A stretch of 64,000 bases of DNA, taken from NCBI GenBank assembly GCA_037200965.1, contig JBBCGK010000001.1:416001-480000 (forward strand), in the 5' to 3' direction. Below are positions 1 through 64,000 of this stretch, piece by piece. Origin of the DNA: a bacterium. GTDB taxonomy: Bacteria; Patescibacteriota; Minisyncoccia; Phycocordibacterales; Phycocordibacteraceae. Positions within the stretch are counted from its first letter, which is position 1. Each line of letters starts with the position of its first letter. Position numbers and translations under genes: made by a program. Below the pieces are notes generated by a model. It was not told the origin of the DNA, did not search any database, and worked only from the letters and a program-made list of their open reading frames with translations.

Positions 1-481
1 GCGGCGCGAAAAGCTCCGTGTCGATGCCAACCGGCATCCGCCGGGCCTTTCCCAGAAGCGCGGGCGCGGCGTAGGGCGACGTATAGAACACCTTCCGCGC
101 AAGAAACGCGGCGAGCTTGAAGCGCGCGTCGCGCTGCGGATGGTTGTACCAGAGAGCCGCGTGTTTCCTGAATACCCGCCAGAACAGTCCGCCGAGAATC
201 ATATATTCGGGATTCATGTGCACGAAGACCGTATCGTAGCGGCCGCGCAGCTTCCATATGAGCATTTTGAAGCGGTATGCATACGCAAGGCGGCTTCGCG
301 CGCCCTGTTCTTTTCCGAGAGAACATACCCGCACGTTGTCCGGAAGCGCGTGCGCTCCTTCACGCAGACAGATCACCTCGATGCTTTCGCATCTTCCCGC
401 GAGTTCTTCAAGCCAATGATGGAAGAAGCCGAGCACCGGATCCTCGCGGTCGACCGTTTGCGTGGCGATAAGGAGTTTCAT
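1..481 (-). CDS. glycosyltransferase (GT4-like N-terminal domain); gene starts inside the window and runs off its left edge
   Basis: Manual minus-strand translation from the ATG at 479-481 gives MKLLIATQTVDREDPVLGFFHHWLEELAGRCESIEVICLREGAHALPDNVRVCSLGKEQ... with no stop before position 1. ATGA overlap with the stop of the upstream glycosyltransferase. Absent from the ORF track because it has no in-window stop. Confidence 0.55.
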   Translation of the reverse strand, partial: MKLLIATQTVDREDPVLGFFHHWLEELAGRCESIEVICLREGAHALPDNVRVCSLGKEQGARSRLAYAYRFKMLIWKLRGRYDTVFVHMNPEYMILGGLFWRVFRKHAALWYNHPQRDARFKLAAFLARKVFYTSPYAAPALLGKARRMPVGIDTELFAP

Positions 482-1614
482 GAGAGCGTGCGGGCGAGGT
501 CGTTTGCTATGAGTGTCGGCTGGTCCGTGTACGCGGCAAGATGTTCCCTGGCGGCGACTTCGGCGCTCCGCACCATGAGTTGCCTGGCTTGCGCGTCCTC
601 TATCATGCCGACCATGGCTATCGAAAGCGCTGCGGGATCGGCGACCGGCACCGAAAGTACGTCGCGATATCCCCGGAACACTTCCCCGACGATGCCGACA
701 TCGGTCGTGATGATCGGCACCCGGGCGAGCGCGGCTTCGATGAGCGTAAGGCCGTAACCTTCATACGCGCTCGCTTGTATAAACGCTTGCGCGCTTTGCA
801 GAAGACCCCGGGCGTCGGCGCGTTCGCCAAGGAAGAGCACGTGCTTTTCAAGGCCCCATTTATGCACGTACCGCTCGAGCTTGCGGCGCTCGCGTCCCCT
901 GCCGACAAGCATGACGCCCGCTTGCGGATACTGCCCGTGCACGCGCGCAAGCGCGTCTATTATGTCTTCTATGCGCTTTTCGGGCTCAAGACGCCCGATC
1001 GCCACGAATGTGAACTTAAAGTCGTGCGGCGGAAGTGGTACCGGGGCGGATATCTCAAGCGGCGTCGCGATCGGAATAACGGTAGGCTCCTTGATGCGCG
1101 TGCCGTAGCGGAGCGTAAGCGAGTCCTTGATGCGCTTTGAGACCGCACGGATGCCGTCGGCTTTGGGAAGTACCTGGTCGGCAAAGCGGAGGCGGAAACG
1201 GTTCAAAAACGGCATGCGAACTTTGAGCGAGTGGAGGTTACCGTTTCTCGTAAACCAGGGGGAAAGGAAGTCGGTATGTATCTGTATATAAAGTTTCGCG
1301 TTCGTGCCTTTCACCGCCCAGAGCGCGATAAGGCCGTACTCGAACGGATCCTGCGCGGCAACGACATCGATGTTATAGGCAGTGATAAGCGCCCGGACTT
1401 TGGGCGGAAGAAACGCGAGTATAAGAAGTCGGGGCGTCCGGACCGGATGCAGGAAGAGCGTACCTTCCTGCTCTTCGCGCGCGCCCCGGGCGGCCCGGGA
1501 AATGATGTGCAGCTCGCCGCCCTTGATCGCGGCTGCATACGCGCGCATGCGCGCCCTCGAAGCGCTTCCGGGATTGAAAATCGATGGATCGTTCGAGACG
1601 AAAAGGACGTTCAT
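478..1614 (-). CDS. glycosyltransferase family 1 (GT4 fold)
   Basis: 378 aa. C-terminal GT1 motif ...ASAYEGYGLTLIEAALARVPIITTDVGIVGEV...; lies in a run of glycosyltransferase genes. Confidence 0.8.
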   Translation of the reverse strand: MNVLFVSNDPSIFNPGSASRARMRAYAAAIKGGELHIISRAARGAREEQEGTLFLHPVRTPRLLILAFLPPKVRALITAYNIDVVAAQDPFEYGLIALWAVKGTNAKLYIQIHTDFLSPWFTRNGNLHSLKVRMPFLNRFRLRFADQVLPKADGIRAVSKRIKDSLTLRYGTRIKEPTVIPIATPLEISAPVPLPPHDFKFTFVAIGRLEPEKRIEDIIDALARVHGQYPQAGVMLVGRGRERRKLERYVHKWGLEKHVLFLGERADARGLLQSAQAFIQASAYEGYGLTLIEAALARVPIITTDVGIVGEVFRGYRDVLSVPVADPAALSIAMVGMIEDAQARQLMVRSAEVAAREHLAAYTDQPTLIANDLARTLS

Positions 1615-2708
1615 ACGAGGGATTTTAGAAATGTGGCGGTTCTAGGAATCAGAGCCTCGACGGAAAAGCGTTTCGCGGATTCGCGCGCTTCCCGCGAAAG
1701 GCGCGCAGCAAGCTCCTTGTCGGAAAGAATGCGCCTGAGGGCTTCGACAAGCGCATCCGCATCGCCCGGCGGCGCGAGAAGCCCGTTCTCTCCGTTGCGT
1801 ATGAGTTCGCCGTTTCCGCCGACATCGGTCGTGACGACCGGAACGCCGAGCGCGAGCGCTTCGATAAGCAGATGCGAGAGGCCTTCGTATGAGGTATTGA
1901 GCACGAACGCGTCCGCGCTTTCCATGACCGTAAGCGTATCGGCGTGCGAGAGCCGTCCTGTAAGCACTGCCCGACTCCCGAGTTTCTTCGCGTGCGTCCC
2001 GATGTTCGCGTGTTCGGGCCCGTCGCCGACGATCGCGAGCGATACGCTCGGAACCGACTCCGATACCGCTGCGACCGCGTCTATCGTGCCTAGCATCCCC
2101 TTCCACGGTACCAGGCGGCCGACGGATACGACAAGAGGCCGCGAAAGCGCGGCCACCGATTCGTGCACCCTGCCCGGTTTTTCTGACTGCATGGCGTTAT
2201 AGATAACTTCGATTTTCTCTGCGGGGATGCCCCAAATCGCTGTAACGTCCTTGAGGTATGTGCTCGGGACGATCACGCGGACCGCGTTTTTCGCGACCCT
2301 GGTTTGGATCCATCTAAGTGCGCCAACTGGGAATGGAACCGTCTTCGTCCGGACGAACGTATCCAAATCGGCCACGATTCCAAACCGCTGCCTCCCCTGC
2401 TCCCAGGCATAGTCGCCGACGATCTTTACGACAAACGGCTTCCCCGCCCGTTTCGCGGCCTTCATCGCCGGAAAGCCGACCGAGACCGGGTCAAGCGCGA
2501 GTATCGCGTCCGCTTCCCGCGCTGCCTTAAGAACGCGGCGATAGTAGGCGAAATGCCGGATAAGCTTCGGCAGATGCCGTACATCCGAGAACTTCACCAC
2601 CTCGACCTCGATTCCCTGTCCAGGAAAGCCCTCGACAAGGAGTTTGGCGTAGGTAGCTGGCCCCCCGGACTCGGGCGGGTATAAAGGAGTCGCTATGACG
2701 AGCCGCAT
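1611..2708 (-). CDS. glycosyltransferase family 1 (GT4 fold)
   Basis: 365 aa. Motif SYEGLSHLLIEALALGVPVVTTDVGGNGELI; 4-bp overlap with the downstream gene. Confidence 0.8.
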   Translation of the reverse strand: MRLVIATPLYPPESGGPATYAKLLVEGFPGQGIEVEVVKFSDVRHLPKLIRHFAYYRRVLKAAREADAILALDPVSVGFPAMKAAKRAGKPFVVKIVGDYAWEQGRQRFGIVADLDTFVRTKTVPFPVGALRWIQTRVAKNAVRVIVPSTYLKDVTAIWGIPAEKIEVIYNAMQSEKPGRVHESVAALSRPLVVSVGRLVPWKGMLGTIDAVAAVSESVPSVSLAIVGDGPEHANIGTHAKKLGSRAVLTGRLSHADTLTVMESADAFVLNTSYEGLSHLLIEALALGVPVVTTDVGGNGELIRNGENGLLAPPGDADALVEALRRILSDKELAARLSREARESAKRFSVEALIPRTATFLKSLV

Positions 2709-2717
2709 GGGGCCATT

Positions 2718-3929
2718 CTAGCGGCTTTCAAGCATCCCGTCGAAGAGCGCTTTCATGTTCTGCGCGATGAGGTCCCAATCGTACTTCTCAAAGGCGAGGG
2801 CTTTTGCCGTCGAGAGGACTTCTTTTACCTTGTCTGGCCGCGAGAGTATATCTTTCACCGCAAGCGCAATCTGCTCCGGGTTGTTCTTATCGACCGCCCA
2901 CCCGGTCGTCGGCTTATCGGGATTGCGCTTTTCGTCGAACAGGAAGTCCCCGATGCCGCCTTCCTGCGTCGCTATTACCGGAAGCTCCGCCGCCATCGCT
3001 TCGACGAACGAGTTGCCCATGCCTTCCGAACGCGACGGCCTGATGAAAATATCGCACGCCTTGAGCGCGAGCGGCATTTCCGCATGGCCAATCTGTCCGA
3101 GGAAATGCGTACGTTCCCCGACGCCGGTAGTTTCTGCGAGTTTCTTGAGGACTTCTTCGTCAGGACCGATTCCGTAGATTATAAAATGCAGGTTCTCCGG
3201 GAGAAGCGCGAGTGCGCGTATGACGTCGTCTAGGGCGTTCTTGTGCACCAGCCTTGAGGTCGTGACCAGAAATATGTCGCCCGGTTTCTTGCCAAGCTTC
3301 TCACGCATTGCCTGTAATTCGCCAGCTGGATATAGATGCGAAAAATGTGCGGCATTCACCGCGTTTGGAATAACCTCCGCGGGGCCTTTAAAGCCCATAC
3401 GCCTGCCCCATGTCAGCAGGAAGTTTGAGATGGGTTGGAGCACGTCCGCCTTCGTGAAGCCCCACCTAAAAAGCGGCCATACGGGCCTCGCGATCTTCTC
3501 GATGTGCTCTGGCGGGTCCCCTTCCTGAAGCGTCAGGAGATATTTCACTTCGGGATGAAATGTCTTGAAGAGTCCGGCGGGAATACCGGTCGCATGTGCC
3601 ATCATCGCCCAGACGCCGTCAAAGTGGTGCGCTCGATGAAGCTTGAGCGCTGCGAAGAAAGCTCCAAACTGATACCAATGTTTGAGATAGTGGAGTGGAT
3701 ACCGTTTCAAGTCGTTCATCGATGGATTCAGACGCGCAGCACCGATACGGTGCACGACGACGTTCCTTATACGTTCTGTTCTCGGCAAGCCAGAGTCGAC
3801 ACGCAGTGTCAGCACATGAAACTCGAGTTGTTCGGGATCGATACGATCCGTTATTTCCTTGATAGCGACTTCCGCCCCACCTATGAATCGAGGATAGTAA
3901 TTAAGAGAAAATATGAGGATTTTCCTCAT
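2718..3929 (-). CDS. glycosyltransferase family 1 (GT4 fold)
   Basis: Start moved to the internal Met (MRKILIFSLNYYPRFIGGAEVAIKE...), which gives an ATGA overlap with the upstream gene's stop at 3926-3928. C-terminal motif SRSEGMGNSFVEAMAAELPVIATQEGG. Confidence 0.75.
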   Translation of the reverse strand: MRKILIFSLNYYPRFIGGAEVAIKEITDRIDPEQLEFHVLTLRVDSGLPRTERIRNVVVHRIGAARLNPSMNDLKRYPLHYLKHWYQFGAFFAALKLHRAHHFDGVWAMMAHATGIPAGLFKTFHPEVKYLLTLQEGDPPEHIEKIARPVWPLFRWGFTKADVLQPISNFLLTWGRRMGFKGPAEVIPNAVNAAHFSHLYPAGELQAMREKLGKKPGDIFLVTTSRLVHKNALDDVIRALALLPENLHFIIYGIGPDEEVLKKLAETTGVGERTHFLGQIGHAEMPLALKACDIFIRPSRSEGMGNSFVEAMAAELPVIATQEGGIGDFLFDEKRNPDKPTTGWAVDKNNPEQIALAVKDILSRPDKVKEVLSTAKALAFEKYDWDLIAQNMKALFDGMLESR

Positions 3930-5371
3930 AGCGATGTGTGCGCAGCCCTTTGGAGTATTTGCGAGTATGCGAAGCGCATTGCATTCGCGAACGAGTCGCC
4001 CGAGCCAAGTAACCTTTGTGCCCGCATGCGCGAGGCAAGCGAAGCGAGACGCCTGCCCTGCTCCGCATTTGAAGCATAAACCTGATCGGCGGCGCCAATG
4101 AACATACGCAGGAAAAGGCGGACATACCAAGATATATCCTGATCGGCGAGCGTGATGAGAAGCGGTACTGGCGACTCCTTACGAACTGAGAGGGCCGCAA
4201 GCGCGCCGTAACTTGCCATGAGTGACCATGAAAACAGGTACCGATGTTCTCGCACGAGCCTTTTCCCCGTACGCGCACCCAGAAACGGAAGAAGGTATTT
4301 ATCGAAGGAGTTTCCAAAACCGATACGATGGATAGTCGCGTTCGGCACCGGACAAACCGCATGGCGCGCATGCGAAACGTAATGCGTTGTAACGATATCG
4401 AAATGCAGCTCTGGCATCTGACGCATGAGCTCGCAAAGCGCGTCTTCAGCGGGTCCCGAGACCGGATGAAACGTCGTCGTAAAGACGAGCACGCGTTTTT
4501 CAGGTTCCGCGGCAGCATTCGTCCGCACCGTTTCCTTTCGTACGTATTCCTTAAGTGCACGAGAAGGACTCCACCCGAGCGAGCGCGTCTTGCCTGTATC
4601 AATGTCCGCCTGCGCGCGGTTGCCAGCGCGTTCCGGAAGCATGATGAGCGTACTGCTATAGAGCTTCGCGAGGTCGAGGATGGATATGCGGTCGTCGCTC
4701 CCGATCCCGTATCCGTCGCCATTTCCTTTCTCGCCGACAAGTATGAGGCCGTCGACAATATCTTCGACATGCGTGAAAATACGTTCCTGCGTTCCGGGAG
4801 CGACGACCGTGAGCGGCAAACCGCGTATGGCCTGCTGGCGGAATATTTCAACGACGGTGCCGTACGCATCCCCGCGCTCGCCGGGACCGTATACGTTATA
4901 GAAATAGGCGATCGCGTAGGAAAGCTCAAACCAAGTTCCGTAGTTGACGATCAGCTCCGTCATACTCGCCTTTGACCAGGCGTAAGGACTTTGGTCACGT
5001 CCGAGACCACTATCACCGAACTTGGTGGAACTGCCAGCATAGACCAGTTTTGCGCGGCGGCGGCGTACAAATTCGAGTACGGCAAACGTGCCGAACTGAT
5101 TCAAGTCCCAAACTTGCTCAATATCTTCAAAGCTTTTCTCGACACGGGAGTATTCCCCAAGATGATAGACAATGTCCGGAGTCTCGGGAATGAGCTTTTC
5201 TATATCCTTCGTATGTCCCTCCCTATAGTCGACGCCTGGAACATGATTCTCGCGGGAACCCGTAAAATAATTGTCGAGAGAAATGACCTTGTGCCCGTCC
5301 TTTATGAGCCGTTCGCACAGGTGTGAGCCGATAAAGCCCGCACCGCCGGTCACGAGGATAGTCTTTTGCAT
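3926..5371 (-). CDS. NAD-dependent epimerase/dehydratase (SDR) fused to a C-terminal GT4 N-domain-like region of about 190 aa
   Basis: N-terminus MQKTILVTGGAGFIGSHLCERLIKDGHKVISLDNYFTG (Rossmann GxxGxxG); ...YAWSKASMTELIV (YxxxK). C-terminal part KRVLVFTTTFHPVSGPAEDALCELMRQM... resembles a glycosyltransferase N-domain. One uninterrupted frame. Confidence 0.65.
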   Translation of the reverse strand: MQKTILVTGGAGFIGSHLCERLIKDGHKVISLDNYFTGSRENHVPGVDYREGHTKDIEKLIPETPDIVYHLGEYSRVEKSFEDIEQVWDLNQFGTFAVLEFVRRRRAKLVYAGSSTKFGDSGLGRDQSPYAWSKASMTELIVNYGTWFELSYAIAYFYNVYGPGERGDAYGTVVEIFRQQAIRGLPLTVVAPGTQERIFTHVEDIVDGLILVGEKGNGDGYGIGSDDRISILDLAKLYSSTLIMLPERAGNRAQADIDTGKTRSLGWSPSRALKEYVRKETVRTNAAAEPEKRVLVFTTTFHPVSGPAEDALCELMRQMPELHFDIVTTHYVSHARHAVCPVPNATIHRIGFGNSFDKYLLPFLGARTGKRLVREHRYLFSWSLMASYGALAALSVRKESPVPLLITLADQDISWYVRLFLRMFIGAADQVYASNAEQGRRLASLASRMRAQRLLGSGDSFANAMRFAYSQILQRAAHTSL

Positions 5372-5553
5372 GCCTTGAGGATAAGGGTTTCGTGAAGGAA
5401 TACAAGGCGAAAGCCGCCCCCGCCAGAAGCAACCTCGGCTGCTTCTGGCGGGGGCGATTACTCTTTCCTTGGCATAGCGGACTTTGGTTACGATCCAACA
5501 ATCTTTGTCCGACGTTCCTTAGTACTCTCCGTTCGGGGAAAAAGTTTCAAACA

Positions 5554-7545
5554 CTATGCCTCGCCCTTGAGTATTTTCTTCAGCGTCTCTTCAGGAACTT
5601 CGAAAGGCTGCACTCCTGGCGTTTTTTGCTGCGTTTGCGGTTCTTGCCGCGGTGCCGGAGCTTGGGGCACAACATCTGTCGCCGCGGAAGGCGCTACGGC
5701 TGGCTGCTTCGCGATAACGCTCGCGAGCGCGTCCTTGAGCGAACTTTGCTTCTCGGTCTCTTTCTGCTGTTTCTCCTTCCCGGCCGATGCGGTCATATTC
5801 TTGAGTATTGATTTAAGCTCCTCGGTGGTCTTTGCTTTCGGTACGGGCGGAACGCGTTCCCGGATCGGCGCGTTTATGGGCCGGTTTTGCTCTACGGAAG
5901 CGGGCTCGCCCATGGGAAGCTCTTCCCGGTGCGGGCGCGGCGGAAGCGCCTCTTCCTTTGGTCGTGGAGGGAGCGTACGCTCCGGAGAAAGGACAGGAGC
6001 GCGCATCAGGGTCCTTGCGGGAGAAGGCATGCGGGCCGGAACCGGGCGCTCGCTTGCCTCGCGCCGTGGCGCGGCAGGCACCGGGCGGGCCCCGGGCCCC
6101 GGCACTTCGCTTCCCTGGTTCGCAAGCGCCTTTTGCATGGCGACATTGCTTGGGGCTTTTCTCGGGGCCCCTGGCGGGCCGTACGAGGCCTTGCGCATGC
6201 GTGCGTCGACCGGCGCTTCGGAGGCGACGCTCGCCTCAAGCTCGGCGACTATGGCGCTTTCGATTCCTTCGCGCGGCGAGGTGAACTGCGCGCGGGAGGA
6301 GGCGATAACCTCGTTCCGGTACGAAACGGGCGGCGCTTCGATCGGCGGTATGGTTACGGCCGAAAACGGCGGCGAGCCGACGCCGTCGATCATGAGGGTC
6401 AGGTATATCTGCCGCTTGTCGAGACCGACGATGTCCTCCTTGAGGAAGGCGGGCGAAAAGACCGTTTCGAGTGTCTCGGCGTCGAAGGGACCGACGCGGA
6501 ACGCGACCGTCGTGCCCACGTTCCCGAATACGGCGTCCCGGACCTCTTCTTCCATCTGTTCGATGTACTGGTGCGCGATGACGAGGTTAAGTTTGTATTT
6601 TCGGGCTTCGGAAAGAATCTCGGCAAACGTCTCGTTCGCGAAGTTCTGGAATTCGTCGACATAGAAATAGAAGTGCGGGAGCCGGGCGAGGTCGGCGCCG
6701 TGGAGATTCGCGCGGCTCATGGCGCCGAGAAAGATGCGCGTCGTTAGCATGGAGCCCAGGAGCCGCATGTTGGTCTCGCCGACAAGCCCCTTCGAGAGGT
6801 TGATGATGAGTATCTTCCGGTTGTCCATCATCTCCCTGATGTCGAACGAGGACTTCGGCTGCCCGATAATGTTTCGAATGAGCGGGTTCCCGGTAAACTG
6901 GCCGATCTTGTTCTGGATCGCGGGCGTCGCCTCTTGCGTGTACTTGTCACCGTAGTTTGCGAATTCCTTGACCCAGAAATCCTTCACGACCGGATCTTTC
7001 ACGTTATCGACGACTTTGGTGCGATAAGCCCTGTCGGTGTACATGCGGTTCACCCCGAGAAGCGTCGCGTCCGGGTATTCAAGGAGCGCGAGGAGCGTGT
7101 TCGTGAGGATGTACTCCATGCGGGCGCTCCAGGCGTCCTCCCAAATCTTCTTGAAGGTCGCCATGAGACCCGAGACCACGAGGTGTCGCTTGTCGTACCC
7201 GACGTCTTCCATCACGTTGAAAGCGATCGGATTGTCCATGTCAAACGGCGCGAAGTAGACCACGTCCTTGATGCGCTCCTGCGGGACGTACTCCAGGAGC
7301 TTGTTGGCAGTCTCGCCGTGCGGGTCGATAAAGGTGAGACCTTCGCCGTTCCGAAGGTCCTGGATCGCCATGTTCTCAAGCAAGGTCGACTTGCCCATAC
7401 CCGTCTTCCCGATCACGTACATATGGCGGTCGCGGTCCTTCTGCTTGATGCCAAATGGCACTTTCTTCCCTCTCGAGTCGGTCGCCGCGAAATAGGTAAC
7501 GCGTTCCGGATTATCCATGCGCCTATTATACACTTTCCAACGCAA
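5554..7545 (-). CDS. TraD/VirD4/TrwB-like (type IV coupling protein family, FtsK/HerA superfamily) ATPase with a long Pro-rich C-terminal tail
   Basis: Walker A VIGKTGMGKSTLLEN followed by ...FIDPHGE (pattern of TrwB GTTGSGKS...VDPNGD); Walker B FYFYVDEFQNF. C-terminal roughly 260 aa is low-complexity and P/A/R/E-rich. Paralog at 59402..60715. Confidence 0.6.
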   Translation of the reverse strand: MRWKVYNRRMDNPERVTYFAATDSRGKKVPFGIKQKDRDRHMYVIGKTGMGKSTLLENMAIQDLRNGEGLTFIDPHGETANKLLEYVPQERIKDVVYFAPFDMDNPIAFNVMEDVGYDKRHLVVSGLMATFKKIWEDAWSARMEYILTNTLLALLEYPDATLLGVNRMYTDRAYRTKVVDNVKDPVVKDFWVKEFANYGDKYTQEATPAIQNKIGQFTGNPLIRNIIGQPKSSFDIREMMDNRKILIINLSKGLVGETNMRLLGSMLTTRIFLGAMSRANLHGADLARLPHFYFYVDEFQNFANETFAEILSEARKYKLNLVIAHQYIEQMEEEVRDAVFGNVGTTVAFRVGPFDAETLETVFSPAFLKEDIVGLDKRQIYLTLMIDGVGSPPFSAVTIPPIEAPPVSYRNEVIASSRAQFTSPREGIESAIVAELEASVASEAPVDARMRKASYGPPGAPRKAPSNVAMQKALANQGSEVPGPGARPVPAAPRREASERPVPARMPSPARTLMRAPVLSPERTLPPRPKEEALPPRPHREELPMGEPASVEQNRPINAPIRERVPPVPKAKTTEELKSILKNMTASAGKEKQQKETEKQSSLKDALASVIAKQPAVAPSAATDVVPQAPAPRQEPQTQQKTPGVQPFEVPEETLKKILKGEA

Positions 7546-7588
7546 CGGCCGCGCCTAAAGACGCGGTCGTTGCTTATTTTCGTTTTTT

Positions 7589-7816
7589 CTACCCTACGCT
7601 ACTGATTTCTTCAGAGCCGCCTGGCGCCGGAGCGGGAGCGGCGGCGGAAGCGCGTATCTCCGCGCGTACCCTTGATTGACGCAGCGAGAGGCCCGCGACC
7701 ACTATGGCGATGCCAAGGATCGGTAGAAACCATGAGAGCCACGAAACCGGAAGGCCCGAAAAAGGCGAAAGGAAAACGAGGACGCCAAGAAGTATAAGGG
7801 TACTTACGCGGGACAT
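7589..7816 (-). CDS. small hydrophobic (two predicted TM segments) hypothetical protein
   Basis: 75 aa: MSRVSTLILLGVLVFLSPFSGLPVSWLSWFLPILGIAIVVAGLS...; sits in an intergenic gap. Confidence 0.3.
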   Translation of the reverse strand: MSRVSTLILLGVLVFLSPFSGLPVSWLSWFLPILGIAIVVAGLSLRQSRVRAEIRASAAAPAPAPGGSEEISSVG

Positions 7817-7828
7817 GGCCAGATTCTA

Positions 7829-8512
7829 TCAAGGACTCACGATGACGACAAATTCTCCCCGGATCTCGCCCGGAAACGCCGCGAAATGCGCCCGGCACTG
7901 GGTAGCGGTGCCGACGACGAGCGACTCGTAGAGTTTCGTGAGCTCGCGGCAAACGGCGACCTTCCGATTGGCGTCGAGGACCTCGACAAGAGAATCGAGC
8001 GCTTTCTCGATACGGTGCGGGGATTCATAAAAAACGACAGCGCGCCGGCTTGTTCCGATTTCCTTAAAGAGCGTCTGCCGCCCTTTTTTATGCGGAAGGA
8101 ATCCGAGGAACGTGAACTCCGCAGCCGGGAGTCCCGCGATCGAGAGTGCGGCAGTAAGGGCCGAGGCGCCAGGGATGGCCTCGATCTTTACCGATTCCCC
8201 GAGCCGCTCGCGCGTTTCTCTTACCAGCTCGTTTCCGGGGTCCGAGATGCCCGGCGTCCCCGCATCGGTCACGAGCGCGACGCGCTTTCCTTCCCCAAGA
8301 AGCGCGAAGATCTTCGAGGCAGCCTTGGGGCCGCTTCGCGCATGGAAAATAAGAAGCGGCTTCGAGATTTCATAGCGCGCCAAGAGCTTCGCCGTCACGC
8401 GCGTGTCCTCGCACGCTATCGCGTCGGCCTGCCTGAGCGTCTCGAGCGCCCGCAGCGTGATGTCACCCAGGTTGCCTATGGGCGTTGCCACAACGGAAAG
8501 AGTCCCGAGCAT
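7829..8512 (-). CDS. rsmI: 16S rRNA (cytidine1402-2'-O)-methyltransferase
   Basis: MLGTLSVVATPIGNLGDITLRALETL...AIACEDTRVTAKLL...DAGTPGISDPG matches the RsmI / tetrapyrrole-methylase-like fold. Confidence 0.8.
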   Translation of the reverse strand: MLGTLSVVATPIGNLGDITLRALETLRQADAIACEDTRVTAKLLARYEISKPLLIFHARSGPKAASKIFALLGEGKRVALVTDAGTPGISDPGNELVRETRERLGESVKIEAIPGASALTAALSIAGLPAAEFTFLGFLPHKKGRQTLFKEIGTSRRAVVFYESPHRIEKALDSLVEVLDANRKVAVCRELTKLYESLVVGTATQCRAHFAAFPGEIRGEFVVIVSP

Positions 8513-8619
8513 CGTGTCCGTACCTTACCACCATGCGCTTCGTCCGAACAGCGCAGGACGCTGTTCCCGGGATTATTCGTGGATAAATTGCCGGGTCCAC
8601 GAGTCGTGATCCGGGGGTA

Positions 8620-9477
8620 TTAAGAACAAGTTGGCACAAGCGTGAGTGATTTCGTTAAGTAAATACGGGGCGAATTGAAGATTTCCGGCGAGGAAAATCT
8701 GAAGCAGAATTCCCTCACGTATTCCTCCAAGTTCTCGCTCCAGTGATGATGATACATCCTGCGCACGAAGGTGCGGTATACCCCGAACATTCCCTCGATC
8801 TCAGAGGTGTGCTCGAACTCGAATTTGGAGTGAATATCTCGCTGGTGCGACACCGGCCAGCGTTGGCTGATGTTCTTGTATATCGACCCGCCATCGGTCC
8901 AGAGCTCGCTTCCCGGCGCCACATGCTCGAACAGGAATGAGACGGCATCAGTCTTGGTTGGGTACCTGCCGTGGAATACCTCGAAGGCGAGCTTTCTCGT
9001 ACCTTTCTGCTTGGCCATGACGAGCGCGGCGTTTTTGAAGTACGCTTCGTCCATTTGGACGATACGTTCGAGCACATGGGTTTCCTGGGGCAAATGGAGC
9101 CTGAAGGTGGCATACCAACGCCTGACCGTGCGTTCCGGAAGGCCAGAGAGCGTGACGGCTTGGCGTACCGGCTCTTGTATGGTCCAGCACCAGAGCAGCA
9201 CCCACCACTGCTCGAGGGGGAGCTTCAGATTCGAGAGCCAGGTGTGCGAGGTGAGGGAGAAGCGGATGCGGCACGTGCGGCACCGATACCGCTCCTGTTG
9301 CTTTTCGATCCTTCGTGACCGGCACGAAGGACAGAACACGTTCTTGCCGAAGAGCGTACGGCGCAAGAACTTCCGAATCTGCGCTTCGCTCGGTATCTGT
9401 TTGAGAGTGTACATAGCTTCCATGGTATGGGAGCTGTGCCAACTGAGTCTGAATGCCCTGATCCGGGGACTTGACAA
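8620..9477 (-). CDS. IS1595-family (ISXO2-like) DDE transposase
   Basis: N-terminal zinc ribbon CPSCRS...YRCRTCR, then IVQMDEAYF...TDGGSIY...E, typical of DDE_Tnp_IS1595. Real start probably MEAMYTLKQ near 9423. Confidence 0.75.
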   Translation of the reverse strand: MSSPRIRAFRLSWHSSHTMEAMYTLKQIPSEAQIRKFLRRTLFGKNVFCPSCRSRRIEKQQERYRCRTCRIRFSLTSHTWLSNLKLPLEQWWVLLWCWTIQEPVRQAVTLSGLPERTVRRWYATFRLHLPQETHVLERIVQMDEAYFKNAALVMAKQKGTRKLAFEVFHGRYPTKTDAVSFLFEHVAPGSELWTDGGSIYKNISQRWPVSHQRDIHSKFEFEHTSEIEGMFGVYRTFVRRMYHHHWSENLEEYVREFCFRFSSPEIFNSPRIYLTKSLTLVPTCS

Positions 9478-9500
9478 TACAATATACTAAGGTGTATAAT
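9471..9500 (+). promoter_or_regulatory. near-consensus sigma70-type promoter (TTGACA-18bp-TATAAT)
   Basis: TTGACA at 9471-9476 and TATAAT at 9495-9500. A 7-bp inverted repeat ATTGATG...CATCAAT lies just downstream. Confidence 0.5.
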
Positions 9501-9547
9501 TGATGCCGTACCCTGTACATCAATCATCACGCTAAGAGGAGAGTTAC

Positions 9548-9658
9548 ATGGATATGACCACCTTACCCTTCGTTGTCGCTTTGGCGACGTTCGGGCTGTA
9601 TTTCGCGGGCCTGTTTTTCGAGGCACGCGCGACAGCGATCCCGTACTTCCGCCCGTAG
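9548..9658 (+). CDS. 36-aa hydrophobic peptide ORF with a strong ribosome-binding site
   Basis: AAGAGGAG 6 nt upstream of the ATG; MDMTTLPFVVALATFGLYFAGLFFEARATAIPYFRP*. Below the ORF-track length cutoff. Confidence 0.3.
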   Translation: MDMTTLPFVVALATFGLYFAGLFFEARATAIPYFRP

Positions 9659-9680
9659 ACCGAAAAACGGGCGTCTCATT

Positions 9681-9720
9681 GGCGCAGGCTCCGTAAGGAA
9701 CCTGCGCCAACCTGCTTTTC
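9681..9720 (+). terminator. hairpin plus T-run downstream of the mini-ORF
   Basis: GGCGCAGG-ctccgtaaggaa-CCTGCGCC followed by aacctgcttttc. Confidence 0.4.
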
Positions 9721-9745
9721 AAGATGAATCAAAATCGGTAACGGT

Positions 9746-11029
9746 CTAGGTCTTAGGTGCGGCGAGCATGTCCGCAATTTTATAAATATCTCCTGCGCCC
9801 ATGGTCATAAGGGAGTCGCCGGAGCCATACGTTTCGAGCACCTTCTCGATAGCGTCAAACGAAGGAAGCGCTGCGGCGTCGGTGCCTTCCGCACGGATAC
9901 GTTCGGCGAGTATGTCACTTGAAATGGTGCCGTCGTCCGTCTCACGCGCCGCATAGATGGGAGCTATAAGGACCTTGTCCGCGTCCTTGAAGGCGGTTGC
10001 GAAATCGTCGAGGAGGTCGCGGGTGCGGCTGTAAAGATGCGGGTGGAAGGCGACAACGACCCTGCCGTTCGTCTTTTCCCGAAGCGCCTTCAAGGTCTCG
10101 CGCACTTCGGTCGGGTGATGCGCGTAGTCATCGTATACGTCGGCCCCGCTCTTGGTTTTTCCTTTGTATTCGAAACGCCGCCAGGTGCCGTGGAAATGAG
10201 AGAGCGAAGTGGCGATGGAACTTTCAGCGATAGACGGAAGAACGGCGCGGGCGGCCCCGGCGGCAGCGCGGGCATTCATTTGATTGAAGCCTCCCGGAAG
10301 CCGCAGCTCATAGGCAGGCTCGAGCGTATAGTCGATAACGGGCGCCACGGCGTCGGCGAGCACCGCCGCGATATTCGCGTCGTGGGGGTTCGTGACGATA
10401 CAGCCGTCCTCGGGCACGTTCCGTATCGCCGTACGAAACGTTTCCTGAAGAGCTGCAAGCGACGGGAAATGATCGGTATGGTCCCATTCGAGGTTGGTGA
10501 CCACGAGCACCGAGGGGGAGAGCTCGAGCAGGTGATCCTTATATTCGCACGCCTCGACGACGAAAAGATCCGAATTACCGGAAAGATAGTTGGAGCCGAA
10601 ATCCTTGACGATAGAGCCGACGATGGCGGTCGGAGAAGCCCCGGCGTCGGCGAGAATCTTCGCAAGCATGCCGGTCGTGGTCGTCTTCCCGTGCGTTCCG
10701 GCGACCGCGATCGTCTTCTTTCCCCGCGACACTTCCCCGAGCATGGCGAAGTACGAGAGTTCGGGTATGCCAAGCTCCCGGGCGCGCATTCGTTCCGGAT
10801 TTTCCGGAGGCACCGCGTCGCTATAGATGAGCCTGTTCGTGAGAGCCTCTACGTTCTCCGCCTTTTGACCTATCACGACCCTGATCCCCTTCTTCTCCAA
10901 TAGCTCCGTCACCGGACCCGCCTCCCTGTCCGATCCGGTTATTTCATTTCCCTGCTCCTTGAGCATTTGCGCGAGCGCGCTCATCCCGATGCCGCCGATG
11001 CCGGTGAAATGGAGTTTTTGAGGGTTCAT
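9746..11029 (-). CDS. murC: UDP-N-acetylmuramate--L-alanine ligase
   Basis: MNPQKLHFTGIGGIGMSALAQMLKEQGNEITGSD... and the Mur-ligase P-loop GTHGKTTTTGM. Confidence 0.85.
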   Translation of the reverse strand: MNPQKLHFTGIGGIGMSALAQMLKEQGNEITGSDREAGPVTELLEKKGIRVVIGQKAENVEALTNRLIYSDAVPPENPERMRARELGIPELSYFAMLGEVSRGKKTIAVAGTHGKTTTTGMLAKILADAGASPTAIVGSIVKDFGSNYLSGNSDLFVVEACEYKDHLLELSPSVLVVTNLEWDHTDHFPSLAALQETFRTAIRNVPEDGCIVTNPHDANIAAVLADAVAPVIDYTLEPAYELRLPGGFNQMNARAAAGAARAVLPSIAESSIATSLSHFHGTWRRFEYKGKTKSGADVYDDYAHHPTEVRETLKALREKTNGRVVVAFHPHLYSRTRDLLDDFATAFKDADKVLIAPIYAARETDDGTISSDILAERIRAEGTDAAALPSFDAIEKVLETYGSGDSLMTMGAGDIYKIADMLAAPKT

Positions 11030-12099
11030 GCGCCTGTGCCAAGCACGATATCAGAAATATCCCGGCGAAGCTCGTTGATGGCATCCGGGCTCGAGCGCTT
11101 GGGATACGTCCTGTTGGAGAGAACGGCAAACGCTGTTTCCCGTTCCGGATCGACGACGCAGAGCGTTCCCGTGAACCCTGTTTTCCCGAATGTGCTCGGA
11201 CGCACGTGATTTCCCATGAACCTCGGCTCGTTGAGTTCCCATCCAAGGCCCATCGATACGCCAGGCAGGCTGAGCTGGTTGGTATGCATCTGCGCGACCG
11301 TCGCGGGCTCGAAGTATTTGATGCCGCTCAGCGAGCCTTCGTTCAGAAGCATCTCGAGGAAGATGAGGATGTCCGGTACGTTCGTAAAGAGGCCGGCGCA
11401 ACCCATGGGATGCTCTTTCTCCAGAACGAAGCTGGTCTCGTCGTGTACGAATCCCTGCACGAGCCCCCGCCATTCGTCTATCTCCGTCGGCGGAATGCTC
11501 TTCTGGTCGCGAGGAAAAAAGGTTGAGTTCGTCATGCCAAGCGGCTTGAAGAAGTATCCGTGTCCGACTTTATCGACCGTCGAACCTGTTATGTTTTCTA
11601 TGACCAGGCTAAGGAGGAGCGCCGGAAGATTCGAATATTTCGCCTGTTCGCCCGGCCGGGCCTTGAGATTCACGTGCGGAAGATTCTTTCCTATTTCTTG
11701 CGCAGTCGCCTTCGTGACGTCGAATCCGGGCGTCGGAAAATCTGGGATAATCGCGTATGTGAGCAGGTGCCGGATGAGCGTCTCGTGTGTGTAGTTATTT
11801 TTGTAAGTCGGCAGATGAGTGACAAGCTTGTCGTCGAGGGAAAGCTTCCCTTCTTCGATCAGTTTGAGCGCGATGGAGCTCGTCGGGATCGATTTGGTGA
11901 TGGAGGCGACATCATACGATGTATCCGCCATGACCCGGGGACTTTCCGGTTCGTAGGTGAAGCGGCCTTCCGCGAAAATCTCGCGCTTCCCGTCGCGCCC
12001 TACGATGCCGACGACGGCACCCGGGAAGACTCTTTCTTCGATAGCGCGTATAAGCCTGTTTCGGAGTGCTGATTCCATAGACGCTATCAACTCTAGCAT
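11026..12099 (-). CDS. serine hydrolase, beta-lactamase / penicillin-binding-protein-like family
   Basis: S-x-x-K active-site motif within SYDVASITKSIPTSSIALKLIEEGKLSLDDKL; 357 aa. Confidence 0.65.
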   Translation of the reverse strand: MLELIASMESALRNRLIRAIEERVFPGAVVGIVGRDGKREIFAEGRFTYEPESPRVMADTSYDVASITKSIPTSSIALKLIEEGKLSLDDKLVTHLPTYKNNYTHETLIRHLLTYAIIPDFPTPGFDVTKATAQEIGKNLPHVNLKARPGEQAKYSNLPALLLSLVIENITGSTVDKVGHGYFFKPLGMTNSTFFPRDQKSIPPTEIDEWRGLVQGFVHDETSFVLEKEHPMGCAGLFTNVPDILIFLEMLLNEGSLSGIKYFEPATVAQMHTNQLSLPGVSMGLGWELNEPRFMGNHVRPSTFGKTGFTGTLCVVDPERETAFAVLSNRTYPKRSSPDAINELRRDISDIVLGTGA

Positions 12100-12146
12100 T
12101 TTCGATGCATGGGTGCCTTTTCTCTGCCTCTGCTACACTGGCCCGT

Positions 12147-13067
12147 ATGGCCCGAATCTATGACAAGGCGTATTTCGGTTCAAAGGTGGTGCCCATTGAT
12201 GACGCAGCGCTCAACATCACTACCTCAGCTGTACTCTACGGGCTCAGCGTCTATACGGTATTCCCGGTATGCGTGACGCAAGACGGACTCGCAGCGTTTC
12301 GCCTGTCCGACCATTTCAAGCGCCTTATCGAGTCGGCGCGCATAGTTGGAATCGACACATTCGAACAGGAATGGACGTATGAGAAGTTCTTGGTGGCCGT
12401 GAAGGAGACTACGGCCGCAAACAGCATCCGCCAAGACGCATTCGTGCGCGCGAGTGTACATGTGAGTGAGCGCGTGCCGGGCACGCGCTCGAGAGGACTG
12501 GCGACGACCTTGAGCATGTTCGTCTATGAAGCACTCCCGATCATCCCGCAGGACGGGACGCGCCTCAAGACGAGCGTCTGGAGGCGCGTCCCCGACTATG
12601 CGATTCCTTCCCGCGCGAAGGTAAACGGGGCGTATGTGAACTCGGTGCTTGGAAAGCAGGACGCGCTCGACAGCGGGTACGACGACTGCATCTTCCTAGA
12701 CGCCGAAGGCCATGTCTGCGAATTGTCCGCGGCAAACATCTTCATCGTCCGCGACGGCATGCTTGTTACACCGCCGACCTCAGGCGATATTCTTGAGGGA
12801 ATAAACCGGCGCACCATACTCGAGCTTGCGAAGAACATGGAAATCCCCGCGGTTGAACGCACGATCGACCTTACCGAACTCTATGTGGCGGAGGAGGCAT
12901 TCGCCTGCGGTACCTCTTCCTTCATCGCTCCTATCGCCGAGATCGACAAGCGTCGTATCGGTTCGGGTGCGATAGGCCCGATTACGACACGGATACGGCA
13001 ACAACACACGGCCGCGCTTCACGGGAGCGATCCGGCTTACCACAAATGGCTTACGATTTTAAGCTAG
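12147..13067 (+). CDS. class IV (branched-chain / D-amino-acid) PLP aminotransferase
   Basis: Start placed at MARIYDKAYFGSKVVPIDDA... (the ATG at 12105 would nearly abut the divergent gene). ...EAFACGTSSFIAPIAEID... is typical of IlvE/Dat. Confidence 0.65.
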   Translation: MARIYDKAYFGSKVVPIDDAALNITTSAVLYGLSVYTVFPVCVTQDGLAAFRLSDHFKRLIESARIVGIDTFEQEWTYEKFLVAVKETTAANSIRQDAFVRASVHVSERVPGTRSRGLATTLSMFVYEALPIIPQDGTRLKTSVWRRVPDYAIPSRAKVNGAYVNSVLGKQDALDSGYDDCIFLDAEGHVCELSAANIFIVRDGMLVTPPTSGDILEGINRRTILELAKNMEIPAVERTIDLTELYVAEEAFACGTSSFIAPIAEIDKRRIGSGAIGPITTRIRQQHTAALHGSDPAYHKWLTILS

Positions 13068-14272
13068 TTTTCTGCAAGAGTTGAAATCCATTTCCTGTAC
13101 TGCGCACTCTTGTCCTTATAGTCCTTGAAGAGGTTGAAGCTCGGTGAGGCATTCGAAAGAAGAACGATCCCGCCAGGGCGCGTATGCGTATACGCGGCAC
13201 GCACCGCTTCTTCCATAGAAGATACGGGGATGATATTCCGCTCGCTCACTTCGGCCACCATCTTGGCACCCGTATCGGGAAATATGATAAAGGTTTGTAT
13301 CTTGGTCTTCCCCAATTCTTGAGCAAAAGCATCAAATGAAATGCCGCGATCTTCTCCGCCGAGGATGATGGTATCGACACCGGAAAGAGCGTGTACGGAA
13401 GCCATCGAGGCTTCCGGAATGGTGGCGAGAGAGTCGTCGTAAAATGTGATGCCGCGATACGTTCCGAGTCTCTCCAGTCGGTACGGGAGCGGAATAAATG
13501 TCTTGATATGTTCGCGGGCTTCGGCTTCCGAGATACCCAACGCCTGCACCGCCGCGACCGCAAGCGCACAATCCTTTTGATTATGCTCGCCGAGGAGTTT
13601 TGTCTCGAAGCTTTTGCTCATATCCGGCCGCACTACCTTTCCTGCAAACTGAATAGCAAGATCACTGCCGTTTATGAAAACATCTTCCGAACCTTGGAAA
13701 CGCGCGATATTGAGCTTCGCCTCCTTGTACTTTTCAAAAGAACCGTGATGGGATAAATGTTCCTGATAGAGATTCGTAAGGACGGCAACGTGTGGGGAGT
13801 GCGTCAGGTATTCGCACTGATAACTCGACAGCTCAAGGACATGAAGCTGACCCGGAATATCCGCGCTCAGGATATCTGCGTCGGCAATACCAATATTGCC
13901 CGAGAGCCGGACGGTACGGCCCGCTCCTTTGAGTATGTGGTAAATCAGCGAAGAGACGGTACTCTTTCCTTTCGTACCCGTGACCCCGATGGCCCGGTCG
14001 CGCACGCGTTCAAGCACCAAGTCGGTAAACGTGGTGACGCGCGTTTTCGAAGAAGCAAGCCGGAGCTTTCTCGTCGGTATGCCGGGAGTCTTGTAGACAA
14101 TCTCGATAATGTCCGGTATCGAGAGCCCGAGATGCACGGTCGCATCCAATCCCCCAGGGTCTATAGCCGCTTCGTCGAAAATATGGAGTTCGGCCTTTCC
14201 TTTGAAATATTCATAAGCGGCATGGCCTTCCAGACCGAAACCGGCAATCCCGATGATAGGCTGTGCGCTCAT
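13064..14272 (-). CDS. murD: UDP-N-acetylmuramoyl-L-alanine--glutamate ligase (MurD or MurD2-type)
   Basis: IGIAGFGLEGHAAYEYF...GVTGTKGKSTVSSLIYHIL; Mur ligase domain. Confidence 0.8.
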   Translation of the reverse strand: MSAQPIIGIAGFGLEGHAAYEYFKGKAELHIFDEAAIDPGGLDATVHLGLSIPDIIEIVYKTPGIPTRKLRLASSKTRVTTFTDLVLERVRDRAIGVTGTKGKSTVSSLIYHILKGAGRTVRLSGNIGIADADILSADIPGQLHVLELSSYQCEYLTHSPHVAVLTNLYQEHLSHHGSFEKYKEAKLNIARFQGSEDVFINGSDLAIQFAGKVVRPDMSKSFETKLLGEHNQKDCALAVAAVQALGISEAEAREHIKTFIPLPYRLERLGTYRGITFYDDSLATIPEASMASVHALSGVDTIILGGEDRGISFDAFAQELGKTKIQTFIIFPDTGAKMVAEVSERNIIPVSSMEEAVRAAYTHTRPGGIVLLSNASPSFNLFKDYKDKSAQYRKWISTLAEN

Positions 14273-15588
14273 GGCTGGTGATAGTCGGCGGGAATGCCGT
14301 GCTCCCCGGTCGTCTCAGAAAGCATGGGCAAATACGCACCTCCTTCCATAATCGGCAGAGCTGCCAACACCGCCGGGAGCGGCAATCCTGCGTCGCTATA
14401 CTGCTTCGCGGAAAGATAAAGCGCGAGAAGATTTTCCTTGAACGTACCCACACAATCAAATGGCTTCCCCTCGTGCATACCGATCAATTCCTCAAAGAGC
14501 GGAATGAGAGCCGCATCCTCAAAGAGATTCTTCCTGAAGATATTGAAAACGGTGTTTGGCGCAAGAAATGCGGATAACGCTCCGAACATGAAAGCGCATT
14601 TCGCGCATTCGCCACACCACGACCCGGTCTTAAGGCCCCGATTGCAAGAAACGAAATACGGAAAATATTGCGGATATTCGATGAATCTGCGGACCACCTG
14701 CAGCTCGTAGAGCGGCCGGATAAGGGAAAAGAGGCGGATGCCTGGATTCACATACTTCCGGACATACTCTGCCGCCATCTTCTCGAACTCATAGCTTTTC
14801 GAATACTGATGGTTAATATTCTGACCCAGATACTCGACATTACCTTCGCTCGCGCTCCGTTCAAGCGAGGGAATTATATCGGTGAAGCCGTTCGCCTGCG
14901 CGGCAAGCACGGCGCTCATCATGTATGTGGCGGTGATAGGCACGTGTCCGTTCGGCGCTCCCCGCTTCACAAGCTCCATGACGGGAGCGAAATTCTTCGC
15001 CACATCGCGCCTGACGCTCACACAATCGGTGACTCCGGACACTTCGCGCAGGCGCGGGCCAAAAGGGAGCGGTTCGAGCTCGAACCATGAAAATGCTTTC
15101 TCTTGCTTTTTTAGCAGTTCGCCAGTCACCAAGCTGTCCTTCCCTCCTCCGAAAGGCACCAGCGCGCGGCGCGGGCCATTCGGGATACTTTGAACCGGCA
15201 AAATATCGGGTGCCTGAGGGTCTCCAACCACGTGTACCAGCCCTCGAAAGTCGATCTTGTTGACATAAAAGAATTCCCCAAGACCCTGAGTATATAAATT
15301 CTCCCAAAATGCGATTTGTTCCGGCAAAAGCCGCCCCGCTTTTATAACAATTTCCGGAGCAAGGATTGCTTTCCAAAAGCCCGCAAGTTCCGCGAGACCG
15401 AGTGCAAACGCAGCTGGTCTTAATGTTTCGGGGTTTGTGCCGTCTGGGAATGTATACCCAAGTTCGTGGACGAAGCGGTGCCCGGCATCGGTCGTATAGG
15501 TATAGGCAACCTTCCCCCGTTCGATATCTATCGCAAACGCATCGAAATAGAATCTGTGCGCGAGCGGCGAAGGTTTCATCGCGTCCAT
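14269..15588 (-). CDS. PP-loop (SGGxDS-type) ATP-pyrophosphatase family protein with a C-terminal Cys cluster; candidate UDP-MurNAc-L-Ala-L-Glu epimerase (MurL-like)
   Basis: ALVPFGGGKDSLVTG at about residue 150; CNRGLKTGSWCGECAKCAF (a QueC-like Cys cluster). ATGA-type coupling with murD. The MurL assignment is an inference. Confidence 0.4.
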   Translation of the reverse strand: MDAMKPSPLAHRFYFDAFAIDIERGKVAYTYTTDAGHRFVHELGYTFPDGTNPETLRPAAFALGLAELAGFWKAILAPEIVIKAGRLLPEQIAFWENLYTQGLGEFFYVNKIDFRGLVHVVGDPQAPDILPVQSIPNGPRRALVPFGGGKDSLVTGELLKKQEKAFSWFELEPLPFGPRLREVSGVTDCVSVRRDVAKNFAPVMELVKRGAPNGHVPITATYMMSAVLAAQANGFTDIIPSLERSASEGNVEYLGQNINHQYSKSYEFEKMAAEYVRKYVNPGIRLFSLIRPLYELQVVRRFIEYPQYFPYFVSCNRGLKTGSWCGECAKCAFMFGALSAFLAPNTVFNIFRKNLFEDAALIPLFEELIGMHEGKPFDCVGTFKENLLALYLSAKQYSDAGLPLPAVLAALPIMEGGAYLPMLSETTGEHGIPADYHQP

Positions 15589-15633
15589 GCCCCTATTCTA
15601 CCCGCAGAACCGCACTCACGCACGAAACGGAAC

Positions 15634-16182
15634 CTACTCGCACTCCCTGGTCGAAGTCGCGTCCTGGTGCGTCACCGGAAGCGGGCTTCTCGGCATGACG
15701 ATGATGCTATACGGGGTCGAGAGGGACTGCGTCACCATGCAGCCCTTGCCCGGGACGGTGAGGGTGACATAGACGGTACGCTCGGTCGCGCTGTCCTCGA
15801 CTTTCGTGACCGCGATGGCGTATCCCCCGGTTGGCTTTTGCCCGGCGAACACCCCAACGACCTCCTGCGAGGAAAGGTCGACCGCGGGCGTCGTCGAACT
15901 GGTACCGAACGCGAGTTTCCAGAGTTTCGCAATCCCCTCGGCATCGGTCGCGAGATAGTTCTTGCGGGTCGTAACGCCTCCGGCATGGGTGCCGGTGGTG
16001 AGTGTCGTGAAGTCCACGGGGCCTCCTATCTCCATCGCTTCGGTCGAGTTCGGCGTCGTAGTAGCCACCTGCTCGACGGCGGGCACGCCCATCATAAGCT
16101 CGTCAGGAGTGTAAAAATAAAGATAGGCACCGATGATGCCGGACGCGATGATCATCCCGACGATGATAAGAAGGTCTTTCAT
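15634..16182 (-). CDS. membrane-anchored hypothetical protein
   Basis: Start at MKDLLIIVGMIIASGIIGAYLYF (TM anchor); Thr-rich linker; C-terminal beta-rich domain. Confidence 0.5.
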   Translation of the reverse strand: MKDLLIIVGMIIASGIIGAYLYFYTPDELMMGVPAVEQVATTTPNSTEAMEIGGPVDFTTLTTGTHAGGVTTRKNYLATDAEGIAKLWKLAFGTSSTTPAVDLSSQEVVGVFAGQKPTGGYAIAVTKVEDSATERTVYVTLTVPGKGCMVTQSLSTPYSIIVMPRSPLPVTHQDATSTRECE

Positions 16183-16237
16183 AGGTCTAGTATACCTTCT
16201 GTGCGGGCCCCGGGGGCGTTCTCCACAGGGAATTTTG

Positions 16238-16310
16238 TGCACGCTCTAGGATTCGAACCTAGGACCGCTCGAGTATCAGTCGAGTGCTCTACCAACTGAG
16301 CTAAGCGTGC
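16238..16310 (-). tRNA. tRNA-Ile (anticodon GAT)
   Basis: The reverse complement folds as a cloverleaf: GCACGCT-TA-GCTCAGTTGGTAGAGC-A-CTCGA-CTGATAC-TCGAG-CGGTC-CTAGGTTCGAATCCTAG-AGCGTGC-A. No encoded CCA. Confidence 0.8.
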
Positions 16311-16564
16311 AGTTTCGTGATAGTACCAAAATCCGCCTGTTATTTCCACTTTCCCCACCCCCTCCCTTTCCCCCGAACCTTGCCTGTTATAGTGAGCCTA
16401 TAGATGGTCCACCGTGGCAACACGCGCGAACCGAAATTCCTCCGGTCGAGGAGGACTTCTACTCCCGAGTCGAAACTGCGCCGGCATCGCAACAAGGAGC
16501 GCATCTGGCAAAGATGCGTAAAGCGCCTCAAGGTCGCGGAAGTGCCTGCGGCTGCATAGGCCAA

Positions 16565-16598
16565 AAAGAAAGACCCGGATCACCCGGGTTCTTTCTTT
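16565..16598. terminator. long near-perfect palindrome (terminator or RNase III processing stem) between the 16S 3' end and tRNA-Ile
   Basis: AAAGAAAGACCCGG-atcac-CCGGGTTCTTTCTTT, T-rich on both flanks. Confidence 0.35.
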
Positions 16599-16929
16599 AT
16601 TCAGTGCATCGAAAACCTGTAGTCGCGTTCTCTTTTGTTCCGCCTATCCTGCTCCCGCTCAAAGGCTCACGTGTGGCCTTCAAGCGACCGCCGGGTTACG
16701 TTATCCGGCTTCCGTAGCGCGTTTGGGGACGACGCTAATCTCCCACTGTCCTTGCAGACAATATCGACATGATATGCCTTTCGGGCGATATCGGTTCCAA
16801 TTGGATATGTTCCACGAGCAGCTTCCGCTACCCGTGCCTTGTTTCGACTTACTCCCTGTCATTGAGTTTGCCGTAGTCCTGCATACGCAGAATTTCGGGC
16901 ACCCCCAACTCCCTTGAGTTGACGGGCGA

Positions 16930-17820
16930 ATGTGATACTTAGGCAAGTTCACGTTCCCACGCAGCGAGCGGATTTCCCGCACTGCGCGAGCCCCCGGCGT
17001 GCATTTTCGATTTCAACACAGCGATCTTCCTAACCCCTTCTTTCGTGTGATGGGCTTTCGCAATCGCGAGCTCGAGGACTTGGTAAAATAGCTCAAAGTC
17101 CTTTACGCGCTTGCTTTCAAGCGGGTGCCTTTTGAAAAAAGGCACCACGACTTGCTTCAAGAGATCGTAGCTGAAGATCTCGAACCGATAATTATCCCGT
17201 TGATTCTTCCGATATTCGCGTTGGAAGTATATCTTTCCGCATCCCCAGAATTTCTGTACTTTCTCAAGAAGAGGAAGTTCGTCTTCCCGCATCTTGATGT
17301 AGTAACGGCACTGCACCCGGTAACTTACCGAGCCATGCTCTTTCTTAGGTGGAAGCAGATAGACACAGAAACTCCCTTCGCCATCGGTCAAACCGACGAT
17401 GTAATCAGCGGATAGCACGCCTGGTTTTGTCCTTCTCGCGTTCTTCTTGTGGAAGAGCGCAATACTACGACGCAGCTGACTCCCAGTGTCTTTTGATTCC
17501 TGCATACCGACATAGTATCAATGAGTTGACACTACGGGTATTCAAGAACCGTTGCCGTTGTGGACAACTGGGTCTCCCCGGGTTACGCATACTTCTATTC
17601 CATACATCCTCTACGGGCCTTTCTTCGGCACCTTCCCTATCCTCACCGCCCACTGATAGGTCGATGCGGCCCTTTTTGTGTACAGGCTGTGTTTTGCTTC
17701 CAGATCCTTCAGTCCATACCTTACGGCATTGGACCTATCTTTCGGCTACGCTCCCCACGACGAGTGAGGAGGAGTGGATTTGAACCACTTAGAACTATGC
17801 GCTGCCGGGCGCATTTATTT
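16930..17820 (-). mobile_element. 16S rRNA intron (about 890 nt) at roughly E. coli position 1400 (between CTTGTACTCAC and CGCCCGTCA)
   Basis: The 16S exon sequence breaks at about 17821 and resumes at about 16929. The ORF inside is a LAGLIDADG endonuclease. Confidence 0.7.
16939..17505 (-). CDS. LAGLIDADG homing endonuclease (single-motif type), intron-encoded
   Basis: Motif IVGLTDGEGSFCVYL; 188 aa; lies inside a 16S intron. Confidence 0.7.
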   Translation of the reverse strand: MQESKDTGSQLRRSIALFHKKNARRTKPGVLSADYIVGLTDGEGSFCVYLLPPKKEHGSVSYRVQCRYYIKMREDELPLLEKVQKFWGCGKIYFQREYRKNQRDNYRFEIFSYDLLKQVVVPFFKRHPLESKRVKDFELFYQVLELAIAKAHHTKEGVRKIAVLKSKMHAGGSRSAGNPLAAWERELA

Positions 17821-18395
17821 GTGAGTACAAGACTCGAGAACGTATTCACCGTAGTATGGCTGACCTACGATTACTAGTGATTCCGGCTTCATGAGGTCGG
17901 TTGCAGACCTCAATCCGTACTGGGGGCGGTTTTCGGGATTAGCTCCACCTTGCGGTCTTGCATCCTTCTGTACCGCCCATTGTAACACGTGTGCAGCCCA
18001 GGGTATCAAGGGACATGCTGATCTGGCGTCATCCCCACCTTCCTCTCCCGTGAGGGAGCAGTCTCGCCTGACATATATAACAGGCAACGGGGGTTGCGTT
18101 CGTTACCCCACTGAAGGGAACAGTTCAAACCACGAACTGACGACGACCATGCATCACCTGTCCAGCACCCTCGAAGGCTCCGTCCCTTTCGGGTCGGATG
18201 CAGCTGGATTTCTAACCCTGGTAAGGTTCTTCGCTTGCCGACGAATTAAGCCACATGTTCCACCACTTGTGCGAGTCCCCGTCTATTCCTTTGAGTTTTA
18301 AGCTTGCGCTCGTACTACCCAGGCGGCTCGCTTATCGCGTTAGCTTAGCCCCACAGAGGGTCGATACTCCGTAGAGCGAGCGAGCAACGTTTAGG

Positions 18396-18427
<32 letters not shown>

Positions 18428-18685
18428 ATCCCCTGGCTTTCGTGTGTGAGCGTCAGGAACGTACCAGTCTATTGCCTTCGCCTTTGGTGTTCCCCATGAT
18501 ATCAACGGATTTCACCCCTACACCATGAGTTCCATAGACCTCTTACGCCCTCGAGCCGTACCGTTTCCCGTGCGGACCGGAAGTTGAGCTCCCGGATTTT
18601 ACGCGAGACTAATACGGCCGCCTTGACACCCTTTACGCCCAGTGATTCCGGATAATGCTCGGGGCCTCTGTATTACCGCTCCTGC

Positions 18686-19628
18686 TGGCCATCGTGTGTG
18701 GCATGCCGCACGGGCATGCCGCTCATATCGCTATGAGGATCGGACTATATCATCACCCACCAATACTGATGGGGCTCGGCGTGTAGTCTCTGAGGGGTCA
18801 AAGTATATATTCCGATGATCAGAAGGAAGCTTGTACCTGAAACAGGGCAGGATGTAAGGGGCGACGGTTCTTGTAAACGCGTCGCGTCCTTCTTTCCCGA
18901 TATACAGTTTCGGATACCGCTTCCCGCGGCACAGCGACAAATAGGTTTTTGCCGCGATGCCGAATCTCTCTAATAACAGCGCTTGCAGTCGCTTCACCTC
19001 CGATTCCGTGAAAGAATCAGTACTGATGTGGTACGCATAATGGGATTTTGCTCGATAATCGAGCCTCCCATCATCCATGAACCACACCGCGAGCGTGAGC
19101 GGCGACCGGAACAATTCGGTGATATTTCCAGGAACGACCTTCTCGCGTCCCGCGTAGAAGATTTTGCGCATGTCTTCGAGGTTCTCGAAGAAACGCGTTC
19201 CGAAATACCACTGTTTCGTATCCGGTCTTTGCTTCGGAGGAGTTTTGACGAGATGCGCGAAGTGACTATAAAGCCACACTACATACTCCTTTCGTTCCTC
19301 CGATTGCTTTACCTGCAATCGGGTGCCTCGATAGCCGTTAAACTCGAGATTTCCATCTCCGAGCATGAGGCCTACGAGCACATCCCGTTGTTGCTTCGAG
19401 AGCGCACAGATCATCTTCACAATTATACTCGACTTCCCTGCTGATTGTCTCTTGGGATCTGATTTTGATTTCAAAGAAATCTAAACCAGACGCAGTCCAC
19501 AAGAGAGTTCCAGCATATAGCCAAGTTTTCGATCTCGATTTCTCGAGAAAGCTGCACGCGGTAACGAACGGTTCGTGAGAACCGTTCGATTTGCTCCAAT
19601 GCGCAGAGCCACCTGCGCACGTGTACAG
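18686..19628 (-). mobile_element. 16S rRNA intron (about 940 nt) just 5' of the 515 region
   Basis: The exon stops after ...AACTCTGTAC near 19629 and resumes at GGCCAGCAGGAGCGG near 18685. Confidence 0.7.
18731..19474 (-). CDS. LAGLIDADG homing endonuclease (two-motif monomeric type), intron-encoded
   Basis: Motifs LVGLMLGDGNL and LAVWFMDDGRL; 247 aa. Confidence 0.7.
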   Translation of the reverse strand: MKSKSDPKRQSAGKSSIIVKMICALSKQQRDVLVGLMLGDGNLEFNGYRGTRLQVKQSEERKEYVVWLYSHFAHLVKTPPKQRPDTKQWYFGTRFFENLEDMRKIFYAGREKVVPGNITELFRSPLTLAVWFMDDGRLDYRAKSHYAYHISTDSFTESEVKRLQALLLERFGIAAKTYLSLCRGKRYPKLYIGKEGRDAFTRTVAPYILPCFRYKLPSDHRNIYFDPSETTRRAPSVLVGDDIVRSS

Positions 19629-20209
19629 AGTTAGGAGCCCCTTATTCCCCGGGTACCGTCAATTACTTCGTCCCCGGGAAAAGCTGTTTACGTACCTAAG
19701 CACTTCGTCCAGCACGCGGCGTCGCTCCGTCAGGCTTGCGCCCATTGCGGAATATTCTCGTCTGCGGCCTCCCGTAGGAGTATGGGCCGTATCTCAGTCC
19801 CATCGGTGGGGGTCAGCCTCTCAGCTCCCCTAAACGTCGTAGCCTTGGTGAGCCATTACCTCACCAACTAGCTGATATTACGCAGGTGACTCCCGGAGCA
19901 ATAAATCTTTACTCTCGCGAGACCATCGGGAATTACCCAACCTTTCGGCTGGCTATGCCCGACTCCGGGGGATCTCCCTGCGCGTTACTACCTCGTTCGC
20001 CACTGCCCTTGCGGGCCGTTCGACTTGCATGACTTATCCACGCCGCCAGCATTCATCCTGAGCTAGGATCAAACTCTCATTAAGAATAGGCGGAACAAAA
20101 CAAAACATAACTTACAGGTTTTCTTGCACCCCCAAGACCGTGCCGGTCCTGGGGACTTTATTCGTATGTCAGAGAGCAAATAAAACCGGCCCCCTGTGGG
20201 GCAGGTAAA

Positions 20210-20245
20210 GCCATACTATAGGAGGGCGGGAGGGGCGTCAAGAGG
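20210..20245 (-). promoter_or_regulatory. putative 16S rRNA promoter (TTGACG-17-TAGTAT on the minus strand)
   Basis: The reverse complement reads tcTTGACGcccctcccgccctccTATAGTATgg, about 110 nt upstream of the 16S 5' end. Same architecture as the 23S promoter. Confidence 0.45.
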
Positions 20246-20338
20246 CGTTTTGATGGGCGTCGTAACGAACCGGAGACCCTTTGGACAGGCCTTAGCGCTT
20301 ATGGTATATCTGGCCCAGATCCAACGGAGATTACGCAC

Positions 20339-20824
20339 ATGGGAACTCGGGTAGCCGACATGGCCAAGGCCATGGGAATGTCCTATATAGACCTGAACCG
20401 CCGACTCTTTCCAGTCAACGCTCCCGCCAGGCTGGTGCCGACCATTGAAGAACTCGAGGAGGAACTGGAAGAATCTGAGACGATGGGCGAGGTCGCGTAC
20501 GTCATAAACGAAACGAAGCCCGGAAGCCCCCTCAGGCACCGGGCAACCCAGAAACACTATGCGCTCTGGATCAAAGCCCGTGACGAAGCGCGCACGATTG
20601 CTGAGTGGTACGAAGTGCATCGCTTCGCGCGATTCGACAAGCAACGCGACGCTGCCAGGGCCAAGATCGACAATATCTTCGAGTCGAAATTCAATGCGGC
20701 AGACACTCTCCCGAAACTCATGGAACTTTGGGAAGCGTTGCCGCGGAAGAGCAGGACTTTCGGCTATCTGCGGACACGCATGCTCTTCAAGATCGCCGAA
20801 TACTACCAAGATGAAGGGGGATGA
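20339..20824 (+). CDS. hypothetical protein
   Basis: 161 aa with ordinary composition. Preferred over the overlapping minus-strand ORF 20216..20809. Co-oriented with the downstream pyrH. Confidence 0.4.
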   Translation: MGTRVADMAKAMGMSYIDLNRRLFPVNAPARLVPTIEELEEELEESETMGEVAYVINETKPGSPLRHRATQKHYALWIKARDEARTIAEWYEVHRFARFDKQRDAARAKIDNIFESKFNAADTLPKLMELWEALPRKSRTFGYLRTRMLFKIAEYYQDEGG

Positions 20825-20949
20825 ATCTTTGAAAGGGCCTGCGGAAACGCGGGCCCTTCACTGTTTCCCTTATAAAACGATTCTTACCTCCGACAAGTTG
20901 CATGCGGCGTTGAAAAGCGTATGCTGGTTGAAGCCGTCAAACCTTACCT

Positions 20950-21642
20950 ATGAGCGCATCACCGCGGGAGCGTGTTGTCGTGTCTGTCGGAGGGTCTCTT
21001 ATCGTCCCTGAGGGGATCGATGCTTCATTTCTCGCGCGCTTCCGCGAGCTTATTCTCAAAAAGATTTCCGAGGGCTTTTCTTTTTATATCATCACGGGCG
21101 GCGGGAAGACCGCGCGCAGCTATCAGGAAGCCGCGCATCTTGTTCGCGGCGATCTCCCGCGCGAAGACCTCGATTGGCTCGGCATCCACTCGACCAGACT
21201 CAACGCGCACCTCATGCGCACGCTTTTTCGCGAGCAGGGGCACGCGAAGATCGTAAAGGATCCGACAATGGTCCCTGAGGAAAGCCCGGTTATCATCGGT
21301 GCCGGATGGAAGCCCGGCTGGTCGACCGACTATTGCGCCGTGCTTGCGGCAAAGGCGCTCGGCGCGAAGCGCCTCGTGAACCTGTCGAATATCGACTACG
21401 TATACGACAAAGACCCGAGGAAATTCGAGGGTGCGAAGAAGCTTGAAAAACTATCCTGGAGCGAGTTCCGAAGCCTTATCCCTGCCGAGTGGGATCCGGG
21501 GCTCTCTTCCCCGTTCGATCCGGTAGCGGCCAAGGAAGCGGAGGCGCTTGGTCTTGAAATCGCCATCATGAACGGCGCGCGTCTTGATGAATTTGAAAAC
21601 TATTTAGAAAATAGGAACTTCGAGGGAACGGTCATTTCATAA
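20950..21642 (+). CDS. pyrH: uridylate (UMP) kinase, short / archaeal-type
   Basis: Amino-acid-kinase fold: VVVSVGGSLIVPEG...FYIITGGGKTARSY...IIGAGWKPGWSTD. Confidence 0.75.
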   Translation: MSASPRERVVVSVGGSLIVPEGIDASFLARFRELILKKISEGFSFYIITGGGKTARSYQEAAHLVRGDLPREDLDWLGIHSTRLNAHLMRTLFREQGHAKIVKDPTMVPEESPVIIGAGWKPGWSTDYCAVLAAKALGAKRLVNLSNIDYVYDKDPRKFEGAKKLEKLSWSEFRSLIPAEWDPGLSSPFDPVAAKEAEALGLEIAIMNGARLDEFENYLENRNFEGTVIS

Positions 21643-21683
21643 CGAAACGGGCCGCTTTCGCGGCCCGCAAGTTGGGGAAGACC

Positions 21684-22580
21684 TTAGTGATATAGGAATG
21701 AGGAATCCGACATCACGACCTGTCCGAGCGACAGGTCTTTGACCCATCCCGGCATTTCAGTCCGATGCTCATGCACGAGCGCGGCGAGGCGCAACTGCAT
21801 GCTCGCCTCGGAACCTGTGATTTTCTTCTCTTCGATCTCACGCAGCACTCGGGCGATCTTGTCGGCAAGATACGGCGCAAGCGCTCCGGTAAACACGTTG
21901 AGCTGCATACCGGACCTGTCTCTGGTCTCTTGCGGGCCCAATGCCTGATAGTGCGTCGCAAGAAGTCCCTGGAGCGATGCGTTCGGCTTGAGCCTGAAGT
22001 CGACTGAAACGAGAGCATGGATGGTATAGCCCCCGTACCAGGCAACTGTGACCGGTACAATAGCGGAACGGCGCCAGACCGGCACCGGGACGCTACGTAC
22101 TTCCAGGCGTTCGGCCTGCACGATCTGCCCCGGCAAGAGCATCCGGCCATCGTCGGTTATCCGCACATACCCAGGAGCGGTACCGAGCAGATGTCCGCCT
22201 TGGTTTATGTAGAGCGCCGCCGCAGTCGGCATGAGGGCGAGCAGCGTGAAGACGCTCAGCGTGATCGGGATAGCTTCGTCGGTCGCTTCGTAGAACCAGT
22301 ACAGCGGACCGAAGTATTTGCGCGTCTTTCCTGTCCAATCATCTGTCCACACGAGAATAAGCGCGTAGGCACTGAGACAGATAACGCCGCCCGCCGACAC
22401 CCAGATCGGCGTCCATTCCCAGAACGCGGCATTGTCTTCCATGGCGCTCACCCCATAGGCGTCCAATAGATACAGGGACGAAAAAAGAAAAGCGGCGACA
22501 CTCACGGCGAAACCGGCAGCAATAAAGGCGGTCCGGCCCAGCCAGTGTGGGAGCTCGAAGCTCCGCGTTGTTGCAGTCAT
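21684..22580 (-). CDS. hypothetical integral membrane protein
   Basis: 298 aa with several hydrophobic segments. Confidence 0.45.
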   Translation of the reverse strand: MTATTRSFELPHWLGRTAFIAAGFAVSVAAFLFSSLYLLDAYGVSAMEDNAAFWEWTPIWVSAGGVICLSAYALILVWTDDWTGKTRKYFGPLYWFYEATDEAIPITLSVFTLLALMPTAAALYINQGGHLLGTAPGYVRITDDGRMLLPGQIVQAERLEVRSVPVPVWRRSAIVPVTVAWYGGYTIHALVSVDFRLKPNASLQGLLATHYQALGPQETRDRSGMQLNVFTGALAPYLADKIARVLREIEEKKITGSEASMQLRLAALVHEHRTEMPGWVKDLSLGQVVMSDSSFLYH

Positions 22581-22666
22581 TGGATTATCCTCCGTAACGA
22601 GCTTGGTTGCCTAAGGCATTATAGCAGATAAACGTGGCACTGTAAAACGACGACGTCCACTGATCG

Positions 22667-23218
22667 TTATCTTGAAACTTCCGAGAGGATCCGGTCTATC
22701 TGCTTATGAAGCTCTTCGAGCGTGCCGTCGTTGGTGATTGTAAAGTCAGCCGAATCAATGACGGCACGGATATTGTGCTTTGCCGGATCGTTCGATGCTA
22801 TTTCCCGCTCGTTGTCCTCGACAAACTTCTCAAAAGAAACCTGATCGGTCTCGGTTCCCCGCTTCCGTATACGTTCGTAGCGCGCTCTGACATCCGCGTC
22901 CACGCCCAGGATTATGGCCCCGTGCTCCCGGAGGAAATTCGCCTCTCCGAGCGTATGCAATGACTCGATGATAACATCGGCTCCGTACGATTGCGCGCGC
23001 TTCAGAAGCTCTCCCGTGATATATCCGGCTCCATGTTTCGCGCGTAAATCGTTCGCGACGATGCTCAGATTATCGCGAACGCGCGGAAGGCCCCGGCGAT
23101 CCACTTCTTCCCAGAGAAAGTTACGAACCGAGAAATGTGTAAATCCTTGTTCTTCGACCAAGTACTCGACCACCGTTCCCTTCCCCGCCCCGAGCGTCCC
23201 GGCGATACCGAGAATCAT
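22667..23218 (-). CDS. P-loop nucleotide kinase family protein (dephospho-CoA-kinase / dNMP-kinase-like)
   Basis: MILGIAGTLGAGKGTVVEYL (Walker A); 183 aa. Confidence 0.55.
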   Translation of the reverse strand: MILGIAGTLGAGKGTVVEYLVEEQGFTHFSVRNFLWEEVDRRGLPRVRDNLSIVANDLRAKHGAGYITGELLKRAQSYGADVIIESLHTLGEANFLREHGAIILGVDADVRARYERIRKRGTETDQVSFEKFVEDNEREIASNDPAKHNIRAVIDSADFTITNDGTLEELHKQIDRILSEVSR

Positions 23219-23221
23219 GGG

Positions 23222-24130
23222 CTATTTCTTCGCGAACCGGTGCGCGAGCGGGATAAGGAGCGGGGCGGAGCGGCAGATGGAAGAGAACGTTCCGGCGACG
23301 ACGCCGACGAGCATCACGAGCGCGAAGTTGACGGTCACGGGCGCGCCGAAGAAAACGAGTGCGAGGAGTGCGAGCGCGACCGTGAGCCCGGTATTGATGG
23401 AGCGCGTCATGGTCTCGTCGATCGACTTGCCGATCGTCGTCTCGAACGATTCCTTAAGCCCGGTCTTCTCGTTCTTCGCAAGGTGCTCGCGGACGCGGTC
23501 GAAAATGACGATAACGTCGTTCACGCAGTACCCGAGAAGGGCAAGAAGGGCGACCACGAAGAGCGAATCGACTTGAGCGCCCGTGAAATGGCACAGCGCC
23601 GCGAAGAAGCCGGTCGGCACGATGATGTCGATCGCGAGCATGGCGACGACGGTAAGACCGTAGGTCCAGCCGGGGACCGGAGGCGGGACTTTCCGGAACG
23701 CCCAGGCGATATAGAGCACGATGGCGAGGACGACCGCGAGGATGGCCCAGATCGCTTTCTTGCCAAGCTCGGTGCCGAGAGCAGGCCCGACGCTCGTGAA
23801 TTTGTCTTCGGTGAACTCCGCCGTGCCGCCAAGGGTAAGCGCGGAAAGGACTGCCTCGTGTTCCGCGGGAGTGAGCGTCCGGGTACGAAGCGTTACGCCC
23901 GTCTCTCCCGACTGGCGGAGCGATATTTCCCCGAGCGCGACCCGGTCGGTAACGCTCTTCTTAAGCACGTCGAGCGAAGGCTCGGACGTGGTGTACGTGG
24001 CCTCAAGGAGCGACCCGCCCGTGAAATCGATGCCGAGCGGAAGACCGAAGAAGACGATGGCGCCGAGCGCGGCGGCAAGGATGACTCCGGTGATCCAGAA
24101 GAACAGCGTGCGATGGTTGACGATATACAT
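23222..24130 (-). CDS. secF: protein-export membrane protein SecF
   Basis: MYIVNHRTLFFWITGVILAAALGAIVFFGLPLGIDFTGGSLLEA...; adjacent to secD. Confidence 0.85.
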   Translation of the reverse strand: MYIVNHRTLFFWITGVILAAALGAIVFFGLPLGIDFTGGSLLEATYTTSEPSLDVLKKSVTDRVALGEISLRQSGETGVTLRTRTLTPAEHEAVLSALTLGGTAEFTEDKFTSVGPALGTELGKKAIWAILAVVLAIVLYIAWAFRKVPPPVPGWTYGLTVVAMLAIDIIVPTGFFAALCHFTGAQVDSLFVVALLALLGYCVNDVIVIFDRVREHLAKNEKTGLKESFETTIGKSIDETMTRSINTGLTVALALLALVFFGAPVTVNFALVMLVGVVAGTFSSICRSAPLLIPLAHRFAKK

Positions 24131-24133
24131 ACG

Positions 24134-25435
24134 TTATTTGCGAAGCCCGCTACCAGTAAGAAAACGCCATGCCCCCGTGTTTGCTTCGGGCAGTATCGCA
24201 AGCAGGAAGATGCGCGAGACGGTGACGGCGGAGACGAGCGAAGCGATGACGCCGAGCGCGAAAACGAGCGCGAAGCCCTGGATGAGGCTCGTTCCGAGCC
24301 AGAAGAGAATCACCGCGGAAATAAGCATCGTAAGGTGGCCGTCCCTGATCGCGGGCCACGCGCGGCTGAAGCCGATGTGCGCGGCTTCGCGGGGCCCCTT
24401 CCCTTCGCGAAGCTCTTCCTTGATGCGCTCGAAGATGAGCACGTTCGCGTCGACCGCCATACCGACCGATATGATAAGCCCCGCGATGCCGGAGGCGGTA
24501 AACGTGACCGGAATGAATTTCATCACGGAAAGGACGAGCGCGAGATAGCCGACGAGGGCAACGTCCGCGACCAGGCCCGGAAGACGGTACCAAAGAAGCA
24601 TGAAAACCGCGACCAGGAGGAATCCGACGATGCCGGCAAGCACTCCGGCGGTAATGGCGTTCGCGCCAAGAGTCGGCCCCGCGGTGTTCGAACCGATAAG
24701 TTCGATCGGGACCGGAAGCGCGCCGAAGTTAAGGTTCTGCACCAGGCTCTTCGCTTCGGTCGCGTTGAACTTACCGGTAATGGTTGCGGTGCCGCCCGGA
24801 ATCGCCTCCTGAATGACGGGCGTCGAAATCGGCGAGCCGTCGAGGAAGATGCCGAGTATGTCGCCGACGTGCTCGCTCGTGATTTTCTCGAAAAGCTTCG
24901 CGCCTTCGTCGTTGAACTTGAGAAGGACAATAGGGCTTCCAAGCACGTTGCTTGCGCCGCCGTTCCCGAATTCAAGCGACGCATTCGCAAGATACTGGCC
25001 GGTGAGTCCGGTCGAGACGAACTCGGTCGTCGTGCCGACCGTCTTCTGGAGCCGGAATTCGAGCACCGGCGTCTTGCCGATCGCGTCGACCGCGGCCTTC
25101 ACGTTCGTGACGCCCGGGAGATCGACGATAAGGCGGTCTTCCGCCTGGCCGTTGAGGGTGCTCGCCCGCTCGGTCTGGACGAGGGGTTCCGCGACGCCGA
25201 AGAGGTTCACGCGGCGCTCGATAACCTGATGAAGCGACGCGAGGGCGCCCGGGCGGCTTGCCTCAGCGATCGAGGCAGTATCCGCCTTATAGGTGAGTTC
25301 GGTACCTCCCGCAAGGTCGAGGCCGAGCTTGAAGCGCCACGGGGACTCGGGATTGGCCTGGGTCGACCAGACGAACCATATAAGCGCGGCTCCTATGATA
25401 AGGAGCCCGATGGCGGCAAGCCGATGATGCTTCAT
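24134..25435 (-). CDS. secD: protein-export membrane protein SecD
   Basis: ...LGLDLAGGTELTYKAD... and the RND-like C-terminal TM bundle; 433 aa. Confidence 0.85.
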   Translation of the reverse strand: MKHHRLAAIGLLIIGAALIWFVWSTQANPESPWRFKLGLDLAGGTELTYKADTASIAEASRPGALASLHQVIERRVNLFGVAEPLVQTERASTLNGQAEDRLIVDLPGVTNVKAAVDAIGKTPVLEFRLQKTVGTTTEFVSTGLTGQYLANASLEFGNGGASNVLGSPIVLLKFNDEGAKLFEKITSEHVGDILGIFLDGSPISTPVIQEAIPGGTATITGKFNATEAKSLVQNLNFGALPVPIELIGSNTAGPTLGANAITAGVLAGIVGFLLVAVFMLLWYRLPGLVADVALVGYLALVLSVMKFIPVTFTASGIAGLIISVGMAVDANVLIFERIKEELREGKGPREAAHIGFSRAWPAIRDGHLTMLISAVILFWLGTSLIQGFALVFALGVIASLVSAVTVSRIFLLAILPEANTGAWRFLTGSGLRK

Positions 25436-25495
25436 GATGGGCCTAGTATAAGGAATTAGGGGCCGGATGCAACCGCATCCGAACCAGGTGGAATC

Positions 25496-25765
25496 TTATT
25501 CAAAAAGATCGGCATGGGTGCCGGTGCGGTGGAGGATAATACTGGATTCCGTGACGGCATAGACGAGGAGCCAGTCGGGTTCGATATGGCATTCGTCGGT
25601 TCCTTTCCACTCCCCTTGAAGGGGGTGAGGCTTGTAGTCCGGGGGAAGGCTGCCTTGAGCCGCAAGCAAGCGCGTGACGGCCACCATCTTCTCTCGATCT
25701 TTCCCCCGTTTTAACTGACGCCGGATATCTTTCTTGAACCGGCTTGTTTGAAGAAGAATCCTCAT
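25496..25765 (-). CDS. yafQ: type II toxin, YafQ/RelE family
   Basis: MRILLQTSRFKKDIRRQLKRGKD...DYKPHPLQGEWKGTDECHIEPDWLLVY. ATGA overlap with the upstream antitoxin. Confidence 0.7.
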   Translation of the reverse strand: MRILLQTSRFKKDIRRQLKRGKDREKMVAVTRLLAAQGSLPPDYKPHPLQGEWKGTDECHIEPDWLLVYAVTESSIILHRTGTHADLFE

Positions 25766-26031
25766 GCGCGCATAGCGCGCAACTCCTTCTCCCATGCATC
25801 GAACGATTTCGGCTTCAGCAGCCCGCGGCCCTTACGGGCATCGCGGATGACTTTTGCGGTTTCGGCGTTGGGGATATTGGTACTGAACGGGAGTCCTTGG
25901 TTGAGGGTTACTTGCGTATAGAAGAGCGTAACGGCATCCGTCGGGGAGAGGCCGATTCTCGAAAGCACCGCCTCTCCCCTGCGCTTGAGCGAGGGTTCCA
26001 TGCGGGCTCGTACCGTTGCGGTTTTTGCCAT
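25762..26031 (-). CDS. dinJ: type II antitoxin, RelB/DinJ family
   Basis: MAKTATVRARMEPSLKRRGEAVLSRIGLSPTDAVTLFYTQV...; translationally coupled to yafQ. Confidence 0.65.
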   Translation of the reverse strand: MAKTATVRARMEPSLKRRGEAVLSRIGLSPTDAVTLFYTQVTLNQGLPFSTNIPNAETAKVIRDARKGRGLLKPKSFDAWEKELRAMRA

Positions 26032-26069
26032 ATGCGCAGTGTAGCCCATTTGGGCTACACTTGCAAATC

Positions 26070-26882
26070 CTAAGAGTATTCGGCGAGCTCGATAACGTTC
26101 TCAAACAGTTTCGCAACGGCGACCGGACCCACTCCTCCCGGGACGGGCGTAAAAAGAGAACATTTTTCGGCACCCGCCGGATCGGCATCTCCCCTTATAA
26201 CGCCGCCGGACTCGGAGGTGCCCGCATCGATAAGGATGACTCCCTCCTTGATTATCTCAGGCTTCACAAGCCCCGCGGAACCCGCGCCCGCGACGATAAT
26301 GTCCGCGCCGGAAAGCATGCGCGCGAGCTCTTCCGGAGCCGTTTCGATGGTCGCTATGGAAACGTCCGCACCTTGGCGGTTAAGCCATGTCGCAACCGGA
26401 GCGCCGACCAGCCAGCCATTCCCTATGACTACAGCCTTCTTCCCCGCTATCGATACGCCCCTCACTATTTCCGCGACCGCGCCGACGACCGGCGGCAGGA
26501 GCGCGCCGTCTTCTCCTCTTTCAAACCGCGCCCGGGCCGCGGACGAAAGCACGTCAGCGTCTTTTTCCACAGGAATCGCGTCGAGTACCGCCTGCGTATC
26601 GACCGTGGCCGGAAGCGGAAGCTGTACGATGAGCGCGTCTTCCGTAGCGGCCGTGACCGCGGCGATGAGCTCGGTTGTGGTCGCGGTCTCCGGGAGCGTC
26701 TGCACGATCATCCCGATACCGGCCTCCGCGGCGCGCTTTTCTTTGATCTTAAGATACGACGCCGTCGCGGCATTGCCCCCGCAGGCAACCACGCGAAGCG
26801 TCGGCATGCGTCCGAGCTGTTCGGAACGCGCTCTGGCGCGCGAGAGTATATCCGCTGCGAGTCTCTTTCCGTCGAGAATCAT
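26070..26882 (-). CDS. folD: bifunctional methylene-THF dehydrogenase / methenyl-THF cyclohydrolase
   Basis: Start at MILDGKRLAADIL (ATGA overlap with the upstream stop). ...VIGNGWLVGAPVATWL... and ...PVPGGVGPVAVAKL... Confidence 0.8.
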   Translation of the reverse strand: MILDGKRLAADILSRARARSEQLGRMPTLRVVACGGNAATASYLKIKEKRAAEAGIGMIVQTLPETATTTELIAAVTAATEDALIVQLPLPATVDTQAVLDAIPVEKDADVLSSAARARFERGEDGALLPPVVGAVAEIVRGVSIAGKKAVVIGNGWLVGAPVATWLNRQGADVSIATIETAPEELARMLSGADIIVAGAGSAGLVKPEIIKEGVILIDAGTSESGGVIRGDADPAGAEKCSLFTPVPGGVGPVAVAKLFENVIELAEYS

Positions 26883-27943
26883 TTGTGGCGGCGCGCGCTT
26901 TCGGGCACGAACGACTCGTACGCGCCGTTGGTGTAATAGAAGGCGTCGAAGCTCGGGTAAGCATATGCATATCCGAGTTCCCTCGTAACTTTCGAGCCGT
27001 CGACCGCGATGGGATACGAATAGCTTTTCCAGGCCCCCTTGCCGGTCGGAATCTTCCCGCGCGAAAGATGCCAAAATACGAAAAACGGGAAGCGCACCAT
27101 CCACGGATATACGGGAAGCAGCCGCTTCCCCACCGCCTTCGCCATATCGGGCCCGAGAACAACCGGACCCGGAGGGCAGATATTGAAGACCTCGTATCCC
27201 TTGACCGGTTCGCCAAACGCGAGACGCTCGACGATACCGACGACGTCGTCCTCGTGTATGAACTGCCGGAGCCACTTAGGCGTGACCGGAACAAAGGAAA
27301 CCATGCCGGAGACGAGACGATAGGCGAAGGAATCCTTGAGCTGCCCCGAAAGCGCGGCCTGAAGCCCGAACCGGATACGCATGAACCGCCCGCGGGGGCC
27401 CGTGATGGCCGCGGGGCGCACGACGGCGACGTTCACCCGCTTATCGCTTTTCGCATATTTCTCTTCGAGATGCTCCTCGGCAATCCTCTTCTCTTCCGCA
27501 TATAGATAGTCCATTTTTCGGAACGGCTCGTCTTCCGCATACCGGTGTCCGGTCGAGTTGTCGGGATACGCGCCATAGGAAGCGACGGTGGAGAAATGGA
27601 TCAGGCGCTCGACCGAAGGTTCGCCGAGCGCGAAATCGAATACCGCGTCGGATCCGTCGATATTCCACTTCCACGTAAGCGCATGATCGCCGTACACCTC
27701 CCGTATCTGCCACGCGGTGTGGATCACGATATCCGGCCTTTCCGCCCGCGCCCGCTCCTGCCAGGTCCCGTCGGAAGTATTGGCCTCTATATAGAGAAGC
27801 TTCGGTTCCTTGGCGAGCAGTTCCGGAAGCGGTTCTTTATCGACGCCGATGATGCGTCCGATGTCCTCGCGCTTCGCGAAGCGTTCGACGAGCATGGCGC
27901 CTACATACCCTGCCGCCCCGGTGATGAGTATCGTGCGCTTCAT
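26879..27943 (-). CDS. NAD-dependent epimerase/dehydratase family protein
   Basis: MKRTILITGAAGYVGAMLVERF (Rossmann); 354 aa. Confidence 0.7.
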   Translation of the reverse strand: MKRTILITGAAGYVGAMLVERFAKREDIGRIIGVDKEPLPELLAKEPKLLYIEANTSDGTWQERARAERPDIVIHTAWQIREVYGDHALTWKWNIDGSDAVFDFALGEPSVERLIHFSTVASYGAYPDNSTGHRYAEDEPFRKMDYLYAEEKRIAEEHLEEKYAKSDKRVNVAVVRPAAITGPRGRFMRIRFGLQAALSGQLKDSFAYRLVSGMVSFVPVTPKWLRQFIHEDDVVGIVERLAFGEPVKGYEVFNICPPGPVVLGPDMAKAVGKRLLPVYPWMVRFPFFVFWHLSRGKIPTGKGAWKSYSYPIAVDGSKVTRELGYAYAYPSFDAFYYTNGAYESFVPESARRHK

Positions 27944-27944
27944 A

Positions 27945-29315
27945 TCACCATGAGCTTACGCGAAACAGCATCCTTTTGATAGTCTTGAGCGCGATAACGA
28001 TGTCGAGCCCGAGCGAGCGGTATTTGAGGTAGTAGAAGTCGTAAGCGAGGCGGGTTTTGGTCTCTTCTATGGATTGCGGGCTGATGCTTCCCTGCTCGTA
28101 CTGCTGGTTGATCTGCGCCCAGCCCGTGATGCCGGGCTTCACGATATAGCGGGCGTCGTAGTACGGAATAGCTTCGGAGAGACGCTTGCCGAGCCCTTCG
28201 ATATCGCTTCGGGGGCCGATGAGCGAGATTTCGCCCCGAAGGACGTTGAGCCATTGCGGAAACTCGTCAAGCGACGTCACGCGAAGGAAGCTGCCGACGC
28301 GTGTGACCCGGTTCTCCCCTTCCGTCGTCCATTCGCCGGAACTTGCGAGATTCTTGGTCATGCTCCGGAACTTGCGCGCGGCGACCGGCCTTCCGCACTC
28401 CCCTATGCGGACCTGTTCGATGAATACGGGACCGGGACCTTCGAGTTTCTGCGCGAAATACACGAAGGGCGTAGCGAGCGCGGTTACGAGGCCCATCACG
28501 AGGCCCCCGATGATATCGATTGCGCGCTTGGCGGCCATATACGCAAGCGACGGATTCGCGGAAACGTGCTTGAGGAACCATTCGTGCTTCATAAGCGAGA
28601 GCGGGATGCGGTCGAAGACCTCTTCGTATACCTGCGTGAATTCGGCAAACTGGTAGGTGCGCCTGAAGCAGGACAGGTGATAGATGAGCGGCAGGAGGCC
28701 CTTGGCAACGGGGTGCTCGGTATCGACGACGAGCATCCCCACGTTCGCTTTCTCGAACTCCGCTTCAAGCGCTGCGGCATCAAGGTCCGCGAACTCCTCC
28801 GGGGTGCGGACAAGCGCGAATTCGAGATGATAGCGGGAATTCCCGTTGACTTCCCGCACAAGCTCGTCCGCTTCCGCGCCGCTTGCGATGAGCGCCGCGC
28901 GAAAACGAACGCGGCGGCTGGTCAGTTTCGGATAGAGCGCAAGGCGCCAGAGGAAGATAAGCCCGAGCGAGATGACGAGATACAGAACGAGATTGGTTTT
29001 CGGGGCGATGCCGACGCCGGGCACGAGAAAGAAGAAGAGTGCGGCGAGCACGATGTTGAATACCTGCGTCTTGAGGAGCGCATCAGCCAGCCGGCTCTTG
29101 AAGAGGATTACCCGCTTGCCATAGAGGCCCGAGAGATAGAAAACGAGGATCCATAGCGCGAACAGGAGCGCGAATACCGGGAAGTGAGCGCCGAACGTCT
29201 CGCGGCTCGGGAGTTCCCCGTAGCGAAGGAGAAGGGTAAGCCAAAGCGCCGCCACGAAGGCGGCAATATCGCCGAGAAACAGGAGCGCGGCTCCCCTTTT
29301 GCCACCGTGAGTCAT
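27945..29315 (-). CDS. polyprenyl-phosphate sugar phosphotransferase (WbaP / bacterial sugar transferase family)
   Basis: N-terminal TM helices plus a C-terminal ...RPVAARKFRSM...VGSFLRVTSLDEFPQWLNVLRGEISLIGPR... motif. Confidence 0.8.
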   Translation of the reverse strand: MTHGGKRGAALLFLGDIAAFVAALWLTLLLRYGELPSRETFGAHFPVFALLFALWILVFYLSGLYGKRVILFKSRLADALLKTQVFNIVLAALFFFLVPGVGIAPKTNLVLYLVISLGLIFLWRLALYPKLTSRRVRFRAALIASGAEADELVREVNGNSRYHLEFALVRTPEEFADLDAAALEAEFEKANVGMLVVDTEHPVAKGLLPLIYHLSCFRRTYQFAEFTQVYEEVFDRIPLSLMKHEWFLKHVSANPSLAYMAAKRAIDIIGGLVMGLVTALATPFVYFAQKLEGPGPVFIEQVRIGECGRPVAARKFRSMTKNLASSGEWTTEGENRVTRVGSFLRVTSLDEFPQWLNVLRGEISLIGPRSDIEGLGKRLSEAIPYYDARYIVKPGITGWAQINQQYEQGSISPQSIEETKTRLAYDFYYLKYRSLGLDIVIALKTIKRMLFRVSSW

Positions 29316-29350
29316 CGGATACGGTTATACTATAGAACATCTACAGCCGC

Positions 29351-30481
29351 ATGGAAGTTACGCCCCCGCACAAGATTCTCTACGTCATCACCAAGGCAAA
29401 CTGGGGCGGCGCGCAGAAATACGTCTTCGACCTCGCGCTTGAGGCGAAAAAACGCGGGTACGATGCGGCGGTCGCGTACGGCGAGGAGGGGCTCCTGGCA
29501 AAAAAACTCGCGGAGGCGGGCGTGCGGACGATGCGCGTCGCGGCGCTTCGCCGCGACGTATTGGGGCTCGGGGAGTTCAAGGCGGCGGCGGAGCTGTGGC
29601 GTTTGTTTCGGGAGGAACGTCCGGACATCGTGCACCTTAACAGCTCGAAAGCGGGGTTTATAGGCACGCTCGCGGCGCGGATGGCCCGCGTGCCGCGCAT
29701 AGTCTTCACGGCGCACGGATGGGCCTTCAACGAACCGCGCCGGAAGTTCGAGAAGAACCTTTTCGGCATCCTCCACCACCTCACCATTCTCGGGACGCAC
29801 CGGACGATCTGCAATTCGGAAGCCACGTACCGGGACGTTGCGTGCATGCCGGGCGCCCGGGGAAGGCTTGTCGTGATATATAACGGGGTCGAACCGGTGG
29901 AACTGCACGGGCGGGCGGCGGCGCGCGCGAAGCTTGCCCCCGGTCTTAAGGCTACATTCTGGCTCGGTACGCTTGCGGAACTCCATCGCGTGAAGGGCCT
30001 TGATGTCGCGCTCAGGGCGTTCTCGAAGATCGCGGAGCGCTTCCCCGACATGGCGCTTGTGCTTATGGGAAGCGGCGAGGAACGCGCGCATCTCACCGCC
30101 CTTGCGCACTGGCTTGGCATCGAGAAGCGCGTCTTTTTTTGCGGACATGTGGAAAACGCGGCGGGCTATCTCCCGGCGTTCGATCTGTTTCTCCTTCCGT
30201 CGCGCTCCGAAAGCTTCGGGTACGTGGTGGCCGAAGCGGGGCTTGCGAGGGTGCCCGTGATCGCAAGCAGCGTGGGCGGCGTGCCGGAGCTTATCGAACA
30301 CAAGGTGACAGGGCTGTTGGTACCTCCGGACGATGCCGATGCGCTCGCGCAGGCGATAGCAGACCTGCGGGAAGATCCCGCGCTTGCCGCCGGACTTGCC
30401 GGGAAGTTCTTCGAGCGCGTGCACAGGGATTTCTCAAAACAGAAATCGCTTGACGAGACATTCGCGCTTTACGGCCTTTAG
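29351..30481 (+). CDS. glycosyltransferase family 1 (GT4 fold)
   Basis: ...RSESFGYVVAEAGLARVPVIASSVGGVPELI...; 376 aa. Confidence 0.8.
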   Translation: MEVTPPHKILYVITKANWGGAQKYVFDLALEAKKRGYDAAVAYGEEGLLAKKLAEAGVRTMRVAALRRDVLGLGEFKAAAELWRLFREERPDIVHLNSSKAGFIGTLAARMARVPRIVFTAHGWAFNEPRRKFEKNLFGILHHLTILGTHRTICNSEATYRDVACMPGARGRLVVIYNGVEPVELHGRAAARAKLAPGLKATFWLGTLAELHRVKGLDVALRAFSKIAERFPDMALVLMGSGEERAHLTALAHWLGIEKRVFFCGHVENAAGYLPAFDLFLLPSRSESFGYVVAEAGLARVPVIASSVGGVPELIEHKVTGLLVPPDDADALAQAIADLREDPALAAGLAGKFFERVHRDFSKQKSLDETFALYGL

Positions 30482-31614
30482 CCTATATATTCCTGGCCCG
30501 CGAGCGAACGCGAGACGCTCCTGCCGTGCCGGGCAAGCGATGAGACGATGCCAAGCGCCGCGAATTCCATAAGGAGATGCGACCCGCCGGAGCTCATGAA
30601 CGGTATCGTCGTGCCGGTAACCGGCAGGAGTCCCAGGTTGATCCCCGCGTGTATGAAAAGGTGCGCCATAAGGACGAGGGCGACGCCAAGCGTGAAGAAC
30701 GCGTCGAAATTGGTCGCCGCGCGCTTCGCGATATCGATGAGGCGGGCGAGCAGGAGGCCGTAGAGAAGCAGGAGAAGGAGAACGCCGACGAAGCCCCACT
30801 CTTCGGCGAACGCGGCGAACACGAAGTCCGTCTCGTATTCCGGAAGGAACCGGAGCTTCGACTGCGTGCCGTATCCGATTCCCTTCCCGAGCCACTCCCC
30901 GGAGCCCACGGCGACCGTCGCCTGATAGGCGTTATAGCCCGCGCCGCGGATGTCGGCCGCGGGATTGAGGAAGGCGACAATGCGCGTCCGCTGATAGTCG
31001 TGAAGGCCAAGGGACCAGAACCCCGCCGCGGCGACGATGCCCGCAAGCGCGACGAGCGCCAGATGCTTTTTCGAGATGCCGGAAACGAGCATCATGCCAA
31101 GCCATACGGCGGAAAGTATCACGGCGGTCCCGAGATCGGGCTGCACGAGGACCAGAAGAATCAGGGCGGCCGCATAGAGGCCGGAAATGATGACGTGCTT
31201 CAGCTGCGCGATGTCGACGTGCCGGCGAGAGAGGTATTTCGACAAAAGCATTACGAGCGCGAGCTTCGCGAAATCGGCGGGCTGGAACGAAAAGCCGCCA
31301 AGAAGAAACCAGCTTTTCGCCCCCATTACCTTATGCGCGACAAGGAGGAGGAGCGCGAGGAGCGCGACCGCAAGCGCGTACGCCGCGAACACGACCTCCT
31401 TGCGCCTCAGGAACCGCAAATCAAGCGAGGAAAGGGCGAAATACGCGAATACCGCGAGGACGAGCCACTCAAGCTGGCGCGGCGCGAGGCTTGCGCCCAC
31501 GCCGAACGTATTCATGGTAAGGACGCCAAGCAGCGTGAGCGTTATGGCCGGAAGGATGAGGAGCCAGTCGAACCGGCGGGGGAAGCCCTCGGCCTTCGAA
31601 AACAGTTCCCTCAT
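30478..31614 (-). CDS. SEDS-family cell-cycle protein (FtsW/RodA)
   Basis: Ten or so TM segments; ...QPDLGTAV..., ...PEYETDFVFA..., ...TGTTIPFMSSGGSHLL... Confidence 0.8.
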   Translation of the reverse strand: MRELFSKAEGFPRRFDWLLILPAITLTLLGVLTMNTFGVGASLAPRQLEWLVLAVFAYFALSSLDLRFLRRKEVVFAAYALAVALLALLLLVAHKVMGAKSWFLLGGFSFQPADFAKLALVMLLSKYLSRRHVDIAQLKHVIISGLYAAALILLVLVQPDLGTAVILSAVWLGMMLVSGISKKHLALVALAGIVAAAGFWSLGLHDYQRTRIVAFLNPAADIRGAGYNAYQATVAVGSGEWLGKGIGYGTQSKLRFLPEYETDFVFAAFAEEWGFVGVLLLLLLYGLLLARLIDIAKRAATNFDAFFTLGVALVLMAHLFIHAGINLGLLPVTGTTIPFMSSGGSHLLMEFAALGIVSSLARHGRSVSRSLAGQEYIG

Positions 31615-32375
31615 CGCGGGAGCATAATGACGGGCTTGACCTCAATGCGGGCTACCGGGGCCGGGAAGGCCGCGTTCCAGGTGAAGATCGCAGAAGCGCT
31701 ACCCTGCGGCTGGATCGCTTCGAGCACGGTCTGCGAGGCGCCGACCGCGTTTCCGGATGCGTCGAATACCGTCGCGACGACTTTCGTATTGTAAAGCGGC
31801 TCAACGTCGTCGTTTTGGAGAACGGCAGTGATGCGGGGCGCATCCGGCGTGCCGCCAAGCTCCGCGCTCCTTGCTTTCGGAAGTACGCGCGTCTCCCGAT
31901 AGCTTTCCCACAGGACGGAATCCTGATCGAACGTAAGAAACACCCGAACGACCTGCTGGTTGCCGGAAAAGAAATTCGGCACGTAGACCGGGACGACCGA
32001 CTTCGGCGGGAGGTCAACCGTACCGTTCGAGCTCGCGATGATCACATTCCCCGCTCCGTAGAGATCGATGCGATACGGGGCGCTGCGGGCGGCAGCGGAT
32101 GGATTCTGATTCTCGACGTACGCGATCACATCGGTACGGCCCGCGCGAGGCGAGAGCGCCCTGACGAATTGCACCACCGGAGCTTCGGTCTTGACCGCAC
32201 AAAGGTACGGACAGGGTCCGCCGCAGTCCACGCCTTCTTCGCCCTGGTTCTGCTTCGTGTCGGTACATGAAGGCGCCCTATACACCGCGGCAAACAGAAT
32301 GGCCGCCGCGAGCACAGCCGCAAGGGCGATAAGCCCCCCGAGTATCCAGAATCTTCGTCGCGCTGCCCAGGACAT
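31611..32375 (-). CDS. membrane-anchored hypothetical protein
   Basis: MSWAARRRFWILGGLIALAAVLAAAILFA (TM anchor); CxxxC...CGGPCPYLC. Confidence 0.45.
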   Translation of the reverse strand: MSWAARRRFWILGGLIALAAVLAAAILFAAVYRAPSCTDTKQNQGEEGVDCGGPCPYLCAVKTEAPVVQFVRALSPRAGRTDVIAYVENQNPSAAARSAPYRIDLYGAGNVIIASSNGTVDLPPKSVVPVYVPNFFSGNQQVVRVFLTFDQDSVLWESYRETRVLPKARSAELGGTPDAPRITAVLQNDDVEPLYNTKVVATVFDASGNAVGASQTVLEAIQPQGSASAIFTWNAAFPAPVARIEVKPVIMLPR

Positions 32376-32760
32376 ATCTCTAGTATAAACGAATGCAGCC
32401 AACTCAACGAGTCGGCCGCAAACTCACCTTATGATCTCTTATCGTCTGAAAAGCACGCGGTCGACCGAAGCTTGGAATCGGCGTTTGCAGAAAGCGCATC
32501 CGCTTCCCGCGAACATATGTTCGTAGATAGCAGCAAGCGATGCATGCGGGTCCGCCGACGCTCCTAAACAGGTAGCGTAGGTGCCCACAAAAGGAACTTC
32601 CCATTCATCAATTGCCGCGATGTGCGGATATTTGTTCGCTAACGCCAAAACTTCTGCCGATTCTTGTCCCGAAGTTCTCATGGGCCTTACTCCTTCTCTC
32701 CTTTACCGGGAACTCGTAAATACGGTGCAAGGTTACGAAAACACGCCCGCAGTGCTGGCG

Positions 32761-32861
32761 ACTACCTACTCTCCCCCTTGCGGAGTACCATCGGTTCAAG
32801 AGGGCTTGACTGCCGAGTTCGGAATGAGATCGGGTATGACCCCTCCGACAAATCACCAGCA
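32761..32861 (-). rRNA. rrf: 5S rRNA
   Basis: The reverse complement reads GTGCTGGTGATT...CCGAACTCGGCAGTCAAGCCCTCTTGAACCGATGGTACTCCGCAAGGGGGAGAGTAGGTAGTCGCCAGCAC. Confidence 0.7.
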
Positions 32862-33269
32862 CCGCGGGCGCGTTTTATAAAACGGCACGCACGATGCAAA
32901 CGAGATACGTATAGATGGAAAATGCGAGCGCGCGCAGATTGTGGCACGCAGAGTTCCGCACAGTAGACTCGGCATATTAGTATTCCTCCGCTCCGGCAAT
33001 TGCTTGCCTTCCACGTAGAACCTATCAACCTGGTAATCTCCCAGGTGCCTGATAACGATTTCTAATCTTGGAGCACGCTTCCCGCTTATATGCTTTCAGC
33101 GGTTATCGCAACCCGACATAGCTACCCAGCGGTGCCCTTGGCAGGACAGCTGGCAGACCAGAGGTCAGTTCATCCCGGTCCTCTCGTACTAGGGACGACC
33201 CTCCTCAAAAATCAACGCCTGTAGTAGATAGGAGACCAACCTGTCTCACGCATGTTCTCACGCATTACT

Positions 33270-33915
33270 GCGTGCATCGGACTGTAACTTCATCGGTTCT
33301 CGATGTTCAACGTTCAGTCTCTACGGGCGATATACCTCCGTATCCGCTTCTTGGAGTAGTTCAGTTCTCCGAAAGCGTTTACGAGTTCGAGCAATTTCTT
33401 GAATGCTGCCTGATTCTGTTCGCGCTTCTTGCAGTCCAGGACCTTCTTCAGGAGAGCGATCTGTTTCTTCTTCAACCGAACGAAAGGTTCGACGAGTCGG
33501 ATCATCTCTTCTAAGTCGTCAAGACGCTGCACCGTGTACTCGCACACGCCATCCTTGCGTTCCCGAAGGGAACCGAACGGCATAAGCGTACACATCTTCT
33601 CGAAAGAATCCTTCGACTTGGCGGACTGGAAGAACACTATCGCTGGTGCAATCTGGTATCCGAACCGATAGGTTGAATTAGGTTTTGCACGAACGTAGAT
33701 GCTTCCATCCCCATCGAGGAATCCTGCGAGATAAGCCCTGTCAGTGTCAGATAGGCGAATTTGCTTCATATCTTCCCTCGGTATTATCCTACCATATGAC
33801 AGGTTAGGACTTCACCGATATAAGTTGAATTGTCGTACTGCATTCCTGCAATACGCCGCCGTGATCATGTCTTCTGCCTCGGGGCTCAGACCGTTCAGTG
33901 GCCGATGCTTTCATC
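33270..33915 (-). mobile_element. 23S intron (about 650 nt) in domain V near E. coli position 2590
   Basis: The exon breaks between GGGTTCAGAC (about 33918) and GAGAACATGCGTGAGACAG (about 33262). Contains a LAGLIDADG ORF. Confidence 0.65.
33314..33769 (-). CDS. LAGLIDADG homing endonuclease (single-motif type)
   Basis: Motif [13 protein letters not shown]; 151 aa. Confidence 0.7.
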
Positions 33916-34244
33916 TAGCCGCTGAACGGTCTGAACCCAACTCACGTAACATTTTAATTGGCGAACAGCCAAACGCTTGGGACCTTCTCCAGCCCCGCGC
34001 TATGTTGAGTCGACATCGAGGTGCCGAACTCCGCCGTCGCTATGGACGCTTGGGCGGAACTAGCCTGTTATCCCCAGAGTAACTTTTATCCGTTGAGCTC
34101 TGGCCGCATCTAAGGCGTACCATCGGATCACTATGCTCTGCTTTCGCATCTGCTCGGGATGTACCCCTTGCAGTTAAGCTCTCTTATGCCATTACACTAT
34201 CGGCACGGTTTCCATTCGCGCCTAGAGAACCTTAATAGACTCCT

Positions 34245-34550
34245 CCGTTACTTTTTAGGCGTGTGGTACTCAATCGCTTGAGCGCGCGATCACGGAATCG
34301 CACCTCTATGTCGCCATAGAGATCGGACTATATCTTCATCACCTTGCGGTGAGATCGGCGTGTAGTCTCTGAGGGTTCTCTTACGAGTCTTCCCTGCTGA
34401 TTGTCCGCACCGGACGGATTTTCACTCTTTCGAGTACCGCCGGATACCCGGATGTTCCAGCATTTGGCCGATTTGCTTGTACCGGTTGCCCGGCACAGTC
34501 CCCCTTTTTTATATTTATCGGTTTTCGGATGATGGTCGAACGGGCGCCGC
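34245..34550 (-). mobile_element. ORF-less 23S intron-like insertion (about 300 nt) in domain V near E. coli position 2450
   Basis: Lies between CTCCTCCGTTACTTTTTAGG and GCGCCCCACCAAAACTGCC. Shares the motifs GGACTATATCTTCATCAC, GTGTAGTCTCTGAGGGT and CCCTGCTGATTG with the other introns. Confidence 0.5.
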
Positions 34551-35104
34551 TTTCGAGGATAGCGCCCCACCAAAACTGCCTACCACGCACGGTCCCGAGG
34601 AGGATCCCTCCTCGGTTAGGAACTGCACAATTCAAGAGTGGTATTTCACTGACGAGTCCACGGGAGCCGAAACCCCCGCTTCAACCTCTCCCACCTATGC
34701 TACGCAGGAATCACGCAGCCCCAATACGAAGCTGCAGTAAAGCTTCTGGGGTCTTTTCGTCTAACTACAGGTAACCGGCATCTTCACCGGTAATGCATTT
34801 TCACCGAGCGAGTCCTCGAGACAGTTCCCCAGTCATTACGCCATTCGTGCACGTCGGAATTTACCCGACAAGGAATTGCGCTCTTCTATTCCTCTACGAA
34901 GGACCATTTCTTCACCCCCGAAGGGGTGCGCGGCGTATGGCCTCTCTTGTGAGCCGCGGATCTGCTATGCGTTGCCGCATAACGAGGTAGCTTGTCATGA
35001 CGTAATCTTTCGAACTGTTTACGGTCTCCTACAATCGTCCCAATCCGTTCCGCGCTCGATCGCTCGAACGCGGAACCTTAGGCATATCTCCTTCCTGTCG
35101 CCAG

Positions 35105-35920
35105 GAGGTTGGACTTTATCATCTCGCGTCTCAAGCGAGTCCGACGTAAAGTCTCTGAGGATTCATGTGTTCAATTACTAATCCGGGAGCGTCGCGAGCA
35201 TCTCTTGTAGAGCGTGCTTGCGGCCCTTTCCTTGTTGATTCATCGAGTATGCGAGTGTTGCTATCCTCACAAACCCTTCCTTCGTCCAGTGCTCCCGCTT
35301 CTCCATTGCCGCGACGATCTCCTTGAAGATCACGAATGTCTCGGCTTTGACGAGAAGCGGGTATCGCTCGAAGAACGGTATAACCCGCTCGACGATTGAA
35401 CGTCTCGAATCGATGCTGAAGTTGAGGACGGGATGAGTTCCGGATTTTCGATATATCGACCCTGTCCCGAAGGTTTCCTTCATGAGTTCAAGCACCTCGC
35501 GGTGCTTCTCATGCTGGTATACCTGGAAACAAGGATTGATCATCCATCCGAACTTTTGGGTCGGATGCTTGATGATCGATACCGAGAAGCTTCCCTCTCC
35601 GTCCACGAATCCTGCTACATAGTAGTTGCGCTGATGTCGCTTGCCACGGAAGTAGCTCATGACATCAGCCGAGTTATTCAGTCTCATGGCTAAGTTTGTT
35701 AGTTGTGAGACGAACACATGTCTTTCCTGCTGATTGACTGCACCGCGCGCATTGTTACCTGCTCGGTAGCGGCGGATACACCAGTTATTCCAGCATTTGG
35801 TCGGATTTTATAATCGCCCGACTTTTGACCTACTTGCGCAGGTTTGTAGGGTCCACGATTATAGTTATCGCCGACATTCACCAGGGCATATACAGCCCAG
35901 CACTATATCCGAAGACATAG
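35105..35920 (-). mobile_element. 23S intron (about 815 nt) in domain IV near E. coli positions 1915-1935
   Basis: The exon sequence resumes at CCTTCTGGCATCGGTCAGGCGTCACC near 35925. Contains a LAGLIDADG ORF. Confidence 0.65.
35178..35717 (-). CDS. LAGLIDADG homing endonuclease (single-motif type)
   Basis: Motif VAGFVDGEGSFSV; 179 aa. Confidence 0.7.
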   Translation of the reverse strand: MFVSQLTNLAMRLNNSADVMSYFRGKRHQRNYYVAGFVDGEGSFSVSIIKHPTQKFGWMINPCFQVYQHEKHREVLELMKETFGTGSIYRKSGTHPVLNFSIDSRRSIVERVIPFFERYPLLVKAETFVIFKEIVAAMEKREHWTKEGFVRIATLAYSMNQQGKGRKHALQEMLATLPD

Positions 35921-36059
35921 CACCCTCCGTACTTAACCTTCTGGCATCGGTCAGGCGTCACCCCCTATACATCCTCTTACGAGTTCGCAGGGAGCTGTGT
36001 TTTTGGTAAACAGTTGCCAGGGAATCTTTCGCTGCGGCCCGCGCACCACTTTAGCCTCA

Positions 36060-36415
36060 ACTCTTTTGGAAGGAGCGGAAACTAAAGTACTCGACGATCA
36101 AGACATGTTGTGAATCCGGATATCCGTTCCGATCTTCGTGGAATTATCCACAAAGAAAAGTCGGGGGCGTCTCCGTTCTACAACGTCATCCATCAGCTGG
36201 CCCAGGTCTTCCGGGCCGCAGATGTATTTCTGATCATCGTTCACGAACTCTAACGTGCACTCGGAAGCACTCGGATAACGATACTTGAACGACCTCAACT
36301 CTCTGGTCGTGAGCATCGTATACAGTACTTCGAGGTCAAGTTTTGTTCTTTGCTGCGTCATTTTGCTCTCCATATGTTGAGGACAAAGTGGTGCGCGGGC
36401 AGGCCTTATCGCTAA
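36060..36415 (-). other. insertion / expansion (about 355 nt) in 23S domain IV carrying a non-LAGLIDADG ORF
   Basis: E. coli has about 60 nt between CAGTTGCAGCC and CCGAAGTTACGG; this window has about 410 nt. An open frame (36098..36520 in the track; the internal Met frame reads MTQQRTKLDLEVLYTMLTTRELRSFKYRYPSASECTLEFVNDDQKYICGPEDLGQLMDD...) lies within it. Confidence 0.4.
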
Positions 36416-37642
36416 CTTACGGCCGCTTTTTTGCCGAGTTCCTTGAGGACCTCTCACTCGTTCGTCTTGGTCTTCTCGACCTGACCACCTGTGTCGGTTT
36501 ACGGTACGGTCGTCGCACATTAAGCTTAGAAGTTTTTCTTGGAACCGCGCTCTCTACTCTCCGCTCCCCCGTGGGAGAACGTTGCGGCTACGCTCGGAAT
36601 AGCGCATGGCGGATTTACCTACCACACTTCCTCGCGCAACCGACCCAAATCCAATTATGGGCGGTAGATACAGCAGTCCGTCGCTCCATCGCATATGCGA
36701 ACGGTCACGGAATATTAACCGTGTGTCCATCGGGTTCGGCTCTCGCCTACCCCTTAGGCCCGACTAACCCAGAGTTGATCATCATGGCTCTGGAAACCTT
36801 GGTCTTTCGACGTGCGGGGTTCTCACCCGCATTGTGGTTACTTGTACCGGCATCCTCACTTCCGTACGCTCCACGACGGGTTACCCCTTACGCTTCAGCG
36901 CATACGGAACGCTCTCCTACCGCATACCTTTCCCGAAGGAAAGGTACACCCGCAGTTTCGGCACTACGCTTAACCCCGATCATCTTCGGCGCAGGAACCC
37001 TCGATGAGTGAGCTGTTACGCTTTCTTTAAATGGTGGCTGCTTCTAAGCCAACATCCTCATTGTCGAAGGATTCCCACTTCCTTAAGTCGTACTGAGCGT
37101 AGATTTTGGGGCCTTAACTTGCGATCTGGGCTCTTCCCCTCTCGACCAGTGGAGCTTCGCCCCCACGGTCTAACTGCCATATTCTTGACCCTTGGTATTC
37201 GGAGGTTGATAGGGTCAACGAGATTTCTCCCTGTTTGACCCTTCCAGTGCTCTACCCCCAAGGGGAACATATGACGCCAACCCAAAAGCTGTTTCGGAGA
37301 GAACCAGCTATTACTAGATTCGATTAGCTTTTCACTCCTTACCACAAGTCATCCGAAGACGTTGTACGATCTACCGGTTCGGGCCTCCATCCGTCTTTCG
37401 ACGAACTTCACCCTGCTCATGGCAAGCTCATCTAGCTTCGGGTCGTATGCATACTACAGGCGCGCTATTAACACTCGGTTTCCCTGAAGCTCCATCCGGT
37501 AAAGGATTTAGCTACGCAGCATGCATACACTCGCCGGCTCATTCTTCAATAGGCACGCTGTCACGGATACGGCTTGCGCCGTTCCGCTCCAACCCCTTGT
37601 AAGTGCACGGTTTCAGTTCTATTTCACTCCCCTCTCGGGGTG

Positions 37643-37682
<40 letters not shown>

Positions 37683-38469
37683 CTGCGTGATATTTAGCCT
37701 TACCGGTTAGTTCCGGCAGATTCATTCGAGCTATTCGTGTCTCGAACTACTCAGGAACGGAAGCACAAGAGAGATCTCTATTTCGCGTACGGGGCCATTA
37801 CCCTCTGGGGCGCTGCTTCCCAGCAGCTTCCGCTATAGAGACCTTTTGTAACTCCTGCCGTATAAATACGGCGCTTCCGCCCTACAACCCCGAAGATCGA
37901 AACCTTCGGTTTGGGCTCTTCCCGTTTCGCTCGCCGCTACTAAGGGAATCGCGAGAGACGTGTTCCACCCCCTCGACGAATCGAGGAGCCGGAACACGGC
38001 TCGCTGTTGTTTTCTATTCCTCCGGGTACTGAGATGTTTCACTTCCCCGGGTACGCTTCCATCCTCTGTCGAGGCGGATTCCCGATATACGGGAGGGTTT
38101 CCCCATTCGGAAATCTTCGGATCAAAGGCTATAAGCCGCCTCCCCGAAGCATATCGCTGGCTGATCGCGTCCTTCATCGCTCACGCAAGCCTAGGCATCC
38201 ACCGTGCACCCTTATGTCTCCTGTGCGGAGATCTGTTCACCACAATCTGATAGCACTTGCATTTTGCTGACCGCACGGGCTTAGCCCATACGGTTTTGCT
38301 TACCATCTATACGTATTCGTATGTCAAAGGGCGCACTATCCACGCGATTTTTCCGACTAAAAAACCGCTCAGAGGAGCGGTCGCATTTGCATGCAAGGCC
38401 TTCCGGCCTTTATCCGCTACTCGTTGTTAGGGTTTTTCGGGTCGGTATCACGTGTAGGGAGAGTATAGG

Positions 38470-38502
38470 GGAGGGGGCAAAGGCTGTCAACAAGGGCATG
38501 AG
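38470..38502 (-). promoter_or_regulatory. putative 23S rRNA promoter (TTGACA-17-TATACT on the minus strand)
   Basis: The reverse complement reads gTTGACAgcctttgccccctccccTATACTc, about 200 nt upstream of the 23S 5' end. Confidence 0.45.
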
Positions 38503-38843
38503 TGGGTGGTTTATAAGGTCCGCCCGCAGATTTGACAAGAATATAGAACTAGTCCATAGTTATATACGAAACAGTGGAGAGTCGGCCTAAAGGCCGATAT
38601 GCTCATATGAAGCCAGGAGTTACGCCTCAGATGAAGGAAACAACCAGGACTGCTAAGGAGCGGCGCGAGCGGTCAAGAATTGCCATGTTGATTGTCGGCA
38701 TTCCTGTTATTTCGATCGTTCTGGCACTGATCGGGTTAGGGGTTCTTCTCTTGCATGGGCCCTTTTGACGGACTGATGTGTTGGGAGTGCGAAGCGAGCA
38801 ATCGCTTCCCTCCCTGCCCATCGGTTTTTGTTTTTATAGACTA

Positions 38844-38884
38844 AAAACAAACACGCCGCGCTTCTGCGCGGCGTGTTTGTTTTA
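38844..38884. terminator. bidirectional rho-independent terminator
   Basis: AAACAAACACGCCGCGC-ttct-GCGCGGCGTGTTTGTTT, with T-runs on both strands. Confidence 0.6.
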
Positions 38885-38898
38885 AAACCCGAGAAACC

Positions 38899-39579
38899 TT
38901 ATCCGACCTGCTCGCGAACCTTGTCGATGTAGCGGGCAGCCGCTGCCTGGCCGCCAAGGCCGAAGGCAAGGCCCACCGCCAGGGAAACCGCGATGACGAC
39001 GCCCGTGAAGAGGGTCTGCACGAAGGCGGTCGCGACCTGAAGCTGCGCGAGCGCCGCGAGGATCGCGAAGATCCAGATCGCCCATCTTGCGACGGAGCCG
39101 AGGAAGTTCGCCGACGGCATGTTCGCCGCGCGCGCTGCGCCCGCGACGAGGTTCTGCACCACGTCCGCGATCACCGCTGCGACGAGAAGGATAAGGACGG
39201 CCACGATAACCTGCGGGAGATACCCGAGCACTACTTCGCGAAGGAAGATCGTCACGTCGGAGAGCCCGAGTACGTCGAGGGACGCGATGAGGAACACGAC
39301 GATGAAGAACCACTTGACCAGGGCGCCAAGGAACGCGCCGGAGTTAAGGGTGAATCCTGCGCGGGTGAGGACGCGCTCTACGCCCGCCGAACGGAGCGCC
39401 TGATCGACGCGGATCGAGTTAATGATCTGCGCGACCACGCGGCCGACGCCTGCGCCGATAAGCCAACCGATGACGAAGATGATGATCGCGACGACGAGCG
39501 TCGGGATGAACTGCACGAGGCCGTAGAAGAGACCCAAAAACGACTGGCTGAGCACGTCTGACCAAGTAGTGAGAAACAT
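38899..39579 (-). CDS. multi-pass membrane protein with conserved-TM-helix repeats (MscS-like N-terminal module)
   Basis: 226 aa, highly hydrophobic, with repeated ...LV..F.....L...V segments. Confidence 0.5.
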   Translation of the reverse strand: MFLTTWSDVLSQSFLGLFYGLVQFIPTLVVAIIIFVIGWLIGAGVGRVVAQIINSIRVDQALRSAGVERVLTRAGFTLNSGAFLGALVKWFFIVVFLIASLDVLGLSDVTIFLREVVLGYLPQVIVAVLILLVAAVIADVVQNLVAGAARAANMPSANFLGSVARWAIWIFAILAALAQLQVATAFVQTLFTGVVIAVSLAVGLAFGLGGQAAAARYIDKVREQVG

Positions 39580-39726
39580 AGTGTGGGTAGTTTTTATAAT
39601 TGTCCCTCGAGGCTGCCTCTCTTGGAACGGTTATCCGGTAAAGCCGGCCCGGGTCTCCCCGTGTGGCCTGCTGTCTATAAGTGTAGCAGGGATGGGCAAA
39701 AACAGCCTTTCGGGTGTGGATAGTTT

Positions 39727-40293
39727 TTAGGAAGGTTTGAGCCCTATTTTATCGAAAATGGCCCGGTGCGGATAGTCGAGAACGTTCCGTATGAGGCGGT
39801 CGTAGACGCCCAGACGGTAGCGGAAGTCTTCCGTGGAGAACGAGGCGTAGCGTATCTCGCGCCCGAGCTCGGCTTCGATGCCGTGAACCGCTGCCTTAAG
39901 CGCCCGCTCGACAAGCTTGTCGCCTACGATAAGCAAGTCGATCTCGGATTCGGCGACGCCCGTGAAGAGCCCTGAAGTAACGACAAGGCGAAGAGTTCCT
40001 CCTTTTCTAAGTGCGGCCAGAACTTCGGCATTCTCCACGTTCGTCGTCGTGCGCACGAAGTCGGCAAGCGCGTCGTAATACGGGAAACGCTTCTCGGCGG
40101 CATACCCGCTTCCCCGCTTCTTGATAACGCCCGCGGCGGCAAGGGTGCTTATCTCCTTGCGCGCCGCGGCTTTTGAAAGCTTCGTCCGGAATGCCGCGTC
40201 GGAAACGGAGAACGCGGATGCGGGGTTGAAAATGAAAAGACGAAGGAGCTTGAGGCGGGCGTTCGAGCCGAAGAGTTTCGCGAGCGGATCCAT
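39727..40293 (-). CDS. hypothetical protein, possibly DNA-binding
   Basis: MDPLAKLFGSNARLKLLRLFIFNP... is wHTH-like. Confidence 0.4.
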   Translation of the reverse strand: MDPLAKLFGSNARLKLLRLFIFNPASAFSVSDAAFRTKLSKAAARKEISTLAAAGVIKKRGSGYAAEKRFPYYDALADFVRTTTNVENAEVLAALRKGGTLRLVVTSGLFTGVAESEIDLLIVGDKLVERALKAAVHGIEAELGREIRYASFSTEDFRYRLGVYDRLIRNVLDYPHRAIFDKIGLKPS

Positions 40294-40400
40294 ATTCGAT
40301 TCCGCGCATTCTACCGCGCTTCGAAGTCCCGTGTCCAAGCCTTGACGAAAACAACAAAAAACGCCCTGTGGGGGCGTTTTTTGTTGTTTTCGCTTTCGGA

Positions 40401-40874
40401 TTATTTGAGCGTAACCTTCGCTCCTGCCTCCTCGAGCTTCTTCTTGAGTTCATCGGCTTCCTCCTTCTTCATGTCGGCCTTCACGACCGACGGAGCCGCG
40501 TCGACGAGATCCTTCGCCTCCTTGAGACCAAGGCCGAGCGCCTCCTTCACCACCTTGATGACGGCGATCTTCGATGCGCCGGAGTCGGTAAGTTCGACGG
40601 TTGCGGTCGACTTCCCTTCCTCGGCGGGACCCGCGGCTGCGGGACCCGCGACCGCGACTGCCGCAGCCGAGACGCCGAACTTCTTCTCGAGCACCTTCAC
40701 GAGTTCTGAGAGCTCAAGAACAGTCATGTTCTCAACTTCCTCGACAAGCTTCTTGAACTTTGCCGGTACCTCCACCTTCTCCTCTTCTTTCGGGGCTGCC
40801 GCAGGAGCCGGAGCCGCCTCCGGCGCAGCTGCCTCGGGGGCCGCCGCTTCCTCTACCTTCTTTTCTTCGTCCAT
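40401..40874 (-). CDS. rplL: 50S ribosomal protein L7/L12 with an N-terminal Ala/Pro/Glu-rich extension
   Basis: ...[28 protein letters not shown]... and C-terminus [23 protein letters not shown]...[15 protein letters not shown]. Confidence 0.85.
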
Positions 40875-40899
40875 AGTAATGAGTTAAATGGGAATAAAG

Positions 40900-41394
40900 T
40901 TATGCCGCTTTCTTTTCCGCGATCTTGTTGAGCGCGACCACGAATCCCTGGATAGGGCTATTGATCACGTTCACGAACATGCCGCGAAGCACCGGTACCG
41001 GCGGGATGGTGGCGATGGCCGTCATCTGGCCCGCATCCGCGAATGCGTTCTCGAACACGCCGCCGACAATCGCGAGCGCTTCCTTGAGCTTCTTCGCGTG
41101 CTCGTAGATCGAGCGGGCGGGAAGCGTCGCGTCTCCCTTGCCCCAGGCGATCGCGATTTCTCCGGCAAGCTCCGGAACGTCTCCGGTATAGCCTCGCTCG
41201 GCGAGCGCGCGACGGATAAGCGTCTTCTTCGCGACATAGAACCCGACGCCCTCGGCGCGAAGCGCCTTGCGCATTTTGGTCGTGTCCGCGACCGAAAGCT
41301 TGTGGAAGCGCACGAATACGACCGAAGCCGCTTCGCCAAGCGCGCCCTTGAGCTTTTCAACGATGTCTACTTTCTTTTGTTTGGTGATTGCCAT
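40900..41394 (-). CDS. rplJ: 50S ribosomal protein L10
   Basis: Start at MAITKQKKVDIVEKLKGALGEAASVVFV...; sits upstream of rplL. Confidence 0.8.
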   Translation of the reverse strand: MAITKQKKVDIVEKLKGALGEAASVVFVRFHKLSVADTTKMRKALRAEGVGFYVAKKTLIRRALAERGYTGDVPELAGEIAIAWGKGDATLPARSIYEHAKKLKEALAIVGGVFENAFADAGQMTAIATIPPVPVLRGMFVNVINSPIQGFVVALNKIAEKKAA

Positions 41395-41640
41395 GTGATT
41401 TGTTAGTACGAAACGACACTGGTCCCGGAAGCTTTCGCTTCCGGGACCGAAGGAGGGCTCGACCTCTTTCACCCCGCATGAGGGGATCAAGATGTGCCTC
41501 GGCAGGGTTTACGGCCTTTCGGGCCACCTGCTGTCTTCGGTCCGTACCCGGCCACCATACTAAATGGTGGCCGATAAGGCAAGCGCCGCTTCATGAAGGT
41601 TCTTCATGAAATCTTCGTAATCCGTAGGTTCTACTGATTG
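41395..41640 (-). promoter_or_regulatory. structured 5' leader of rplJ-rplL (candidate L10 autoregulatory leader)
   Basis: Several perfect hairpins: GGTCCCGGAAGC-tttc-GCTTCCGGGACC, GGCCACCAT-actaa-ATGGTGGCC, CTTCATGAAG-gtt-CTTCATGAAG. Confidence 0.35.
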
Positions 41641-41672
41641 CGTTCCCCTTAGAAACCGTTACCCTCTACACT

Positions 41673-42350
41673 ATGCGCATCCTTATCGTGGAAGACGAGC
41701 CGCAGCTCGCCGAAAACCTCAAGAAGGGCCTTGAAATGAAGGGGTTCGCCGTCGACTGGGTCGCCGAGAGCGAGAAGGCGCGGACCCGGATCATGCTCTA
41801 TAAGAACGAGTACGACCTCATACTCCTTGACCTCATGCTTCCGGGCCTCGGAGGCGACGCCATCTGCCGGGAAGCCAGGGAAGCGGGGGTGAAGACGCCG
41901 ATCATTATCCTCACCGCCAAGGCCGAAGCCGAAGAGAAGGTGTCGCTCCTCAACTCGGGAGCGGACGACTACGTCGTAAAGCCGTTCTCGTTCGACGAGC
42001 TTGTCGCCCGCATAAACGCCGTGCTGCGGCGCCCCGAAAGCGCGCTTCCCGCCGCGCTTACCGTCCGCGATATCATTCTTGACCCGGCAACGAGACAAGT
42101 CACCAAAGCCGGCGAGAAAATCGCGCTTACACTCAAGGAATACTCTCTCCTCGAATACTTCATGCGCCGGCCGGGCGAAGCGCTTACCCGGGAAGACGTG
42201 CTCGATCATGTCTGGAATTTCGACTTCTCCGGGTTCAGTAACGTGCTTGACGTGCATATGAAGAATCTCCGCAAGAAGCTCGACGATTACGCGGGCGGCA
42301 CTCCCCTCTTCGAGACGGTGCGGGGCGTAGGGTACCGCCTGAATCCGTAA
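41673..42350 (+). CDS. OmpR/PhoB-family response regulator
   Basis: MRILIVEDEPQLAENL...ILLDLMLPGLGG...; winged-helix C-terminus ...VRGVGYRL. Confidence 0.85.
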   Translation: MRILIVEDEPQLAENLKKGLEMKGFAVDWVAESEKARTRIMLYKNEYDLILLDLMLPGLGGDAICREAREAGVKTPIIILTAKAEAEEKVSLLNSGADDYVVKPFSFDELVARINAVLRRPESALPAALTVRDIILDPATRQVTKAGEKIALTLKEYSLLEYFMRRPGEALTREDVLDHVWNFDFSGFSNVLDVHMKNLRKKLDDYAGGTPLFETVRGVGYRLNP

Positions 42351-42351
42351 C

Positions 42352-42519
42352 ATGGCCGATATCCCCCACGACATCCGCAGTTCCCTCGCGATCATCAAGA
42401 GCGGTACCGAACTCGCGCTCATGAATCCCGGGCTTGATCCTGAGTCGAAAAAGATATTCGATTCCACGCTTCGCGAAATCGACCGCATACACGAACTTCT
42501 GAAACAGCTTCCGAAATAA
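42352..42519 (+). pseudogene. 55-aa remnant of a histidine kinase (HisKA H-box only)
   Basis: MADIPHDIRSSLAIIKSGTELAL... matches the H-box consensus HDIRSPLT.I; no ATPase domain follows. 1 bp after the response-regulator stop. Confidence 0.4.
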
Positions 42520-42534
42520 AATCCGGGTAAATCA

Positions 42535-42560
42535 AAACCGCCCCGTACGGGGCGGTTTTG
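42535..42560. terminator. bidirectional terminator
   Basis: AAAACCGCCCC-gtac-GGGGCGGTTTT. Confidence 0.6.
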
Positions 42561-42577
42561 ATTTCTAGCGTGAGAAT

Positions 42578-44134
42578 TTACTTAATCCACGCACGGGTCT
42601 TCGGACCGAAGTAGCCAGCAGCAGGCGTGATGCCGACCGATGCCTGGTACTTTGCGAGCGCGGCCTGGGTAAGGGCCCCGAAGAGGTCGGTTTCCATACC
42701 AGCCGACCCTGGTCCCGTCGCGGCGACCATGAAGCCATGTGCGTTGAGCCACATCTGGAGAGCCTTCACGTCGGCTCCGCTTGAACCGATGGTGAGGTCG
42801 CGGGTGAAGGAAGCCGAAACTCCTCCCATCGCGTTTGCCTGCGCCATAAGTGCTGCGAGCTGCGCGTTGAGGGCTGCAAGCTGCGCTTCTACGCTCGTCG
42901 AGGTGGTAGTCGTGGTGGTGGTAGAACCGGAAGTGCTCGAGCTCGAAGAAGACGAGCCGCCGGAGCTGTGGTGATGGCTTCCGCCACCGCCACCGTTTGT
43001 GCTTCCCGCGCCCGCTCCCACTTCAACGTCGGTGCTGTAAGTGAAGGCGGTTCCTGCGACAGCGGCCGTACAGGTAACCATGACATCGTCTTCGGTACAG
43101 GTGACATCCGTATTCGAAGCAAGCTGCCCGTTCAGTGCTTCAACGACCTGCTGGGCAGTAACATCGGTTCCGGAGCTGTAACTATAATCAGTATCGTTGA
43201 TCGTTACCGTGTACTTCGCGCGAATGACGCTTCCCGGAGTAAAGGTAACTACCTGTGCGGTCGTGCCGTAGTTAGAATCGCCAAGGACGATTGACCCGTT
43301 CGCTCCGTTCGCCCGCGTGAAGGTCAGGTTGGCCGCGCTCGGGTTCGTTACAACGTATGCGCCCGTCGAGCCGTAGCTGGTACCGCCGGTGTACGTAGCA
43401 GCAGCGAGAGCCGCAGCAACTTGATTCGCGGTGAGCACGGACGTGCCGAGGTTGATGACGACACCGTCAACCGTCACCGAATGGTCGCCAGCGTTTGCCG
43501 GGAGACCAGCGGGAATGACGACGGTCGTCGTTGCCGGGATGGCGTTTGCGCCCCCGGCAAGCGCGGTGAGCGTAAATCCTGCGTTCGTCACGCCTTCGGC
43601 CCAATAGCCAGAGTTGACGGCAATATTTCCTGCTGCGCCAGCCGTGTCGTTTGTCAGGACCAGGATTCCCCCGCCGCTGTTAGAGGACGTAATGGTGAGT
43701 GCGGAGGTGACTCCATTGATTGCCGTGTTGATAAGTGCGGCAACGCTTGCGGCGTCGGTCGCGGCGCTAACTGCGATCTCGATGCCTCCTGCTACGCCGT
43801 TGGCATCTTTACAAGCCTGGGCCGTACCCGCATCGCTTGAAAGCGAGTTATCCACGTCGAAGTAGAAACAGACCGCGGTCGCGGCGACTCCGGTGTGCGA
43901 GAGGATGAAGTAATCGTTGTTCGCGAGGTTCGCTTTCGCGACGGCCGTCAGGGTTGACGTTGCCGCGATTGCTACGGTACCGCCGGTAAGGGCGATAGCC
44001 GGGATCGAAGCGGTCTCGGTATTGGCCACAGTTTCCTGTGCGGTCAGGGTCGGCGTGACCGCTGCAAGCCCGACCGAAGGAAGGACAAGAAGCGCGAGCG
44101 CCAGGACCGGGGTTAATAGGGCAAGCTTTTTCAT
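42578..44134 (-). CDS. secreted Thr/Ala/Gly-rich surface protein with a C-terminal peptidoglycan-binding (PG_binding_1-like) domain
   Basis: Signal peptide MKKLALLTPVLALALLVLPSVGLA; C-terminus ...GADVKALQMWLNAHGF...GYFGPKTRAWIK. Confidence 0.65.
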   Translation of the reverse strand: MKKLALLTPVLALALLVLPSVGLAAVTPTLTAQETVANTETASIPAIALTGGTVAIAATSTLTAVAKANLANNDYFILSHTGVAATAVCFYFDVDNSLSSDAGTAQACKDANGVAGGIEIAVSAATDAASVAALINTAINGVTSALTITSSNSGGGILVLTNDTAGAAGNIAVNSGYWAEGVTNAGFTLTALAGGANAIPATTTVVIPAGLPANAGDHSVTVDGVVINLGTSVLTANQVAAALAAATYTGGTSYGSTGAYVVTNPSAANLTFTRANGANGSIVLGDSNYGTTAQVVTFTPGSVIRAKYTVTINDTDYSYSSGTDVTAQQVVEALNGQLASNTDVTCTEDDVMVTCTAAVAGTAFTYSTDVEVGAGAGSTNGGGGGSHHHSSGGSSSSSSSTSGSTTTTTTTSTSVEAQLAALNAQLAALMAQANAMGGVSASFTRDLTIGSSGADVKALQMWLNAHGFMVAATGPGSAGMETDLFGALTQAALAKYQASVGITPAAGYFGPKTRAWIK

Positions 44135-44235
44135 CGTTAAATTAAAGTTGAGACTAATAAATACTTCTTCAGTATACCTACGCACTCCGCATGAAGATAA
44201 GTTATCCCCCATTGGTTCTTCCCTCCCTCAAACGC

Positions 44236-44261
44236 AAAACCCCCGCTTTCGCGGGGGTTTT
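44236..44261. terminator. terminator hairpin
   Basis: AAAACCCCCGC-tttc-GCGGGGGTTTT. Confidence 0.6.
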
Positions 44262-44316
44262 GCTGCCTGACAACTCGTCTGGCTAACGTGTTCCGGAACG
44301 AATCCCGGAAAGCTCG

Positions 44317-46293
44317 TTAGTCAGCCGTGATGTACACAGCGTCGGTCTCGTAGTCCGCATTGTCGAGGTCGACATTGAACTTCGAGAGCGGCGTGAGGTC
44401 ATTCTCTACAGAGTAGTTGACCTCAGCGAGCTGGATCGCGTACTGACCGGTGCCGGTCAAGGTGAGCGGATCAAGAGTGACGGTGAGCGTGAACGTTTCC
44501 GTCGCGCCTGCGTCAACCTTGAAGTTTCCGTTCTTCGTGTGCGCCGTCGAAGAAAGCGTTGCCGTCTTCGAGTCGAACGCGACCGAGGTGGTTGCACCGT
44601 TCTTGATGATGTCGTAGACCGCACCGGCAGTGTCGTTGCCAAGCGTCGAGCTTGCAGCCGTCTTACCGATGAAGATCGGATCATCCTCGTCAGCCGTCAC
44701 ATCGAACTTGATGATGAAGGTACCGTACGCATCGGAGTTGTCGGTCGAAGCCGTTACCGATTGCGAGGTGCTCTTCGGCGCGACATCGAAGCCGGTCTCC
44801 GAGACCATGTGGTCTTCAGAGGTTGCCGAGCCGGAGATGTCGGTCGATTCGACTTCGTCACCGCTTTCGACGCCCTCAGCCTCTACGCTCGAGTGATCGA
44901 TCGCGAAGGTGATGGTGTTCGGAAGGTCGGAAGCGTATCCGCTGTCCGAAGCGAACTCGACGGAGAGGGTGAAGGTCTTGGTGCTGTCACCGTCAACCTG
45001 CGCCTCAATGTCGTCAAAGTCGATGGTTCCGTCATCGTTGATGTCGCCATCGTACTCATCATCGCCGTCGGAGACGGTCGCCTTCCGGATGATATCCGAT
45101 ACATCGGCGGTGTTGAAGAGATCAGAGCTCGTCGCGACCGTGATGGTGAAGTCGGTGATGAGCGTATCCGCGTTGTCCTTGTTGCGGACATCCCATGCGA
45201 ATACGTCATATGCGTCCGAGGACTGGTCGTTCTCGACCTTAAGGGTCGTGGCATCCGGATTCTCGTCGCTTTCGCGGATCGAGAGGTCACCGTTCTCCTC
45301 GGCCTGGAAGTCGAAGCCAACCTTGTCGCTCGTCTTACCCGTGTACTGCTGGATGCCAGCGGCATCGATTGCGCGGATACCCTGGTCGGTCTCTACGGAG
45401 AGATCGAAGGATCCGTCATCGACATCGTCGTCGTCCATGTTGTCCGCGATGTCCGCTGCGAAGGTGAGCTCGGCAGTGCTGCCGTCCCTCACCATGTAAT
45501 CGAAGCCGGAAACCGAGATAGTGTAGACGCCGTCATCCTGGTCATCCCAATCGGCACGGCTGTCGGCATTGACATCGGCAAGCTTCTTGCCGTTGCCCCA
45601 TACCGAGATCGTGTCGAAGTAGTCCCAAGGGCGCTCGCTTGCGGAACCCGAACCGGTGAATTCCACCGTGAGTTCTGCGCGCTGCACGTTCACGTCACCG
45701 CCGTCAACGTCGAACTTCGCCGTTGCAAGCTTGACGTCCTGCTCGCCTTCCGCGCCGTCTCCGTCCTCCGAGCGGAGGTCGAAGTCAGTGAGGTCCGCCT
45801 CGCCGCCCTTAAGGGTCGTCGTGGTGGTCGTGGTCGAGCCGCCAGTCGTGGTGGTCGTGGTGGTCGTAGCGGACATCGAAGCGACCTTGGCGCGAGTGAT
45901 CGGACCGAAGTAGCCTGCTGCCGGGCTTACGCCGTTTGCAGCCTGCCATGCGGCGAGAGCCGCCTTGGTCTGAGCACCGAAGTAGCCGGTTGCGCCAGCT
46001 GGGATCGCGAAGCCTTTCGCGATGAGCCAGGTCTGGAGCGCGGTTACGTCTGCGCCGGTCGAACCGATGGTGAGGTCACGAGTGAACGTGGTGCTCGTCG
46101 TGGTGGTCGTAGAGCCGTTCACCTGCGCCTGAAGCGCTGCGATGGTCTGCATGAGCGTCGCGATCTGCGCCTGGAGATCCGCCTGGCTCTGTGCGTGTGC
46201 CGGAGCAACTGCCGCAACAAAGGAAAGCGAAGCCGCCATAGCGAGACCGGCCGCAACTGCAGCGATCTTGGAGATCGAAGTTGCTTTAGTCAT
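44317..46293 (-). CDS. secreted surface protein: N-terminal peptidoglycan-binding domain plus a long Asp/Glu/Thr-rich (probably Ca-binding) region
   Basis: Signal peptide MTKATSISKIAAVAAGLAMAASLSFVAAVAPAHA; ...GADVTALQTWLIAKGF...GYFGPITRAKV; D/E-rich repeats. Paralogous module to 42578..44134. Confidence 0.65.
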   Translation of the reverse strand: MTKATSISKIAAVAAGLAMAASLSFVAAVAPAHAQSQADLQAQIATLMQTIAALQAQVNGSTTTTTSTTFTRDLTIGSTGADVTALQTWLIAKGFAIPAGATGYFGAQTKAALAAWQAANGVSPAAGYFGPITRAKVASMSATTTTTTTTGGSTTTTTTTLKGGEADLTDFDLRSEDGDGAEGEQDVKLATAKFDVDGGDVNVQRAELTVEFTGSGSASERPWDYFDTISVWGNGKKLADVNADSRADWDDQDDGVYTISVSGFDYMVRDGSTAELTFAADIADNMDDDDVDDGSFDLSVETDQGIRAIDAAGIQQYTGKTSDKVGFDFQAEENGDLSIRESDENPDATTLKVENDQSSDAYDVFAWDVRNKDNADTLITDFTITVATSSDLFNTADVSDIIRKATVSDGDDEYDGDINDDGTIDFDDIEAQVDGDSTKTFTLSVEFASDSGYASDLPNTITFAIDHSSVEAEGVESGDEVESTDISGSATSEDHMVSETGFDVAPKSTSQSVTASTDNSDAYGTFIIKFDVTADEDDPIFIGKTAASSTLGNDTAGAVYDIIKNGATTSVAFDSKTATLSSTAHTKNGNFKVDAGATETFTLTVTLDPLTLTGTGQYAIQLAEVNYSVENDLTPLSKFNVDLDNADYETDAVYITAD

Positions 46294-46831
46294 AACTTGG
46301 TGTGCTTGTTTAATTTGGAACGCATGCGTCCGCGGCGTAACTGATAAGGTGCCGCGGCGCGCATGCGCGTTTTAAGTAATGTGAGTTCGCACAAGAACTT
46401 CGCACTTTCAAACTACCCCGCGAAACGCGGTATCGACCTGCGCTCCCCGGGTTAGTTGGCAAGGTTTGGCGGAATTCGGCGGTTCTTTCGTAGAGGTAAA
46501 GCGGTCGTTCGGTACTCCGTTTTAGCAAACGGGCAAACACGCGGATGCTCCCGCGATTTTCTATGTACGCGCTTTCACGCGTTATTTCATTTTCAAAGTC
46601 CGGTCACTTCTGCCTGCTGCCCCGTATACAGTGACTGGATCAAAGTATACGGGATAGCCGCGGCGTTCTATACCGCAAGAAGCCTGTATGAATGTGGATA
46701 ACCGACTCCGCCTGGAAAACACAAAGAGGCCGTTTCCGGCCGCAGTCGTGATTACCGGTAGGTCGTCACCACATATAGAAGATACCTCCTGCGGCGGCCT
46801 AAGTCAATCTACCTCTAACTACCCAAAGAAA

Positions 46832-47617
46832 TTATGAAGGCTGCCCGGCAAGGCGATATGAGGTCCACCTGCGTTCCCCCGCTTTAATCACAACTCCTTC
46901 ATCGACAAGGGCCTGGAGCTCCCGCTGGATAGTCTTCTCGCTTACGTCTCGTATTACCATCGAAACATCCTTTATATAGAGGGGGCCTTTCCCGCGCAGT
47001 ACGGCAAGTACGGCATCGCGGCGTCCTGATTTGCGCGGTTTGTCCGATATTTGTCCTATATGTCCTATATGCTCCGGGCGGTTCGCCGGTGTCCCCGGAC
47101 GCGATTGCGGAATGGGTTTTACAAGCGTCTGAATGTTTCTTTGCGTCAGGATCTTGGCGAGTTCGGCAAGGGTCGGCGTGTTCTCAAGCATGACGCGCGG
47201 CTCCTCATAGGCAGCAACTTCCTGGAGAAGTTCCCGGGCCTCATGCGCGATTAGGTCGGCATTCATGGAAGAGAGGAGGCCTCCGGTACGGGCGATCGCC
47301 AAAACACTTGAGAGCGCAAGAAGCTCGCGGGAAAGAGCCTCGCGCGCTTCTCGCGGTGCGAGTATCGCGCCGTCTATGAGGCCGACGGCGACCGCGTCGA
47401 TCTTGTCTCTTAGAGAGGGCGCGCGGGAAAATGCCGGACTTACTAAATGCACGGCTTTCGCGAGGCGCTCCGCTTTCTTGTAAATGAATACGCGACGTAT
47501 GTCCTTATCGAATATGTTGGAGAATATGCTCTTCTCTAGGACAAAGTCAGACAAGTCGGGGTTATAAGGACGCTGTGCGCTTGACTGGATTTCTGGATGT
47601 TGTCCTTTTTCCGCCAT
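46832..47617 (-). CDS. hypothetical protein with a C-terminal winged-HTH
   Basis: ...KTIQRELQALVDEGVVIKAGERRWTSYRL (DeoR-like). Confidence 0.45.
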   Translation of the reverse strand: MAEKGQHPEIQSSAQRPYNPDLSDFVLEKSIFSNIFDKDIRRVFIYKKAERLAKAVHLVSPAFSRAPSLRDKIDAVAVGLIDGAILAPREAREALSRELLALSSVLAIARTGGLLSSMNADLIAHEARELLQEVAAYEEPRVMLENTPTLAELAKILTQRNIQTLVKPIPQSRPGTPANRPEHIGHIGQISDKPRKSGRRDAVLAVLRGKGPLYIKDVSMVIRDVSEKTIQRELQALVDEGVVIKAGERRWTSYRLAGQPS

Positions 47618-47722
47618 AAAGTCTTTTATGTAGTTCGTCCTTGAGAAGGAGTATATGTCTTATATACCGCTCGCGCAAATGTGTATAACACCGCCAGAAA
47701 ACCTAAGTGGTACAATGCTTAA

Positions 47723-49960
47723 ATGAAGAAAGCCAAGAAGAAAAATGTCGAGACGTACGAAACGCTGTTGCGGATCGCTGCGGCCATAGTACTTCTCGCC
47801 CTTGGCGCGCTTATGGGACTTGCGGCGTTCGCGGACCTTGGCGGATCTCCTCTTGCGGGTCCAGTCGGCTCTACGATATTCGGGTTTGCGTATCTTCTCG
47901 TCGGTATCGGCGCATTTCTTCTGCCGCTCCTTATGATTTGGCTTGGAATCTATGCGGGTTTCAGGCGTCCGCGCATCGCGCCCCTTACCGCAGCCGGTAC
48001 CGCGCTCATCCTCGCTGCGGTGCTCGCTTTCGCCGGGCTGTTTTCCAAAACCGTCGGAGGCCTTGCAGGTGCTTCCCTTGGAGACGAACTTCAACAGTTC
48101 TTCGGATTTTGGGGGGCGCTTGTCCTGGTACTTGCGATAGCAGCTGCGGGGATCGTTATCGTAAGCGATGTGGCGGCCATAGTACGTGTACTGGTAAACG
48201 CGCTCGCCGCGCTTGGCCGGGCAATCGGGAACGCGTGGCTTGCGGCGATTGCGCGCAGGCGCGAACGAAGGCTTGAGCGACAGGCGCAGGAGCTTGAAGA
48301 CAACATTGCTACAGAATCTTCGGAAACGGAGGCCGAAGTGGCACCACAGGAAGTATCGGATGAGCTCGTCGAGCGAGACCCGCTCGTCACGATGTTTAAC
48401 GAAAGCCCGTCCCAAGCCCGTGCGGCGTCCCCCGGCGGCATCCCGAGCTTTGATGCCGAGTACGACGCCCCTCCCCTCTCACTCCTTGGGGGCGACAAGG
48501 GCAAGCCTGACGTAGGCGACATAAAGGCGAACGCCAATATCATCAAGCGCACGTTCCAAAATTTCGGCATTAACGTGGAGATGGACGAAGTATCGGTTGG
48601 CCCTACCGTCACGCGCTACGCGATAAAACCGGCGGAAGGAGTGCGACTTTCAAAAATAATATCGCTCCAAAACAACCTTGAGCTTGCACTCGCCGCGCAT
48701 CCCGTGCGCATCGAGGCGCCGATCCCAGGCAAGTCGCTTGTCGGTATCGAGGTCCCGAACGCCTCAAAAGCGACCGTGGGCCTCGGCGGCGTTATGGGCG
48801 CGCCGGAGTGGACCAAGAGCGCGAAGCCGCTTCTCGCGGCGCTTGGCCGTGATATCACCGGCACGCCGCACTACGTGAACATCGCGAAGATGCCGCACGG
48901 ACTTGTCGCGGGCGCGACCGGTTCCGGAAAGTCGGTTGCCATGCACGCAATCATCACTTCCCTGCTCTATCGGAACGGCCCGAACCAGCTGCGGTTCATC
49001 ATGGTCGACCCGAAGCGCGTCGAGCTCACCCTCTATAACGGCATCCCCCACCTTCTCACGCCCGTCATCACCGACTCGAAGAAGGCGATCCTTGCGCTTA
49101 AGTGGGCGGCGAAGGAAATGGAACGCCGCTACAACATCCTCGAGGCCGAGACCGTGCGCGATATTGATTCCTATCACGCGACCGTCTTTGAGCCCGCAAA
49201 GAAACTTAAGGGCGAGGCGCGCCCGGAAGCGATGCCGTTCATTGTCATCGTCATCGACGAGCTCGCCGATATTATGCAGACCTATCCGCGGGAACTCGAA
49301 GCGGCTATCGTGCGCCTTGCGCAGATGAGCCGCGCCGTGGGCATCCACCTGGTCCTTTCGACACAGCGCCCTTCGGTGAATGTCATCACCGGCCTCATCA
49401 AGGCGAACGTGCCAACGCGTATGGCGCTTCAGGTGGCCTCGCAGATCGATTCGCGCACCATTCTCGACTCGGGCGGCGCCGAAATGCTTCTTGGCGCCGG
49501 GGACATGCTCTATCTCTCGGCCGATATGCAAAAGCCGGTACGCATCCAGACCGCCTATATAGGAGAGGGTGAAGTGAAGAAGGTGGTGCAGTATATAAAA
49601 AAGAACAATGCGGGCGATCTTTCTTCGCTTGACCTTGGAGGTACAGGCGGCGCATCTGAAGGCCCGAATGACGCGATCCTCATGGCGGGAGAAGATGACG
49701 ACGTGGACGACGACCTCTACACACAGGCAAAGGCAGCGGTCGAAGAAGCGGGCCGGGCTTCCACGTCGTACCTGCAGCGCAAGCTCCGCATCGGATATTC
49801 CCGCGCGGCCCGCCTCATGGATCTCCTTGAGGCCAAGGGGGTCATCGGCACTGCCGATGGCAGTAAGCCCCGAGAGGTGCTCACGGCAGCGGGAGCCGCG
49901 GCAGCCGCGTCTTCCGCCGATCTCTCCCCTTCCGAAGATGAAGAACCGTCAGTCTTCTAG
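47723..49960 (+). CDS. ftsK: DNA translocase FtsK/SpoIIIE
   Basis: N-terminal TM domain; ...GLVAGATGSGKSVAMHAIITSLL...; gamma domain at the C-terminus. Confidence 0.85.
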   Translation: MKKAKKKNVETYETLLRIAAAIVLLALGALMGLAAFADLGGSPLAGPVGSTIFGFAYLLVGIGAFLLPLLMIWLGIYAGFRRPRIAPLTAAGTALILAAVLAFAGLFSKTVGGLAGASLGDELQQFFGFWGALVLVLAIAAAGIVIVSDVAAIVRVLVNALAALGRAIGNAWLAAIARRRERRLERQAQELEDNIATESSETEAEVAPQEVSDELVERDPLVTMFNESPSQARAASPGGIPSFDAEYDAPPLSLLGGDKGKPDVGDIKANANIIKRTFQNFGINVEMDEVSVGPTVTRYAIKPAEGVRLSKIISLQNNLELALAAHPVRIEAPIPGKSLVGIEVPNASKATVGLGGVMGAPEWTKSAKPLLAALGRDITGTPHYVNIAKMPHGLVAGATGSGKSVAMHAIITSLLYRNGPNQLRFIMVDPKRVELTLYNGIPHLLTPVITDSKKAILALKWAAKEMERRYNILEAETVRDIDSYHATVFEPAKKLKGEARPEAMPFIVIVIDELADIMQTYPRELEAAIVRLAQMSRAVGIHLVLSTQRPSVNVITGLIKANVPTRMALQVASQIDSRTILDSGGAEMLLGAGDMLYLSADMQKPVRIQTAYIGEGEVKKVVQYIKKNNAGDLSSLDLGGTGGASEGPNDAILMAGEDDDVDDDLYTQAKAAVEEAGRASTSYLQRKLRIGYSRAARLMDLLEAKGVIGTADGSKPREVLTAAGAAAAASSADLSPSEDEEPSVF

Positions 49961-49975
49961 GGCGCCGAAGACGCC

Positions 49976-50302
49976 ATGCTAGTCCGTATAGCTATCCCCC
50001 TGGTACTTCTCGCCATTCTTGGCTTCGGGGTCGTGAAAGGACTGCCGCTTGTCCTCGGGCCCCGCATCGTCCTTTCTTCCCCCGCAGACGGGGCCGTTAT
50101 TCCCGACGGATTCCTCGTGGTCTCCGGCACCGCGTACCGGATCGACTCGCTCACCCTCAACGGCGCAAAGATTCTCCCGGAGGCCAGCGGGCACTTCGAG
50201 AAGCTCCTGGTACTCCCTTCGGGGCATACTATACTGTCCCTGACCGCCGCCGACCGCTTCGGGAGGTCCACGATCCTTCGCCGCACGGTCGTCGTTCCGT
50301 AG
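49976..50302 (+). CDS. hypothetical secreted / membrane-anchored protein
   Basis: MLVRIAIPLVLLAILGFGVV...; 108 aa. Confidence 0.4.
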   Translation: MLVRIAIPLVLLAILGFGVVKGLPLVLGPRIVLSSPADGAVIPDGFLVVSGTAYRIDSLTLNGAKILPEASGHFEKLLVLPSGHTILSLTAADRFGRSTILRRTVVVP

Positions 50303-50352
50303 TCCTTTGTTTCAGATTTATTTCATAACTTACCCGTTAGCCTTACGAAACC

Positions 50353-51402
50353 ATGGCCGCCAAGAAATCCGCAAAGACCGCAGAAAAAGAAAATCAGGCC
50401 GAAGGGGCCGCGCCTCAGTCCGACAAGCAGAAGTCTATCGACCGTGCGATCAAGGAAATCCAGACCAAGTTCGGCGATGAGGCCATCATGACGTATGGCT
50501 CCACTTCCCCGGCAAAAATCGCATTCGTTCCGACGGGCTCGATCGGGCTCGACGCGGCGCTCGGGATCGGCGGGCTTCCCCGCGGCCGCATCATCGAAAT
50601 ATACGGGCCAGAATCCTCAGGCAAGACGACGCTTGCGCTCCATGTGATAAGCGAAGCACAGAAGCTTGGCGGCATCTGCGCGTTCGTCGACGCCGAACAT
50701 GCGCTTGATCCGGAATACGCACGCAGGATCGGCGTACGGCTCCAAGAGCTTTTGATATCGCAGCCGGATACCGGCGAACAGGCGCTCGAGATCGTCGAGA
50801 GCCTCGTGCGCGCCGGCTCGGTCGACGTGATCGTGGTCGACTCGGTCGCCGCGCTTACCCCGAAAGACGAGATCGAGGGCGACATGGGACAGGCCCAGAT
50901 GGGCAAGCAGGCCAGACTCATGTCCCAGGCGCTCAGGAAGCTCACGGCCATCACCGCGAAGTCGAAGACCATCATCATTTTCATCAACCAGATCCGCATG
51001 CAGCTCGGCGTGATGTTCGGGAATCCCGAGACGACGACCGGCGGCAAAGCCCTCAAGTTCTATACTTCCGTGCGCCTCGACATCAGGCGCATCGCATCCA
51101 TCAAGAAGGGCGAAGAAGTTGTCGGCGGGAGGGTGCGGGTGAAGGTGGTGAAGAACAAGGTGGCGGCGCCCTTTAAGACCACCGAGTTCGATCTCCTCTA
51201 TAACGAAGGCATCAGCCGCGAAGGCGAGCTTATCGCGCTTGGTGAGAAGTATGAGCTCGTGCAGAAATCAGGCAATACGTACAAATTCGGCGAACAGAAG
51301 CTTGCCGTCGGGTACGATGCTTCGCGCACCTTCCTCAGGGAGAACAAGGCTATCGCGAACGATCTTCTGAAGCAGATCAGAGCGAAGCTTGCGGAGGGGT
51401 AA
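50353..51402 (+). CDS. recA: recombinase RecA
   Basis: ...[20 protein letters not shown]...[10 protein letters not shown]...; 349 aa. Confidence 0.9.
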
Positions 51403-51408
51403 ATTCTT

Positions 51409-52149
51409 ATGAGGGAAGGATACGTCGCTCCGAAGCAATCAGGTGAGACATCGCCTGAAATGCGGATTACCGCTTGTATCGGAGCAAAGGCGGATTTCGA
51501 CCCGTACACACGAGCAGATATACACGATTTGGACGCCATCCCCGTCGACTATTACGGGAACACAAAAAAATGGAACCGCTTCAATCAACTTAATGGAGGC
51601 GAGGGTACCTATGTAATTTCGGCCATCGATGCAAGCAATAAGGAATCGAAAGATTATCTCGACTGTACCGGTCTTGCCGCCGTAGGCACGGATAAGAGAT
51701 CTGGTGAAACTGTTTCGCTTTTGACTCATCAAGACCCCAAACAGATCGTACAAGAACACCGCGATCGGTACATTGTCGATATGACATCGCGTTTAATGGA
51801 ATTGCATGACAACTGCTCCCCTCATTCAATCGATGTGATGCTTTTTGGTGGAGCGGCAAGGAATTCCGAAGATATGAAAGGGTACCGAGAATCAATTATG
51901 CTTCTAAGGAAACTGTGCGAAAAGACCCTAGGCATCGATCCGCATGTCGTAGTAGGACCGAACAATCCTGATTTTAATCAATGGGATTGGGAGGTTGGAG
52001 CGGTACTCGATACCAAGCATCGGCGACTTTATATTACTCGAGCGCCACAAGATACAGTTCGTGATGCCGAAACTAGTTTTGGATTCAAAGCTTCTGAACT
52101 CGAAAACGTCGAGAGGCGGTGGCGAAACCCTTCCAACGGAAAAACTTAA
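51409..52149 (+). CDS. hypothetical protein, low-GC island immediately downstream of recA
   Basis: 246 aa with no motif I recognise. Visibly AT-richer codon usage than the flanking genes. Confidence 0.5.
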   Translation: MREGYVAPKQSGETSPEMRITACIGAKADFDPYTRADIHDLDAIPVDYYGNTKKWNRFNQLNGGEGTYVISAIDASNKESKDYLDCTGLAAVGTDKRSGETVSLLTHQDPKQIVQEHRDRYIVDMTSRLMELHDNCSPHSIDVMLFGGAARNSEDMKGYRESIMLLRKLCEKTLGIDPHVVVGPNNPDFNQWDWEVGAVLDTKHRRLYITRAPQDTVRDAETSFGFKASELENVERRWRNPSNGKT

Positions 52150-52168
52150 TGGGTATCGTTTAGAATTT

Positions 52169-52504
52169 CTAGGCTTGTACTGAAATAGCAGCAGAAAAAA
52201 CAAACGCCCGCGCGGTCTCGCGCGCAAGATAGACAACCGCCACGAGCACGACGAGCGAAAGCAGCTGTACCGGCAGGCGTGTGTCAAGAAATGCAGAGAC
52301 CCAGAAGTGCATAAAGGCGTTTATATGCGCGAGCGACGGCGCGTTCGCAAATACCTTCGCCACCCACACTTCCCTGCCGATGCCGTAGAGCGCGAATGCG
52401 GCAAGAATAAGTGCCCCGGTCTCGAGGCTCAGGGCCATGCGCGAAGCGCGTATGATGCGCACCCGGCGCATCACGGTTTTCTGGATCGCAGAGGTTGGTT
52501 CCAT
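52169..52504 (-). CDS. small membrane protein downstream of the ECF sigma (putative anti-sigma factor)
   Basis: 111 aa with TM segments; position matches the usual sigma / anti-sigma operon layout. Confidence 0.4.
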   Translation of the reverse strand: MEPTSAIQKTVMRRVRIIRASRMALSLETGALILAAFALYGIGREVWVAKVFANAPSLAHINAFMHFWVSAFLDTRLPVQLLSLVVLVAVVYLARETARAFVFSAAISVQA

Positions 52505-52517
52505 ACGGAAAAGATAA

Positions 52518-53102
52518 CTAGCGCTGCTTGTTAAAAGTTTCCCTGAAAAGCTTCTTCGCCCGGTGTACCCGCGTCTTCACGGCCGAGACGCTCGCGCCTT
52601 CTATTCGCGCCATTTCCTCTTGGTTTTTTCCTTCAAGGAATTGGAGTCTCAAAAGCCTTGCGGCGGACTCCGGAAGCTTCGCGAGCGCCTGGAGCACCTC
52701 GTCCCTAGCGGTAAGGTCAGCAACGAAATCCTCGCGGTCGGCGATGCGCTCGAAGCTTTCGGGCTCTAACTCGGTGCGCACGCCCCGCTCGGCTTTCAGT
52801 TTCTGATACTTGGTATAGGCGACCCGGTTGAGGATGGCATACGCCCAGGAAGAGAAGCTCGCGCCCTCCTGGGCCTCATAGCGGTCGGCGTAGAGGTATA
52901 TGCGGGTGAAGGCGTCCTGCACCGCCTCTTCCGCGTCCTCGTCGCTCCGGAGTATCGCTTTGGCCCGCCGGAGCAGGGGTGCCTCGTAGCGGGCGACGAG
53001 GATGGCGAAATGCTCGGGAGAACTTCGGGAAAGGACGAGTATCTCGGCGTCGGGAAGCTCGGGGGCCGCCTCTCTTGAAAAGCTCATAATAGCCTGTATC
53101 AT
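52518..53102 (-). CDS. RNA polymerase sigma-70 factor, ECF subfamily
   Basis: Region 2 ...VQDAFTRIYLY...; region 4 ...LQFLEGKNQEEMARIEGASVSAVKTRVHRA. Confidence 0.8.
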   Translation of the reverse strand: MIQAIMSFSREAAPELPDAEILVLSRSSPEHFAILVARYEAPLLRRAKAILRSDEDAEEAVQDAFTRIYLYADRYEAQEGASFSSWAYAILNRVAYTKYQKLKAERGVRTELEPESFERIADREDFVADLTARDEVLQALAKLPESAARLLRLQFLEGKNQEEMARIEGASVSAVKTRVHRAKKLFRETFNKQR

Positions 53103-53177
53103 ACGCTACATCCGCGGGTCGGACATTTTTTATAACCGCCCTTCCCCGCCGTTAGTTTCAAGCACTAATCAATCCCT

Positions 53178-53753
53178 ATGGCAGTACTCAGCTACAACGA
53201 GATAGTCCCGAAGGTCGTGATCGAATACGAAGGCGCTCCGTACGAGGTGCTCTCCTCGCACGTGTTCCGCATGCAGATGAGGAAGCCCGTGAACCAGACC
53301 AAGCTCCGAAGCATGCTCACGGGCAAGGTCACCGAGATATCCTTTCACCAGAGCGAAACGGTCAAGGAAGCCGATATCTCGACTATGGAAGCGAACTATC
53401 TCTATACCAACCGCGGCCAGTCGTGGTTTGCCGAAACCGGCAACGCGAAGAACCGTTTCTTTTTCGAGGAGGACGCCGTATCTGACAAGGTGAAATACCT
53501 GGTCCCAAATTCGGAAGTCGAGATATTCCAATACGAGGGCAAGCAGGTCTCCGTGAAGATTCCGGTCAAGATCGATCTTAAAGTCACCGACGCTCCCCCG
53601 GCCGTCAAAGGAAACACCGCCCAGGGCGGCAGCAAGCTCGTCACGCTTGAGAGCGGGGCGACCGTAAACGTTCCGCTCTTCATAAACGAGGGGGATATCC
53701 TCCGCCTCAACACGGACACGGGCGAATACGTGGAACGGGTCGAGAAAGCGTAA
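53178..53753 (+). CDS. efp: elongation factor P
   Basis: Three-domain EF-P: ...KPVNQTKLRSMLTGKV... and ...KGNTAQGGSKLVTLESGATVNVPLFI... Confidence 0.85.
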   Translation: MAVLSYNEIVPKVVIEYEGAPYEVLSSHVFRMQMRKPVNQTKLRSMLTGKVTEISFHQSETVKEADISTMEANYLYTNRGQSWFAETGNAKNRFFFEEDAVSDKVKYLVPNSEVEIFQYEGKQVSVKIPVKIDLKVTDAPPAVKGNTAQGGSKLVTLESGATVNVPLFINEGDILRLNTDTGEYVERVEKA

Positions 53754-53757
53754 AGCG

Positions 53758-53787
53758 AAATGGCGGGACCCCGGGGTCCCGCCATTT
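53758..53787. terminator. terminator hairpin
   Basis: AAATGGCGGGACCCC-GGGGTCCCGCCATTT. Confidence 0.55.
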
Positions 53788-53808
53788 ACTGCAGCTCCGT
53801 TTCTTCGA

Positions 53809-54360
53809 TCATCGTGACCTCCGGCCGGTCCGAACGGTCACGGAAGAGTCCGAAGCGACGAACGTCAGTCCGTCAGGCGTAAGCGCGTAGGGAAGGAGGA
53901 AATATGATTTTCCCTGCGGTACGCCATATTCGCCTTCCCGTCCGAACCATTGCGAGCGAATACCAAAGACGGTGAAAACCCGCGCGACCGCGATTACGCG
54001 GCACGCTCCCGCGCCGGAGATCGCGACAAATCGCGCTCTTGCTACGCGTAGCGATACCGCATGCTCGAGCCTCTGCGTCATGTCGTGCCGAGCTACCGCT
54101 TGAACGACTGGTTCCGGCCATTTCAAACATTCAGCCGCTTTCACGCTTGCCGCCCGAATCTCGGCTACAGTCAATCGCCCGCCGACCGCTGACGGGCGAT
54201 CATACAGGTCGACAGACCAATCAAGCGCCATGATGAACATCATCCCGAGCGTGAATATGATGCTCGACCTCGGGATTGCCGCCTCTACTTCGGCAAGCAG
54301 TCTTTGCAACGTTTTGAGCCCAAGCACCGCAGCGCGCCGAGGCCAGGTTTGAATCCGCAT
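53809..54360 (-). CDS. hypothetical protein
   Basis: 183 aa with host-like codon usage. Confidence 0.35.
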   Translation of the reverse strand: MRIQTWPRRAAVLGLKTLQRLLAEVEAAIPRSSIIFTLGMMFIMALDWSVDLYDRPSAVGGRLTVAEIRAASVKAAECLKWPEPVVQAVARHDMTQRLEHAVSLRVARARFVAISGAGACRVIAVARVFTVFGIRSQWFGREGEYGVPQGKSYFLLPYALTPDGLTFVASDSSVTVRTGRRSR

Positions 54361-54446
54361 CGCTTTCGGGCCTCGTTAAGGTACGGGCGGCACCCCGTGT
54401 GCCGCCGCTTCCTGAAGCGGAGAGTGCCACAGCAAAAATGTAAACG

Positions 54447-54474
54447 CAAGAAGGCGGTAAAAACCGCCTTCTTG
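54447..54474 (-). terminator. terminator of the rpsF-ssb-rpsR operon
   Basis: CAAGAAGGCGG-taaaaa-CCGCCTTCTTG, T-rich downstream on the minus strand. Confidence 0.5.
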
Positions 54475-54492
54475 TAGTTTGCCTAACGAGAA

Positions 54493-54699
54493 TTACGCCG
54501 CGAGGTACGGCATGAGGGCCATGTAGCGGGCGCGCTTTATCGCCTGCGTGATATCGCGCTGCTTTCCGGCCGGAAGTCCGGTGCGCTTTCTGGGGAGCAT
54601 CTTCGCGTGCGGGCTCGTGAACTGGCGAAGATATTCCACATCCTTGTAATCGATGTGCTTCTTAAGCTCTACCTCTTCCCGTTCGGATTGATATGCCAT
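54493..54699 (-). CDS. rpsR: 30S ribosomal protein S18
   Basis: ...KKHIDYKDVEYLRQFTSPHAKMLPRKRTGL...AIKRARYMALMPY. Confidence 0.85.
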   Translation of the reverse strand: MAYQSEREEVELKKHIDYKDVEYLRQFTSPHAKMLPRKRTGLPAGKQRDITQAIKRARYMALMPYLAA

Positions 54700-54709
54700 A
54701 GGTGATTAT

Positions 54710-55159
54710 TTAAAACGGAATGTCTTCCGGGTTGATGTCTTCGTCCGGGTACTGGATCTCGTCGGCGGGCGCGCCCTTGTCCTGGCTTCCCTCTCCCGCG
54801 CCCTCCTGGCCGCGGGTACCTCCGCCCATTCCGGCACCCGCAGGACCGAACTGGAAGTTCTCGACGACGATCTCGGAGCGGTACTTCTTCTGCCCTTCGC
54901 TCTCCCAGGAACGGGTCTGCATGCGGCCTTCGACGAAGATCGCCTTGCCTTTCTTCATGTACTGGCCGATAACTTCCGCCTGGCGGCCGAACGCCACGAT
55001 GTTATGGAACTCGGTCGACTCCTGCTTCGCCCCCTCCTTGTTCTTGTATGTACGGTTGGTCGCGATCGAAAACGACGCGACTTGCTGGCCCGAAGGGAGC
55101 GCGCGGAGTTCCGGATCGCGGGTGAGGTTGCCGTAGACGAAAGCTTTGTTGAGATACAT
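54710..55159 (-). CDS. ssb: single-stranded DNA-binding protein
   Basis: MYLNKAFVYGNLTRDPELR...; OB fold; Gly-rich tail ending DIPF. Confidence 0.85.
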   Translation of the reverse strand: MYLNKAFVYGNLTRDPELRALPSGQQVASFSIATNRTYKNKEGAKQESTEFHNIVAFGRQAEVIGQYMKKGKAIFVEGRMQTRSWESEGQKKYRSEIVVENFQFGPAGAGMGGGTRGQEGAGEGSQDKGAPADEIQYPDEDINPEDIPF

Positions 55160-55171
55160 CTGGGTAAGGTA

Positions 55172-55660
55172 TTAGACGGTCGTAGCCGTTTCAAGCGCCG
55201 CGTCGAGCTCGACTTCGGAGATGCCCTCCTCCTTTTGCGGAACCTGCATGCGGATAGAGCGCAGATCGGCCGCATGACGAGCGGCCTCACGGTCAGTCTT
55301 CACATCGATAAAGCGAATGATGCGCTTCTCTTCCCCCGCTTTCGAGATAACTGCAGCATGTCCTTCGCCTTTCGCTTCATATGCGATCCATGCGAAGAAC
55401 GCGCTGTTGAAGTCGCGGCGTCCGCCTACATCGCTTCTTGAGATGGTGTACGCGAGCGGGATACTTTCCGGCTCTCCCTCGGCAACGATCTCGCCTGCGG
55501 CTTCTGCCGCATCGCGGATGCCCTGATAGACCTTCTTCACTTCCTCGCTTGGAAGCTCGGGGTCGATATGGAAACCAAGCTCGTATACGCGGGCCTCGCC
55601 ATCATCGATGTCGGCGTCGAATTCCGCGCTCTCCGCTGCCTGATCCTTCTTCTTGGCCAT
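55172..55660 (-). CDS. rpsF: 30S ribosomal protein S6 (acidic N-terminal extension)
   Basis: ...RVYELGFHIDPEL...; position in the rpsF-ssb-rpsR operon. Confidence 0.7.
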   Translation of the reverse strand: MAKKKDQAAESAEFDADIDDGEARVYELGFHIDPELPSEEVKKVYQGIRDAAEAAGEIVAEGEPESIPLAYTISRSDVGGRRDFNSAFFAWIAYEAKGEGHAAVISKAGEEKRIIRFIDVKTDREAARHAADLRSIRMQVPQKEEGISEVELDAALETATTV

Positions 55661-55717
55661 AATAGGGGCATCCTAGCACGCTGCCCTACCCCTCGCAAGG
55701 CAGCTTTAAAGCGTAAA

Positions 55718-56533
55718 TCAGGCGAGCTTAAAGATCCGCCTGGCGTTTATAAGAAGCGCTTCGCGGACAGTTTCGACTTCCTCCCCGCGGATGCGGGCGA
55801 TGGCGGAGACGACATCCATGACGGCCAAAGGATCGTTCCTCTTCCCCCTGCGGGATGAGGGAGCGACGTAGGGAGAATCGGTTTCGGAGAGAAGGTGCGT
55901 AAGGGGCGCGGCGCGTACCACCTCGTCATAGTCGTGGGTAAAAGTGAGCACGGCCGTATAGGACGTAGTGAAATCAAGCGCGAAGAGCTTGCGCGCCTCT
56001 TCGATGCCGCCTACGAAGAAATGTACATTTCCGGTAAGGCGGTCTCCGTGCTCGCGCTTCGCGCTTTCGAGAATATCGATGAGATCGCTATATGCGTCGA
56101 CCGTTCCCTTGGAAGGCCGCGCATGAATCATCAGGGGCTTCCCGGTCTCGGCTGCAAGCACGACATGGCTCTCGAATACCGCTCGCTGTTTTTTCTTCGC
56201 TTCGTCGCTTGTATCAACGGGGCGGAAATAGTCTAGCCCGCACTCCCCTATCGAAACTACCTTCGGGTGCGCGGCAAGCGAGCGGAAGGCCGTCTCGTCG
56301 AATCTTTCTTCGGGCGTGTCGTTCGGATGGAGTCCGACAGAGGCGTAGAAGTCGGGACGGCTCTCCACGAGGACTATCGCCTGCTCGGAAGACTTCCGGT
56401 CGACGCCGACAACGATGCCGCCGACCTCATTCTCCGCAAGATTCTCGAAGAGCCTTCCTCGGTCCTCGTCGAACAGGTCGAACTGGACGTGGCAATGCGC
56501 ATCGAAATACTTCATGCGGTTGAACGATAGCAT
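55718..56533 (-). CDS. TatD-family metal-dependent DNase/hydrolase
   Basis: ...MKYFDAHCHVQFDLF...SIGECGLDYFR... Confidence 0.8.
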   Translation of the reverse strand: MLSFNRMKYFDAHCHVQFDLFDEDRGRLFENLAENEVGGIVVGVDRKSSEQAIVLVESRPDFYASVGLHPNDTPEERFDETAFRSLAAHPKVVSIGECGLDYFRPVDTSDEAKKKQRAVFESHVVLAAETGKPLMIHARPSKGTVDAYSDLIDILESAKREHGDRLTGNVHFFVGGIEEARKLFALDFTTSYTAVLTFTHDYDEVVRAAPLTHLLSETDSPYVAPSSRRGKRNDPLAVMDVVSAIARIRGEEVETVREALLINARRIFKLA

Positions 56534-56548
56534 AAAAAGGTCTGAGTG

Positions 56549-56585
56549 AGTTGCACAACCTCCTTTTTACGAACGATCCTGCAGG
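56549..56585 (+). repeat. 37-bp direct repeat, copy 1 (left boundary of the cassette)
   Basis: AGTTGCACAACCTCCTTTTTACGAACGATCCTGCAGG, identical to 58765..58801. Confidence 0.8.
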
Positions 56586-56594
56586 TTAAAAGCC

Positions 56595-56903
56595 GTGACT
56601 GATTTTCATCGAAAGCACGGCTACGACGTGGGGACCGGGAACATGGCGGTCATGTCGCTCAGAATTGGACTACTCATAGAAGAACTGGGTGAACTCCACG
56701 CCGTGGTTTCAAAGGGTGTTGGCGACATTTCAGAGGAACACGCAGACCTCTTGTATCTACTTCTTGGAAACTGCGTCACGCTTGGTATTGATATAGAAAC
56801 TGCTTTCTTTGCAAAACATGCCATTAACATGCGGAGGGAAGCCAAGGTAGTGAGGGGGAACCGCCGTGTATCGGATTGGTCCCATGAAAAATCTCAGGAA
56901 TGA
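56595..56903 (+). CDS. small MazG-like nucleoside-triphosphate pyrophosphohydrolase (MazZ-like)
   Basis: GTG start; 102 aa with MazG motifs LIEELGELHAVV and EEHADLLYLLLGNC; 4-bp overlap with the next gene; low GC. Confidence 0.65.
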   Translation: MTDFHRKHGYDVGTGNMAVMSLRIGLLIEELGELHAVVSKGVGDISEEHADLLYLLLGNCVTLGIDIETAFFAKHAINMRREAKVVRGNRRVSDWSHEKSQE

Positions 56904-57931
56904 AAGCTACAGTCATCATCGGTGCGCAGTATGGCAGCGAAGGAAAAGGTAAGATTGCAGCTTATCTTTCAGATGAGTTCGCTCGTGCAGTTCGAACTGG
57001 CGGGCCAAACTCGGGGCATACCGTCGAGCGCAATGGCACGTTCTATCAAGTTCGAGCGGTCCCTAGTGCCTTCGTGAACCAACAATGTCGCCTCGCGATT
57101 GGTGCCGGGGCCATAATAAACACTGCCGTACTATTAGGAGAATTAACGGCATGTGGTATTGTCGAGGGGCGTTTGATAGTTGACCCTCAGGCTGTCATAA
57201 TTGATGAAGAATATCAAAATTCGGAACTAGATTTAATCAGTTCGATTTCGTCCACCGGACAAGGCGTTGGTGCAGCAATCGCAGCTAAGGTCTTACGTCG
57301 GAAAGTAACTCTCGCAAGAGACGTGCCCGAGTTGCGGCCACTGCTTGCCGATGTTGCTGGCACGATCAATTCCGAACTCCAACAAGGCCTAGCTGTAATG
57401 ATTGAGGGGTCGCAAGGATTTTTCTTGAGTTTGCATCATGGTTACTATCCGTTTGTAACAGGCAGGGAAACGACCGCAAGTTCATTTTGCGCCGAAGTAG
57501 GAATCGGTCCCAAAGATGTGGGTCAAGTGATTGGAGTTCTCCGCACCCACCCGATTAGAGTTGGCGGCCCTTCGGGACCTCTTCAAGACGAAATCGATTG
57601 GCAGACCGTCACCGCCGAGTCGGGCTACCCAACACCGCTGTTAGAGATAACTACCGTTACCAAACGAATTCGACGCGTCGGGAGGTTCTCAATGGCCGAA
57701 GCTAAACGATCTTTGATGATCAATTCGGCGACCCAAATTGCTTTAAACTTCGTCGACTACTTGGACCATGCAAACTTTGGACTTAGAAGCTACACCGCAC
57801 TGACTGCTTCAACAAAAAAATTCATCGACGCACTAGAGACACAAACGGGAGTTCCCGTTTCGCTGGTGGGCACGGGGCCCCGTAACAGCGATATGATAGA
57901 CTTACGACGCGAAAAGAACCTCCCCCATTAG
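56900..57931 (+). CDS. short adenylosuccinate-synthetase-family enzyme (PurA-like; candidate PurZ-like 2-aminoadenylosuccinate synthetase)
   Basis: 343 aa. VIIGAQYGSEGKGK (the PurA P-loop GDEGKGK but with Asp->Ser); GGPNSGHTV (GGxNAGHT); IEGSQGFFLSLHHGYYPFVTGRET (GAQG...YPYVTS); ITTVTKRIRRVGRF (TTGRRRR-GW). Confidence 0.6.
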   Translation: MKATVIIGAQYGSEGKGKIAAYLSDEFARAVRTGGPNSGHTVERNGTFYQVRAVPSAFVNQQCRLAIGAGAIINTAVLLGELTACGIVEGRLIVDPQAVIIDEEYQNSELDLISSISSTGQGVGAAIAAKVLRRKVTLARDVPELRPLLADVAGTINSELQQGLAVMIEGSQGFFLSLHHGYYPFVTGRETTASSFCAEVGIGPKDVGQVIGVLRTHPIRVGGPSGPLQDEIDWQTVTAESGYPTPLLEITTVTKRIRRVGRFSMAEAKRSLMINSATQIALNFVDYLDHANFGLRSYTALTASTKKFIDALETQTGVPVSLVGTGPRNSDMIDLRREKNLPH

Positions 57932-57939
57932 ATACCAGC

Positions 57940-58692
57940 ATGAAAAACCAATACTTTGGCGACTTGAGCGACTATAAGAAGTACGGTTTGCTGCGCACAC
58001 TTTCGATTGAGGGTGAGTGCTCGCTCACTGTGTGTTGGATGCTGACGCGAGATGATCAAAGTACCGACGGGCGGCATACAACTTATTTGGCGGACGTAAG
58101 AGAATGGCGCAACCATGAGCCGTTGGTATTTGATCTACTCGCGGACGCAGTCTTCAAAAATTCCCGTAATCTCGAAATAGTTGAAAAGTCCGGACTAATA
58201 CCGAACTCAAACTACTTTCGTGAGGAAATCGGCGATGCTCCCTCCCAACGGGAAGCTTTTTTTGCCCGATTGGCAGATGAAGCCCGCAATTCTGATATTG
58301 TGTTCTTGGACCCCGACAACGGCCTTGAAGTGAAGTCAGTCCCCTATGGCTCCAAGGGAGCACATAAGTACATTTATCGGTCTGAAATCGAAAAGTTATC
58401 TCGGAATGGACTTTCAATCTTGCTGTATCAACATTTTGGTCGGAAAGAACGGTCTGAGTTTATCCGAGCTATTGCATTGAAACTCATCGATTGGCTGAAT
58501 GTGGAGGAAGTATTTTCACTTCGGACGACGCATACCGTATTTTTTCTTGTGCCGAAAGCTGCCCACAGGTCGCGAATAGATCGATCCCTCCAGGCAGTAA
58601 ATAGACAATGGGGAGATAAGATCTTTATCGAGATACACTCTAAGGAGTCTGTATCAACGGTTACAACGAAAAATCAGTTAGACCTACTCTAA
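57940..58692 (+). CDS. hypothetical protein, third gene of the cassette
   Basis: 250 aa: MKNQYFGDLSDYKKYGLLRTL...IVFLDPDNGLEV...SILLYQHFGR...; no motif I recognise; low GC. Confidence 0.55.
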   Translation: MKNQYFGDLSDYKKYGLLRTLSIEGECSLTVCWMLTRDDQSTDGRHTTYLADVREWRNHEPLVFDLLADAVFKNSRNLEIVEKSGLIPNSNYFREEIGDAPSQREAFFARLADEARNSDIVFLDPDNGLEVKSVPYGSKGAHKYIYRSEIEKLSRNGLSILLYQHFGRKERSEFIRAIALKLIDWLNVEEVFSLRTTHTVFFLVPKAAHRSRIDRSLQAVNRQWGDKIFIEIHSKESVSTVTTKNQLDLL

Positions 58693-58755
58693 GTAAGTGA
58701 GCAACATGGATATTGGAAAGGAGCCTGACTTCGCCTCGGATGCCTACTTTGATAA

Positions 58756-59418
58756 TCCGCAACAAGTTGCACAACCTCCTTTTTACGAACGATCCTGCAG
58801 GACGATATCCACAAATCACTGCTGCGCAGCGCGGGCCTCGCGCATCTCTCGGCGGATGAGATTGGGGACTTGAGGGACTTGGCAGCGCATGAGCTACGGA
58901 ATGAGACCGCGGACCGCGGTGGTCTCATGGCGGGATTGCGACTGCGCCTGCAACAATGCGACACACGGCTATCACGCCTTACAGACGCGCTCCTCGACCA
59001 CCTCATCGAAAAGCAGGAATACGAAGCCAAGAAGGCCGCGCTCCTGGGCGAGCGGCGCGAACTGCTAGACAAACTGGAAAGCCCGGAGGCTTCGCGTCAA
59101 CCCGCCGACGGCGTGCTGCAAGCATTGGAACTGCCAGATGTCGTGGAAACACGCTACGAAATGGCTTTGCCGGACCAACGGCGCCGCATTGCGTCTGCAA
59201 TCGCTTGGAACCTAACTGGTAGCGGAAAAGAGGCCGTACCTGAGCTGAAATCTCCGTACCGGGAGATCGTACAGTGGCGTCTTTCCAATCCGGTGCGCCG
59301 TAACGGGGAGCGATCGGAACCTGACATAAAGCTGCTATACGAAGCGCTCAAAGAAGTCTGCCGGCGAGAAGACAAGCCGCCGCAACGTCCCCAACGTCCT
59401 GATGTCTCCGGCATATAA
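58756..59418 (+). pseudogene. N-terminally truncated recombinase-like ORF (C-terminal coiled-coil region resembling large serine recombinases); no catalytic domain
   Basis: The frame is open from 58756 (through the repeat), but the first usable start is the TTG at 58870. ...RLSRLTDALLDHLIEKQEYEAKKAALLGERRELLDKLESPE...DQRRRIASAIAWNLTG... matches the leucine-rich coiled coil and tail of large serine recombinases. The similarity is from memory, not a search. Confidence 0.35.
58765..58801 (+). repeat. 37-bp direct repeat, copy 2 (right boundary of the cassette)
   Basis: Identical to 56549..56585. Lies inside the open frame that continues into 58870..59418. Confidence 0.8.
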
Positions 59419-60715
59419 GGCGACATACTTTTTCGAGAATTGTCGCGCCTTATGCCGCGTGAATGTCAGGCAGATGCTGTTCTGCATGGATGCGAGCATC
59501 AGCTACTTCGCCCGCACCAACTTCCGCAACCGAAACCAGCTCTTCGGTGTGAGGCAAGCCGACCGTCTTTCGCACCTGTACGTCATCGGCAAGACTGGCA
59601 CGGGCAAGTCCACCCTCCTTGAAACCCTCGCCCGGCAAGACCTTCGGGCCGGGCGCGGCTTCGCCCTCATAGACCCGCACGGCGATCTCGTGGAACGGAT
59701 CGCGAGGGACGCGCCGGAAGCCGTCTATCTGAACGCCCCCGATCCCTCCCAGCCCTTCGGCTATAATCCGCTCCGGAGGGTCAGGGACGACAAGATACCG
59801 CTTGCCGTCTCGGGCTTCCTCGAAACCCTCAAGAAGCTCTGGCCCGACGCGTGGGGCGTGCGCATGGAGCACGTCCTTAGGAATACGCTGTATGCGCTAT
59901 TCGAGCAGGAGGATGCGCGGCTTCCCGATATCCTCCGCCTCTATGCCGACGAGACATACCGGAAGGCGCTCGCCAAGGGGATTAGGAACGATACCGTCCG
60001 CCGCTTCTGGCTCCATGAGTTCGAGCACTTCCACTTTCGCCAGAGGGCGGACGCCGTGGCTCCGATACAAAACAAGATCGGGGCGCTCCTTGCCGACCCC
60101 ACGCTCTATCGCATCCTCGTCGAGCCAAAGGAGGATATCCGCTTCCGTGCCCTCATGGACGGCGGCGGGGTTCTTCTGGTCAATCTCTCGAAGGGCAAAC
60201 TTGGCGAGGACAGCTCGCACATCCTCGGCGCGCTCATCGTCTCGACCCTGGGCCTTGCTGCCTTTAGTCGGGCCGACAGTCCCCCAACCTCCCGCCGCCC
60301 TTTCTTCGTCTATATCGACGAATTCCAGTCCTTCACGACCCTTATGCTCGCCGACATGATGTCGGAGCTGCGGAAGTACGGCGTGGGCCTTACCTTGGCG
60401 CACCAATATATGCACCAGCTTGAACCCGAGATACGGCATGCGGTTCTGGGGAACGCTGGGACGCTCATATCATTCCGTGTTGGCCCCGAGGATGCGTCAA
60501 TCCTGGCGAAGGAGTTTCAGCCGACGTTTGACACACACGATCTCCTGAACCTGCCTAACCACCATATCTATCTGAAGCTGATGATTGATGGGGTGCCGGG
60601 CGGGGCGTTTAGTGCAAATACAGTCGATCATTCGACGCGGGGAGAGACAAAGCTCGCACCGCTACGAAGGACTTCAGACTTGAATGCGGGCGAAAGCGCG
60701 TCTGACTATGTGTGA
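59402..60715 (+). CDS. TraD/VirD4/TrwB-like coupling-protein-family ATPase (paralog of 5554..7545)
   Basis: LYVIGKTGTGKSTLLETLARQDLRAGRGFALIDPHGD; Walker B FFVYIDEFQSF; collinear with the other copy at roughly 45% identity by eye. Confidence 0.6.
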   Translation: MSPAYKATYFFENCRALCRVNVRQMLFCMDASISYFARTNFRNRNQLFGVRQADRLSHLYVIGKTGTGKSTLLETLARQDLRAGRGFALIDPHGDLVERIARDAPEAVYLNAPDPSQPFGYNPLRRVRDDKIPLAVSGFLETLKKLWPDAWGVRMEHVLRNTLYALFEQEDARLPDILRLYADETYRKALAKGIRNDTVRRFWLHEFEHFHFRQRADAVAPIQNKIGALLADPTLYRILVEPKEDIRFRALMDGGGVLLVNLSKGKLGEDSSHILGALIVSTLGLAAFSRADSPPTSRRPFFVYIDEFQSFTTLMLADMMSELRKYGVGLTLAHQYMHQLEPEIRHAVLGNAGTLISFRVGPEDASILAKEFQPTFDTHDLLNLPNHHIYLKLMIDGVPGGAFSANTVDHSTRGETKLAPLRRTSDLNAGESASDYV

Positions 60716-60835
60716 GCGGGATCACGTTTTTTTGCAGATGGCACGCCCGCGTGGGCTGTTTTGGTAATTGCCATAGCGTCTTGGCAACAACTGGGCGTCA
60801 GTACCTGGCTTCCCTCACAGGTTGAATATATTACA

Positions 60836-60858
60836 GTATAGCTCAACCATATGTTGAG
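60836..60858 (+). promoter_or_regulatory. perfect palindrome overlapping the start codon of the ATP-grasp gene (candidate operator)
   Basis: GCTCAAC-CATATG-TTGAGTC; an upstream TTGAAT...TATAGC promoter-like pair. Confidence 0.3.
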
Positions 60859-61855
60859 TCGCCGCATGCCCGGTATTACCGAATTACTTTTGAAAATCGC
60901 GCCCAAGATCGGCGCAAAAGTGCTGATCGAGCCTGAGTGGGGCTACGTCGGGCAAATCGCCTTCCGAAGCGGTCGCAAGCGGTACTTCCGGTTCTCCAGC
61001 GTTGACGTGAATACGCTGGGCGCATCGGAAGTCGCGAAGGACAAAGATTTTGCGAACTTCTTCATGAAGCACATGGGTTATCCCATCGTGAAAGGAAAAA
61101 CGTTCTTCCGGGACGACTGGGCAGAGACAATCCGCTCCAAGCGAAAGATCACGGCCGCCTATCGATACGCGCGACGGCTGGGATTTCCGGTGATTGTGAA
61201 GCCTAACAGCGGCAGTCAGGGGAAAGCAGTATGCTTGGCTCGCACGAAGCGTCAATTCTATCGCGGAATGCGGGCGACCTTTGAGGTGGACAAAGTCGCG
61301 CTTGTCCAAATACCTGTTTCAGGAAAAGACTACCGCATCGTGGTCTTGGACCGAGAAATCATTTCGGCGTACTACAGGGTTCCGCTAAGCGTCGTCGGCA
61401 ATGGAAAAGCTTCCGTAGCGGCGTTGCTCAAGTCGAAGCAGAAAGAGTTTCGGCGCGCCGGGCGCGACACGGCGATCAGGGCCGACGATCCGCGCATAGC
61501 GGAAAAGCTCGAGCATCAGGGACTGAGCTTCGCTTCCGTTCTCCGAAAGGATCAAAAGGTTTTTCTTTTGGATAACGCCAACCTTTCGACGGGCGGCGAA
61601 TCGGAAGACGTAACGGAAAGCGTGCACAAGGAGTTCAGGAAAATCGCGGTGTCGCTTACGAGGGATATGGGACTGCGCCTGTGCGGCGTCGATCTCATGA
61701 TAGACGGGGATATCTCGGAGCCGCCCAAAACGTATTGGGTGCTTGAAGTCAATTCGGCCCCGGGGCTCGATCATTATGCGAAAAGCGGCGCGGCACAAAA
61801 CAAAATCGTCGAAAAGATGTATACGACGGTGCTTAAGAGCTTGGATCGTGACTAG
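60851..61855 (+). CDS. ATP-grasp ligase (RimK / cyanophycin-synthetase-N-like)
   Basis: ...FPVIVKPNSGSQGKAV... and ...YWVLEVNSAPGLDHY... are ATP-grasp hallmarks. Confidence 0.65.
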   Translation: MLSRRMPGITELLLKIAPKIGAKVLIEPEWGYVGQIAFRSGRKRYFRFSSVDVNTLGASEVAKDKDFANFFMKHMGYPIVKGKTFFRDDWAETIRSKRKITAAYRYARRLGFPVIVKPNSGSQGKAVCLARTKRQFYRGMRATFEVDKVALVQIPVSGKDYRIVVLDREIISAYYRVPLSVVGNGKASVAALLKSKQKEFRRAGRDTAIRADDPRIAEKLEHQGLSFASVLRKDQKVFLLDNANLSTGGESEDVTESVHKEFRKIAVSLTRDMGLRLCGVDLMIDGDISEPPKTYWVLEVNSAPGLDHYAKSGAAQNKIVEKMYTTVLKSLDRD

Positions 61856-61947
61856 CTCGTGTATAGTCCATACGACCGATCTTCCTGACACCAATAGGCA
61901 TCGGCCAAATCGTGATTGCTGACCAACGTTTTGCGCCGAGCGACCGC

Positions 61948-62238
61948 CTAGTCGGGATCGTAGGGATTATTGGTATCCGTGCCATTGCGCGAGGAACCAG
62001 ACGGCGAACTATACGGATCGACGCGCTTGTGACCTTGCTCGCCCGTATAGGGGTTCACGTTTGGATACGTCGAGTAATTGTTATAGGGATTGCTGTCAGG
62101 CGATGAGCGATGGTGTGGCGGAACATACGTGCCGTCCTTCCGCACATAGCCTCTGACACTGACGTCCTTCGCTGCCGCCTCAGCGCCAGTGGCCAGCAGG
62201 GTCGTGAAGACCAAAAGGGCGGCAAAAATCTTGCGCAT
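61948..62238 (-). CDS. small secreted protein (Pro/Tyr/Asn-rich)
   Basis: Signal peptide MRKIFAALLVFTTLLATGAEAAA; 96 aa. Confidence 0.45.
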   Translation of the reverse strand: MRKIFAALLVFTTLLATGAEAAAKDVSVRGYVRKDGTYVPPHHRSSPDSNPYNNYSTYPNVNPYTGEQGHKRVDPYSSPSGSSRNGTDTNNPYDPD

Positions 62239-62348
62239 ATTAACTCCGATCAAAAATGCGGCTCGATGCTAGTTTAGTGGCTGGCGCAGGGCCAGAGGAA
62301 TAATCTTCGCAAGCGTGCGTCAGGCCACGCCCTACGGTAACGCGTCGA

Positions 62349-63314
62349 TCAGTTCGCCTCGTCGAAAATCCCATTCAGGATCGCCCCAAGCCGCACCCCT
62401 GCCGCCTGCAAGCGCTCTTCCACGATGGCGGCGCGGTCTTCCTTGTAGTTGCCGTCGGGCGCGAAGACGCGAACGGCGCCACCGGTATACGTCTCGCTGT
62501 CTTCGGAATAGCGGCAGGTGGTGCCGGAGAGCGTACAGTATCCGGTGTCGGGCGCGCGGGAGACGGTGAGCGATTCGTTGGCCCATACCATCGGATCGAG
62601 CGACGCCTTCCACGTTGCCCGCTGCTCGTCCGTGATTTCCTTTTGAAGAACATTGCCAAACGCCTCGCGCCCAGGGCCTGCTGGCTTCGTCTGCGCGATG
62701 TGGAGATCACGCATGACTTGTTCGGGAATGCAGGTGTCCCACACGGTATGGAGCGCGGTTTTGCCGTCATAGGCGCAGCCCGAGACGCCCTTCACGCCGA
62801 CGCTGTTGCCGCCGCGATCATCGGCATACGAAATGTGGAGCGGCTGGTGTATGTCGCCGAGCCAGTGCCCGAGGAATTTGAGGGCCGTGCGCTTCTTGTC
62901 GGTTGAGGCATTCGGGTCTTTGAGGATGGCGATATCGGCGGGGATGGCCGTGAAAAGGCACGTCGCCGCATTCACGCACTTGGCCTCGGGGAAGCTCGTC
63001 CAATCGCGCGGCATATTGATGAAGTGCTCCGCCCTCCGGCTGCTTTGCACATCGCCCTTCTCGTCCGGCCAGGTGCAGGCCCCGTGGAAGGTTCTCGGTA
63101 TCTCCTTGCCGTCAGCGTCCTTAAGCGGGGTTTCTGAGCGGATAAGCTTGTTGACCGCCTTGCGGGCCGTCGGCGTGAGCTCCTTGTATGCGATCTCGCA
63201 GACCGCCTCGTGGCCGGTGCCGCCGAAGGCGAGGGCACCGCTCGTTGTGAGACAAAGACTGACGAAGCCACCAGCTCCAAACAGCGCAAGAAGAACCCGC
63301 CGACGTCCACCCAT
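62349..63314 (-). CDS. secreted S1/P1-family zinc nuclease
   Basis: Signal peptide; ...FLGHWLGDIHQPLHISY... (S1/P1 Zn-binding motif); ...TALHTVWD... Confidence 0.7.
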   Translation of the reverse strand: MGGRRRVLLALFGAGGFVSLCLTTSGALAFGGTGHEAVCEIAYKELTPTARKAVNKLIRSETPLKDADGKEIPRTFHGACTWPDEKGDVQSSRRAEHFINMPRDWTSFPEAKCVNAATCLFTAIPADIAILKDPNASTDKKRTALKFLGHWLGDIHQPLHISYADDRGGNSVGVKGVSGCAYDGKTALHTVWDTCIPEQVMRDLHIAQTKPAGPGREAFGNVLQKEITDEQRATWKASLDPMVWANESLTVSRAPDTGYCTLSGTTCRYSEDSETYTGGAVRVFAPDGNYKEDRAAIVEERLQAAGVRLGAILNGIFDEAN

Positions 63315-63486
63315 GTACCCGCTCCCCCTCACTATTCGTGCCCAGGATGCGAGGACTCGCCCTAGCCGAAGAACGGATGATGCCCGGATGATTTCACCCG
63401 TCCAAGAGGAATGTGCGCCTTAGACTTCGTATCGGGCCGGGCCTATGCTGCTTCTATTGGTGGGGTGTTTCTCAGGGGGTATTGGC

Positions 63487-64000
63487 ATGACTAGCGGCAC
63501 GCGAGTTTTTCCGACGCGTTCGTATCGGGCATCATTTCCCATTCATGCGCTTCTTGCCGTCTTCGCGCTTCTCGTCGCGGGTGCGTATGGCCCGGCCGGT
63601 TCGGCCTTGGCCGCGACCAGCGCGGCGTCCTTCTGCCTTGACGCATGCCCCGAGGGCGCGCCGGCAAAGAACAAGACGGTCGTGCACCATGTCTATGCGC
63701 TCAGCTCGAACCCCGACACGAAATTCGCCGATTGGGTCGCGTACAAGATCTCCAAAGCGACCATCGGGTCGAACTGTTCGCGCAAGTGGGCGAAGGACCC
63801 GGACCTAGCGGCCGGCACCACGCTCAAGCCCGCCGATTACAAGGACATCAGTGCGGCGCTCCAGTCCGACCGGGGCCATCAAGCGCCCTTGGCAAGCCTA
63901 TGCGGCTCGAAGTTCAATGCCGAGGCGAACTATCTCTCGAACATCACCCCACAAAAGTCCGACCTCAATCAGGGCGCATGGGTGCGGCTCGAAACCGCCG
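63487..64000 (+). CDS. secreted DNA/RNA non-specific endonuclease (Serratia NucA family); runs off the right edge of the window
   Basis: Manual translation: MTSGTRVFPTRSYRASFPIHALLAVFALLVAGAYGPAGSALA (signal)...SDRGHQAPLAS (DRGH active-site motif)...; no stop before 64000, so absent from the ORF track. Confidence 0.6.
   Translation, partial: MTSGTRVFPTRSYRASFPIHALLAVFALLVAGAYGPAGSALAATSAASFCLDACPEGAPAKNKTVVHHVYALSSNPDTKFADWVAYKISKATIGSNCSRKWAKDPDLAAGTTLKPADYKDISAALQSDRGHQAPLASLCGSKFNAEANYLSNITPQKSDLNQGAWVRLETA

Follow-up and report, generated by a model that had tools for sequence, protein, structure and literature searches.

Two intact nuclease genes of an exportable type, one of the S1/P1 family and the other of the Serratia NucA type, were confirmed in the chromosome of a Kaiserbacteria-type member of the Patescibacteria. 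They lie within a 10,933-bp segment that has a perfect copy of a 36-nt CRISPR-type repeat at each boundary and a truncated gene at each end. The reading that we slightly favor is that the nucleases are cargo on a foreign fragment inserted at the repeats into the closed chromosome, and that they are passengers rather than genes under selection. The enzymes themselves are ordinary new members of well-known families, and their genomic setting is far odder. The features around the two genes in the window (the whole stretch of DNA analysed, 64,000 nucleotides) are as follows.

61948..62238, minus strand: small96, a 96-aa Pro/Tyr/Asn-rich secreted-type protein (open reading frame with GGAG 6 nt upstream)
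62349..63314, minus strand: S1/P1-family zinc nuclease, 321 aa (PF02265 and PDB matches, zinc-ligand columns, motif)
63315..63486: divergent intergenic region between the nuclease genes, 172 nt
63487..64000, plus strand, running past the window end: 5′ part (171 codons) of a gene for a DNA/RNA non-specific endonuclease of the Serratia NucA type (PF01223, Serratia nuclease alignment, DRGH)
just past the window end, after the NucA-type gene: Cys-rich secreted-type protein, 95 aa, with a signal-peptide-like N-terminus (heuristic)

The preliminary description had assigned the minus-strand gene to the S1/P1 zinc nucleases on the basis of its HWLGDIHQPLH motif (coding sequence 62867..62835), and the assignment held. 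The product covers 257 of the 258 positions of PF02265 (profile positions 2–258, E 4e-48, 164.9 bits against a curated cut-off of 29.5), and its PDB matches were plant ENDO2, a bacterial S1/P1 chain (8qjl), and the S1 and P1 nucleases. Alignment with ENDO2 and 8qjl showed that all nine zinc-ligand positions are kept (F30, H35, D84, H97, H150, D154, H160, H189, and D193, corresponding to residue 1, H6, D45, H60, H116, D120, H126, H149, and D153 in P1 numbering). The His and Asp columns among them are invariant over 16 relatives. The start codon, ATG at 63314, is preceded by GAGGGGGAG at a distance of about 8 nt. The N-terminus, judged heuristically, consists of three Arg residues and a hydrophobic core with a predicted cleavage between ALA and FGGTGH, which would make an aromatic residue the first of the mature protein, as needed for the zinc site of the S1/P1 family. 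Here Phe (F30) takes the place of Trp1, a replacement shared with 11 of the 15 closest relatives in the alignment. The ligands at position 1 in the P1 structure are main-chain atoms. The full-length PF02265 match and the nine zinc-ligand positions are shared with the solved structures (8QJL; ENDO2, 3W52/4CXO; Aspergillus S1, 5FB9; Penicillium P1, 1AK0), and the predicted cleavage would expose the residue giving the N-terminal zinc ligand, whereas Phe1, eight invariant cysteines, and insertions distinguish the present protein, whose subfamily, unlike the solved set, is mostly alphaproteobacterial. By analogy with its family, the enzyme would be a tri-zinc, single-strand-preferring nuclease and 3′-nucleotidase that releases 5′-mononucleotides.

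The divergent gene had likewise been recognized by its DRGH motif (63868..63879) as a NucA-type endonuclease, and the motif's His is intact. The partial frame in the window matched PF01223 (E 3e-21, 76.5 bits). The complete gene, read from two contigs that extend past the window end (L001, 350–1255, and L002), encodes 287 aa and ends 350 nt beyond the window, at the window-equivalent position 64350. Residues 49–286 align with residues 8–243 of Serratia nuclease, the whole mature enzyme (E 1.7e-66), and the catalytic residues R57, R87, H89 (of DRGH), N119 (the Mg-binding Asn), E127, and R131 are identical. Both Serratia disulfide pairs (Cys9–Cys13 and Cys201–Cys243) are aligned in the new protein as well (fCldaC against nCavgC, and adyC...lgC). 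The catalytic residues, the two disulfides, and an N-terminal signal peptide (heuristic here) are common to this protein and Serratia marcescens NucA (1G8T, 1SMN, 1QL0). On the other hand, only about half of the aligned residues are identical, the present protein has two additional cysteines, and its gene resides in a Patescibacteria chromosome, within a foreign segment that has repeats at its boundaries, with the gene for the 95-aa Cys-rich protein coming next. A Mg2+-dependent beta-beta-alpha-metal endonuclease of this family would be expected to cut double- and single-stranded DNA and RNA into 5′-phosphorylated oligonucleotides. Acting together, the two enzymes could degrade extracellular nucleic acid to nucleotides, if their activities are those of their families.

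Signal-peptide-like N-termini, which had been proposed for both nucleases and small96, were found by a heuristic inspection in these three and in the 95-aa protein: each has two or three Lys/Arg residues, a hydrophobic core, and an Ala-X-Ala-type site. No sigma-70 consensus promoter was found in the 172-nt intergenic region, and the counts from a promoter and terminator scan of 58700–64000 were not above those of shuffled sequence. The inclusion of small96 in a nuclease locus did not stand. We considered it as a nuclease accessory and rejected this role after a search of the comparison loci, including 82 with an S1/P1 gene, gave no match to it. The protein has no match in Pfam or NCBIfam and carries a single copy of an approximately 45-aa motif (VRGYxRxDGTYVxPHxRSxPDGNxxNNxSTxxNxNPYTGxxG). 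It matches 4406 representative clusters at E<=1e-3, among which many proteins have two to four copies of the motif, and small96 belongs to a family of secreted proteins that is very large, has no name, and has no nuclease link elsewhere.

The relatives of both enzymes are in other phyla. The best S1/P1 relatives are from Alphaproteobacteria at no more than 55% identity; those among 185,579 species genomes are nearly all alphaproteobacterial (≤50%), and the best metagenomic matches are those at 55%. The NucA-type relatives that have names are from Pseudomonadota/Alphaproteobacteria, and the nearest relative (73% identity) adjoins a TonB gene. The neighboring genes are of a proteobacterial or mobile type. 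In order, the segment contains an SpvB/FG-GAP toxin fragment, a 78-aa open reading frame, and genes for GNAT, LysR, an Xre-type HTH protein, the Cys-rich 95-aa protein, NucA, S1/P1, small96, an ATP-grasp ligase, a type IV secretion coupling-protein-like (T4CP-like) ATPase, and a serine-recombinase fragment. The last three are located in the window as follows.

60866..61855, plus strand: stand-alone ATP-grasp ligase, 329 aa (RimK/ATP-grasp Pfam matches)
59402..60715, plus strand: T4SS coupling-protein-like ATPase, 437 aa (TrwB_AAD_bind and DUF87 matches)
58804..59418, plus strand: 3′ fragment of a large serine recombinase, about 200 codons, its 5′ end cut by the repeat

The best NCBIfam match of the ligase is the ATP-grasp part of cyanophycin synthetase, at a score far under the cut-off of that family. 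The T4CP-like ATPase is 49% identical to the product of a Sulfitobacter plasmid gene that itself follows a serine recombinase gene, and 76% identical to a fragment on a contig (L092) that also carries the second-closest S1/P1 relative. The recombinase fragment, whose frame is open from the repeat on, aligns with residues 339–496 of the 515-aa Sulfitobacter recombinase (E 1e-6), and the order of the two genes is the same as on the plasmid. These affinities, together with the enclosure of the entire 10.9-kb block by CRISPR-type repeats, speak against the earlier view of the locus as a scavenging module evolved in this lineage; the nuclease genes appear not to be native to it and are probably cargo on proteobacterial-type mobile-element DNA. 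No donor was found for the segment. Base composition per gene does not discriminate the origin, since GC3 of the nuclease genes (0.77–0.79) is like that of the host core genes (0.65–0.80). In codon usage (pooled RSCU) the segment resembles the core genes of the host, with a correlation of r 0.92, and we rejected this correlation as evidence of origin in either direction because unrelated proteobacterial loci of 59% GC score equally (0.92–0.94). The interior genes of the segment are all intact and have good Shine-Dalgarno sequences; this intactness and the host-like codon usage would also fit a long residence under selection.

The segment is one of five in an array of six identical 36-nt repeats, all in one orientation and all within 19.2 kb after cas1-cas2, where none would be expected by chance. 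The intervals between the repeats are 2903, 1375, 1548, 10933, and 2180 bp, and all five segments have perfect repeats at both boundaries. The part of the array next to tatD comprises three features.

58766..58801, minus strand: perfect copy of the repeat, dividing the 10.9-kb segment from a 2.18-kb segment
56586..58765, plus strand: separate foreign segment of 2180 bp with a MazG-like fragment, a PurZ-like gene, a gene for a 250-aa protein without assignment, and the start (20 codons) of a P450 gene
56550..56585, minus strand: perfect copy of the repeat, the last in the array, with the start codon of tatD 16 nt away

Cas1 is a 351-aa product with a PF01867 match. The cas2 candidate is the next open reading frame (98 aa; weak Pfam Cas2 match, E 0.003), and the first repeat begins 32 nt after it. 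The predicted fold of the repeat is a hairpin (−10.4 kcal/mol, z −2.5). Where the frames are readable, genes are cut at the repeat edges: patatin, SpvB, the recombinase, a MazG fusion, and P450. In one segment lies a gene for a phage protein that has hundreds of IMG/VR relatives. We found no degenerate or further copies of the repeat, even when 10 mismatches were allowed, and none in the remaining 56 kb of the window. Exact and relaxed searches of JGI metagenomes and IMG/VR also returned no copy of it and no array that combines it with normal spacers. Neither the repeat nor a similar array is present in the loci of the closest nuclease relatives (L090–L092), and a tatD look-up for strains with another state of the array returned only the same site with the same arrangement.

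The 2.18-kb segment corresponds to the nucleotide-modifying cassette to which the nucleases had been tentatively connected. This connection was not borne out, because the cassette is a separate segment with an independent and very recent origin, and a repeat lies between it and the nuclease block. It is 99.95% identical to positions 8647–10830 of a locus (L084), an internal part of an integrative element that is carried by a 4.0-Mb contig from the same assembly. On this donor contig the genes at both ends are intact and the 36-nt repeat is absent, the best match being 20 of 36 positions, which is the chance level; the closest relatives of the contig's T4CP-like gene are plasmid genes of a proteobacterial type (39–40%). 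We rejected an interpretation of the two flanking repeats as a target-site duplication or att sites of the cassette, since four more copies follow cas1-cas2. The junction between the repeat at 56550..56585 and the segment is present in a short-read MAG contig (L086) and in an Illumina Logan contig (L087).

That the proteobacterial nuclease block was wrongly joined to the end of a Patescibacteria contig had to be considered in view of its proteobacterial gene content, its terminal location in the deposited contig, and the breaks of short-read contigs at the repeats and at window position 60569. The contig is the main one of MAG 5_UBA9983_A (GC 57.3%, 46 tRNAs) from a PacBio HiFi hifiasm-meta co-assembly with reads averaging 18 kb, and its position 960259 is joined to position 1 at 100% identity in Logan contigs based on HiFi (L002) and on Illumina (L003) reads, so that the nuclease genes are inside a closed circle. 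The block continues across the join in the same contig, with the LysR gene at record position 642–1625; tatD, the repeat, and the 2.18-kb segment are contiguous in the short-read MAG contig; and the exact S1/P1 protein was found only in this context in the assemblies searched. A 36-nt repeat, moreover, cannot give a false overlap of 18-kb HiFi reads. An assembly chimera is accordingly unlikely, to the point that we give it hardly any weight. The traced datasets with these sequences all came from one forest site, and the agreement is therefore one between independent sequencing technologies and assemblers, not between populations. The locus had been taken to fit an organism with reduced nucleotide biosynthesis, and the host does have a reduced genome, with a closed circular chromosome of 960,259 bp, unlinked rRNA genes with introns, and a placement in the Patescibacteria (Paceibacteria, UBA9983_A, "Kaiserbacteria") of deadwood origin.

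Alternatively, the 10.9-kb block may be what is left of an integrative or mobilizable element. It would then have entered the array through the action of its serine recombinase, or by recombining homologously with an element that had the same repeat or matching spacers, and in either case without Cas1-Cas2. The Sulfitobacter-like order of the recombinase fragment and the T4CP-like gene is consistent with this, as are the T4CP-like genes and element-like contexts beside the closest S1/P1 relatives. However, the repeat cuts the recombinase at one border and the toxin gene is cut at the opposite one, and therefore neither end of the segment is an element end. Cuts at the edges of perfect repeats also occur in patatin and at both ends of the 2.18-kb segment, and every one of the five segments is bounded by perfect repeats. 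The sole known donor has no copy of the repeat, and none was found in the related loci. We regard such a remnant as improbable. In the reading that we favor, a proteobacterial-type mobile-element fragment bearing the nucleases would have been inserted by a repeat-directed mechanism, in its simplest form by Cas1-Cas2 integrating very long DNA.

As in canonical CRISPR arrays, the identical direct repeats are within 23–50 nt, form hairpins, have one orientation, and lie near cas1-cas2 (with the cas2 match weak), and the DNA between them is of foreign types (phage, integrative-element, and plasmid-like). In one case the repeats on either side of an insert are missing from its donor, as would be seen in Cas1-Cas2 adaptation. 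In contrast to canonical spacers, which are short and similar in length (about 25–70 nt), the inserts are 1375–10933 bp long and contain whole and truncated genes; short spacers and a degenerate terminal repeat are both absent, and there is hardly room for a leader at either end. No effector gene was seen in the sequence read, which extends to record position 11,625. An Rfam scan of the array region gave no CRISPR-DR family and no other convincing match. Integron cassette arrays also have repeated sites between gene-sized pieces of acquired DNA beside an integrase-type gene. Here, by contrast, the sites are identical 36-mers adjacent to cas1-cas2 rather than imperfect attC sites, no IntI tyrosine recombinase was seen in the 24 kb read, and the acquired pieces are random fragments, with truncated genes lying in either direction, instead of whole, promoterless cassettes in one orientation. 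Our literature search on kilobase-sized spacers or on genes between CRISPR repeats found nothing relevant. We tentatively propose, at somewhat less than an even chance, that foreign DNA of kilobase length enters between the repeats through the CRISPR adaptation module or some other activity directed by the repeat, that the array is a capture site for whole genes from phages and from neighbor or host bacteria, and that the nuclease pair is one such cargo, perhaps used by the cell.

Use by the cell can also be considered on its own. With the same location and origin, the nucleases may, as the preliminary description had proposed, have been kept for use: export by the Sec pathway and digestion of environmental or host DNA and RNA would allow nucleotide salvage in a cell that lacks de novo synthesis. 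Secreted nucleases for nucleobase salvage in Patescibacteria are a published hypothesis, based on activated-sludge MAGs of which 15 of 28 encode such enzymes (PMC11495043). The intact frames and ribosome-binding sites of the two enzymes and the other interior genes fit this idea, as does the T4CP-like product, which varies between assemblies; this strain variation inside the segment implies a residence long enough for strains to diverge. The present case shares with the published ones a reduced genome and genes for signal-peptide-bearing nucleases (heuristic here). The published enzymes, however, are mainly of the SNc type (PMC11495043), whereas those found here belong to the S1/P1 and NucA families, are proteobacterial in affinity, and are encoded on a foreign fragment. 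In addition, among the best 80 S1/P1 loci from species genomes the label Patescibacteria occurs just once, on a contig of 1.7 kb; the segment also holds genes without obvious use in such a cell (LysR and the toxin and recombinase fragments); and both enzymes need several disulfides, which this host might not be able to form. Retention for host use thus seems possible but rather unlikely, and the nucleases are more likely to be passengers than a selected host function.

Because the enzyme families are well known and the salvage idea is already in print, the finding is modest on its own terms. If the integration activity is real, it would give ultra-small bacteria a new way to acquire genes and would be a new behavior of the CRISPR adaptation machinery. 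The fragment copied almost unchanged from a co-resident 4-Mb bacterium could, moreover, help to identify the bacteria that the episymbiont has touched.

The two nucleases that the preliminary description had placed at the end of the window are real, and as enzymes they are ordinary. They lie among the following genes.

59402-60715: T4CP-like ATPase, 437 aa
61948..62238, minus strand: ORF for a Pro/Tyr/Asn-rich protein, 96 aa
62349..63314, minus strand: S1/P1 nuclease, 321 aa; Pfam S1-P1_nuclease matched nearly end to end, E 4e-48
63487..>64000, plus strand: NucA-type endonuclease, partial in the window; Pfam Endonuclease_NS, E 3e-21
64373-64660 in window-equivalent numbering, past the window end (2505-2792 of the HiFi Logan contig L002): Cys-rich secreted protein, 95 aa, 22 nt downstream of the NucA gene

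The S1/P1 product matched structures of S1/P1 nucleases from plants, bacteria, and fungi, and its HWLGDIHQPLH motif is encoded at 62867..62835. In an alignment with ENDO2, the bacterial S1/P1 chain 8qjl, and 15 relatives from metagenomes or genomes, the zinc-ligand positions were all kept (F30, H35, D84, H97, H150, D154, H160, H189, and D193). The residue at mature position 1 is Phe, not Trp; Phe is also found in 11 of the 15 closest relatives, and Trp or Tyr in the remaining four. The remainder of the NucA gene was read from the source contig, giving a complete product of 287 aa. Aligned with residues 8-243 of the Serratia nuclease (E 1.7e-66), it retains the DRGH histidine, the Mg-binding Asn, Glu127, the arginines, and both disulfide pairs. 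Each product carries every sequence feature of its family tested here, confirming both assignments. A heuristic call (not SignalP) gave signal-peptide-like N-termini for these two proteins and the Pro/Tyr/Asn-rich protein: each begins with positive charge, followed by a hydrophobic core and by small residues at positions -3 and -1.

The Pro/Tyr/Asn-rich protein had been counted as part of the nuclease locus, and this did not hold. It gave no match in Pfam or NCBIfam. Its family, very large and without a name, comprises 4406 representative clusters (E<=1e-3) that share a motif of about 45 aa, VRGYxRxDGTYVxPHxRSxPDGNxxNNxSTxxNxNPYTG, often in two to four copies within longer proteins. Searches of the comparison loci, which include 82 with an S1/P1 gene, gave no match to it, and it has no relation to the nucleases. 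Their true small companion is instead the Cys-rich protein, which has the motif SIASYPGxCPCPY...CGxRSAYSRPGGYAPLCY and no family name. Its homologs adjoin NucA or S1/P1 genes in comparison loci L090, L091, L092, and L021, and one precedes each of the two closest S1/P1 relatives. It may act as an accessory or an inhibitor of the nucleases.

A scan covering 185,579 species, each represented by a single genome, yielded 551 S1/P1 relatives. Nearly all of the top 80 were from Alphaproteobacteria (Allosphingosinicella, Sphingomonas, Bradyrhizobium, Rhizobium, Rhodomicrobium, and Caulobacter), with a few Gamma- or Deltaproteobacteria and a top identity of 50%; just one, on a 1.7-kb contig, was labelled Saccharibacteria. 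Metagenomic matches reached 55% identity. The two closest relatives adjoin T4CP-like, SRAP, SIR2, and DprA genes, surroundings that look like mobile elements. Named NucA relatives were from Pseudomonadota or Alphaproteobacteria (50-57% identity), and the closest, at 73% identity, lies on a contig where a 99-aa Cys-rich protein and then a TonB gene come after it. A NucA gene lay within 6 kb of the S1/P1 gene in two of 80 genome loci, and the pairing is therefore no conserved operon. NucA enzymes cut any nucleic acid to 5'-phosphorylated oligonucleotides, and S1/P1 enzymes degrade single-stranded products to 5'-mononucleotides; from this established knowledge of the two families, the pair would be mechanistically complementary.

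The exact S1/P1 protein is encoded on record JBBCBH010010897.1 (960,259 bp), a contig that extends 699 nt past the end of the window. The tables of the source paper give this record as the main contig of MAG 5_UBA9983_A (Patescibacteria; Paceibacteria; UBA9983_A; UBA2103; C7867-001; Candidatus Kaiserbacteria in SILVA), with a GC content of 57.3% and 46 tRNAs. Two Logan contigs, L002 from one HiFi run and L003 from Illumina reads of the same wood sample, cross the contig end into identical contig-start sequence. Record positions 960259 and 1 abut with neither gap nor overlap, and the LysR gene past the nuclease block lies at 642-1625 of the record; the chromosome is therefore a closed circle with the nuclease genes inside it. 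Both a chimeric contig end and misassembly are very unlikely, given this joining of the ends in HiFi and Illumina contigs alike. Every traceable dataset comes from one site. The rRNA genes in the window are unlinked, with the 16S gene about 14 kb from the 23S/5S genes.

17773-20084: 16S rRNA, split by an insertion with a LAGLIDADG endonuclease ORF (18731-19474)
33882-38226: 23S rRNA, 4345-nt span, with a group I intron at 34304-34520

A 246-aa ORF without a family (51409-52149; GC3 0.45, codon-usage r 0.14 to core genes), flanked by recA and a sigma-factor gene (GC3 0.74-0.77), looks like another recent acquisition, outside the repeat array described below.

Checking the junction of the nuclease block with the core genes revealed a 36-nt repeat, GTTGCACAACCTCCTTTTTACGAACGATCCTGCAGG, at 56550-56585 and 58766-58801. 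Four further perfect copies, making six in total, lie at the record start, right after cas1 and a weak cas2; the copies fall within 56550-58801 of the window and 621-6590 of L093, the region near the record start. After cas1 and cas2 come 32 nt and the first repeat; successive repeats are then separated by intervals of 2903, 1375, 1548, 10,933, and 2180 bp, and the last repeat is followed by 16 nt, tatD, and the S6-SSB-S18 core genes. There were no degenerate copies, and no further copy was found in the remaining 56 kb of the window, in JGI metagenomes, or in IMG/VR. In the cas direction, the repeat strand forms a hairpin (-10.4 kcal/mol, z -2.5). The array shares its repeats and cas adjacency with canonical CRISPR arrays but lacks their defining short, uniform spacers, and it was therefore not classed as one. 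A full-text literature search turned up no published case of CRISPR repeats separated by kilobase-sized inserts. An integron was ruled out, as no IntI was seen in the 24 kb read, there are no attC sites, and genes are cut.

The intervals other than the 10,933-bp one likewise hold foreign fragments. The 2180-bp interval is the "nucleotide-modifying cassette" upstream of the nucleases; it contains genes for a PurZ-like protein and a 250-aa protein, with a MazG-like fragment at one end and a P450 gene cut after its first 20 codons at the other. The PurZ-like adenylosuccinate-synthetase homolog (343 aa; cassette genes at 56595-58692) matched phrog_1211 (E 6e-72) and has an N-terminal GSEGKG; the 250-aa protein has no family. 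The interval is 99.95% identical to positions 8647-10830 of a donor locus (L084), a stretch internal to an integrative element with integrase, AlpA, relaxase, and T4CP genes; the element lies in a 4.0-Mb contig from the same co-assembly. In the donor, a 297-aa fusion protein ends with the MazG domain, the P450 is complete (402 aa), and the 20.7-kb locus contains no repeat (top match, 20 of 36 positions). The cassette resembles a 2-aminoadenine-type one on an unusual carrier, being housed, in the donor bacterium, in an integrative element, not a phage, and beside a P450. The tatD-repeat-segment junction recurs in a short-read MAG contig and an Illumina Logan contig, and a 6.6-kb contig of another NCBI assembly is collinear with the segment-repeat-nuclease block, as judged by gene positions alone. 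In the 1548-bp interval, a 446-aa product (L093 5200-6540) that matched phrog_3030 is likely a phage tail-fibre-type protein, and IMG/VR viral contigs carry 379 relatives of it. The repeat cuts a patatin gene at the end of the 2903-bp interval. Codon usage is un-host-like in the 2180-bp interval (r 0.16) and the three small intervals (0.47), versus 0.96 for host subsets.

The nuclease pair lies inside the 10,933-bp interval. This begins in the middle of an SpvB/FG-GAP toxin gene, cut after 545 codons with the frame entering the repeat; its other border falls in the 3' third of a serine recombinase gene, in a frame that stays open from the repeat onward. The suggested link between nucleases and cassette found no support: the two lie on separate segments that differ in origin and age. 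The interior genes encode a 78-aa ORF, GNAT, LysR, an Xre-type HTH, the Cys-rich protein, NucA, S1/P1, the Pro/Tyr/Asn-rich protein, an ATP-grasp ligase, and the T4CP-like ATPase. The stand-alone ligase (60866-61855, 329 aa) had its best match in cyanophycin synthetase, to the ATP-grasp part, at a score far under the family cut-off (E 7e-48). The recombinase-T4CP order also occurs on a Sulfitobacter plasmid (ATPase identity 49%). Both Logan contigs end at exactly base 60569, inside the T4CP-like gene, whose 437-aa product differs in another NCBI assembly; this suggests that strains vary within the foreign segment. A second coupling-protein-like gene (5554-7545, 663 aa; TrwB_AAD_bind, TraG-D_C) lies amid glycosyltransferase genes; T4CP-like ATPases are therefore not limited to that segment.

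The nucleases are cargo on random-ended, proteobacterial-type mobile-element DNA lodged between CRISPR-type repeats. Spacer acquisition likewise yields foreign inserts bracketed by repeats missing from the donor, but the inserts here are 40-300 times too long. Since the inserts are bracketed by repeats and the donor has none, we favour repeat-directed insertion of foreign DNA, which in its simplest form would be Cas1-Cas2 acting on long DNA. One alternative is entry via the element's own recombinase, or recombination with repeat-carrying elements. All genes interior to the 10.9-kb interval are intact, an observation compatible with recent capture as well as with selection; codon usage does not discriminate between the two. 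We regard the nucleases as probable passengers, and selected use by the host is an alternative. Nucleotide scavenging by the host is a plausible predicted role and an idea already published. The unexpected result is the genomic setting, not the enzymes.
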